A DNA stretch of 59,758 nucleotides, counting the filler, from Sluysia triapertura (taxonomy: Eukaryota): NCBI GenBank assembly GCA_046118255.1. It is 5 parts of 5 records of this genome, joined end to end, with 100 filler letters (N's around TTAATTAATTAA, not from the genome) between each part and the next. Parts side by side here need not be neighbours in the genome. Positions count along the whole stretch, not along the records: positions 37,716 to 48,593 come from JBJNIA010192151.1; 4 more parts are not named here. The stretch is one strand, 5' to 3'. The notes under the pieces are model-generated. The model had not been told where the DNA came from, made no database searches, and worked only from the letters and a program-made list of their open reading frames with translations. Positions 1 through 59,758 of this stretch are shown here, piece after piece. Numbering within the stretch: position 1 is the stretch's first letter; every line of letters begins with the position of its first letter. A program made the translations under genes and the position numbers.

Positions 1-3000
1 TGTTGACAATTTTATTATTCTGATAATAAACATTAAAAATAGTTTTTTAATTTTATTTTTTCGATTGCGTACAAAATGCTTAGTTATTACAGTAAAAAGT
101 AATTATATTATAACAAACTACGCCAAACATAGATCTAATATATATTGTACTTTGAATAATAGCGAAAGTTATCATGAGACTTTTAAGAGTATTAAAATTC
201 TGATTATAATAAAAATAAATAAAGTAATGAATATATTCATTTACCGAATGTTAATGTTCAGATTGAATAACTATCTGGGAAATTCTTCATACTTATTCAT
301 AATCTTTAAGACCTCGACTAGTCCACTCTTTCTTATTAAAAATACGCTCTCAAATTCAATTTGTACCTTTAAAACGAATATTAAATTAGGAAATTTTGTT
401 TCAAAACTTCTTCTAAAACATCACTTATCACAAACCAAACATATAACATCTATAAAATGGTGTCAGGAACAATCTCCCGTAAGGATTTTGATACAAATAT
501 TATTGTATGGAAACTTAATAGAAAAAGCATACTAATTTTGGGACATTACAATCAGAAAGATCAGTTAAATTGATAAACTTTTAATTTCAAGGATTCCAAG
601 TAACTTTGATAAGTTTATCTCCAATGACCAATATATAAACTTCTTCAACAGGTCTAACTCCGATTTGTAATTTTCCAACTAGCGAAACTCCTTTAAAAAT
701 TGTTGCTTAGATTTATAAAATAACTATTTTTTCTTGTGTGTTTTGTTTTTTAATGTGACTATTTATATTAGATCTTTTCTTTCATTTAAGCCGTTGAATA
801 CGTAGAATATGATAAAAATGTGTCAATTATCCTGATAACATATTAATTTTTTAATTTATACCGAAGTTACTTGTTTAATTTTATTATTTTGATATTATTT
901 TGATAAAAATTATTATTTGATTTGTGCCGAAAATTTGGAATTTACTTTTTACTGAACAGTTAATTGATAAAAGTTAATCTTTTTAATTAAACAATTAATT
1001 CTTTGTATTAATAATTTTGTACTTTTTAATTAATCATTTAGCATTTACGACACAAAAATTTTAATATTTACATACCCATAGTTTTAATATTTTTAACTTA
1101 CATATTTATATTGAACAGAATTCATTTTTTAGCTAAGTCGGATTTAATTTTAACTATGTTAATATAAAAATGAATATTAGTTAATATATAAATGAATAAT
1201 AGTTAATATAAAAATGAATAACCCTATAAACAGAACCTGGTGGAAATCAAATTCAACTTAAAGATTTTATATCAATTTACAAAGATTCCTTATTTAAACT
1301 GAATCGTTAAAAGTTAAATATATTTTACTAAATTCAACTGGAATGACTGATAATAAATATTTTAACAAAGATTTTACTAAGGTTCGTTAAAATGGACCTG
1401 GCTATACACTTTATTAATCTAACAAATTCGAGAAAAAATTAAAGAAAGATTGATATATTAGATTACTTTAATCACTTTACAATGTGAGATAGATTTTAAA
1501 AATTAAGTTTACTTAGTTATCTATTTAAACGATAACTAAAGAATAAATTTTTGATTTTGAGTAGGAATTTACTTCGCAATATTAAATTATTGCTATAAAA
1601 TAACGAATTATTAAATAAACTAACGAATTTATTGCTAATCAAAATTGTCTTTTGTGATGTATGATTAATTAACAGCTTAGAATTTTTTCTCTTGAATGCG
1701 ATCCGTGGGAGTTTCAACAATCGTTGGATTTTTGTATCCAATATGATATATTGTATCAATTATCTGTAACGAAGTTGTGTCACAAAAATCGTGTAAAAAC
1801 TATGTTGAGTGGAACTTAATTACTAACTTTATACTAAAATTTGTTTTGACCTTGACATGATTTAATTTGATTCGTTTGTTTCGTTTAAATTTAACAAATA
1901 ATTTAAATTTTAACAAATAATAATAATTTACCAATTGATATTCAAAAGATCGATAATAGAATAATATTAATTTTAGTCAGTATACAAAACATCAAGGTAC
2001 GATTTAAGAGTTCATAAAGTATATATACAAAGTACCAAAGTATATTATCGACAAAATATAACTTGTGTTATTAAATTTATAATATTGTAATTACAGAACC
2101 AATCAAATATATGATTTGTTACTAATTTCCAGCATTGAATTTATAATATTGTTTTTAGTAAAATAAATATAATTTCAAAAATTAAAAATTTCCCTTGTCT
2201 TAAAATCTTTTATTTAATTTTTTAGGGATGTTTGGTCCAACACTAAAGTTCTTAGCCCGTATAATTTTAATGCCTTTTTTAAAGTTATTATTAATTTCAT
2301 CATTATCTTAAACAAAACCTTAAACTATCAATAAATCCTTTAATTTATTTTTAGAGCCGACTTAAGACCAGGCAAAAACAATTGAATTATATTAAATTAG
2401 ACTTAAGGCCAAAATCTAATGAATAAAAACAAACCAAAATTGAATTTCAAAATAATAATAAGACATAAAAACAAACGTCAATGTTAAACAGATTGTCTAT
2501 TAACATATGTGCTTCTTGATCAGGAGTATACCATCGACGGATCCAAGGAAGATTCTTGAGCAAATGAGCAGTTGACAGTGTTGGGTACCACTAATTTCTG
2601 TTTTAACGATCGAAAACTACAACAATTGAATTCCATATTTGATTACCAGGAATTGAATGCCTCAATTCTTTCCAAAACAGTATTGGATTAGAGTTTCAAA
2701 AACACACTTTAATTGAGTAGCATTATACTTTATTATAAAGAATTTTAGCAAATGTACGTAACTTTTCATAACACGACATGTAAGTGAATTTGAACATTTA
2801 GAAGAATAATTGAAGCACTCATGTCATTTTAAATGCTTTGTCTGTGAGAATTTTGTTTTAAAATATATTTTATATCAATATATATTATATTAAGTGAGTC
2901 CTCTATAACATTGGACTTACGCACTCAAGGGCCAGCACATAGATTCCAGTGTCGAAAGTAAGAAATATAGAAAACTGGAGGTAATAGATAATAATTGGTT

Positions 3001-3927
3001 TTTTGTTTTATAAATTAAGGTTCAATTTTTATCTATGATCTAAAATGAACTGTTTGATTTTAGTGTTAATATATATCGAATTTTCTTTAATATCGTCAAA
3101 CGATGTTAATAGTATTGTAATTTTGTAATTTGACTCTTTACGTCAAGAATACTATCGAAAACAAATAACTATAATACACTTATTTATTACAATCAATTAT
3201 ACAATTATAGTTACAAAATTAACAAATTCAATTATACAATTATTTGACAAAATGTATTTGCACGAAATGTTTAACGATAAATTATTATTACAATTTTTTT
3301 ACAAAATATACAATAATTCAATGAATAAAATTTTATTATCACTATCTATAAGAATTATTCGTCGCACTGAAAATTTCAATGTGCACACACTATTTGTAAA
3401 AATTAAAATTATTTCGTCACAAATTTTAATATTTAAGAATTATTCTTCACAATAAAAATTTTTCATATGAATAACAATGATATAACTTTAGTAAAAAGTT
3501 CTATTAACAATATTAATTTTTTAATTAATATTACGTCTAATAATGTTATGAAATGATTTTATCTAGCGATTAAATTTACAAAAAAATTCAATTTAATTTT
3601 AATTTCAGTTTATAATCTTATAAAAAAGAATTACCATAGAACGTATAAAACTAACGACAATATTTTAAATGATTAATATTTTTAAATAATAATAATTAAC
3701 GATGTTTTTAATAATAATAATAATATTTTCTAATGATAATTTCAATTTAATAATAATAATAATAATATGGTTTCAATTTTTAATTATTTAAATTTAATTT
3801 ATTATAATTTTTAATTTAAAATAAAGTTTTATAAATGATAAATAATCAATCAAATTAATGCTTTTAAATGGTGCAAACAAGGTAACGATTCTAGTTGATC
3901 CAAGTGTGATGACTAATATTATGAACA

Positions 3928-3929
<2 letters not shown>

Positions 3930-3997
<68 letters not shown>
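3930..3997. repeat. (ATT)n microsatellite
   Basis: About 22 consecutive ATT units. Confidence 0.95.
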
Positions 3998-4446
3998 GAT
4001 TTTATTTTAAAGACTAGCAAATATTATTATATTATTTTAAATTGATTTTATATTTAAGGGATTTGATTATTTTATTAATATGAAACATTTTTGAACTAAC
4101 TTAACTTTTGGATCAACCGAGTTTTTACAAACAGCATTAATGAATAAAGATTTAGCAGCCATATTTTTTCCCATACTTAATGAATATGAATAAATCCAAT
4201 GAGAATTATCGCCTTCAGTTGAGTGCAGATGTTTGGAAAGAGCAATCCATAAACTGCAAGAGATAATATTTAATGAGAAAATGTCAATTTCAAATAACAA
4301 ATTAAATAATATTTATAAATAAAGTAGGCTGCTTAATACAATAATACGAAATTATCTATAAGAACAAAAAGAGAAAAATATTATATAAATAAATTGTATC
4401 TGGAATAATAAATACATACTGAGGTGAAGTTATTTTCATTTATTAA

Positions 4447-4648
4447 CCATTTCAATCCTACCGAGATATATAATAAACATTGTATACTGTACCGGGGCAC
4501 ATACATCCCACCAAATTACTCAATTACTAATTAAAAACATGACATACTGAACATATTTCTTGTATAGATTTCTGTTTTTATGTTAGTGTGTTTATTATAA
4601 TAAAAATTAAATGCAAAAATTGTTTAGAAAAAAATCGTATTGAAAGGG
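4447..4648. mobile_element. piggyBac-type MITE
   Basis: TTAA at 4443-4446 and 4649-4652 flank imperfect TIRs CCATTTCAATCC / GTATTGAAAGGG (10/12 match). Confidence 0.6.
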
Positions 4649-5009
4649 TTAATGTAAATTTTAATAATTAAAACTTTAAATTATTTAGTTAAAAACTAAA
4701 AATGTTAATAATTTGTTCAATGGTTCGAACAATTCAAAAATATGACGACTAAAATATTGAAATTACAATTTTACTTAATATTAAATTTATATTTTTCAAA
4801 TTAAATAGTAAAATTAAATTCTTCTTAATTCTCGACCATAACTCTTTTGCTCACACTAATTTTTTCTAATTTACATTTTTTTAACACTCTCTCTTACTCT
4901 CCTCATCTGGCTACCAACAATATCTTTTGATAGTTTGAATGAACAGGTTAAATAAACGAAAAGGAAAAATTAAACGATAGCACATTTAAAAGATCAACTA
5001 CAAGAAATG

Positions 5010-6530
5010 GAACCAGATTATGGATGTGTTAAGTGTAATACAAGTGTTGCCAAAACTACTAATATGCGTCAGAAAGAAAGAACAAGTACTCGCTGAATTA
5101 GAAGAATTAGAGCAATGTATGAAGAAAGAAGAATGAGTTTATTTTGAAACATATTCAAAGTTAAACACTGATATGAATTGCACGTTTTATAATTGTAAAT
5201 TCACTAAATTTAAACAACAATTTGAAAATAATAGTTTAGCAAACAATATTTGTTCAGTTTGTCATAATCAATGGCCTTTTCGTGCTGTTTACAAATTTGG
5301 AATGCATCTTTTAAAGATAAATGATCAATCTAGATCAACAAATATAGAATTAAGAGAAGATTTAATAAGTATGATTTTATATGGTCGTTACGCGATATCG
5401 GTATCAATAAAGATATTATTTGACATATTGATATCACAACAAAATCAAATGACTATTTGAAGAATGTTGAATAAATTTGGTTTAACTGAAGTGGCACTTT
5501 ATGAACAAACTGGTATTTGTGTAACTGATCAACAACTCTATTTATTGATTATAAAACAATTTATCGTTTTTACAGATTTTGCGAGATTTTGCTTTTATTT
5601 TAGATTCATTCGCATCATATAATTTATTTTCAACGAATTACTACCGTCTAATGATGATCTATTTTCTTCAGCATCCGAGTTGAAAATTATAGTAGCATTT
5701 CAACAAGCTATGTTTCGAAAAATGCATTATCAATATCTGGTTTTACTTTCTCCAGTAATAAATTCAATATAAATAAGTCGCATGGATCAACGAATTTAAA
5801 TTTCTCGATAATAATAGTAATATTAATGAATATTCTTCAAATTCGAACTACAATACTACGAATAATTATTTATTCGTAGATTTGACAAATATTTTCAATT
5901 ATACGGCAAATAGTGAAGGAAGTATCAAAAATAATTTGTCGAAAGATTCGAATTATAATTTAAATAATTTAATAATAATATTTAAAAAATTAATATGTTA
6001 CCGCAACGTATCGTGTTTCTTTCTGTTCTATCTATAAAAGCACTACTAAAATTATTAATGGCAACAATTTCAAGATCGAGGCAAATTTTATGTAAATTCT
6101 ATTCTGACAAAAATATAAAGAAATCATGGCGTCGATTCCTACCACACTAAAAATTGAAAGTCGATCAGGATCAAATTTTAAATCTTTTGGTGGAGATTTT
6201 TAATGAAGCACCGTGTGATATTGATAAATTGTTTGAGCAAGCATTACATCAGCAACATGCGAATAGAACAGAATCTGTTCTAAATTTTTGGATCAATGTT
6301 CTTAGTAATCATCAGCAATTTACTACTTTTATTACTCAACAGAACTTATATTTACTGCAATTGTTACTGCAAACATCAAATTTACAATAAATTTGATGAT
6401 AGTAAATCAGGTTTTAATATAATATTAAAATTTGCAGTAAGTGATCATTTTAGTAACGTTACTGTTTCTGAATCTATAGAGGTTGATGATTCCGAAATTA
6501 ACGTAAGTTTGATACAGAAATGTTGATATT
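5010..6530 (+). pseudogene. Degraded long ORF of unknown family
   Basis: Chain of coding-like segments (5173-5460, 5461-5760, ~5990-6390, 6296-6526) broken by stops and frameshifts. No family recognised. Confidence 0.35.
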
Positions 6531-8256
6531 GATAGAAACATCAATGAAAGATTAATTAAGAACTATATTAGTTTTGTGAAATGGTTTGTGTTCAATATAT
6601 CAAGTTCCTTATTCAAATTTATGGCAATTTTACAAGATGATATACGACATAATCATTTACAATATTGTATGTCTTTTCCTATAGTGTCCATTTAACAGTA
6701 AATATTTTCTATCTGTCTTCTTTTATAACTCATCTTCTTTGTGATTCTTTGTGACAATGTGTTATAGAACCAATAAATTTCGTCTTAGTTATTATTTATT
6801 AAATTTTGATTCTTTTATAATTAAATTTAATAGTCTCAAAGCAAATAATAATTATTTTATAATATGAACTACATTTATAAAATGAGAAATAAAAATATTT
6901 TATGCTGTAATTTTTAAGCATAATTAATTAATTTTATGCTTTGAGGGACGTGATTAATTAGTTTTAGAAAACCCTTTTGTGATATTGTATTTACATTGTA
7001 AGATTTTAATTTTCTTATGTTTGACTATGAATGGTTGAATTAAGAACAAGTGTTTATGAGTATTTAGTAGTGGTCAAGATAAGAATTAAGGATACTTCAA
7101 ATTGATAGATATTCATTTTATCATAAGAGAAGTTCAAATAAGGTTAACACTAACGTTATAATAATCTATCATATTAAATTTTATATCATCATAATTGTTG
7201 TTACATGATAACGTGATAGACTTATGATCTAGGTTTTATGTTCCTATAGTGCATTCCTTATGTGGTTTATTAATTCGTAAAAAGATTTCAAATAGTTATT
7301 ATCTTTACAATTAATAGTACTCAAAATATTGTAGAAATAATATCTTTTTATTAAATTCGTAACACAATTAATATCCTATTCTTTGCGGGAAACGAGTTAA
7401 CAAGTTTGCACATAGTATCGCTAGTGTGCGGGAGCCAACAAAACTTTGCAATTGCTTATAAGTAAAAATTCAAACAAAAAAGTAATTATAATAAATAGAT
7501 AATAAATAAAAAGTAAAAATTTTTTATGAGCCGATGTCAAAAATCGCCCACTTTTCAGCTTGGATTGGGATAAAAATGTATTAAATGACACCGTACATTA
7601 ATGTTGAACACGGGATAAACTACCCAATAAGTAAAATAACACCGAAAGAATTCATATATAACAGCTAAATAAAACTAGAAGGAAGAGATAAATTCGTACT
7701 TGTTCAATTTCGATGAAACAAGTTGTCTTGTATATTTTATTTATTTTTGTTGAAGTGAAATCCATCGTACTAATAATGAATTTCAAATGAGATATTTCAG
7801 GTAGAAAAACTCTTATATTGCCTGGATAATGGTATTGTTTAAACAAGGTAAATAATTATTAAAAGTTTGAATGTTTCGAGCTAAATCACATTTTGATCTT
7901 CTTTGAAAATTATTGATGCTTTCTATGTTGAAAAAGAAAGTATAAGTAAAATTAAACAATATCAAAATATAAGTTTCTACTTTAATTATAAAAAATACAT
8001 TTTTTGCAATATCTTGCAATAATCGCTGTAAATAATTATACACAATTTCATAGGATATCGATTAATCTAGAAAGTTTAGATGCTGATTTTCGAATTTGAA
8101 TGTTACCAGCATTAGGTCCAATAGAGTGATTCTAAAAACTACACAATCTTAAGTTTACGTTGAACTGTACCAACTAAAATTTGAGTGTTGACAGCATTAC
8201 GATCAATAAAGTAAACTTTAATACTGCTTAATATTGTGAGAGCGATGTTTTCCTGT

Positions 8257-8960
8257 TGTGGTAGCCAACCTTATATCACTTAAAATTACAATACATCACA
8301 TTACACTAAAAATAACAATTTTACAACATCTAAGCCATCCATTCCATCGAAAATCATTAAAACTGTAATTTAAATTTAAACATGATAATAATTTAAATGG
8401 AATTTCTTTTAACACTTCTAACGTCACCAACAATTTCTCTTTTCTCCATTTTATTAGTATTCTTACTTTTCGCATTTTATGAAATGTTATTTTTATTTCA
8501 ACGCGTAAATTTTCTTAATCAATTCGTAACACAGATTTCAAATTTAACAACTTCAAGTTAACTACCTTAACAGAATACAATTGTTTAAAAACTCCTAAAT
8601 GCATTGAAAAATTCACGTAATCAGCAACTTTAAGAAACGCACTTATTTAATAAGATTTAAGAAATAAATAAGCAAGAATCTCAAATACATGAATAGACCA
8701 CACATTCACAAATTCGACAAAAAACATAATTTTATTTAAGAAAAGACAATGAATTGTAGAGAAATTTATGCAATTATTTCATTTTAGAACTACCTTTCCT
8801 CCAACAAACATTTTATTCCTTAGTTCAACAATACCGTCCTATGTTTAAGAATCTTTAAGATTATTTTTAAAAGAAATTTCTAAAGAAAAGAAGAATATTT
8901 AAAAAGAATATTCAATATTTAAAAATTGAATATTTATGCGTTTCAATTTATTTTTATTCA

Positions 8961-9012
<52 letters not shown>

Positions 9013-9050
9013 TATATTAGTATATTTATTTTATTTTATTATTAATTACA
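8257..9050 (+). mobile_element. LTR-like repeat, copy 1 of the TGTRGTRGYCAACC family
   Basis: Starts TGTGGTAGCCAACC; AC-rich body; TTTATGCGTTT at 8933-8943; (ATT)n at 8964-9012; ends ...ATTACA. The same start or motif recurs at 11646, 41586/40701 and 46265 on the - strand. Confidence 0.6.
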
Positions 9051-9059
9051 GCATTTATT

Positions 9060-9700
9060 ATTACCATTGCAACTATTAATTGAAATTGAAGATAATGTGT
9101 TTAATTTAATGAAACGAATAGAATCACTAGAATCTGAAAATTCTTTAGCAAATTATAATTTATTTACAACTGAAAATTCAAATGAGACTCCAAATAAAAT
9201 TCATGATGACAAAGAAAAGCTGGCGTAAATATTTGGAGAAGAAGCAAACAATAAATGAGGAACGAATTGAAGAAATGAATGCATTAATTATAATTATTTG
9301 TGAATCAACTGATATAATTTCAGCTAGTCATGATGAAACCTTTATATTAAATCATCAAGTGTTTTACAAAATAGCTATAAAAACGCGTACATCATATCTG
9401 TATCTCATTTCAAATTATCTCAAAAAATTATAGTGATTTTATCTATCAAATATTTCGTATCCATAAAATTATCATCAAAGATTTCCATCATATTCCATAT
9501 GATAAATTCGCAACACGTTCTTCAAATGCACAAGACTAACTGAATGTTCATGAATACAATAAAGATGTTAAACATAATTACAATCTACGCCATTACAAAA
9601 CCGCACAATGTATGTACCGTACGAAAAATTTAAGCCTATGTCTTAGATATGGTCAACATTGCTAATATGCCCATAGTGTTTCAGAATTGCGTCATTCCTC
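9060..9700 (+). pseudogene. Element-internal ORF remnant ending in a CCCH zinc finger
   Basis: 9591-9695 translates HYKTAQCMYRTKNLSLCLRYGQHC*YAHSVSELRH, a TIS11/ZFP36-like YKTxxC...CxYAHxxxELR finger with an internal stop. Confidence 0.65.
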
Positions 9701-10298
9701 CTGCGATAACAACGATTCCGATGCTAACCTTGATCATTATTATATATTATCTTCCTTGCAAGCAAAATCAATCACATAAAACTCTTCAATTAACAACTGC
9801 ATGAGTCTTATTAATCACAGTGACCATGACTTAGGATATTTTTTTAATGACTTAATTTTTTAACACATTGTAGCCCTTAATCGTAGAACTTTTACCTCCA
9901 CTGCTCTAATATGCTTTAGTAATTTTGTCATTACCCCCAAAAACTTCATGTTTTGGTTAATTTTTCCCTATTTCGCGATCACAGTTTTCAAGGATTGAAC
10001 CGCTTTTTATACTATAGCTGCATAAACAGTACAATCGACTATACTGCTACAACTTGAAATCGGAAATAACTGACTAAAACTAAATCTTAAATTGCATGCA
10101 GCGGACATCAGAATATTTATAACCGTTTTCTAAGATTAAAGCAAGACTAAAGTACTTAATCATAAACTATTCTGATTTCTGCAGTTTATAAGTGCCTTAT
10201 ACAGTTATACAACATTAATATAATGTTCTTTTTCAAGTTGAATGTTTGGTGATAGTAAATACTTCATAAAACATTTTTCATTTTTAAAATTAAAATTA

Positions 10299-10438
10299 CA
10301 CCTATCCCCCGATTTACACGGTAGATACGTTCTTGAGAAAAACGTAAAAAGAAAAAACTTATTTGGAAAAACGATAACAAAAAAAACTTATTTCGAAAAC
10401 CGTGTAAAACAAGTACCGTGTAAATCGGGGGATAGGTG
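10299..10438. mobile_element. Tc1/mariner(pogo)-type MITE
   Basis: Perfect 25-bp TIRs CACCTATCCCCCGATTTACACGGTA / TACCGTGTAAATCGGGGGATAGGTG with TA on both sides. Confidence 0.9.
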
Positions 10439-10950
10439 TATTTAAATTTTGTTCATCGTTCTTACCCCAAAAAGAATTTTACTTTTATTCCCCGACCACA
10501 GCATTAGGTAATATTTTTCTATATCAGAAAGTTTATTACACATTAACAAGATATAATCATAGTAAGAAGTATAGTGCATATCATCCTGATTCGTAACAAC
10601 CAGCCTCTATTATTCCATCTGACTATAGTCATACAAGTTGCTCCATAATTATTACACAAGGCAAAACAACTTGTTATGTAGTAATTATTGCAATTTATTT
10701 GAGATTGAATTTTCCTAATCAAATGATACTATTCAAATAATGAAAATGTAACTTCTGTGCTAAGAATTAATCAATGGTTCATTCGTCTAACGATTTGTGA
10801 AAAATGTACTGAAAGTATTTTGAAACTTTTAAAAGATTGATATGTTCATTATATTTTTGAAATAAAATTTGCTACATTTTGATTATTTTTTGATTTTATT
10901 AGTTTTAGTTAATTTTTGACACCTCGTATTACAGCAAAATAAAAACCAAC

Positions 10951-11385
10951 CGTTTTAATTGATTCAAATTTGTACTGCATGATAATGCTGTGATTAGTAT
11001 GAATTCTTCATCAATATCCGTAGTACTGTTAGTTGCTTTGTTGAGTAATATATTAAATATGTCATCATTTACATTTTGAAGAGCGGAACATAATAATGGT
11101 GAGTGCAAATATTTATATGAAGATCTAATAACATAAATAATTTAATAAGAAAGTATTAATAATAAAAATAAACATGTAAATTATATTTTTTTAATATTAA
11201 ATTATTATACTGATATGTTTGTATTCATTGTTACGATTTGAATAATTCGTTTGAGCAATTCAAAAATTAAAAAAAGGTAAATTATATGTAAACTATACTT
11301 TATCTTTCCAGTATTAATGATTTCTTGAACAGCTTTCTTACCTCGAATTTTGCATTCTTGATGACCATATTTACAAGCAATTTGA
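10951..11385 (-). CDS. M1 aminopeptidase (aminopeptidase N/ERAP1 C-terminal domain), two exons, partial
   Basis: Exons 11385-11299 and 11124-10951 (GT-AG, phase consistent) give QIACKYGHQECKIRGKKAVQEIINTGKIK|SSYKYLHSPLLCSALQNVNDDIFNILLNKATNSTTDIDEEFILITALSCSTNLNQLKR, matching the ACxYG..C / C.A / LL.AL.CS pattern. The 5' part is cut by the contig end and later exons were not found. Confidence 0.7.
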
Positions 11386-11485
11386 NNNNNNNNNNNNNNN
11401 NNNNNNNNNNNNNNNNNNNNNNNNNNNNNTTAATTAATTAANNNNNNNNNNNNNNNNNNNNNNNNNNNNNNNNNNNNNNNNNNNN
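11386..11485. other. Artificial contig spacer (N + TTAATTAATTAA + N)
   Basis: 100-nt spacer with six-frame stop linker. Confidence 0.97.
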
Positions 11486-11646
11486 GATGTTTATGTTTGA
11501 AAGATGTTGTTGTGAGTATTGTTGTTTTATGTGATGAATTGTGTGGTGATTGTAGTTGCGGATTATGGTTGTGATGAATTTTACTTTAATGAAATTGTTT
11601 TAATGAAATTACATTTTAAACTTAAATTAATGGGTTGGCCACTACA
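11486..11646 (-). mobile_element. 5' end of LTR-like repeat (same family), truncated by the gap
   Basis: Minus strand starts TGTAGTGGCCAACCC and continues AC-rich. Confidence 0.55.
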
Positions 11647-11654
11647 TAAGTAAA

Positions 11655-12895
11655 TGTTCCTAGAGCAATAACAGTGAACAAAAAATGTTTATAATCATTT
11701 TGAAACCGAAGAATACCTTGGAGTTCCAAAGATCTTTGCATGGTATTGAGACCCTTATGAAGATTTAAGTAAGGTTTGGAAAGATGTCTTGAAGTGTGAG
11801 GATACCTTTGAACTTCTGAACCTTGGGATCATTTGAGACTTCGTTGATATTGTAAGAACGCTTTATTATTTACTATATTATGTTTACACTTTATTTTATT
11901 ATATTATACATTTTGTATATTTTGATTTTATATATATTATATATATTATTATAAAATAATTTTTAAATTAAAATTTATAAAATAATTTCCTTCCCAAAAT
12001 TATGATAATAATAATAAAATTTTATTTCTAATATAACAATCTAGAAAATAATTCGTTAATTTTGTTTTACTAAACTAATTAAATAAATAGTTCAATATGG
12101 TTGCCTCAGTGAAAATTTAACTATATAAATTGCTGAATTTTCACTGTTAAAACAGGCAGGAAATTTATCGTCAATTCATGTATTTCACTGTGTTTCAGTT
12201 TTTAATGATAAGAGGTAGTTTTTAAAATTCTTACCTTAAAAAGGCTACTTTAATTTATTTTTTGAAATTCTAAACAATTGCTGAGGAAATTACTTTCTTA
12301 AGTAATTTAAAATAACTATAGTTATTTATCACATTTATTTTTCGTTTCATAAGCCAAAAATCTTAGTTATTTGCTAGACCTTAAGGCTATCTTAACATTT
12401 AACTTTATTGAAATATTTTTAACTTTGATATATTGATGTTTGACCAAAATTCAGCTAGTTTAATTTATCGAATCGAATTAATAAAAATAATTTTTATTAA
12501 ACGTTTCAACCGTTGACATCATCTAGTACTATTTTTAAGTTCTTTAAAATCAAATCCTAATAGACCGCCTTTGGTTAGATATAAGACGTCTCTGTTAGGT
12601 GTACTCACCTTCACAAAATTATTTTTGCAAACGTTTTTACAAATACTAGCAATATTTTGGAACTTTTGAAAACTTTTGTGCTCTTCATATAACTTTTTAA
12701 AATGTGTGGAAATTTTACAATTTTCGAGAATTAAATCATGGTTAATAATATTAAAGGTAAATTTTAAAGATAAATAATTAAAATAAATAAAATAAAAGAA
12801 GGAATCAGAGTGGTGAACGTGAAAACATCTAGAGTTTCCTTATAAGTATTTAACAACTTTATAACCATAAGAAAACCTTTAAACTTAGAATAAAA
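11655..12895 (+). repeat. Split copy of a dispersed repeat (family GAATACCTTGGAGTTCCAAAGA)
   Basis: 11688-11860 matches 22219-22400, and 12800-12895 (GGAATCAGAG...GTGAAAACATCTAGAG) matches 22531-22630. About 0.9 kb of unrelated DNA lies between the two halves. Confidence 0.7.
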
Positions 12896-13323
12896 TAAAT
12901 TAAAATAAATAATTATTTAATTAAAATCTTAATTAACTTAATTAAGAAAAATTACGTTTGTGTGAATAACTTTTGAATGAGGAATGCTATGTTCAAACTG
13001 TTTTAAAGAGACCTTCCGATGAAGATAAGGCTTGATCGAGTTCATGCGAGGAAAGCCTCTATATTGTGCAAAGTCGAAATTTAATTAACTTTTAATTAAA
13101 ATTATGAAAATTTTCATATTTAGAATGATGAAGAGATGATGAGTTGGGTATGGAGTGACTGTTAAGAAATAGGAAAATCCGAAAATGAGGTTGAAATGTT
13201 TGTGAAATGGTTCGTTTGGGTATGAGAACCTTAAATATTTTCCATTAAAAAATTGAGTGTGATGAATTTAAAATTGACTAAAATGTAAAAATTCAAGCTA
13301 AATTCATTATTTTTAAGTATGTC

Positions 13324-13367
<44 letters not shown>
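13324..13367. repeat. (AAT)n microsatellite
   Basis: About 14-15 AAT units. Confidence 0.95.
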
Positions 13368-13368
<1 letters not shown>

Positions 13369-14017
13369 TGTTATTTTAATGCAATAAATGATTCATAAAA
13401 AAATACATCGAGTAGAGTAGAAGAAAAATAAGAGTTTATTGTTAATCGAATTGTTTTGTTTTGCTTGACAGAGGTACAATGTAAATGTTAAAGTTATTTT
13501 AATCTTTAAAAGAGGTTTTGATGATATGTGTAAGAGTAATTCCTGATTGCGAATGTAGAAATGATTTAGTGACATAAAAGTATAAATTATAACACGAAGA
13601 CACTTTTACTCACACGTAAAAAGGGAAACAACATTCACAGGTGATCGCGAAAATAAGAACTATGCTTTCGGTAAAGTCTTTTAAGATTTTATTTTAATAA
13701 AGGTTATTTTGTTAGTATATTTTAGATTTCATTATAGATCTGGTTAGAACAAATTTTTGTTTTGGAATTTTTTAAAATATATTGTTATAATGCTCTAAAT
13801 TTTACACTTATTGATTTAAAGTAAATTGTATTTTTATATTTGGGATTCGCCCTCTCACATTTAGTAAACAATTTTATATTCATTTTTATTTAATCTAGAT
13901 AATTTATATTTAATTTTTTGGGAATCCCCTTTGAGGAAATTTTGTAGCATATCATTTCAAATTGACATTTTTAGAGTTTATTTTTTGTCTTATAACTAGA
14001 TTAAGATTAAGCTACAC

Positions 14018-14357
14018 CAGGGATGGCGAACCCTATTTGATGTTAGTGCCACAATAAAATTTCATTTGAAATGTTAGCATGGTGAAACTAAACGTAAGTA
14101 CAATTAAATAAAAAATAAAAATTTTATCTAATACGCATCTTCATATACTTCGAGAGAATTCATGCGATATTTTAATAATAAAATGTATCATTTGACGGTT
14201 CTAGTTAACATACTAAAATAGGTATTCAGTACTTCAAATTTATATCATAAATTATAAATTAAGTGTAGATTAATAATTTTTAATTCATTTCTACTAAAAA
14301 GATAACTTATATAAAAATAATTTTGTTTTTGTGCATGCCATTGGTTTGTCATCTCTG
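14018..14357. mobile_element. hAT (Charlie/Buster-like) MITE
   Basis: TIRs CAGGGATGGCGAAC / GTTTGTCATCTCTG; degenerate 8-bp TSD AGCTACAC / AACTAAAC with central TA. Confidence 0.7.
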
Positions 14358-15379
14358 AACTAAACAAATTGACATATATGATTATTATAGATTTAATTTG
14401 TTTTTGGTAATTGTAAAAAATTTCATAATACAAAATCATTATTTTTGCAGATGGTTTAAAATATATTAACTTGTTTTTGTTTTCGATATTATCATTGATT
14501 TATAATATTAGAAAAGGATTTATCATTGTGGTAAATATTTTGTGGAATTTCTATCATTATTATTAAATACTTTCGTGATAGTTCAAATTTTAGTCCCAAC
14601 TTTTAGTGCGGCATGTCAGACTTTATTAGCTACCAATCATGTAACTTGATTAATGATCTTTCATTATTTTCTCCTACTCTACTCGATTCAATTTTACTTA
14701 AATTATTCTCACATTAAAATAACAATTCATTACTAGGTACTCATCTTCCACATCAATAAATTTCTTATCCTTTTATCATTACAAAATTGAGCATTAAAAT
14801 GTCTAAAATTTTACGACCTTTTCACGGACTCTACATAATTAAGGCTAAATTTACTAGAATATTGAAAAATTAAGCTATGTTCGAATAAACCTGAATTAAA
14901 GGTTTTTCTTGATTAAAGTTTAAGAATGACCTTAACGAGCTGATGTTTAGTAAACAATAAATCTGAAGGTAACAATCTGATTACAACAAAACAAGCAGTT
15001 TTAAACACATTTATAAATGAGAATGTCGTTCGTTAATACTGCGACAAGACTAACTTAACTGAAAAATATTCGCTTCGTCTGTTCCTAATATTAATTGTAT
15101 AATAATACTTAATTTATTGCATTAATTTTCAATATAGGTTAACAACCTGTTTATCATAATGATAATTTAATTGCACAGTTTTCTCCAGAACTACTCAATT
15201 AATTTAGTTTTTAGACATTAATTAATTAGATATTTTTTGGTATAATACTTTTGAATATTTTTATGCGAAATGCATATTTTAAAATGAATTGTCTGATCTA
15301 TATTGTATCCTAAAATTGTAAACAATAAATATAATTAACAAATACAAATAGACAACATTCTATGTGGTCAAGTAATGTA

Positions 15380-20786
<5,407 letters not shown>

Positions 20787-22159
20787 GATTATTTATTTTG
20801 TTTTGCAAAATCGAAACCAAATAAAGTTGATGTAACAAAAGTAAAAATTAAACAACTTTATTATTATAACAAAATTTGTTTTAAAAAAATTAAAAATATA
20901 ACCTGACAGATTTATAAAATAAGCAATATAATTGGTGTCAAATGTATATAAAAAAATTTTTATTTGTGTGAAGTAATTTAATTACATTTAATATACTTAA
21001 AAGTATATTTTTTAAGATTATTTTTAATATAACATTATTAAATAGAGCTTATTTTTTATGTTTCGAAACATTAATAAAGTACAGAAATTTAAAAATTAAA
21101 TAAGTCACTTTTTATTTTAATGTAAATAACCGTAAATCGTTTAATGCAAATTTTATTTGTATACTCTAAAGCATTGTCTACATTTGGAGCAAAAAAATAG
21201 GAGTAACATATCTAATGCATATAATACAGTTTAATCGTACAGCTTAAAAACGAACATTTAAAAACTATTCATAATTTCATTTTCTTGATGCTAATAACTT
21301 AATCCCGTCTTAGCAACAATTACTTCAAAATTTTGCTAATGCTGCATGTCAAATTAAAGGTGATATTTTGTAATAATTATTGCACATTTATTTTTAAATT
21401 AATGACAATAACTCTATAAAAAATTAAATAAATCTAAATCTTAAAATATCTTAAATTTTATTTTAAATAATATTATAAATAAGTCTCCTTATAACAATTA
21501 ATTGTAACTCAATATAAATCAATCTCTAAAAATTTAATATATTACTCAACTTCAAGGTTGACACAAGATATATAAAGTGGTCCGTCTTTAATAACAAAAT
21601 CATTTAGCTTGGAAATATCAGTGAATTTAATAATCAAAAAATCAAATGCAAATTATCATAATTAGTTTTGATTTTGACAGTGGTGCTAATCAATTTGCTA
21701 CTTCAGTTTGGATTACCCAGCTGGCGAATAGAAAATAAGTTAAAAGGTTAGAGAATTTAAAATATGTAAGAAAAAGTGATATAAAATATCTGAAACATAA
21801 TAACATAAACATAAATAAGAATGATGCTTATAAGAAAATATTTATAATCATTTTGAAACAGAAGAATACTTTGAAACTCCAATGACTTTTATAGATATTT
21901 AAATTACCTGATTAAAACCCAATAACTAAATAAATTCAGAATCTCGATACATTCTCTAATAAATCACAATTATACTATGAAAATTCTTTATAATAATAAA
22001 AATTATTCTTTAATAGCAAAACGTTTTTGGTTATAAACTTCAAAATTCTAAATCTTTTAATATTAACAAACACAACTTATCTAAGATAAATGTTGACGCC
22101 CGTATTAATCAAAATAAAAAAGGGTTACTGACCTTTGTCCTTATGTTGAGATTGCCCAA

Positions 22160-22630
22160 CAGTGATGGATTGAACATGGTAAACATTATTGGAGTAAGAA
22201 TCATAAAAGTAAAAACATCTATAATAATGTTAACAGTTAAAGAATACCTTGGAGTTCCAAAGACCTATTAAGGGTTTGAGATCTTGTGGAAACTTGAGAT
22301 GGACTTGAAGAACCTTTGAAGGCAGAAGTGCCTTTGAATTTTAGAACCTTTCAATCATTTAAGACCTTAGCAACCTTTAAGCACTCTTGGAATATCGATA
22401 AGCATTTGAAGTCCTTTAGTAACCTTATAAAGTTTATAAAGTCTTTAAAATGCTTGAGAAATAAAATATTTGTTCAAAATAATAAAGATAAGTTTAATCT
22501 AGTAATAATTAACCTGAAGAAGTAGGAAAAGGAATCAGAGAGATGAAGGTGAAAACATCTAGAGCCTCCTGAATACCTTATAAACTAATAAAAACTGTAG
22601 AACCTCAATAAAACCTTTAAACATAGAATA
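22160..22630 (+). repeat. Dispersed repeat, most complete copy
   Basis: Homologous segments at 11688-11860 plus 12800-12895, at 21820-21890 and at 27785-27870, spread over two contigs. Confidence 0.7.
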
Positions 22631-22961
22631 ATGAAATTTCTGTAAACAGAATCTATGAATTAGAAAAATTCCAAAAATAATACAGAAAGAGCAACTTGGA
22701 ACTTTTCTTAATAAAAAAATTAACGTCAGATGAATCATATGGAAGCTGATAAAACGGTACCTACGAGTCTTGTTCCTAAAAATTACTTAATGAAAACTCA
22801 AATGAATGTATTGCTAATTGACAATATACTAAATCTATTTTTCAGAAAATTCTATGCCGAATTAGATATATTTTCTAAATATTATTCAAAGAAAAAACGT
22901 GATATTTTATTTTCAAAATCAGAATTATTTTTTCTCATTGATGTTCGTATGACAAATAAAT

Positions 22962-23025
22962 ATGGGTTTTGCTGCGGTTTTTCTAACACTTAACCTGCGG
23001 TAAAATATTTCTGAGCAGGGTTCGG
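22962..23025 (+). repeat. Dispersed repeat fragment
   Basis: TGCTGCGGTTTTTCTAAC...AAAATATTTCTGAGCAGGGTTCGG is the reverse-complement match of 55187-55245. Confidence 0.7.
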
Positions 23026-23359
23026 TGGTTACAGTAAACGTCTTATGTTCTGAAGAAGACGTTTCTCTAACTATATAAGCTATTACTTAATCTAAAAAGC
23101 AATACTCCTTAATGAGAGTATTATTAAATGCTCAATTAACTAAGTAATTAATTTTTTATTAAATTCAATTAAATTAAAACAAGATTATAACTTTATTGCA
23201 CAAAACCGTTATAATAAATGTAAAAGGTAAAATATAATAAAGATGATATTTTAAAATTAAAGTTCCAAGAGAGTTTAATTTATAACTATGATGTGTTAAG
23301 TGTGGTTTATCCCTCAATATATCTGGGACTAATAATTAAAATAAATGAGATTTTGAGTT

Positions 23360-23459
23360 NNNNNNNNNNNNNNNNNNNNNNNNNNNNNNNNNNNNNNNNN
23401 NNNTTAATTAATTAANNNNNNNNNNNNNNNNNNNNNNNNNNNNNNNNNNNNNNNNNNNN
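23360..23459. other. Artificial contig spacer
   Basis: N + TTAATTAATTAA + N. Confidence 0.97.
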
Positions 23460-23460
23460 T

Positions 23461-23905
23461 TCAAAAGGAGTTTAAGTGTATTTTAAAACCGTGTGTACCA
23501 GGGTTTACAACTTAAAATTAACAAGCTTACTGAATCAAACAATAATTGAATTTTGTTGACACCACGGAATATAAGTTTTTCGAAATCAAATGCGATCGAG
23601 ACCAAAGTATGTGGTTAGATATGCCAAATCGAATTAACCAAATAAATTAATATAAGAATCCGATGTTCCCAAATAACGTAGACCAAGTTGAAAAAACTAA
23701 TGATCGATAATAATTCAGCGACTCCAAATAATAATCGTGCTTTTCCAAATATTACAAATTACGAGACCAAAAAACCTTTAAAAATTTTGTCGACTATTGT
23801 TCCGTTGATATAACTTTTTAACTTTTTTACTTGTCTCTAAAATTCTGAAAAACTTTATGTATTTTAAATCTTATATACCTTGTTACAATGTTAAACTCCT
23901 TTTGA
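23461..23905. mobile_element. Putative MITE
   Basis: Perfect 15-bp inverted repeats TCAAAAGGAGTTTAA / TTAAACTCCTTTTGA. The left TSD is lost in the gap. Confidence 0.55.
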
Positions 23906-24369
23906 TTTTAAAATAAATATCCGACAATAATAATAATTTTCCAATAGATAATAAATAGTCAATAATGAAAATGTTTATAAAATATCAATAATAAATTTCC
24001 GATAATTATATCAATATCCGTAGTTATAATCGTTCATTAAAATATTCGCAAATAATTATAAAATAAATGTCCGTTTTTAATAATTAACTACTAAAATAAA
24101 CTTTTTAAAACTTTCAGTAATAAATGATTTATAAATATCCGTTTTGATTACTACTAAAGATAATAAACTTTTAAACGTAAATAAATAATTACTTCCTTTT
24201 AATCATGAAATTGTAATAAAATTATAAATATTTTCAAACATATAATTTCCGATTTTCAATACTGGTAAATAATTATTTATAAACATCCTATTAAATTTAC
24301 AAACTAAAATTTATAAACATCCTTTAATTTATTTATCTAATTAGATTTTAATTATTATTATTTTAAAGA

Positions 24370-24590
24370 TTTTCACAAAAATTATTATTTTACTTTTTTA
24401 CAAAAATTACAAAATTATTACAAAATTTACACAAAAATTATTTACAATTACTGATTTATAGATACAAAAATTATTATTTATAATTACAGATTATTATTTT
24501 ACCACAAATTATTTAATTACAAATTTACAAAAATTCACAAATTATTTAATTACAAATTTATTATTTTACCACAAATTATTATTTACAATG
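24370..24590. repeat. Degenerate AT-rich tandem repeat
   Basis: Repeated ACAAA(A)TTATT(A)TTT(A)AC-like units. Confidence 0.6.
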
Positions 24591-27500
24591 CTAATGATAT
24601 AACTAAAAATATTTAACTGGATTAAAGAAATGGTATAAGCTTTATTAGGATAAGTTATAGCACAAACGGACTCTATTTTTAATAATTCAGTACTTTCTGC
24701 ATGCAATTAAGTCAAAACGGTCTTATTTATGATAATTTAACAAAATAAAATTAGTGAAAATGAATTATATTGTCTTATTTTTTAATTTTCTCGTAAATAA
24801 AACTTTTATTTCCAAAATCGAATATTTTTCCTCAAATAACTTTCAAAACAATTTTAAAAATTAATAAATTAACGTAGTTTTAGAAGTACAATCAAAATAT
24901 AATGTAATAAAACAAACATTATTAAAACAACCAGAAATTAGACCTAATAAATAATATAGAAATTATAAGTTATGGATTCGTCTGGAGTATGCAGTTTACA
25001 ATTCACTTGCAGAATAACGTAAACTTAATTATCATTAGAAATGTTTTTCTTTTGAGGGTCTATAATATTTTATGCTATTTATTACACAAATATGTTTGCT
25101 TATTATCGTAATATAACAATTTGGCAAGGATAATTAGTATGCAAATATAAGCGTTTGTATTTTCTGATAGTTTCGTAAAGTACAATTATAATTACTTAAC
25201 CTTGATCTTGATATAAGGTAATAACTAATAACAATCTAATAACGTAAAAACAATCTGTTTGATAAACATTTAACAATTAGATCAAAATATCAACGATATA
25301 TCTGATTGGACTAATTTTAATAACGATTTTTCTGCCTGAAATTTCCTTAAAACATTAAACTCTTTTCAAAAAGTAACGAGTAATTATTTGTAAAGAAAAT
25401 AAATCAATAAAAATTAATTTCGTTGATTTGATGAATTTATTTCAGCATTTTTGTAGTTTTGTATTATGTTTAATAATATTTGTAATAATTATTATGTATT
25501 TATATTTATTATCATAATATATTACTATTGTTATTATAAAATTTTTTCATTATTATTTGTTAAAATCCTTTAATTCATCATTATTAATATTATTATTATT
25601 ATTACTTGTAACCAAACTAAGAAATACTATCTTGGCTTGGCTAAAATGATAGACAGTTATATTTGTTTACAAACTCTTTTAATGATTAAATTGAGTGTTC
25701 ATTTTTAATCTACATAGCAAAGAAGAAATTACTTATTTAAATGGCTTATTTAAAGTATGGAGATAATCATCTTGTATATTGAAAAATATAACATTATCTT
25801 TACAATTTATAATTTATTTATTTATTTTGAATTAATTTTACAATACTATCAGAATTTAACATTTGTTTTTTAATAAACAAATTTGTTTCACATGTAAATT
25901 AAACAATTTTGAAAATAATTTATTTTTTTAAACTAAAAATTTGTTTTTTGCACATTATGTTAAAAATCAAAATAAAAGAAAATAAGTAAATAAATCGCTT
26001 ATATAAACTTCAAACAAATCACTGCTAAAAACATATGTTATAACCTCTGTAATTTATATTTGCCTTTTCGCATTTTACCACAATAAATGTTAACAAAAAT
26101 TTTTCTTATTTTAATTTATAAAATGTAAAAGTACAATTATAAAAATTGTAATGATAAATATAAAATGTAGGATAACTGAAAATTATTTTATTTTTGGTAA
26201 TATTATAATGTATAATATTAAATAATTCGCCTTTTATTGACACTAATTTAAACAAAAGTATATCTTATTATTAAATTAATATTTTATAAATATATTAACA
26301 ACAATAAAAACAAATCAAGAAATTAATATATGATTTTATTGGGCTTCAACGCAGTTAAATCAGTTTTATTAAAAAAAATATAATCATTTTAACAATAATA
26401 ACTTTTTAATAATCATTTTTAATAATAACTTTTTATTGAAGCATTAAAACAAAACTGTGCAACACGTATTCCTCAAAAAAAAACATTTTCCTTTGTAAAT
26501 GAACACAAATTTTCTGTTTCAAATGAATCGTTCTTTCAGAATATATTTTATATGTAATTTAAATAAAATGTTGAATAATTTAATTAATTAATAAGAAATT
26601 AATTTGTAATATGTTGTACAAAAATAGGTACTTTAATTTCTAAATATTCATTAACTAATTGAACTGAAGGCTTATATTATATTAAATTCCACAAATCTTG
26701 TAGTTTCCAACAGAATCATTTTCATATTTTTATTATTATTAATTATTTTTATTATTAATTAATTTAATATTATTAATTTTTTTCTACGTTTTTTTTGGTC
26801 TCATAATTAAATATTATACTTTACTTTGAAAAAAATAAATTATATTAGCAAAGAAAATTTTTTATATAAAGTAAAAAACCATAAAATATTGATGTTTCTG
26901 TTGGGATTTATATACATTTTCCTAAAATATTAAATTAAAATAAAATTCTTAATATAAGACGTAACTTCTTGAACAAATTGTTGAGGCATTTTCATATTTT
27001 TCTTTCTTCATATTTTCATTTCTTTGCATAGATATTCTTGTATGTAGTGTGATTTATATAAATTTTCCTAAAATATCAAATTAAAATAAAATAAAATTCA
27101 TACTTTTTTAATTTATAGAAAAAATTGTGTGTAAGGAAAGGTGTAAATTTTTAATCAATAAAAATATAAATGTACCACCAAAACGTGCACATTAGAATGT
27201 CTTTGTGCTATATAGTCATTGGTGGGTTATTTTTGTAAGTGACCTTTATTTAAAATAACCACTAATGAGAGGACATTAAATTGAAATTTTTAAACAAATA
27301 TTTAAACCAGATTTTTATACTATTTTTTTAATTTTAATTTTTATATAAAATTTAGTGTAATACGGCAGTGTTAAAATCTATGTAGTAATTAATAAGAAGT
27401 TAAATGAGTAGTTAATTCATTTATTAACATTTGATACTTTCTTAGCTTTATATTTACACATTTTAACAATACAATGAATGTTCCTTTAGGAATTATTACT

Positions 27501-30499
27501 TTATTCCCAAACTTATAAAGTGTTTAGGCTTTCATCGAGGTCAGGAATATGTTAAATATTGCGACATTACTCAAAAGTTGGTATTTGCAGACGTTAACTC
27601 TTTTTGAAGCTATTTCACTAATAATGGTAAACCAAAGTAGGAATATATTAAAGTAATTTTTCTGAAACTGCGGAAATTAATACATTTTAGTGTTTTTTAT
27701 GTCTGAGGTCAGAAATTTTCTTCCGGAATGAGATATGCTGGGATTGTCGAAAATCAAAAAATGAAAGTAAAACAGATAAAAAGTGATGAATTGAACATGA
27801 TAAACATTATTGAAATAAGAATCATGAAAGAAAAAACATTTATAATAATCTTACAGCTAAAGAATATCTACTACTAAAATAGTTTTGTAGGAAATGCCCC
27901 AAGTCATTTTTGTGAATTATAATACTTAATTTTTAGATATTTTTAAGATACTTTTAAGAGAAAATATCTACATAATTTTTGTTAATATTATATTTGATGT
28001 TTAGTTACTTATAAGGTAATTAATTGAGAAACAGTTTACGTAATTTTTGTTGAAGATTATATTTAAATTATATTTGAATTTTCAGCCATTTTAAGGTGAA
28101 TTGAATAGGAACTCCCTAAGCAGTTTAATTTATCAAAATACTAAGTGTTTTATCTATAGAAATTATTGTTAAGTTTTTCTTTGAAGTTACTGTTACCAAA
28201 GGATTTTATTGTAATCGTGATCATTCTTTGTTACGTTGACCTAAAATATTTAAATAACATAATTACTATTAATTTTCTAGATATTGTTAGTGTTAGTTTC
28301 TGTTGTGTCACTCCTGGTTGTTTTGTCTTAATTAGATTGTAATATCGTTGATTTTATTATAAACGCTATTGTTATTTTTGTCGTTTTAGTGATTCTCAAC
28401 ATTTAGTAAAGATTTTTATTGATAATAAATTATTTTACGAATGTTTGTTTAATAGTACATTATTGTCTTGGTTTTGTTTTTGATTGTCAAGAACTTAATT
28501 TTGGGATAATAGTTATTAATATTATAAAATATTACTACAAAATCATAGTTGATATTTTATTTACTTAAATTATTTCATTAAATTATTACATTTCCTTGTG
28601 TAAAACTTAGTTATAAATATTTTTAAAATGAGTTAATAAATAAAATCGATGCATGCATAATAATGAACATTTAGCATATCAATCAACAAAGTTTCGTTAC
28701 AAGCTTTCTAAAAACATGCTTCCTTGGCTATAAGAATCGAAATAAGTTTTTGGGCTTACGCACATCTAAACATCGAAGTTGAAATAAACTCTGGATATCT
28801 GTTTTGATCTACAAATGTTATTCCATTCATAAATAATTTCAGCGTATCAATTAACAAAAAACTTTTTCTTACAAAATGCTTATTCAACTGTAAAATATTC
28901 ATGTATAATAGCCATTTCCATATAGTAATCGACTTTTATCAACTACATATCACAGAGCATGGGTCCGGTACGATAACCATAAATACAATTCATTTCCATA
29001 TCTCCCATTAGTTTTTTATACATAATTTGTCCACGCTTCATTAAATCCACTTGTTGCAATTTTAGTGCATCAGAAATAATAATCCCAAATTTAATCTGAC
29101 ACTTTAGGCTCTCAATTATAAATTAAACCTTTTCTAATGATTACTCTCTTCCTTGGTTTGTAGACCTTTTCACTTGTTAACAACCCACACACCATAAACA
29201 ACAGTTGAAAAGATGTATGTAAAATATAATAATTGCGTATCAAATATAAATAGTTTGTCCATATTATTAGTTCGAAAATTTATTGAATGTATCCCTTAAT
29301 TTTTACAATATTTGAATTATAATTAAAGTATTTATTTTCATAAAGTATATAATATATTATACTTTGGCGTGTACTGAACTATAAATCATTCTCATTTTGT
29401 GTAATTAAAATTAAACACACCGTACACACTAACATTTCACTTTTACTCCACTATAAATGTCAACCAATATAAAATTTTACTTAACTTTTATTAATAATAT
29501 TTAATTATCACTAAATAAATTTATTGTTTTATTAATATTTATTTGTTTTATTTTGTGTGTATCAATTTAAATTGTTTTTACTTATATTGATTGACGAAGA
29601 TAAATGTCAGAAAGTATATCTGAAATTTGTGATCCAAAAAGGATTGTTTCTGAATAAAAATACAATTTTATAAATGTGATAAATAAAATATTAATCGTAT
29701 TGCGCTTTTATTCGATTACTTATGCAGTGCTTAGCATTGTATTTTATTCAAATCTGTCATTTTAATTTAACACAACTCGGTAAACATAAATTTTAATTTA
29801 CTTAAAGTAACGTAATTAATAAAAAAAATTATTATTTTAAAAAGACATTATGTTTTCTTTATTTTGATATTATTTAAAAATAATTTATCAATGACATTGG
29901 GCTTTGTTTGTATTGATAAAATATACGTTGAATATGAATAATACAAATAATAAATCATATCAGAGATCGCTAATGGAAGAAATAAATATAATTAAAATAG
30001 ATTGTAAAAAATTAAGTTATTTTGGTTTTCCATATTCGAAAAATTGGAAAATATGAACAGTTTTTAAAATTCGCTTAAAGATTTTCTAAGTCAATACATT
30101 TAAAAAATAGTCTAAGTAAATACTTTTAAATTTTAATCTATGATGTCATGCAAAAAAAGACTGTTATTTGCGCTTATTAAGGTGCATTTACATTTTACGT
30201 TTAATTGTTTTACATTATAATACATTCTCATGTTATGTTACTTGAACTGTCACTTAATTATAGAATATAAGCAAATTTCTTTTGTGCTCTAATATCTAGC
30301 TCTTTCAAAATTACAACAATACAAAGATAAATTAGTTGCTTGAAACCTAAATATTTTTATAAAATTTTCGATATTTGTGTTTTATAATTATTATGCAAAT
30401 AAATTCTCGAAATATTTCTTAAAATAAAAGAAAATAAAGTTTAAATATTCAAGATATTTAAATATTCTGGTCTAAATCTTACCACTTATGAAATTATTC

Positions 30500-31150
30500 A
30501 AAATTGAATAACCTTTTGTGCTAATCAATCAATTTTTTTTACAATTTGGTTTTCTTATACCCATTTGATCAATATAATGATCATGTTTATATGTATATAT
30601 CAAATTAAAATTGATCGTAAGTTTTGGTTTTAACAGCCAATATTTATACCTATTTTTAAAGAAACTGAATGTTTATCAAATATAATTAGAACTACAATGA
30701 AATTTGATATTTCGATTCTCAAATTATGCATCCCAAACCTTGTATTATGTTTTCAAAATGAATTTATTTACATATATTTCGTTATTCGAAAAAACTTTTA
30801 ATAATACGCAGGAATTGTCATGATCTGACGATGAGACTTTTTGGGTATATTAGACCGACATTTGAACTTTGAACAACTAATTCAACCATAGAGCTATCAG
30901 CTGAGCCTAAAAATTTATTTTTATTGTTCTACATTATTAATTGGCATCATGCATAATATTCCAACAAGTAATATGTCTTGAATTCTGACGTTTTTAAAGG
31001 CGCCTAACTTAGTTTTAATTATGACAGTACTGCGAAAGTACTCAAAAGCGCTTAAGGTAAATCATTCACTGTAATATTTCTGAAACAGAAAGAACTTTCC
31101 TTTTTTCTTAAATATTTCATAATCTTCTAGCAATTTGACATTATCTGGTA
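30500..31150 (-). mobile_element. Possible highly decayed piggyBac transposase remnant
   Basis: Fragments such as LKRF*VLSQYCH and KFKCRSNIPKKSHR loosely resemble the piggyBac RF..L..LH and F.GR....YIP.KP motifs. Confidence 0.3.
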
Positions 31151-32378
31151 ACTGGTTGTATATTTTTGAGAGAAACAGTATACAGTATGATTAATATTAA
31201 GAAAAATTACTTTTAACGTTGAAAATTACGACATAATATAAGATCTTATAATTTTGCTATTCCTTATTTGTTTACTGTTCACTTTCAAAAATTTTCTGGT
31301 ATTTCTAAAATAGTTTAATATAATAAAACCTAATATTACTAATGTTTTAGTATTTTCTTAAATTGTACATATCTGTTCATTTGTCAATACAAGCCCTGCT
31401 TTTTCCAGTCTATATTTTTCTCTCTTTTTCATTTCTTTTATTTCTATGTTCTTGTGTTAAGGATTATCTTGTATGTTTATATTTTAGTTTTTTAAGTATT
31501 GTCTTTCGTGATACTGGTTTTGTAAGTTTAGTTTGTTATTGATGGTTGTGAAATATTTAAGCTTAATGACCTAAATTATTTTCTCACTATTTATGTTTTA
31601 ATTTAAGATCTATATCATATAACTACTTCATGTATTATGTAGCTTTAGTTTTTAAAAACGAAATTATTTTTTCAAAATGTGGGTTCAAACCCTATATATT
31701 TTCTTAAAAATTAGTAGCTTAAAACAATAATCTTAATGCAAAATAAAATGTAACTTAAAAAGTTATTAATTCTTAAAGTCGTGAACAAATATCAAAACTT
31801 AAATATCATTTTAGCTTATAGACTTAAATAAATGAATTCACTTATAAACTAATAATTCCATTAGAAATCTTACATCTTTGTCAATATTATTTATATAATT
31901 AATGCAATGCGATGTATAACTTTAATTTAAACAAATTTCTTAAATTAAACCTTTAGTGCCACCTGATGCATATGTGTCTTTAAAAAATGAGTTACATTTT
32001 ATCACCAAAATGTTTTAAATCAATTTAATACCACCAATTTCATTTTTTGTTTTATATTTCTAATAAAATACATTTTATATCCACATTTCCCATCGATCTA
32101 GAAGAAGATGTATTTTATGCAGCCACACGAATAGAGAAAAACTAAGAAAAGATATCAAATTTCAACGTTGGATTGTGAATAGATCCTTATTTTAAAGAGT
32201 ATCACACTCTTAAACACTTGTAATAACTTAAATTAAATATTTTATTGAATCATTTCTTTTTCAAAAAGCTCGTGTCGCAAGGGTTAAACTTAACTTTAAA
32301 TAATTTAATGCTCCTTAAAACTTGAATTAATGCTTAAAATAAAATGCTTAATGTCCGTGATCCTTAAATATGTCTTAA

Positions 32379-32578
32379 CCCTGCGGAAGTTGCACGTATC
32401 TCTCTTATACAAGTTTCAATCAAAAGTCACACTTCCGCACATAACACGTGTTATACTGAAACTAACCGTAAAACCACTAACGTAAGTATGCTTAGCTAGA
32501 CATACCTTCAAGGAAAACAAAAGTATTTAAAAAAGAAATTTGCTTGTATCTATTAGATCAACCGCAACCTCCGCAGGA
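32379..32578. mobile_element. piggyBac-type MITE
   Basis: TTAA|CCCTGCGGAAGTTGC ... GCAACCTCCGCAGGA|TTAA (13/15 TIR match, TTAA TSD). Confidence 0.8.
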
Positions 32579-33959
32579 TTAAAAAAAACATAAATAAATA
32601 GAAAATAAATCAAAATGTAGCTTATTCTAAATGATATCTTCAAAATATATGATCAGTGTTTCGTCAACCCTATCTTTAATGTATTCTAGTTTGTCGTATT
32701 ATTTGTCATATCGAGCCAAGAAATTTTGTTGGTATTTTATTTAATTTAACCAATCAAAATTTAGTTTTAGTGAATAAACTAATAGACGTTTGGTGGCTTT
32801 TCCATCAAACGTAAATCAGTATAATGTTATACATATCTTTCTACACTTCTCAGAAGGTCATAACTTTTAATCTAATTGTATTATAGCGAAGAGACACGTT
32901 ATAACTTACACATATGTAATATTTCTTTTGTAATTCAATGAAATGCAATTCACAAGAAATAATAGATAATAATAAATAATATTCACTGTTTATCATTTTT
33001 GATTTTAATTGCAATTTTAGCGTATCATTAAAATACATTAATAATAGAATGATCATGTATTTTAAGTTGATTTTATATTTGCAGTAAACGAGAAAATACT
33101 TATCCAAAATTTATACTTACTACTTAATTAGGAAAAGCAATCGATTGGAAACTTCGAGTTATTCAAAGTTGCCATTATATCTTGCTTTAGATTGTTTAAT
33201 ACTTACGCAATTTTTTGTGTTATTCTTCATATAGTACGTTATAATCAATTACTTTAAATCCAAAAAGTGATGTTGATCAATATTAACTAACGTATTAACG
33301 TATTTAAATACAGCTAAACTTATTTACACTTTACTGATTGGTGTTTAATTATATGCTTTTTTTCTTTCCATAATTTTCTAACACATTTTATTCTAAATGT
33401 TTGTAATGATATTTATTAACGATAAATAACAAATAATATTGTAAAACAATAATCAACAGATAATAAGTTTAGCAACAAAATGATAAAATTTCTGTAATAA
33501 CAATAATGAGCATTGTTTGTATGTTTTATATAATAACTCTAACATTTGTGTCACAACAATATTTGTATCTTGCTAAAGTCTTATGCTCGTCAGGACAAAT
33601 TGTATTATTATGAATTATTTAAACATCCAAAATTATTTAAATAATTTCGCGATTGTGTAATTATTTCAAATGAAATTTTTTAACAATTGTGATATTATTT
33701 TTCATGATATTATAATAATCGTAAAATCAGTTGAATACCCAAAAAAGGACGAAATCGTTAACTTTGACTACTTTTGTTATAAAAAGTAAAATTATACTAA
33801 TTTCAATATTATTTTATTCTGTGAGAATTAATTAATTCTGTGACATTATTGATAATGAAACTCAAAAGGACAATTATTATGAATAAGATAATTCTGATGT
33901 TGAAATTATATATAATCAAGAACTTAAAATTAATAGAGAAACTCTTATTACATCAGGAA

Positions 33960-34365
33960 CAATGTTCACTCCAACAAAGTACTTTGTGAAAATATTAAAC
34001 GCACGAGCGAACATTTAGAGCAGTCTGAGCAAATTTTTAAAATTTATGATGTTTGTACATTGTAATTTGTTATTGTTAATCCTAAATTCCTAATTATAAA
34101 AAATAAATCAAAACTCAACTAAAAAACAATGAAACTACCACAAAATAAATTTATTTCATTTTTATGCATTATTTTCTCTTCTGTTCTTGTAGTTTTGTCA
34201 GAATTTATATACTTCATCAATATCAAAAATGTTAATATTAAATTGCAAACTGCTGTAATTAATTTTTATTTTAAAAGTAATATACTGTACGGAGAGCTGT
34301 TAACTGCGCCAGCGTGTACAATCTACTGCAAGGCCGCAAAGTAGCACAGCTTAGAAGGAACATTG
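33960..34365. mobile_element. Possible hAT MITE
   Basis: CAATGTTCACTCCAA ... TTAGAAGGAACATTG imperfect TIRs; no TSD retained. Confidence 0.4.
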
Positions 34366-34599
34366 CTTATAAGTATCCAACTAGAAATAACCAATTAAAT
34401 TTAGTGAACTCAATACCGGCAGTATAGAACAAAGCCGTACACCAGATAATTCTTAAATTAATTCAAAACCTCACGATATTAAAAAGCTTTATAGATTGCA
34501 TAGGTATTTCACTTGTCAATTTAAACATTAGTGACTCAGGGTTATTCAATACAAGAATGACCTATTTTCTTATGCACAATATTTCCGGTTTTAAGGAAG

Positions 34600-35261
34600 T
34601 TCTGGATTCAAACAATGTTTGCCTTACCGGCTATGTCAGCACTAATTCTTTTGATAATATTGTCCTTAATTTAACTGAATTTTGTATCAATTCTCAACAT
34701 TGTATTTATTTCATTGTTGACCAAACAAGAACTTACAAATATTTACAATGCTGTTGAAAGATCTAAGCAATTAATCAAAATAAAGCTTCAATAACTACAC
34801 AAACCGAAGAAAGTCGCGTTGTGCATATTTGATAAATCCTTAGTATCAACTTTTATGAATTGTTAAATGCGGCTCAAACAATCACTGTGAATATTTATTG
34901 TGAGCAATTAGATCATTTGCGAGAAACTTTGACTAAGTAAGAGCTAGCGTTAATTAGCGAAAATCAGTCAAGAGAAAATTAAGACGTTTAACTGGGAACG
35001 TTTTTCGCATTCAACATTGTGCAATCAGACTAGCAATTGTTCAGGTTAATGCATCACTTGAAAAGATAGTAATTCAAAGATAAGAATTCTGTCGAAAAAG
35101 CAATTATAAAATTCTTCATAAGAAAAAAAATACTCAGAGATAGCATTGAGATGAGGAAAGACCATTTAAGACGATGGAAATTATACTATTGATTATAAAA
35201 ATATCTAATATTAATTTTTAATTTATGAATATAGTAGGAAACATTTCCACTAATCCAATAT
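34600..35261 (+). mobile_element. Mariner transposase remnant
   Basis: Translates to FYELLNAAQTITVNIYCEQLDHLRETL, LNWERFSH and DGNYTID (mariner DD34D C-terminal pattern), followed by the TIR-like ...CCACTAATCCAATA. Confidence 0.8.
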
Positions 35262-35431
35262 CATCAAACGACTTTTCAAGATTTACTTATTCAGCTTCTG
35301 CAAAAATTTAGTTTTAATTTTATTAAATAATTATTTTAAATTAACTTCATCTCCAATATAGATTTTAGAAAAAATTGGAAGAATAAATTGAGAAGTAGTA
35401 ATGATATTGTTAAAAGAATAATAAAAATGGA

Positions 35432-36664
35432 CTAACCACACCAATTACGAAACATTTCTTCGAGAAAAACTTCAATGAAAGTTATCTGAGATTTTGGTAT
35501 ATCGCATGTTTGTCGATTGAAATGTGGCATCACCACAAGAAGACCTTTCGCTATCTCTTCATCTGTCTGTGCAAAATATTCTTCCGTAATTCGTTTTGCC
35601 CATTCAATGCATAATCCAAACGGTCGAGTGGGATTATTGACATCGCTACATTTGACAAGCATTCGTCGTATAATACATTTATTTTCTGGAATTCTCAAAT
35701 TCAATGGTTCGTCACTAGGAATATCTTGAAAATTTCGATCTGTTACTCGCATTATATTATGCAAAAATTTTGTCAAATGTTCAAGATGTTTAGCCATTTC
35801 TGTAGCTAAAACTGCATCAATTATACTATGACGTAATGATGTATAGTCATCTCGGTTTAAATTTTTAAAAATATTTATTCTATCGTCCTTCAAAGTAAGC
35901 TTGAAAGCAAATGAAGAATGATGGTTTTCAAGAACAGCTATATCATTGTACATAACAGCTAAGTTATGACTACTGTTAATAAGAAATGGATTAGTTTTAT
36001 CGGCCACACTTGGGTAAGCAATTACATCTTTAACACCTTCTGTAACACGACTCATTTCAATATATATTTCTTCTTTGGTTTTATTCTTTGGTATTCCACC
36101 AACAAATAGACGACAGTTGTCAACACTTAAACAAACACCTAATGGTTTTTCTGGACGTATTTCATAATTATTTAATTCTGCTACAGCACGTTTGGTATCT
36201 TCTCGATTCATATAAATGCAAAATCCATAACCTCGATTTGTGCCTGTAAAATCCATCATTAAACGAAACATATAAATTGGACCGATTTTTTCAAACACCG
36301 GTACTAATTCATCTTCGAAACAATCCCGTGGTATTTTACCAATAAATACCTCACAGCCACGTTGAGGTGAATCACCGCACCATTCAGGCGGTGGTCCGTA
36401 TCGTCTTTGACCATTCTCTTGTACTATTGGATACATTGTACGGTTTAATAACTTAACTAATGCTTCTGCTGATGACATAACAGCAGCATTTTGGTTATCT
36501 TGCTTACATAAACTATCGTTCTGTTCACTATCATTCTTCATTTTATCACCTTGAGCATTACTATTACTGCTATTAATTACTTTATTAGTGTTACATGGAA
36601 CAGATGAAATCAATGGCAAATTTTGATACAAAGACACACACGAATTATTCACTTGTTTTGACAT
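35432..36664 (-). CDS. Chimeric ORF: RBM47/RBM46/A1CF-type RRM1 plus half RRM2 fused to the C-terminal half of a PDE8-type phosphodiesterase catalytic domain
   Basis: [58 protein letters not shown], then [63 protein letters not shown] probable GT donor lies at the 3' end (TGTG|GTTAGT). Confidence 0.9.
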
Positions 36665-37545
36665 TTCGTACTAATTTATTTTAAAATTATAATTTTCAAT
36701 TTCTGTAAACATACAATCAAAAAGTATAAATGCGAAATGTTCTTTTTATTTAATGTAATTTCAATTTGATTTGACTCAAATATAAGTTTAATTCTATAGA
36801 TAAAAATAATTAATTCATAATATAAATGATACAAATATTACTCTTAGGTTTTGGGTCCAAAGTTTACTAGATGTGACAATTTCAAAATTGAATATTGACC
36901 TAGTATATCGATCTTTTATTATGTAATATTTTTTATTTAATTATACTTAATTAATTCGCTATAGCAATGAATAAATTAATGAAAATAATATATTTTTGTT
37001 ACGAAAAAATAGAAAAGAATAACTTAATATTATTTTAAAAACCCTTAATTAATTTATTTAAATATGTGTAATGCTAAACGAAATTAGAAAATTATTTTAT
37101 TTTATGTTTATTTTATCTTTGCATCATAACACTTTTACAGTGTGAAACTTCAGTCTTAAAATTAATTGAACTAAGAATGAAAATTTTAAATTAATTTTAT
37201 TCTTTTCATTAATTTTAAAAATAAATCATTTTAATTAATTGTTATTCTAATTAAAAATAATTTAATACTAAGTTCTATTTGTGTATAGTTTTAAGATTTT
37301 ACGTTTTATCCTTAAATTATTACATGTTGCTTTTGTTAGACTGACTTAAAAGAATTTATAAACTCGATATCCCAACAAAAGTCCTAATTATATGTATAAC
37401 TTAATTTAATTTTTAATTTCTTACAACTTTAAATAGAAAATGCTTCAGTAATAATGTTAAACTTAAATTATATAAATTATTTCATTTTCAGTTCACTTAA
37501 TTTCACTTTTATTAAATCATTTGTTAGGATGTTATTCCTTAATGA

Positions 37546-37615
<70 letters not shown>
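37546..37615. repeat. (AAT)n microsatellite at contig end
   Basis: About 23 AAT units running into the gap. Confidence 0.95.
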
Positions 37616-37715
37616 NNNNNNNNNNNNNNNNNNNNNNNNNNNNNNNNNNNNNNNNNNNNTTAATTAATTAANNNNNNNNNNNNNNNNNNNNNNNNNNNNN
37701 NNNNNNNNNNNNNNN
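37616..37715. other. Artificial contig spacer
   Basis: N + TTAATTAATTAA + N. Confidence 0.97.
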
Positions 37716-38017
37716 TCTAATTATTCTAAATGAAATCATAACTTTATTAAAATTTCTATGTTCAATTTTAAAGATAAAATGATTAAAATAAGGTCTATGA
37801 CATGTATTATACATAAAACTCATTAATTTAATAAAAATTTGCTTTATCAAATACAATTTATGTAGTAACAAATGTTGATGCATCTTTGAACATATTACGA
37901 CCGATGCACTAGGAATATAAGTAAAGATATGAACACACCAAAAAGTAAAATTCATAATGATCAAAATGCAAGAGTAAATATAAAAAATAATAATGTAACT
38001 TCAAATGTATCTTTTTA

Positions 38018-38780
38018 TCAATGCGTTGTGTAAGGCAGTGAGGTACGGAAAGATACTTGCACTAAACAGATGTTTGCAGAAGTTGTGGTTCGAAGCGGTT
38101 CTCTGAATAAGCATGTTGAAATTACGTATATAGATTGATCGGGTAGAAGTAATGATAAGAGTTTATATGATGTACCGTCAATATTCGATATTAGAAGATG
38201 TGACGAGGTTATAAAAGCACATACTAATTTTGATTCATTAATCATAGTCGAAGATTCTTTTATAAATATTACAGCACTAATAATACTATTATCTTCTTGT
38301 TCGTTTACGTCATATCTATAATTATTTGTTCGAGGTAATTGACATTTACTTAGAAGCATTTTACCTCTGATATCATTTATTGCATTTGATCTTCGAAGAT
38401 TATTATCTACATCTTTTCTTAATTCAATCAAAAAAAGTAAACGGTTCTTTAATTCATAACTAACTAATTCATTAGCTGTACTTAACATATGCTTCGTTTT
38501 TTTACATCGATTGAATTATATTCGAGCTAAAATGATCTTTTGAATGTTTTCGTTACTAATACATTGTTCTATCTGATTAATAAGGTTTGACATTAAGTTT
38601 ATTATAATATTTAGTCTAAATTCGATAATGGTCAAATGCCTTTGTAATTATAACTTTTTAAAATGTGATTTCGTAGTTATTTTTTTAATAATGATTTGTA
38701 ACAAAGCCACTAAATTAATTTTCGATCATTATTTAAAATGGTATCCAATATTGATTAATAAAATTCAACTCTAAATTTAG
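38018..38780 (-). pseudogene. Orphan ORF remnant, paralogous to 44187-46070
   Basis: Shared colinear blocks: FRLNIIINLMSNLI vs FRL/MIIIKAVMSRLI; NDIRG...CQLP vs SEIRG...YCLP; INESKLVC vs LNGSKLIC. Confidence 0.5.
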
Positions 38781-39899
38781 TAACATATTCTTTATAAATT
38801 CGTTTGATAGGAAAAGAGGATGTTGCAAAAATGTTTATTTTTCTTAAAATATTTAATTGTGAATTAGTTAATTGAACAGTGAGCCATTATTTGTTGTCAG
38901 CCATTCAGATTGAGTAAATCAAATAATGAATTGAGTAAAATTCACCAAAAGAATTGTGATAATAAAATGAATTAAATTTACATTTAATTCTAATAAATAA
39001 TAATACAAAATTTTGATTAGGAGTCTGTCAGTTGTTAAATTGAAAACCAATGATTTAATAATAGTGACACTAACAAATAACAATAACGTTAGTAAAAATA
39101 ATAATTAATAATATTAATAATAATAAAATAAAATATTAGTAATAATAATAATAATTTGGTTGTGATCGATCTCTTTAATTTGTAATTTCTTATTAAAATA
39201 AAATTTATTTAGATTCTTTTATACAAATTCTTTTATAACGTTACTTTTAAAATTCTTATTACGTTTCGTAATTAAAATTTTATGAGAAGAAAATAAAACG
39301 AGTTTAAGAAATATAATTTTATTATACATTAATATAACAAAGACTTTTAATTTTGACATTTTTTTCGTATGCTTGTCATGAAGTCTTGTCTGTGATTGTA
39401 CGTCTAAATTAAAATAAAAAAATGAATTATAAGTCGAATGAACAAAAATAATATTACATTGTGGAGCAGGATCTCTTTACGTCACGTTGTGCTTAGGACT
39501 GTTGGTTTCTTTTGGATCCATTGAAGTTCAGTTAGATTATGAACTTTATCTTGATTATACGATTTACAAATAACTGTAACTATAGCTATCGAATTAAGAA
39601 ATTCTAACTTTAACGAACATGCCGGGATGGATTCCCCTTTAATGATAATCTTTACAAGTATTTGCCGATGATTGGTATTTTGAATGAGTACTAAGACAAC
39701 ATTTTGAAGGACATGAACCAACTTTAATCACTGCCATCATAGCATTAATCAGACAAGAATGTAAGTCCGGCCTATCTTTACTTTGTCGTAAAATCGAAAC
39801 ACGTAGTAAATTAAGATTATCATTAGTTGTAGATCTATGGTAGGAATCATCTGAAGTATTTGTAGATTCAAAATCTAAAATTGGTAATTGAAAAATTGA

Positions 39900-40200
39900 C
39901 AGTGATCGAAGTCGATTATGTAATGACATGGATGCTGCTTGATCACCTGTATTTATTGATACAATATCAATAAACAAAATATCAATATCAAGACCACATA
40001 ATTCACTTCCCAAACTATCTTCTGTAAATAACATCAAATCTCCTTTATATAATTTCGTGAGTGCTAAAGTTGAATATCACCTTAAACATACTTTAATAAG
40101 CCAGTCCATTGCTTTAGCAATATTGTAAATTGGTGTTCACATTACGACATCGTGATATTTTACTTTAATATTAGTAATAGTTCCATTATCTTTAGTTGTA
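39900..40200 (-). mobile_element. Penelope-like reverse transcriptase fragment (decayed)
   Basis: TPIYNIAKAMDWLIK ... LCGLDIDILFIDI resembles the PLE pattern PTYxLAKxLxxLL ... SLDVxSLFTNV. Confidence 0.5.
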
Positions 40201-40609
40201 GTTATAAGTAAAATTTCTTCCTTTACTAAATGAAGAAACATTGCAAATCATCATCAGAACAAATACTTCCTTTAACATCGTTACAAGTAGACTGTAATTT
40301 TTCACACATTTTGTTCAGCGCGAGATACTTCAACTTTTAACAATTTTTTATGAGTACTGTTATATTTAGTATTGTGATTATAGCATAAGAAGTTTTGTTT
40401 TAAAAATTTTTTCATATAAGCATTCTCTGATTAGTCGTCCAGTCAGAAAGAGTAAAAATTGATAATTTGTATAACACTGATTGGACGACTAATATTAAAA
40501 ATTCAAAACCGAAAATAGAACTTTTGAGTGATGAGCCACCATCAGTGCTGACATGAATTTATATACAGTAATCAGCAATGTCAGCACTGGCGATGGTAGA
40601 TACTAATTT

Positions 40610-41586
40610 TGATATTGTGTAAAATTAATGAAGTTTAATATTAATAATAATAACAATAATGTTATTATTATTATTAATATTAATTAAATACAAGATATTT
40701 AAAACGCATAAAGTCTTTCTGAACGTTACTCGACCTGTCTTTTATTTTATTCATCTTTCTCGAAATATTTTTAATCTAGAATTAAAATGGTAGAATTGAG
40801 TCTAATCCCAACAATAACAAGAGAGACAATGTTGTCATTATTGTTGTTATTAAACTGCATGAAATCTTGAATTCTTTAAAAATTGTACATGATCTTACTT
40901 TAAATCCTTTAAGATTTCTTAACATATTTACATATATTTAAATATATTTAAAACTAAAGATCTTTAAGTGAATGTTGGTTTAGTTAGTTTTACATATATA
41001 ATTGATGTTTCAAGATACGATGGCAGTTCTAATGCTATGCAGTAAATGTAGAACATTTGAATGAATTTTTTGATGGTGATTAATGTTTTTGACTGAAAGT
41101 AATATTTGAATATTGGAAGATTGTGACCTAAAGAAAAGTTGCGAAGAGTGTGGTTTAGTGAATGTGAAAAAGATAAATTACAGTCCGACTCTTAGTATGT
41201 TCGAAAGGTGATTGTACAATGTTGATAATGTGATTTGATCTCTTGCTATTTTTAAGTGGTATTGTCTTTTGTGCTGTTAGGGATTATACGATAACAAATG
41301 ATGAATTTAAAATGTAGGAATTGATTCGAAGGTGTCAGGTGGATACTTTCGAATGTGGTTGTAGTTTGATTGTTATGAATATCGAGTAAAATATTTTTTG
41401 ATGAATCTGTTAATATAAATTGATGGCATTGGATGTCGTTCTGGTTTATATGTTATGAGATTGTGGATATAAATTGACTTTGGCAGATGAACTGTTTTAG
41501 TGAATGTAGAGAAGGTAAATATGTGAATGTTGAAATGTTAAAGGATTTTTAATAAAATTTAATAATAGTGAAGGTTGACCACCACA
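40610..41586 (-). mobile_element. LTR-like repeat, same family
   Basis: Minus strand starts TGTGGTGGTCAACC; AC-rich; TTTATGCGTTTT at 40712-40701; AAT/ATT tract; followed by a PBS-like hairpin at 40538-40605. Confidence 0.65.
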
Positions 41587-43002
41587 TTATTATTATCATT
41601 GTTATTGTTGCCATCGTTACTATCATTGTTGTTACTATGAATGTTATGCATGTAATTTTATGTCTATTTGATCTGATTAAAAACATCGAAAGTCGTGTTA
41701 TTAAAAAATAGATAATTATTAAAAATAAAATTCAAAATTATTGACAAAACAAATAATATTATCATTAAAAGAGGAAATAAAAAGATAGTTGTGTCTACTC
41801 TTGTATACAAACTTTAATTACATAGTATTCAATCTGAGCGTTGAGCCTCAGCAACACAATACCTGTGTCTGACCTAATATGCCATGCCTGTCTTACAATA
41901 GATTCAAACTCTACATCTTCCGTGGTTTTAATACGTCTGTTGCATTCAGATTCCCATTTGAAGTCTGTCTTCATCGAATCGATCCCAATTAGCTCTTGCA
42001 GCATAACTTTTGTCAACATTCGAATTATGACTTCTGAAATGTGACTCGAATATAACTATGAATCTAATAATGAACAAAGCACTATTTTACATGTTGCCCC
42101 AATACGAGTGTCTTCTACTCTGACTAATTGCTAAATAAACTGCAGAAAAATGATCGTATCTTCTTTTAATCGTTAACAAATTCAAATTATAACTAAATAT
42201 AAGTAAATATAAAATAGAATGTTATATCATAATCAAAAGAAATATTATGTTGATTTCAAATTGTTTTATAATTGTACAATCTTTGTAGCAAGGTTTAATT
42301 TTTTACTGCCGTTTTAGTCTGTTTAAACAATTTAATTTTTTCTTTATTGCTAATTCTTTAAATTTAATTCTCAAACTTTTCATTTCTTTAATTTCTTGAC
42401 TTTGAAAACATATATAAAATGCAACATATATATGAAATATAACATAATGGAACATAATAAAATATGGGAAAAGTGTGGTCGAATAACAATGATACGATGT
42501 AAGTGAGTGTTGTTTTATTGTATTATTGAAGTATTATTGACTTTAAATTTAATTTTAATAGATGATTTTTTGCTTTTTGTTGTGATATATGTTGTGAATT
42601 ATGATTTTTAACTTTCGAATTTAAAAAATTTTAACATTTTTTAGTTTTATTTTTACGTTAAAATTAAAATTTAAATATTCTTTATTAAATTTAATTAATT
42701 CACAATCTCTTTTAACATTAATTGAATAAGAGAAACAATTAATATCTATTATATTTAAATTTAAGAATTTATTAACCATTTATTTTGAAATTCGTTTCTT
42801 GCAAATCATTTCCTTGACATGTTTGGAAAGCAAACTTTCCACGTTTCTAAAATATATTAAAGAATAATAAAACGCAATTATAAAACATAAATACGGTTAG
42901 AATAAGAAACCGTAATTACTTTTAAATTTTGAGAACTGTTATCGTTGAAAGGACTTTCGTTCAATGATGAAATCAGTTGTTGTATTCTTTAATTGTGATT
43001 TG

Positions 43003-43200
43003 TTAAGTGTGACATCCAGGTACATTGTGTACATACAGGCAATTCCTACCATACACTGTGCATTTTCCATGTAGAGTCGCAACATATAGACAACAACCAG
43101 ACTTGATGCGTCGTGACTCATCACCCAGATCTGATCGTATCTTTTGAGTTTCGGCAGTATAAGCAGCAGTTTGGATGATATCTTCTTTTAAGGACCATTG
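43003..43200 (-). pseudogene. Element ORF fragment with CCCH zinc finger
   Basis: RIKSGCCLYVATLHGKCTVYGRNCLYVH has the C-x9-C-x6-C-x3-H spacing also seen at 9591-9695. Confidence 0.55.
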
Positions 43201-43214
43201 TTCAATGAGTATAA

Positions 43215-44088
43215 TACCAGTGACTGGAAACTTTGGAGGCTTCCAATTTTTTATTTCCGGTCTTCCAATTATTTCCAATTATTTCCGGTCTTCCTAATAA
43301 TTTAAACGCTTCAAATTGATATATTTGCAATCGATCATGTTGAATTCGTTTTTTAATTTCCAACATAATGAAGTCATCTTGTAAATTCTTTAATGTCACA
43401 TTTGAATCACGTTTATTCAATAAATAACGCATTATAAATAAGTCATTATTACTTAACTTAACATGTTTGAGAATAATTTTTACTTCTTTTTTATTTTCAA
43501 TAATTAATCGTAAAAAATAGCACTTCGAACATCATTTTTCTGCAATTTTTGATAAAACTCACAAAATCGTTTTTCCTCAGTTTCAAAATAATCTTTTCCT
43601 AAACCAACGTAAGGAAATAAATTTACTTCAAACTTTCGCTTCAATATATCACGTGCATGTCTACCTTTAATAACTTTACTCACTTCTGCCCAAACACGTT
43701 CACCAGTAATAATTTTTACACCATCGACTTTTTGTTTAATATTAGATGAAGTTCCTTCAACTTGTGAATCGGATTGTTCCGGAATTCTTTCAAAATATCT
43801 AAAATATCGTAAAATTCTTAAATAATCTTCTTGAATTCGATTAACACTGTTTCAAACAAAACGGATAATATTACTTTCTAAATCTTTAGTGCCACCAAAT
43901 TGATCATAAATAAAATCATCTTCATCTAAAATTAAAGAGTTAATAATTAAATCACGTCTTTCGACATCTATTTTCCAATCTTTTGTAAATTAAACTTGTG
44001 CTCTGTGGCCATAGGTTGCAACATCAACTCGTAGAGTAGTCATTTCAAAATTTTCATTATCATCAATTCTTGGGCTTATTGTAGCGTG
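43215..44088 (-). pseudogene. TRNT1: CCA tRNA nucleotidyltransferase fragment, intronless, disrupted
   Basis: [51 protein letters not shown]...YDQFGG...RIQEDYLRILRYFRY...ITGERVWAE...WKPPKFPVTG. Contains a stop and frameshifts, and lacks the N-terminal catalytic DxD motif. Confidence 0.9.
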
Positions 44089-44186
44089 TGATGCAACAAT
44101 TGACATACAATCTATTAATTCTGTACGAGCTTTCAATCTAAGCTCCATGTCTTCTTTACTGTTAATTGCCATGAGACATTTTTAAC

Positions 44187-46070
44187 TTAAATATCGGTAA
44201 AGTAAATTTTATTATAATAAAAAACTAATTTTGGGGGTGGTATGTTATGTGACCAATTTTTTTGTGTTGTATAATGTAACGTTTGATAATTAGTATTAGC
44301 TAAATTATTTTGAGGATTTGACAACAATTGAAATCTTTGTATTGTACCGTCAGTATTTAGACAAGGACAAGATGATTCGCCTTCAGATGTTATTAATGTC
44401 AGACAAAAACGTAAGATTATACAAGATATATATGGCAATGTAAATAACGTCGAAATAGGTGAATTACAATGGTGTAGATCAATTGGTGATGTGATAAACT
44501 TTGTCTGTTCGTGGTGATCTTGATATTTTAATATTTCATACATTATTATGTATATTTCTAGGATAAACTTGTGATTAATTATAGAATTCTTATTTTTATT
44601 AATTGAATGAATAAGACTTGTTTCGTTATTAGAAAAATTAGTAAAAAATTGTTTAAGGGCCTTAGTACATTTTAAACAATTTATATCATTTTTAAAATTA
44701 ATTTTACTAATAATACGAAATTGAAAAAAACTATCAATTTTAGAATTTATTATACTTATTAATAAAGATGTTATTAAGATGTTATTTACAAAAACATCTT
44801 CTTGGACACAATTAAATCTGACTGGAACCCAGTTAGCAGGATCTGAACATATTTTTATCCTAATGAAATTATAACAGAATAAATTCATAAATTCATAATC
44901 TGAATGTTTATTAAATAGTTTCAAATAAAGCAATACGTAATTACCTTCGTGTAAGGTGAATATACATTGGACAAAACTGACGTTGGAATTCTTAATGATT
45001 ACCACGACCAAGCAAATTAACTTAGATCCATTCAATGTATCATTATACACATTGTCTCTGTCACTAGTACATGAACTATGCTCTAAATTACTGAGAAGTA
45101 AATCAAAGTGGCCGTCTAATTTAGGATGAAATACATTAGGTAAACAGTATATAACTTTCATAAATGAACATTCTCTAGCACCACGAATTTCACTTACACT
45201 CATTTATGTTTGAGAAAGGAATAAAACTCTTTTGGATGGTATTGTTAGATATTGCAAAGAATTTTTGCTGAATTTGATTGAATCTGTGTCGATACAGTAT
45301 GTATGATTGACGAATAATTTGTGGATAGAACGTTAAATAGTAGACTTTGATTAATCATGGGATTGACTTTTATTTTATCTAATTCATTAGTAAGTCTGGA
45401 ACGTGTTAATTCATTATTGTCATAGGATAATTCTTGCCTTACTGATATACGTGTTAAATCGTAATGCCCATGTTTGAAAACGTTACATGAATTGGTACGA
45501 AAATAAATGGTTTCATCGAATTGATACAAACTTATACTAATATGGCTTTCTTTCACAACATTAACTAAGATTTCCAATATGTGCATGAACTCATAATTGA
45601 ATGATGATGTCTTCTTGTGAACATTGAAAACATAAGATTGCAAAAGATCATTTAGTGGACAATTCTTTCTAATGCTCATAACACTTTCACTAAAAATATC
45701 ATTAATAACTTTTTGTAAATTTGCTGCCATTAAATTTTGAAGCTGTGATTCTTTTATATCATCAAAAGTTCCATGTAACCAGTTAACAATAAAATTTCCT
45801 GAAATAAAATTTGCATAATGTATAAGTCGTGACATAACTGCTTTAATAATGATCATCAATTAGTCTAAAAATTGTATAATCACTCTGTAAAGTTTTTAAT
45901 CTGCATTGAAATTGATCATAAAAGTTTTTTAACTCAGTTGATAAAATTGTGAATTTTTGAAGCCAATATTAGAACATCCAATCAGATCGGTGCTTAATGA
46001 CACAAATTGTGATGATTCTGATTGGATATATTGATCATAGTAAAGTTAGTGGGATGTTGGTGAGAAACAG
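44187..46070 (-). pseudogene. Long orphan ORF (~600 aa) broken by frameshifts, just downstream of the LTR-like end
   Basis: ORFs 45245-45859 and 44187-45203 plus coding-like sequence up to ~46070; intronless; paralogue at 38018-38780. Confidence 0.55.
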
Positions 46071-46157
46071 CAAAACATCTGCCGTCATCAGTAATGTCAT
46101 TGTAGTGACAGTTCTAATCAGTGCAAATAGTACTGATGACGGCGGTAACCAAATTAA

Positions 46158-46720
46158 TGTAGATGATTATTATTAATTTGGTTAATGATAAAAATAATAA
46201 TAAAAATGATAATAATAACACTACTAATAACAATAATAGTATTGTTATTATTATTGTTGTTAGTAAAAACGCATAAATGTCTTGAGCCTGATAACAAGAT
46301 CTTTCTTTTTTATTCTTTAGTCTTCTTACATATTAACAATGAAATAAAATGAAAAAAAACAAATGTACTGTGAAGGAGCAACAAAGATTAAGTGAAAGAA
46401 GTATCATTTGTGGTTGTTGCTTCACAGTATGATAATGAATCTCTTTAAAGTTATCTGAATTTTATTTTGAAATTATGTAATGATTAAAGTTACAGTTGAA
46501 ATGAAGAATGTTAGAATAATTTGTTGAAGCTTGTTAAAAGGTTTACAGTTTGAAAACAAGATTTATACATTAGATTTGAGTTTAAATACTTGTTAAAGGT
46601 TAAGGTTATTTTAATCTTTAAAATGATTGCAAATTAAATTTAGATATATTATAACGTCAATGTAGATGATTGAGAATAATGGATATTGTTGTGTGGAATG
46701 AGTTTAGAACGGTGTTGGTG
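46158..46720 (-). mobile_element. 3' part of LTR-like repeat
   Basis: TTTATGCGTTTTT (46277-46265), AAT/ATT tract, ends CTACA (46162-46158), then TTAATT and TGGTTACCGCCGTC. Confidence 0.6.
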
Positions 46721-46728
46721 ATTGTGAT

Positions 46729-48593
46729 TTATATTTCTGGGGTAGTTATTAACGTTATTTGAATGTTATTGTATTTGGATTTTTGCCCATTTATTTTAAA
46801 ACTATTTATAGACCAGTTAGGTTGTATATAACGCTCCTGAGTAAGTTGAGGTTTAGTAGATCCGTTTTTAGTATTTGAATGATAATAACTTACATTGTTA
46901 ACTGGTCTTGGAGGTATGGGTGAGGTAGTGGTAAACCCATAACCCAAAATTTTATTATTTTTAGGTGTTATAGTTGTCCAGGCAAAAGATGTAGTATTTG
47001 ATTTAAATGAATTTTGAATTTTACTATTATGATAGAGTTTATTGTTTATTTTAGTAGGTGGAGTTGATGTTGTATAATTTGTCTATTGTTTAGTGGTGTT
47101 ATTATGTGTATAAATATTCATTGCTTGATTAAACTTTTGTGGGTGTTCATGATTATGGGATGTATTAATGGGATAATGTGATGTTTTATGTTTGAAGAAT
47201 TGTTTATCTTTTGTATTGTGTAATGAAGTTTGTAATGTGTTTTGTTTTGTTTGTTTCGAGTTATTTTTGTAAAGATGTTTTGAAGATCTGGTGTGATTGT
47301 GAAAATTAATTACATGGTTTTGTTTATTGTTTATGTTAGATAATAGAAATTGTATTGTAATATCTTTTGTTGGTTTAGGGTTGTGATTTATTGTATGTGT
47401 ATCATTTTTTGTATTACGTGGTTGTTTTGATGAATGTGCAGTCTTGTTGTGTAGTATTTCTTGTGTTGGATGCTTGTTGTTTATTTCGGATAGTGTAGAT
47501 GTTTTATTTATGGGTTGAATGATGGTGTTATTGTTTGGACTGATGTTATTATTGTTTTTGTTTTCATAAGGTGCTTGATTTATGGTGGATTTATTGATGT
47601 TACTTAAGTGTATATGGTTCTCTTGTATTTTCTTTAGTTTCTTCTTTGTTTACTCAGTTTTGACTTATGTAAAAGAATAACGTATAAAAATTTATTTTGT
47701 AATCGGAGAATGACATGCTTATTCTTTAATTTTATAGGGCGATCTATATTTATGTTATTAAAATTGTTATAAGTTTCAATAAAATAATTAATGTTATACA
47801 CTTTAAGGAATTCATTACCTTGAATATTTGAATATGAAAGTTCTTTAACGGTCTCATCACTGGAGGCATAAAGAATACTGTTGAAATTATTATCATCATA
47901 TTTATGCGTATATCTTTCAGTGATGAGATCGTCATAATGACAAAAATTTTTTGATAAAACATACATAAACAAACAAACTTGGATCCATGAAACGTGGCGA
48001 CACAGATTTAAGAATGATAATGTTTTGCGATATAATTTATTATTAGTTGGTTGAGTACAGGATGATACGTACTTGGTCTTCAAAGATAGAGGATTAAAAC
48101 ATAAGTCTATGTTTAAGATGTGTATCAAAGTTGAGGGCGTAATATTAGTTTCAATAAAATAATAAGTATCAAATAGAAATTTAAAGAGTGAAAGTATATA
48201 TGAAGAATCGACCTTGCAGTTGTAAGGCTTGATTCTTGATATTTTAACAGTTAATATATTGTTTTCTTGACTTATAATATTATTCGAAATTAATATTGAA
48301 TTTTTATTTAATTTACAACAATAGAGATGATTGTTAATATAATAATTCAAGTTTACTGGATCTTTCAACTTAATGATTTTCAAGTATTTATTACTTAAGG
48401 TTTCAATATTAATCTTAAAGTTAGTTTTATTTACTAAAAATCTAATATTCGTATAAAATTCAATTAAACAACAATTGTGAAAATTTATTACATTTAACAA
48501 AATCTTATTCAAATTAAAAAGTTTATGAAGGTTTTTCCATCTGGCCGACCAACGTTTCGATGTCCAATCTGTAATTGACCTAACTAAAGAATA
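46729..48593 (-). pseudogene. Long orphan ORF with N/T/H/K-rich C-terminal half, interrupted, 5'-truncated by the gap
   Basis: ORF 47634-48512 is open to the contig end and continues through two frameshifts and one stop into ORF 46729-46947. Confidence 0.5.
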
Positions 48594-48693
48594 NNNNNNN
48601 NNNNNNNNNNNNNNNNNNNNNNNNNNNNNNNNNNNNNTTAATTAATTAANNNNNNNNNNNNNNNNNNNNNNNNNNNNNNNNNNNNNNNNNNNN
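48594..48693. other. Artificial contig spacer
   Basis: N + TTAATTAATTAA + N. Confidence 0.97.
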
Positions 48694-48708
48694 GAGAGGG
48701 GGGTTGTA

Positions 48709-48753
<45 letters not shown>

Positions 48754-48760
48754 ACTATAT
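48694..48760 (+). mobile_element. Polypurine tract plus TG LTR start, then (TA)n
   Basis: GAGAGGGGGG-T-TGTAGG followed by a (TA)20 tract at 48711-48750. Confidence 0.45.
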
Positions 48761-49086
48761 AAGTCAATATAGACTATATAAGTTAATAATTAATAGACAA
48801 ATTAGTAAAGGAATAGATAAGGAAAAATTTAAAATAATTTTAGCGTATGTCATATACCAATGTAATAAAAAGTGGCTGATTACAAAAAAACAGAATAGAT
48901 AAAGTTATAGATTTTGTTAATAAGAAAACTAGATTATGGGCAGAAGAACAAGCAGGTTGGAGAAATATAATAAAAGGAAAAGAAATCAGAAAGCAGAAGA
49001 GCCGATTAATTTAATTACGCAACTATTCGGCAATAATGACAACATTAAATACAGCCATACAAAGAATAAGGAACTCGTCAAATAAT

Positions 49087-50900
49087 ATGTTATTTATTAT
49101 AACATTACTAGCTATCTTTGATATGAATAAGACTAATGGAATAAAAGCATTTGATTGGAGAGCTGCAAAATTTTCTTTATTGGTCACAGAAGATTTACCT
49201 GAGTCAAGGCCAAGTCGAATACAAATAAAAGATACCAAAGTAATGAATGTTTACCAAGAGGGAAATTTAGTGACAACTTTAATGGGAAAATGTATGGTAA
49301 AACGATTAATTGCAATTTGGTATTGTGACTACCACAGCTAATCGTCTATAATAGAATTATCTAATGTACTCAAGCCATTTAAAATATTATCTAAACAATG
49401 TAGGAATAACAGATATTTAGTTTAAACAAAGGGGATAAGCTAAAAATATGTAATAACGAAAAAATAATTTACATTAGAACCGCAGGTAAGGTATTAATAG
49501 ACAGAACTTGCGTACAGAAAACAAAAGGAAAATTTACCATAATGTTATCGCACAAGAAACATTTGTAGTAAGTCTACAATCGCTTAATGAGAGTTTCGAA
49601 ATGGAAAATGGCACAATGATGTCACAATCACATTGTAAAAGCGATCAAACTATTTGTGACACAAGAAAATCGATATTAATTTATGAGCTGGACAAATTTC
49701 ACTGTCCACTGATATTTTTAAAGAAACAATTTAATGTGGTAGCCGGATTCATATATCAAGATAAAGATGAATATTCAATACAGGAAATAAGCAAAAATTA
49801 GTTAAGCAGAGAGAATATTGATAATATGCAAAGAAAAAGATTAGATGAAGTTGAAACACCAACAATATTAATGGCAAGAAGAGAGGAAGATGACTTAATT
49901 TTTATCTCAAAAGGAACAATAATTCTTTGCGAAAAGGAAATAACGGAAACAAACCATCAAGGAACCTATTTGTCTGAAAAAACAGTACAACAAGCTGAAA
50001 AATGAGTAGACGCAAAAAATGTAAAATTAAACACCTATTTTAACAATAAAATTGATTTTTACTACCATCTAGGTTTAATATCATTAGAAAAGATTTATCA
50101 AATTATGGTTACCTGTGATTGTCAAATAAATAAAGAAATTACGGACAAAATTAGCAGTAGTTATTACAAACCCGGATTTAGTTGCATCATTACTTCCATT
50201 AGATGAAAGAGTTTTTGGCCGACTAATTGGAGAGGTATTATATATTTACAAGAGTAAAAAAAGTAGAAGTGCAATTAAGGTCAAATACTGAATGTACAAA
50301 TGAATTACCTATATTATATAGTAAAATGGAAATAAATTTAGAACCGATAGCTAGAGTAATTTTTCCGAACAGCAAAGTTAAACCACAACTAATACATTGT
50401 TCTAATGCACCAGAATACAGAATAGATGGATATCGTTACCACATATGAGTCAAGTGAAAACTCCAGAAATTATAGGACTAAACGAATTAAAAGGAAAATT
50501 GAAATTTCTAGCTACAAAAAATAACCAAATTCCGGTATTTACAAAAATGATGACATTCAAGCGAATTGGCGGAAGATATTATTCCCAATAAAAGGATCAA
50601 AAAAGTTAGCAGAAATTGTACACAAGGCAAATGTTGAAAAGAACGGACAAGTGATTTCGAATTTCTATTAGGACCTGATCACTTTAAAAGAGCCGCACAA
50701 TATACACTTAAACATTAATATTAGGTCAGCGTTTTCTGCATTATTAGGAATCTATATAATAATTAAAGTAATTGCGCCGATAATTTCTCAAGCATTATCG
50801 GTAATTGGAATTTATAAAATTTCATTGTTTACATGGAAACTAATAATCGGATGTTTTCCATTTTTAGCGAAACATCTCTTGATTCATCATGAAAATGTGC
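49087..50900 (+). pseudogene. Chuvirus (Jingchuvirales)-type class III fusion glycoprotein, disrupted
   Basis: Signal peptide MLFIITLLAIF, then IKAFDW, KCMVKRLIAIWYCDYHS, TYFNNKIDFYY, LEKIYQIMVTCDCQINKEI, NPDLVASLL, GRLIGEVLYI, VEVQLRSNTECTNELPI, LEPIARVI, and a C-terminal TM region FSALLGIYIIIKVIAPIISQALSVIGIY. These follow chuvirus G motif order as I recall it. Several stops and frameshifts. Confidence 0.75.
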
Positions 50901-51099
50901 AAATAAATGCATTATGAAAGGAGAGACAACGGACAGGAGAAAAACAACAAATAGAAAATATAACTCTACAATCATTACAAAATAATGATAATGAAAAAAT
51001 TATTGAAAATCAAATAAATAGAGAGAGCCAGAAGAAAGGAATGTATCCTATCACTCCAACGTCACCACCGCAAGTTGTGCGAAAAACAATTGAAACAGC

Positions 51100-51471
51100 T
51101 CGAAAAGCCCGATGGTAAATATCAGAATAAATGGCAGAATGGTCTCAGTATTAATAGATACAGGAGTGAAGGCGTCTCTGATTAACGAAAATTTCTTAAC
51201 TAAAGCAGAAATAAAAAACCTTGTCAACCACACATCTCATATATCAGGAGTTACAGATGATGCAATTAATGTAATCGGTGTAATGAAAGCTACATTTGAA
51301 GTAGGACAAAATAAGTTAGAAATTAAATTAAGAGTCATGAAAAAATGTCCTAAGGAAATGATAATGGGAATGAATATATTGTCACAATTAAAAGTAATTA
51401 CATTAGATTTTGATCAAGTAAAGATAGTCGATCAAAAAGAACTATTGATGATGATGATGATGTATATGTAG
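51100..51471 (+). mobile_element. Retroviral-type aspartic protease
   Basis: VNIRINGRMVSVLIDTGVKASLI ... MIMGMNIL (DTG active site, ILG.D-like motif). Confidence 0.9.
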
Positions 51472-51799
51472 AAGAACCACTTTAGTTATTAAAAAGAAGT
51501 GAATATTTAATGCCAGATAAAACCAATAGTCTACTGACTGGCAGCATTATGTTTATTGCATCAGAGATTAATCAAGAAAAGTGGGTTATAGGAATAGCGA
51601 TTGCAATATGTAATAATTATGAAGTAATAATTATGTCCGCATTATAAATTATACAAACGATAACACATGGCTTTATACCGGTACTAAGTTAGGAAAAATC
51701 TTCAAGTATAAGATAACTGCACATATAATATTATAATGGAAGATAAAAATAAGACAGGAAACAAAAATAAGATTTATATAAAATTACAGCGTGAAATAC

Positions 51800-52455
51800 A
51801 ATATGAAGATTACGGAGAAATCGAAATAACCAATAAAAATCTAAAGAAAAAACAAATAGATCAGTTATATAATGTTATTTATCCTTATCCAAGAGCAGTA
51901 GCTAAAACAAATAGACATTGGAGATTCAGTAATAATTAAACGCGAAATACCATTAAAAATAGACAAAGTGATTTGTAAAAATCCATATAGAATACACGTA
52001 TGTAATCAAAAGGAAATGCAAGATCAAATAGATACTATGAAAAAGGCCGAAGTGATAAGGCCAAGTTTCTCTCCATTTTTATCTCCAGTTTTATTAGTCA
52101 AAAAGAAAGACGGCACAATCAGATTTTGGATAGATTTTAGGGAATTAAATAAAATAACAAGAAAAGATACATTCCCTTTACCAAGAATAGACGAACTGAT
52201 AGATAAGTTAGGAAACGCCATACATTTTATAACTCTTGATTTACTTATTGGCAGATAGAAATTGCATTCGTATTTCGTATTATCAGGATGTAAAAATGTT
52301 ATGGTGTTAATTGATGATATAATATTTTCTAAGGACTTTGACACACGTAAAGGATATTGACTATATTTTAAATAGATTAGAAATAGCTAGTTTGAAAATC
52401 AAACCTACCAAGTGTGTTTGGGCTGAGAAAGTCGAATTTTAGGAATACATTGTAT
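51800..52455 (+). mobile_element. Ty3/gypsy reverse transcriptase, internally deleted pseudogene
   Basis: PYRI...VIRPSFSPFLSPVLLVKKKDGTIRFWIDFRELNKIT.KDTFPLPRIDELIDKL...FITLDL. The PFGL block is missing; then VMVLIDDII and LKIKPTKC. No RNase H or integrase follows. Confidence 0.92.
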
Positions 52456-52699
52456 GAAATCATTTCGAAATTATCTTTATTAAAAAATTAGTTCAACTAC
52501 ATAAAGGAAGATATATTTATATACTTTTATTTGTTGATAAAGCATTAGTATGAAATATACAACAATTAATATGAACAATGCAAATACTGATGCAAATGTT
52601 TACGTAGAGATAGCAGAAGTACCAATTCCAAATTGTTTTTTCTGATTAATTATCATGGAATTCATTCCCATAATCCCAGATCGAATGGCTCCTGCAGGT

Positions 52700-53268
52700 C
52701 CATTATCTGTCAGAAGTACATGAATAGCACGTTTCTGAATTTCTACATTTTTTTGTTATTTCAAGTTTTTTTCGAGTTTCAACGGAAATATTCACTAAAT
52801 AAATACCCCAAGCCAAGCTCCAAAACCAACCAACCAAAAATTAACACATAATGTTGAACCTGGATGATTATTTTTGTAATTTGAGTTACTTTCCTAATTC
52901 GTTTCCTTTGAGAAAATATTGATTATTAAATTAATAAATCCACTCGTAATTGTCCCAAGCCCAGGTACTAAAATATTTAGTATCAAGCAAATGATGGCTG
53001 CTGGTAGTGGTATATTAGGTATCTTGTGGTAAATGTAAGAATTAGTTCCTGAAGGCACTTTATTACGACTAATAGATGTTGACTCATTTAAAGATTCTGG
53101 ATTAGTGTTATTATTTCCATCACAATCATCACCCTTCTTTTGTTCATTATACGAATGCATAGAAAATGAACCTCGGTAGTCAGATAATTCAAATGAATCT
53201 GTTGATATTTGACTTCTTGTTGAAACTCTTCTAGATTCCATAAATGTACTGGTAACAAAATCAAACAA
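52700..53268 (-). pseudogene. stum: stum/SPEC3-family membrane protein pseudogene
   Basis: IPNIPLPAAIICLILNILVPGLGTITSG, in-frame TAG at 52894-52896, then LCVNFW and, in another frame, VGWFWSLAWGIYLV. Confidence 0.8.
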
Positions 53269-53291
53269 AAATTTTGAATGAAGTTTCTCTT

Positions 53292-54520
53292 GTTAGGTTG
53301 TCATCACAACTCTCTAAAATCATTAAATTTCATTAAAAAATCATTTATCACTTATCTCATCGATTTTTCGGAAATAGTTAATGTCACTATGTTTATCAAG
53401 AATTTTAAATTATTAGAGAAATTGTTCACTATGTTAATGACATTAGTAATAATTGTACAAACATTCGTATGAGTATTATTAGACGTGTCAGTGATATCAC
53501 AACTCGTGAATCGTATAATATTTGCACAGAACTTATGCCTAAAGTATCCAAGCGTGATTCAACAGAATTTTATTTATCCAAAAATAAAATCGAAGTTAAT
53601 TCTAATAAAATTAAATTTACAGATTGCTCATAGTTTCAAGATCAAGACATAACGGCGTGGAATTCGCGAGTTTTTCTTTTGTTGAGTCTTTATGTAACTT
53701 AAATTTTCATTTTTATTTAGATGATGACTCCAGGGTGAAGCCAAATGATGTACGTGGAGATATAGCAATAAAATTTAAACTTTTTGTTCTAATACGAAAT
53801 ACAAAAATTATAGTTGCTAACGTCTTGATAATTTATTTCTTTGATTTGATCATCATCAAACTACGCAAAAGTTTTAAACATATTATTTATAACGAAATTA
53901 GACTCAATAATACAAATAAAGTTTATATAAATTTTGATTTCAAGATTAAAAGATCTATTAATCAACTAAAATTTTCTAAGCTAAATTCAATAGTTTATAT
54001 ACAAACATTGTTAAATTGGTATCATTTAAAGATAACCTTTCAAATATTACTAGATCGGCGTCAGATAACCTAAAACCCCTAAAATTATTAATATAATTAT
54101 TATTAATATTATTATTATTATTATCATTATTATTAACACCTTTTAACGAAACTTTAATAACTTTCAATTATTCAAAATAATATATTTACGTACTTTTCCT
54201 TCTGGGTATGTATGTTTGTGTATGTAATATTCAATAAGCACAGAAAGTGATCAATAAAATCATCTTGAGATCATCTCCTACATTCTACTTCAAGATTTCC
54301 GACGTTTTTCAGCACTTCATAATTTTCTTTCGTATATCTGGAATAAGCCAACTGCTAAAGTAACGTACAGAAGGATTGCTAAATTAATCTTGAAATCTAT
54401 TAGTGATGCACTGTTTAAAGACTAAATAAAGTGTATAATAAAGTACAACAAATTCATTACACAACATTTTAGTGAAACAATCAAATTATCTGTTAGTTTG
54501 TCATCACAACCCTCTAAAAT
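53292..54520 (+). repeat. Pair of ~30-bp direct repeats 1.2 kb apart
   Basis: GTTAGGTTGTCATCACAACTCTCTAAAATC (53292) vs GTTAGTTTGTCATCACAACCCTCTAAAATC (54492). Confidence 0.7.
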
Positions 54521-55966
54521 CCTATAAAATCCTATAAAAAGAAAATTTGCTTCTAAAAATAGAATAGAAGCTTCTAAAATGTTCTAGAACATTACATAGA
54601 TTTTCATTGGATGATGACTAGTATAAAAACTAGCATCAGTTTAATGAGAGTATCGCCATTTTAAAATTAGTTTGGTACAATTTGCAGTGTCTTTGTTGGA
54701 GGAATTGTGAAATTTTTAGTAATTGTTTGCAATTCGCAGTTAATTCGAATGATTGAAAATAACTCCTGGACTAAAGCTACTCAATTTCGATCCAATCATT
54801 GTTAAATTATATATTTATAGGTTTAATTTTATCTTTAGAAGTTGAAATGATAAACTATACTTAAATTTTCTATCATTTGTAAATTTTTAAGTCCTTGATA
54901 TATTGAGGGTTAATGTCAACTTAAAATATTTCAGTATTAGATTAAACGCTCTCGGAGTTTTAATCCGTAAATTAATTATTTTTATTATTTTTTTAATCTT
55001 ATTTCTAATATTATTAGAATTTTGTGTTTTATAAATAAAATTAACATTTTTGTATTATTTAATTCTTACAAGTTTAAGCATAAATTATTAAAGTTTTTTT
55101 AAAAAATTGTACTCTTGAGCACTTTTAAGACCCTAGCCACAAAACATTTATATTTAGACAAATTATTAGCTCACTTAGTTACAGAATCCGGACCCTGCTC
55201 AAAAAATATTTTGACGTAGATTAAGAGTTAGAAAAACCACAGCATATCTAACAAACTAGACGTGAACAGACTATTAAAATCAATTAATTTTGTGAATTAG
55301 AATCTTATTTTAATGTCTCGTATAAAATATTAATAAATTTTATTGGCCTTGTAATATTTATCATGTCCAAATTTACAGAAATATATTTTATCGAAAAATT
55401 CCCCTCAAAAATACAAAAATTTAACACATTGAAACATTAGGAAGACCTAATCGAAGTATAATTAATTATTTTAAGTAAACAATCTTCTTCATTAAAGGTA
55501 ATTGAAACACACCCAGAAAGAATCATATTAAGTACTTATTATCTTAGCTTTAATACACCAATAAATGATTAGGAATTTCTACTTTATATAAATCTATCGG
55601 TAGTACTATTTGTAAAAGTATTATTAGTTTGTTTATTGTATACATCAGAAAATAAAATTTACATTTTACTTATTTTAAACTAATATTTTTTCGAAATTTA
55701 TTTTACTATACAATGTAAATGTTTCTAAAATTATTTCCATCAAATACAAACACTATGTTTATCAGCCAATAAAATTGAAGTAAGCATTTATGAATAATCA
55801 AATCAAAAATTGTCATTTTAAATTATGTGGTTTTTAAAAATAAGAAAACAATTTCGTACAATAATAAAACAATGAATCTGTGAGACGATTTTAATTCAAT
55901 TTTAATATTGTTTTAATATGTTTTTTTATCATTGTCGTTTTTAATACATAATAAATAATAATAATA

Positions 55967-56291
55967 ATGACAATGATAATACAATTTATTGTCATAATAC
56001 TTGGATTTATAAATCACAATCATGTTAATAAAGCTCAACTAATTATTGATGACAAATTCGATATAACTCTAGGATCGGATAAATCGAATCCAAATACTAT
56101 CGATACAGACGTCATTTCAAATTCAAATAATGATTTGTGTACAAAATATGATCATGATAATCACATACAATGTTTTCAAGAAATTCCTTTACCGATTTAC
56201 GAAGTATTTGTCGGTGATGATGTTACAATGAATTGTCGTGTTGCCTATCAACGTGGTAAGTTACAATGGGCATTTAATGGCAAAATGTTGG
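55967..56291 (+). CDS. First exon of a Kirrel/nephrin-like Ig-domain cell-surface protein (partial)
   Basis: Signal peptide, then CFQEIP...VFVGDDVTMNCRVAYQRGKLQWAFNGKMLG, ending at a G|GTTAGT donor. Later exons were not confidently found. Confidence 0.7.
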
Positions 56292-57709
56292 GTTAGTTTC
56301 GAGTTTCCATGCATTTTATAATTATTGTGGTAATAGATAAAATTAAATAATTTTGAAATAATAAATTTAAAACAAAGCACCTTTTTCTAATGAAGCTAAA
56401 GTTAATTTAAGTTCAAAAAAGCTTTGTTTGTAATTCATAAATTTGATTTAAGTTTAGTCATCGTTTAGCATAATTATTTATTATTTATTGGTATATTTTT
56501 AAGAATTTTATCGATTTGTGAGTAAAGTCGAGCAATATCAACTTCTAAAGAAATCACATTAATTTGAAACCTTGTAATTAAATCGTTGATAATTCTATGA
56601 TGCATACTTGTATCAACCATATTTTATTATGCAACAGCATGAAAAACAACAACTTATGCATTGTTCCTAGCATCTCATTATTTAATAACATCGATATTGA
56701 CGATGTCATTGACACTTGTCATTAATATTACTGATATTGGTGATTATAAATTATTACATATTTTCAATTAGATGTGTACTACTAATCTTTCAAAAAATAT
56801 GATTCTAACAGTGATTCATTTCTACTTGTTTCCAATAGAGATAATTGCTACATTCCAGAAAATATTCTTTGCAATACAACTTCTACTATTAATTTTCTTT
56901 TATATCTCCTAGTGATAGTACTGACAGTGGGTTTTTTTGAAAGAAATCTATTTGCAAAGTAGTCTTCAATTTAAGACTTAGGTTACTACGAATGACCTAC
57001 CTATAGGATTTTTTCTAGGTTTATGAAACGTCCTGATGATTTATTTATGAATTAGTGTAAATATGTAAAATTCTTAATAATAAATGAATAATGCCAGTTT
57101 ATCAAAAATTGATAAACAAAATAAACTGGTTTTAAACATTACGTTTAAACATTCCAGATCCTTGTAATGTATAAATGTCTAAATTATTTAGCACTAAACG
57201 TACCACGACTGATCAAATGACCTTTTTTAATTTTTACTTTCAAAAATACTACGAAACTGTATTGTTTTTTTTACTATTTTACAATATGACTTTTAATTTT
57301 AAATATAGTTTTATATATAGGTACCGGTCAAATGACCGATGATGGTATACATCAAACCTTGGTATAATTTATATAATAAATATAAATCTCTTATGTAAAT
57401 TTAACAATTCAGAAATATCCATGTATTATTCCAGTGAACGTATTTAAATATGTTAAATTATTTTCACTTTTATTATCGTCGATTGATTTTAGAATATAAC
57501 ATTTGAGTTTTCGAAGTTGTGATTAATTTTTCATTTAAAATCGAATTATGAAGAGTGTCCAATAAGTAACACACAATTTTAATTTCTAATTTCTTATTGG
57601 TCAGTCAGTGTTAACAAATTTTTAAAAACTCAATCAGCAACATCTGGAAGTGCGTCCTTAAAAGATGAACATTGAACATTTTTCTTCCGAAACACATTTC
57701 TGGCCTACT

Positions 57710-57885
57710 TAGGGTTACCATTTTTTTTTCGCCAAACCGGGACGGTCAAATTTTTTTCAGCACCCCTCCCCAAAAAAAATTTTTTGTGTTTTTCATTGTA
57801 CATATATAATCAATTAATCAAATAACACTTAACGTAAAATCACAAAAAATGACAAAAAATAAAACCGGGACGGTTGGAAACCATA
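57710..57885. mobile_element. hAT-type MITE
   Basis: TIRs TAGGGTTACCA / TGGAAACCATA, internal AAACCGGGACGGT twice, perfect 8-bp TSD GGCCTACT (57702-57709, 57886-57893). Confidence 0.9.
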
Positions 57886-58359
57886 GGCCTACTGGTTTCA
57901 CTGATTTGTCATTGAAATTCAGCAGAACTGAAACGAGAACGTACTCAAGATTCACTAGAAATAATTTCTTTTCGCATGACAGCAGCAGTTATTAATAATC
58001 TGTTATTTCCTTTGGAAATATGATTGAAAAGATGCTTTAACCAATCAATCATTTGTCTATTTTTGATTGATTCCGCAACAGTGCTGTGTGGAGGGCAAAA
58101 AATATTTCAATTTATAAAAATTAAGGCTATTTTTAATTGTTTTTGTATTTTCATCAAACATTATTTTGATTAAATAAACTTCAATTAAACGACAACAATT
58201 TAAACTTATTTTTATTAAATTTAACAAAACAGGCTTAAGGCCTGAAACAACTAGGAAATTTAAAATTCCAATAAAATCTAATGAATTCACAAAATTTGTT
58301 TTATAAAAAAAATAAAACAATAAAACAAATATGTAGTTAAATAAGTGAAACAAACAAAA

Positions 58360-59111
58360 CCGAGTATACGAACTTGATCCAAACCTTTTTTATTTAAAAT
58401 TTCTACCATAGGTTTATATAGAAAAATAGATACTGGATTTATATAATGCGACACATTTGTCATAGTTTTCTTTAAGTCTTGAGCTTTTTTATTTGGTTCT
58501 AAAGTTTCTTTCAAACACAAAATACACATAAATAAGTAAAAGTAGCTAAAACACTGAATAAAGCAACATTATTGGCAGATTTTAGTAGCAAAACATCGAT
58601 CGATGGGCAAGACCATAAGCAACTCCAATCCATACCAAACCCACTGAATGTGTCTCTGCAGTATAAACATCACCCACAGTTGCAACAGCAATAGCAGAAT
58701 TTGCACGTGCAACCCCGATAAGGGCACGCATTATCAGAAATACTGTGAATGATGTAGTTGTTTTTGTATTTGGATACAAGTAATTAGCACTCCAAATCAA
58801 GTAACTCAGCAATGTACAAATATTTGTAAACATCATTTTTCTTCCGAAGTAATCTGACAAAGCACCAAAAATAGGTGAACACAAAAATTGCATAAAGCAT
58901 AATACAGAACTTAAAATACTGCCTAACAATACATAGATAATCCAATTAATTGTACTGAATGATTCAAAAACTGCTTTGCACCAACATAAAATTTGTCAAT
59001 TAAATTTCTCTTAAAACCATCTATAATTTCCGGATAAAGTGGTAAAACGGACGAGAAAGCCATTATATCAATGAGTAAGTAAATAAATAATATGAAAAAA
59101 TTTTGCCTCAT
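58360..59111 (-). pseudogene. MFSD10: MFSD10/tetracycline-transporter-like MFS pseudogene
   Basis: LLIDIMAFSSVLPLYP, MQFLCSPIFGALSDYFGRK, RALIGVARANSAIAVATVGDV, LKETL. Frameshifts and internal deletions; intronless. Confidence 0.8.
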
Positions 59112-59758
59112 TTATATATGACCAAGATATTCAAAAATCAATTTTATCATTAGTAAAAATTATTTTAGCATCTTTTTTATCACTATTATTATTTCTCAAA
59201 TTAGGATAATGAACATCGTCTAAACCTAACATATCTAACATTTTCAGACATAAGTATCGCTTTGTTGGACTACAGAATTTTGCATTTTTAATATTTTACT
59301 AGAAATAGTAGTTGGATAAGAAATAATTATAAATAATTAATTAATAAGTGTTCAAATAATGATAATGTAAAGTTCTTCTACGATTTCATGTAATAATAAC
59401 AGAACACCAATAACATTTCATCCCATATGATTGAAACATTTTCAGGAACATATTTAAAAACTAATAAAACTAATCCAACTAAATTTTTATTTGTAACTTT
59501 TTGTAAAAATTCTTCAAATAGTAATTTTACGATAAATTTAACTTAGATCTGTAAAATGTTTTAGGCTTTCTTTGACTATGATAAAACTTCATTTATTTCA
59601 AGACGTGGTAACTCCGATTTATGTTTCTTCATTTATTTTTATAATTTCTTAACGCGTTAGTTGTATCTACGACTCTATCTGACTCTTCACTGTTGACATG
59701 CCCATAGATCACATCAACTTTAAACTTTTAGGTAATGCACCTCTATTGTATGTATTTT

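Follow-up and report, generated by a model that had tools for sequence, protein, structure and literature searches.

A 10.9-kb contig from the AT-rich animal genome of Sluysia triapertura (JBJNIA010192151.1, positions 37,716-48,593) raises the question of what kind of element could have left a chain of repeats and intronless reading frames in which no gag is recognisable. The contig was analysed within a window of 59,758 nucleotides, in which contigs of about 11-14 kb each are joined. The initial annotation took it for a nest of giant or non-autonomous LTR retrotransposons with novel accessory proteins. Along the contig, a highly repeated unit of about 1 kb, two hairpins and decayed multi-copy ORFs follow one another on one strand (Table 1). 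The contig is best explained as the co-oriented remnants of an old, non-autonomous, cargo-capturing Ty3/gypsy-type LTR lineage, in which variable cargo replaces gag-pol. We give this reading a probability of roughly 55%.

Table 1. Features of the contig and related features elsewhere in the window
Feature	Position	Strand	Description
LTR-like unit A	8257-9050	+	On another contig; motifs and shuffle alignment
Unkempt-type CCCH finger	9573-9707	+	In decayed ORF after unit A; PF25427 E 4.9e-11; PDB 5elh E 2.1e-7
Further unit start	11486-11646	-	Motif present; contig end cuts the copy after 161 nt
Decayed orphan ORF D	38018-38790	-	Open piece 38021-38515; depth 249-601, diverged contigs
Unit D	39090-39520	-	Different, lower-copy repeat with ATT tract; depth 137-281
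Decayed orphan ORF B	39642-40400	-	Open piece 39642-40076; Cys/His cluster at end
Hairpin H2, unit B	40430-40493	-	z -6.0, 0/200 shuffles; depth 2,332 over 40452-40502
Hairpin H1, unit B	40538-40596	-	z -3.9, 0/200 shuffles; depth 2,696-3,593
LTR-like unit B	40615-41586	-	TGTGGTGGTCAACC start, AATAAA, TTTATGCGTTT 40702-40712, ATT tract 40636-40684
CCCH finger C-x9-C-x6-C-x3-H	43021-43113	-	Directly behind TRNT1 fragment
TRNT1 (CCA-adding enzyme) fragment	43207-44088	-	Intronless, 5'-truncated, with stops; depth 1,487-2,979
Decayed orphan ORF C	44187-46050	-	Open pieces 45248-45859, 44190-45203; start approximate; depth 283-830
Hairpin H2, unit C	45974-46029	-	CCAATCAG stem; z -2.7, 4/200 shuffles
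Hairpin H1, unit C	46081-46143	-	13-bp perfect stem; z -3.5, 1/200 shuffles
LTR-like unit C	46158-47250	-	AATAAA, TTTATGCGTTT 46267-46277, ATT tract 46183-46255
ORF U, second part	46732-47649	-	306 codons, one stop, N/H/T/K-rich
ORF U, first part	47637-48593	-	319 codons, open at contig end; orphan; depth 836-4,145

The repeated unit and its boundaries

The abundance of each segment was gauged by the summed depth of related contigs, which are short; the sum should not be read as a copy number, and it is raised by ATT tracts. Contigs that match exactly have a depth of 10-15, which serves as the reference level. The lowest bin along the contig has a depth of 137, and the spread along it is about 100-fold. 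By this measure the units are far commoner than the ORFs behind them.

The units of the A, B and C type are a true, highly repeated sequence of about 1 kb. Their motifs lie where they had been reported, TGTRGTRGYCAACC at 8257 (+), 11646 (-) and 41586 (-), and TTTATGCGTTT at 8933 (+), 40712 (-) and 46277 (-). In 60 third-order Markov simulations TGTRGTRGYCAACC had 0 occurrences and TTTATGCGTTT a mean of 0.1 and a maximum of 1, both motifs having been defined post hoc from these same copies. The AC skew of the body (G is 5-9% in every unit) and the ATT tract after the motif in A, B and C were confirmed, and AATAAA stands about 35 nt ahead of TTTATGCGTTT in two of the three units (B and C). The proposed recurrence of the entire module is true of A and B, which carry both motifs, but these are only two of the four copies. 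Unit C has an approximate 5' edge and no TG start motif, and the copy at 11646 aligns with A, B and C within chance (59, 35 and 8 of 200 shuffles). The likeness of the unit bodies to each other, judged against shuffles, is weak overall (0/200 for A-B, 2/200 for A-C, 16/200 for B-C). The A-B similarity is colinear from the first base (0/200 shuffles); BLASTn links these two copies by one 80-nt piece only, ATT tract included.

The depth profile defines some of the boundaries. In unit B the depth is 7,005-24,543 over 41064-41573 and 1,291-5,014 over 40809-41063. The edge at the TG start, 41586, is sharp, with 7,005 over 41523-41573 against 177 over 41625-41675, and the sequence outside has a depth of 93-256 as far as 41850. 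TG thus stands at a defined boundary in B; the TG motif is also present in A and in the 11646 copy, and unit C lacks TG at such a boundary. Unit C has a depth of 14,276-42,480 over 46428-47153. For the proposed CA end the depths differ between units: that of unit C falls from 3,033 at 46164 to 324 at 46064 (412 over 45702-46064), and the repeat of unit B extends some 165 nt beyond the CA, at 2,332-3,593 over 40452-40604 and then 116-469. The repeat of B continues across both hairpins about as deep as in the 3' half of the unit itself, so that the 3' boundary given for B is tentative.

The PBS-like site ascribed to the module is present in one unit of three, C, where CA is closely followed by TGG just after the tract; the window holds no host tRNA for comparison. 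No near-identical pair of LTRs was found inside the window, since no two units are near-identical, and none of the three starts has a 4-6 bp TSD at a plausible end, one 4-mer match lying inside unit B. The G-rich purine tract (PPT) is absent before all three TG starts, as would be expected if the units are 5' or solo copies. Self-priming complementarity of at least 8 nt is limited to one 8-mer in A, with none in B or C. No linked pol was seen: among the minus-strand frames and the short ORFs that were scanned, none matched RT, integrase, gag, CCHC knuckles, env or PR-RT-RH-IN. What stands of the LTR-family reading is a high-copy TG unit with a sharp 5' edge and multi-copy orphan coding sequence behind it; the units are candidate LTRs.

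The missing TSD, PPT and consistent PBS could be accounted for if the units were split direct repeats of a tyrosine-recombinase retrotransposon of the PAT/Ngaro type, the zinc-finger ORFs being its gag. Such elements have split direct repeats, and the gag of Pat1 has a zinc finger (PMC4157794). However, YR, RT and MT domains were not found in the frames scanned, the A1-B1-A2-B2 layout requires identical pairs while the repeats here are not identical, and the finger resembles host Unkempt. This origin appears very unlikely.

Units B and C are each followed by two hairpins, H1 and H2, which are common to both (25 pairs, with 6 double changes between the two sequences compared). In unit A they are absent (fold z +1.3), and a search of metagenomes with the hairpin pattern gave 0 matches. 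Penelope-like elements carry a hammerhead ribozyme in the pLTR and RT/GIY-YIG. The unit might be the 3' end of such an element, or of a non-LTR retroelement, with an (ATT)n tail, the rest of the contig being unrelated flank. This would agree with AATAAA preceding the ATT tract, with the termination of ORF U inside the unit, and with the depth of unit C, which declines toward its 5' end (42,480, 14,276, 1,920) as 5' truncation would give. Nevertheless, the start of unit B is a sharp TG that is common to A, B and C share conserved sequence after the tract, which is itself repeated, and a search of Rfam at E<=1, hammerheads included, gave 0 matches, with no domain match either. We attach little probability to this explanation.

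Decayed coding sequence behind the units

The ORFs behind the units are decayed coding sequence for which no homologue was found. The long intronless ORFs of the initial annotation are non-random, the stop-free frame occurring in 0 of 1000 shuffles for each of five ORFs, but 44187-46070 and 38018-38780 proved to be frameshifted, stop-broken regions instead of single ORFs. The mutual homology reported for these two was not reproduced (no tblastx match; z 0.8; 346 and 1445 of 2000 shuffles). The long ORF at 46729-48593 does extend over about 620 codons and ends inside unit C, but it is made up of two frames that overlap, interrupted by one break and by one stop. Its second part has 1 stop over 46732-47649, compared with a minimum of 5 in 2000 shuffles, and its last 500 nt or so lie within high-copy sequence (depth 5,919 at 47250 and 703 at 47473). 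Codon bias is host-like in ORFs C, B and D; the first part of ORF U has no codon-position bias. Unit D is related to a segment at about 53680-53960 (+) (0/200 shuffles, z 6.8; tblastx E 4e-6).

Two other similarities were set aside. That between the ORF after unit A and ORF U (z 4.3, the highest among 28 pairs) was discarded because it uses a frame other than the one with the CCCH finger. That between D and U (9/2000 and 17/1000 shuffles, among 6 pairs) is borderline and is not claimed.

The description of the ORFs as having no recognised family holds for the orphan ORFs, which have no gag or pol match, but not for the TRNT1 fragment and the Unkempt-type finger, which are host-derived. The first part of ORF U has no Pfam match, 0 of 1633 candidates at E<=1 and a best Atlas value of 0.76, and ORF B has no significant Pfam match. 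Searched against 1.84 billion proteins, ORF C had a single match, a repeat protein that is unrelated to it, and none of 8 candidates in viral contigs is a relative of ORF C. A PDB sequence search returned no match with E under 1.9 for D or for the pieces of ORF C, and the PHROGs search none under E 0.08. The AlphaFold/Foldseek comparison suggested earlier was uninformative: single-sequence models had a pLDDT of 35 (first part of ORF U) and 33, and Foldseek gave no hit at E<=0.001.

One lead concerns ORF C, whose Atlas value with the CMTR/FtsJ cap methyltransferases is 0.78; by eye it presumably resembles CMTR2. Cap-methyltransferase profiles were drawn from 237 loci, 236 of them with the motif. 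With profile 1 (79 sequences, 118 viral loci) the best domain scored 5.3 bits, shuffled sequences giving top scores of 3.7-11.4. In hhalign, ORF C gave E 0.012 with this profile and E 0.2 with a broader one (98 non-redundant sequences, out of 146 long enough). Pairwise comparison of ORF C with six of the nine animal-like cap-methyltransferase sequences found none significant.

The TRNT1 fragment is 52% identical to the enzyme over residues 119-291 of 458 (E 3e-54); the best matches, at about 52%, come from a mollusc and from insects. It has 173 uninterrupted codons and lacks residues 1-118. Its structure would be that of a retrocopy, and it is amplified to about 100-200 times the exact-match depth. 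The finger directly behind it is similar to the one after unit A (pairwise E 4e-5), and its Pfam zf-CCCH_UNK match (E 0.038) is below the cut-off. A diverged contig covers the junction of TRNT1 and the finger (43017-43293) and represents a diverged second copy of the chimera. Unkempt proteins have a multi-finger array. The C-x9-C-x6-C-x3-H finger is shared with Unkempt (PF25427; PDB 5elh; E 2e-7), but here there is one clear finger and it lies in an orphan, decayed ORF.

The orphan nature of the ORFs, their host-like codon bias, their modest depth and the lack of demonstrable homology among them would also suit a host gene family that expanded in this lineage, or segmental duplications now in decay, with short repeats scattered among them by chance. 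Against this, every ORF sits behind a same-strand repeat unit, the TRNT1-finger chimera has its diverged second copy, and introns, which the host DDX5 gene of the window does have, are missing from all the ORFs, which are also broken. We hold such an origin to be quite improbable. The DDX5 gene itself has one protein match, 67%, at a strict E cut-off.

Known elements and the possible origin of the chain

The planarian giant Ty3/gypsy element Burro/GYPSM1 (PMC6431247) shares with this locus an AT-rich animal genome, accessory ORFs, acquired cellular domains and the env-before-protease order, the last seen here on the neighbouring contig, where a gypsy element has a fusion glycoprotein upstream of the protease. 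The contig could then lie inside one giant composite element, of the kind of a Burro-like provirus, that is present in tens of copies and has an LTR-derived promoter cassette heading each accessory gene. The co-orientation of every module, and a depth that in no bin approaches the exact-match level, would agree with such an element. However, the gag of Burro is a typical one, with CCHC knuckles, and its single polyprotein has about 5,000 aa, whereas this contig has no gag/pol match, short cargo ORFs, a CCCH finger and no size above 11 kb shown. The Burro domains (gag, CCHC, MATH, BIR, BCL2, ankyrin) are unmatched, the modules are joined to pol on no contig, the host is not identified as planarian, and the depth varies about 100-fold along the contig. 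We regard a giant element as unlikely.

LARD and TRIM non-autonomous LTR elements keep the LTR and structured cis-signals, have no enzymes, and usually have a non-coding interior. The interior here, in contrast, is coding and differs between units. LTR elements make chimeras with mRNAs through template switching (PMC5131818) and bear diverse extra ORFs (PMC5408684; PMC6431247). LTR-mediated retrocopies (Tan et al., PMC5131818) likewise comprise mRNA-derived, truncated, intronless fragments between element sequences, and multi-gene chimeras; the chimera here differs in being amplified, and its carrier in having no recognisable gag-pol. Bdelloid LTR elements with a captured ORF3 (PMC5408684) and plant Ogre (PMC6431247) similarly have variable extra ORFs, but they keep gag and pol, and their env, GDSL and DEDDy ORFs were not found here.

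By combining these observations, it is possible to outline how a non-autonomous, cargo-capturing lineage might have produced the contig. The unit would serve as the LTR, providing the promoter and the poly(A) signal, and H1 and H2 would form the packaging or dimerisation signal of the leader. For its enzymes the lineage would depend in trans on autonomous gypsy elements, of which the one on the next contig, with fusion protein, protease and RT, is an example. The cargo (the TRNT1 fragment, the Unkempt-type finger) would be picked up by template switches to mRNAs packaged alongside, and would then be amplified along with the element. The ORFs that end in a CCCH finger may do the RNA binding otherwise done by gag. 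The co-oriented chain would have arisen at the units, through recombination or tandem insertion, so that unit C would close element U, which its ORF overlaps, and open element C.

A more far-reaching proposal is that of a widespread animal lineage, in which gag is replaced by orphan proteins whose captured Unkempt-type CCCH finger binds RNA, a two-hairpin leader is shared across highly diverged subfamilies, and the element is a high-copy vehicle by which host genes of RNA metabolism are captured, fused and amplified. Among these genes would be the CCA-adding enzyme, as a fragment, and perhaps a cap methyltransferase whose dead fold survives in ORF C. We consider this doubtful. In the literature covered, outside which lie most subscription journals and the repeat databases, there is no description of a gag with a CCCH/Unkempt finger, a captured CCA-adding enzyme or orphan-capturing non-autonomous LTR elements.

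At present the locus represents an uncharacterised, decayed repeat family in a fragmented assembly. If the preferred reading is true, the range of cargo-carrying LTR elements (Burro, Ogre, bdelloid ORF3) would extend to a lineage without a recognisable gag, and the unit with its two hairpins would be a defined cis-module whose role in packaging and mRNA capture is testable. In invertebrate genomes rich in repeats, such elements could give rise to chimeric retrogenes and to genes that look like orphans, and their decayed ORFs could inflate gene annotations.

Repeat units and their edges

The window holds five contigs, separated by N spacers, of an AT-rich genome; the proposed element family is that of the fourth. 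Its intron-containing DEAD-box helicase gene and the animal type of the best matches to its TRNT1 (CCA-adding enzyme) fragment indicate, judging from sequence, that the source is an animal. The only genome-wide evidence is that of contigs from a single public run, which is possibly the source sample itself and does not count as independent support. Summed contig depth is a sign of repetition and does not give the number of copies; where contigs match the window exactly, their depth is 10-15, and bins over ATT tracts, which are inflated in depth, are not relied upon.

Features of the window, with positions and strands
Feature	Position	Strand	Remarks
Unit A	8257-9050	+	
Unit B	40615-41586	-	
Unit C	46158-47250	-	
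Cut-off copy	11486-11646	-	
Unit D (different repeat)	39090-39520	-	
Second copy of unit D	53615-54135	+	ATT tract; 152-codon open frame
ORF U, first part (U1)	47637-48593	-	
ORF U, second part	46732-47649	-	
ORF C	44187-46050	-	
ORF B	39642-40400	-	
ORF D	38018-38790	-	
Hairpin H1	40538-40596 (B); 46081-46143 (C)		
Hairpin H2	40430-40493 (B); 45974-46029 (C)		
Lone H2 stem motif	25302-25310		
TRNT1 fragment	43207-44088	-	52% identity, residues 119-291 of 458-residue animal protein
Open frame immediately upstream of unit B	41798-42055	-	86 codons; no Pfam match
Decayed coding-like region upstream of unit A	4990-6650	+	no Pfam match
DDX5-like DEAD-box helicase host gene, with introns	16737-20760	-	67% identity to best match
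Repeat-rich exon, apparent end of DDX5-like gene	15380-16780		
38-nt inverted repeat	10286-10450		95%; MITE-like
Decayed gypsy element	48694-52400	+	purine tract; TGTA start
412-codon frame	35432-36670	-	uninterrupted

The initial annotation described an LTR-like module that includes two motifs. These are indeed found at the positions it gave and are more frequent than Markov simulations predict (means of 0.0 and 0.1 per window over 60 runs), though both were chosen post hoc; depth in the public run identifies the units as real repeats. Both motifs are present only in units A (8257) and B (41586); there is no TG motif in unit C (46277), and the copy at 11646 is truncated after 161 nt. The likeness of the unit bodies is weak, the A-B score being reached by 0 of 200 shuffles, A-C by 2 and B-C by 16.

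The depth at unit B steps from 177 (41625-41675) to 7,005 (41523-41573), and the TG motif is therefore the true edge of this unit. The repeat runs on to about 40450 at a depth of 2,332-3,593, and thereafter the depth is 116-469; behind unit C it is 3,033 at 46164 but no more than 324 at 46064. The 3' end and PBS previously proposed are inconsistent, as CA closely followed by TGG near the tract occurs in C only. Neither a TSD nor a purine tract (PPT) was found at any of the three TG starts, nor did gag or pol turn up in the frames scanned, and the window, with contigs of about 11-14 kb, holds no near-identical pair of units. Of the LTR hallmarks, only the TG edge is clearly seen. That the units belong to a tyrosine-recombinase element is improbable, and it is equally doubtful that the unit is the tail of a non-LTR element.

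Stem-loops and coding cargo

The 3' extension of unit B carries two stem-loops, H1 and H2, which recur behind unit C with equal spacing and are missing from unit A. The fold z values are -3.9 (B) and -3.5 (C) for H1, and -6.0 (B) and -2.7 (C) for H2. The consensus fold of B and C has 25 pairs, none broken and 6 changed on both sides, although two sequences cannot prove an RNA structure; Rfam gave no match. The stems could be DNA palindromes rather than RNA structure. Because its stem motif resembles a CCAAT box, H2 could be a palindromic binding site at the DNA level instead of an RNA hairpin.

ORFs U, C, B and D are all intronless and encoded on the minus strand; each follows a repeat unit and is interrupted by stops or frame changes. 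A stop-free frame arose in 0 of 1000 shuffles for each of the five open pieces, and third-position GC is low and host-gene-like in C, B and D, not in U1; from these two properties, the ORFs are coding in origin. ORF U comprises ~620 codons, interrupted by a single stop and a single frame break. As claimed, it runs into the LTR-like segment, ending at 46732, ~500 nt within high-depth sequence. ORFs B, C and D have a depth of 116-830 and related contigs ~10-20% diverged, and thus are multi-copy too. Sequence searches, including Pfam, found no homologue of U1 or of the second piece of ORF C, and fold predictions and fold search were uninformative. For ORF C, Atlas pointed weakly to cap methyltransferases (score 0.78); follow-up with natural relatives gave hhalign E values of 0.012 with one profile and 0.2 with a broader one, and no significant pairwise match to six animal-like sequences. 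ORF C may resemble CMTR2 in a motif. It is unlikely that the fourth contig represents an interior segment of a single giant element.

The TRNT1 fragment aligns uninterrupted, contains stops, and lacks residues 1-118, which presumably hold the catalytic motif. Its depth is 1,487-2,979. A C-x9-C-x6-C-x3-H finger lies directly behind it, and one diverged contig of the public run spans the junction. The decayed ORF that follows unit A contains a finger with matches to Unkempt (Pfam E 4.9e-11; PDB 5elh E 2.1e-7). As these two CCCH fingers, which are of the same type, align (E 4e-5), at least one protein module is common to units on different contigs. The initial annotation had named another shared module, the ORFs at 44187-46070 and 38018-38780, whose claimed homology is not significant; both the finger and the TRNT1 fragment had been missed. 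Host gene duplications interleaved with chance repeats are an improbable explanation of the contig.

Probable origin of the lineage

The data demonstrate a repeat unit that begins at a fixed TG, stems conserved downstream of it, coding cargo that varies and is multi-copy, and a chimera with a host gene that has been amplified. The explanation favored here, with a probability of about 0.55, is that the unit would be an LTR and the H1/H2 stems the packaging signal of the leader, with enzymes supplied in trans. Cargo would be gained via template switching, and the chain of units would result from recombination or tandem insertion at units. A candidate enzyme donor of suitable kind, with the fusion glycoprotein and then the protease in Burro order, lies on the next contig but is not linked physically.

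In the decayed gypsy element on that contig, the purine tract and TGTA start are followed by a fusion glycoprotein of Monjiviricetes type (PF24664, E 1e-13) and an aspartyl protease (E 9e-11). RT-like motifs are visible in its frames, and one piece has no Pfam match. PMC6431247 describes the env-before-protease order for planarian Burro; the repeat lineage is not classed as Burro here. Elsewhere in the window, the 412-codon frame, in which an RRM region is fused with a cyclic-nucleotide phosphodiesterase domain (E 3e-17 and 3e-49), has the look of a chimeric retrocopy, or else of a misassembly.

The lineage works like the cargo-capturing LTR elements of PMC5131818 and PMC5408684, its own LTR class being putative. 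No description of the repeat family came up in targeted literature searches, and Repbase or supplementary repeat libraries might already contain it. It may also resemble LARD and TRIM elements. The initial annotation is thus confirmed in part as observation and supported in part as interpretation: this is a real repeat lineage carrying orphan and captured cargo, known only from decayed fragments and probably previously undescribed.

Follow-up and report, generated by a model that had tools for sequence, protein, structure and literature searches.

The window, i.e., the whole 59,758-nucleotide stretch of DNA that was analysed, contains on its plus strand a dead 3.7-kb internal fragment of a Ty3/gypsy retrotransposon, in which the remnant of a putative Bcl-2-like domain is followed by a predicted class III fusion glycoprotein (env, or G), an aspartic protease (PR) and part of a reverse transcriptase (RT). 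We consider it about 87% probable that this description is correct and that the family likely has the Burro-like gag-env-pol layout that is already published, in a host that is likely a flatworm. The fragment is likely one more dead member of a class of enveloped Ty3/gypsy elements that has already been described and not a new capture, as an earlier note on this DNA had proposed when it placed a chuvirus-type glycoprotein in the gag position of a Metaviridae lineage.

The glycoprotein is encoded at 49087-50917 and is assigned to the chuvirus/HSV-gB type by Pfam matches, homologs, and the model of a relative. Six pieces of it were translated with X at stops, and three of these match PF24664 (Monjiviricetes_fusion) in order: 49087-49431, 50254-50445, and 50576-51115 correspond to profile positions 7-112, 384-424, and 542-651, respectively (E 2e-4, 1e-4, and 4e-7). 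An exhaustive search with the long middle piece against 1.84 billion proteins gave 40 at E 0.001 or better, while a word-index search with the same piece gave no matches. PF24664 is present in all 18 of these 40 homologs that were scanned. A hydrophobic segment resembling a signal peptide is found at the start of env (49087-49140); it occupies the same place in the relatives, where it sits inside the polyprotein and not at its N-terminus, and cleavage would be expected here. A second hydrophobic region lies near the C-terminus, at about 50720-50870.

The structure was modelled with AlphaFold for the intact relative P0128 and not for the window copy (pLDDT 72, pTM 0.47). Its best match among viral models is a chuvirus/chu-like G, that of Tacheng tick virus 4 (E 4.7e-38, 22% identity), while among the solved structures herpesvirus gB is matched at E 1.3e-12 with low TM-scores. 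The identity of G is about 17-22% to viral G and 9-13% to gB, and a search of the ESM Atlas with its N-terminus returned only low-recognition unnamed fungal clusters. Because of the PF24664 matches and the matches of the P0128 model, G is predicted to be a class III fusogen of the chuvirus/gB type, and the reading of a chuvirus-type fusion glycoprotein with a C-terminal TM region is upheld. It shares the PF24664 family and, judged by the relative's model, the fold with the G proteins of chuviruses, xinmoviruses and qinviruses and with herpesvirus gB, but differs from the viral class III fusogens, to which its identity is low, in being embedded in a retroelement polyprotein.

Judged by the spacing between the TM and DTG landmarks in the relatives, the stretch that follows (50918-51093, plus strand) would be the cytoplasmic tail of env and a linker to the protease, and it holds no gag remnant. 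The protease is of the retropepsin type (51094-51438, plus strand; PF13975 E 8.6e-11 with the piece 51094-51471, PF00077 E 2.8e-9) with its DTG at 51157. Between it and the RT is a spacer (51414-51912, plus strand) homologous to that of the relatives, as found with a profile from six of them (E 2e-4 and 1e-3). This spacer occupies the place of the dUTPase-like region of Burro; it gives no Pfam match to dUTPase. Only the N-terminal part of the RT is present (51914-52454, plus strand). It was located by tblastn against the relatives, with whose RTs it shares about 52% identity over 113 aa (E down to 1e-36), whereas no window piece matches Pfam RVT_1. About 38 codons are missing internally, near 52260-52280, and the domain is cut off at about 52454; neither RNase H (RH), integrase (IN) nor a 3' LTR was found in the window copy. 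A profile of the relatives' RTs has Ty3 Gag-Pol as its best PDB match (E 1e-69), and among the matches listed for the relatives there are no BEL/Pao-type Pfam families, RVT_1, RT_RNaseH, and Integrase_H2C2 being present instead. By its predicted RT type the element is classified as Ty3/gypsy (Metaviridae). The DTG protease after G and the Ty3/gypsy RT after the protease had both been recognised earlier, correctly so. When it comes to the congruence of RT and G, six relatives give a Spearman coefficient of 0.46 (p 0.35), and the seven-row trees of both proteins are mostly unresolved.

Twenty relatives, 18 G homologs and two cluster members, were scanned for gene order. In 11 of them G and a protease downstream of it share an ORF, six display the run G-PR-RT-RH, and in none (0/20) does the RT precede G. 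Single-ORF env-PR-RT-RH-IN polyproteins are found among them; PR-RT-RH-IN is complete in P0127, P0131, P0143, P0165, and P0167, while the window sequence stops inside the RT. P0167 is 4,844 aa long and carries ankyrin repeats. Between the TM landmark and the first DTG there are 95-338 residues in 11 of the 12 relatives examined and about 99 codons in the window. A CCHC motif is never found between TM and DTG (0/11) and is found upstream of env in four; counting either CCHC or Retrotrans_gag, a gag marker precedes G in P0125, P0131, P0133, P0134, and P0161, in the form of a zinc knuckle in P0133 and a Retrotrans_gag match in P0161. Neither CCHC nor capsid was found between G and PR in the window, as the first reading of the sequence had stated. 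Since the relatives have a similar env-PR spacing, no intervening CCHC and gag upstream, gag seems to have been neither replaced nor deleted between G and PR. By comparison with these sequences the G-PR-RT order is judged to be native to the element, and the place of gag is judged to be upstream of env. The proposed linkage of G to PR-RT as a native feature, and not the outcome of nested insertion or misassembly, is thus retained, while the notion that G has taken the position of gag is not, as the relatives have gag upstream of env.

The copy itself is dead and makes nothing. Its homologous segments contain about 13 frame changes and about ten stops, of which about six frame changes and several stops lie within G, so that decay, together with the loss of the 38 RT codons, has gone far beyond what was first described. 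The frame change at the G-PR junction had been left as either programmed or decay. Since G and PR are in the same frame in the relatives, and since the copy has about 13 frame changes in all, along with about ten stops, it is read as decay, and that half of the suggestion stands; a programmed frameshift was considered and rejected because of the same in-frame relatives and the same number of frame changes. The sole slippery-like heptamer found, at 50994, lies in A-rich DNA and precedes the junction by about 100 bases.

The family to which the copy belongs is well represented in its host. Abundance was assessed from the contigs of one sequencing run containing the stretch, which is possibly that of the source sample, at an identity of 80% or more, and 5,328 contigs of that run align at this threshold. 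Summed contig depth, which is no copy number, ranges from 472 to 195,526 across 25 bins of the element, the Bcl-2-like part included, vs. 33-46 in five flank bins, and it falls to flank level after 52550. This shows that the element belongs to a large, diverged and very abundant family in the host.

Upstream of env, the stretch 48756-48978 (plus strand) matches a profile made from the pre-env segments of four relatives and corresponds to the C-terminal half of a putative Bcl-2-like domain, from the BH1- to the BH2-like part. A single frame change near 48870 interrupts it, and the first ~55 positions of the profile are absent from the window. The profile scores 22.5 bits here, which is the top of 59,448 X-joined control joins, and the best X-joined score outside the locus is 12.1 bits. 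As the frame change splits the domain, the same profile is not significant against plain six-frame chunks of the window; neither does Pfam match the window's Bcl-2-like pieces alone. In the four relatives the pre-env segments all match Pfam Bcl-2 (4/4, best E 2.1e-5), with member 1 under the curated cut-off, and the profile of the four has Bcl-xL as its best PDB match (E 8e-4). A model of the relatives' domain (pLDDT 77.6, pTM 0.78) was compared with known structures by Foldseek, and all 42 matches listed belong to the Bcl-2 family with TM-scores up to 0.69; the best E is 1.9e-3, none reaching 0.001 or better. A search of the ESM Atlas with a relative's domain gave no usable match. Pfam, PDB profile and predicted fold, each of them weakly, point to a Bcl-2-like domain. 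A BH2-like motif is found shortly before the env signal peptide in four of 14 relatives; it is missing in the other ten, some of which start close to env.

The earlier note placed an LTR-like start about 380 bp upstream of G. Since 48756-48978 matches the pre-env domain of the relatives, most of this supposed LTR appears to be coding remnant, and only 48694-48754 is left of it. That short stretch, on the plus strand and directly after the scaffold gap at 48594-48693, consists of a polypurine run, TG, a TA microsatellite, and TGTCA at the contig edge. It lies outside the read-depth coverage, and neither a partner repeat for it nor an LTR pair was found in the window. A polypurine tract precedes the 3' LTR of an element and not the 5' LTR, and 48694-48754 may be where a 3' LTR, of this or another element, begins, joined across the microsatellite.

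Burro (GYPSM1) is described as a giant Ty3/gypsy element of 25-30 kb from Schmidtea mediterranea and Dugesia/Girardia tigrina (Arkhipova and Yushenova, 2019, PMC6431247, whose Burro passage is also the source used here for Grohme 2018 and Jurka 2007). According to that passage its order is gag, accessory domains, BCL2-like, env, PR, dUTPase-like, RT, RH and IN, with MATH, BIR, ankyrin and SUMO-like accessory domains and a Burro1 ORF1 of 4,873 aa that carries ankyrin repeats; the env, which has matches to mononegavirus fusion glycoproteins, is flanked by gag and pol and in frame with them, and decayed fragments are known in Dugesia japonica (PMC6431247). The gene order that the earlier note regarded as new had thus been published in 2019, with env directly after a BCL2 motif and in frame with the gag before it and the pol after it. 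The present element shares with the published description the order BCL2-like, env, PR, spacer, RT, with the BCL2-like motif immediately before env in both, as well as high abundance, decayed fragments and, likely, a flatworm host. Env and pol form one polyprotein in Burro; here they share one ORF in 11 relatives and are broken in the window copy. It differs in that only a 3.7-kb dead fragment is at hand, which is likened to Burro by description and not by sequence, and in that the dUTPase-like label given to the Burro spacer is without Pfam support here.

A survey of such elements (Chary and Hayashi, 2026, PMC13524379) describes "ancient errantiviruses" of the GAG-ENV-POL order with a gB-type env in Platyhelminthes, Nematoda, and Bryozoa. 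Nine intact flatworm elements of this kind come from three free-living species, of Macrostomum, Prostheceraeus, and Schmidtea. The same source reports an ENV-GAG-POL order in two mites and 114 arthropod gypsy elements whose glycoproteins are homologs of the chuvirus-like G found in BEL/Pao elements of mosquitoes. As that survey covered both GAG-ENV-POL elements and gypsy pol with a chuvirus-like G next to it, the claim of a new, independent capture is not supported. The window element resembles these errantiviruses in its Ty3/gypsy pol, its gB-type class III env directly before pol and its likely flatworm host, but while their flatworm members are intact the window copy is broken. A nematode metavirus (2022 study) is likewise reported to have an RNA virus-type glycoprotein ahead of pol in other hosts, i.e., nematodes, and Anakin (Dezordi et al., bioRxiv 10.1101/2020.02.15.950899) also has a chuvirus-type glycoprotein in an LTR retrotransposon, but it belongs to the Belpaoviridae (BEL/Pao) of mosquitoes, whereas here env precedes a Ty3/gypsy pol. 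The main text of PMC13524379 contains no occurrence of Bcl-2, and a literature search for work devoted to Bcl-2 in elements of this kind yielded only the Burro passage in PMC6431247.

By analogy, intact members of the family would work like Burro or a GAG-ENV-POL errantivirus. Membrane topology and retroelement biology suggest that one long ORF, comprising gag, accessory domains including the Bcl-2-like one, env and pol, is translated, and that the internal signal peptide threads env into the ER. Cleavage by signal peptidase would free Gag and the accessory part, and the C-terminal TM region would stop transfer so that Pol is cytosolic and remains tethered to the tail of env up to its release by the protease. 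The result would be enveloped particles that use class III fusion to get into adjacent cells, and apoptosis in the cell that makes them would be dampened by the Bcl-2-like domain. In the window copy, gag and the LTRs would either have been lost or be hidden in the scaffold gap.

Three other readings of the fragment were weighed. The idea that a metavirus captured a chuvirus G independently in this lineage and placed it where gag normally sits fits with the lack of gag in the window and with the chuvirus/chu-like G being matched by the relative's model well ahead of herpes gB, and several origins are possible since the GAG-ENV-POL elements are not monophyletic according to the survey (PMC13524379). 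It is nevertheless highly unlikely, as the closest G homologs with enough sequence are all found inside retroelement polyproteins of the same order and are 29-36% identical vs. about 22% for the viruses; moreover, these relatives have gag upstream of env and the layout is already in print. A chance join of an env tail and a protease through deletion between tandem gag-pol-env elements, nested insertion or misassembly has hardly any likelihood left. The frame change at the junction, a summed depth that reaches its minimum for the element (472) in the junction bin, and a fragmented assembly with four gaps would agree with it, and none of the eight contig pieces listed (5,479 more matched) bridges the junction; against this, env and PR are joined in one ORF with similar spacing in eleven relatives, and P0165, P0127, and P0167 are each colinear with the window across G, PR, spacer and RT. 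The comparison with the relatives largely refutes this reading.

The last alternative is a non-autonomous derivative without gag, whose LTR is followed immediately by a truncated Bcl-2-like domain, env and pol and whose packaging would take place in trans. A polypurine run, TG, and a stretch ending in CA do directly precede the coding remnant, whose first ~55 profile positions are missing, but the two are joined by a TA microsatellite at the edge of a contig, where misjoins classically occur, and the polypurine tract marks a 3' LTR. There is also neither a primer-binding site nor a second LTR to be found in the window, and the copy is heavily decayed. This makes such a derivative very improbable, and there is equally little chance that 48694-48754 represents a genuine LTR with the truncated domain directly attached to it and that the abundant family as a whole is gag-less and env-first. 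If it were so, other elements would make the capsids, and these would receive Pol and a chuvirus-type fusogen from the family. Under the preferred reading, that of a decayed internal fragment from a Burro-like gag-env-pol family, the additions are small: structural support for a Bcl-2 fold of the pre-env domain, for which the Burro passage (PMC6431247) gives a motif only, and the very high abundance of the family in this host.

The window is AT-rich eukaryotic DNA with a GC content of about 16-32% per kb, and it is interrupted by the four scaffold gaps; no tRNA gene was found in it. A DDX5-type helicase (19594-20703) has its best named matches in Schistosoma, Paragonimus, Opisthorchis, Protopolystoma, and Mesocestoides, and those of an RRM protein (35432-36670) are cestodes, trematodes, and monogeneans. 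Since the best named matches of both host genes are flatworm proteins, the host of the element is likely a flatworm. In trees, both genes are placed with modest support close to the named neodermatan clades but outside them. In 30 of 55 flatworm rows of the survey, ENV-POL env matches number 5-253 in five free-living genomes and 0-1 in 25 neodermatan rows (PMC13524379); because of the latter figure, a neodermatan host would mean a range extension. On the other side of the element, the end of the RT at 52454 is separated by about 90 bases from an adjacent Spec3/stum-type host gene, which is encoded on the minus strand at 52540-53292, outside the element (PF15795 E 1.4e-9), and has further exon-like frames.

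A single aspartic protease is seen in the window, in the decayed Ty3/gypsy fragment at 48694..52455, while several such domains are found in relatives identified through homology to its chuvirus/gB-type env (G). The polyproteins P0125, P0127, P0130, P0165, and P0167 (ENA records) each have more than one aspartic-protease domain, P0167 displaying the highest number with up to six such stretches, and some of the extra domains in the relatives are located C-terminal to the integrase region. The polyproteins P0127, P0131, P0143, and P0165 extend several hundred residues beyond the integrase. This extension contains additional hydrophobic stretches resembling a second signal peptide and TM, and judged from these sequence features it could possibly constitute a second surface protein. 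P0131 (HBK71150.1), a gB-env Ty3/gypsy polyprotein, is labeled in its record as originating from a Flavobacteriaceae MAG, but the contig encoding it is most likely a eukaryotic one that ended up in a bacterial genome during binning.

A single open frame of 412 codons is found on the minus strand at 35432-36670 (PF00076, PF00233). It encodes an A1CF/RBM46-type RRM region followed immediately by a phosphodiesterase catalytic domain. Among the 120 best homologs listed for this frame, none reached a coverage above 63% and none contained the PDE family domain. Possible explanations for the combination are an assembly join, retrocopying, and a genuine fusion. Two further host genes are represented on the minus strand, by a poly(A) polymerase/CCA-adding-type fragment (43202-43851, PF12627) and by an MFS transporter exon (58582-58995, PF07690).

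Pfam matches were absent for three other minus-strand open frames. One, of 466 codons (15380-16780), lies downstream of the DDX5-type helicase gene and contains internal repeats of about 19 residues with a 57-base spacing. The other two, of 188 and 117 codons (46729-47649), are rich in N, K, T, and H and show a strong strand skew; this region is possibly a decayed repeat.

The gaps at 11386, 23360, 37616, and 48594 each consist of 44 N, a 12-base spacer, and another 44 N, a pattern that is an assembly marker and not biology. A GT-rich stretch similar to 46729-47649 follows a gap, at 11486.
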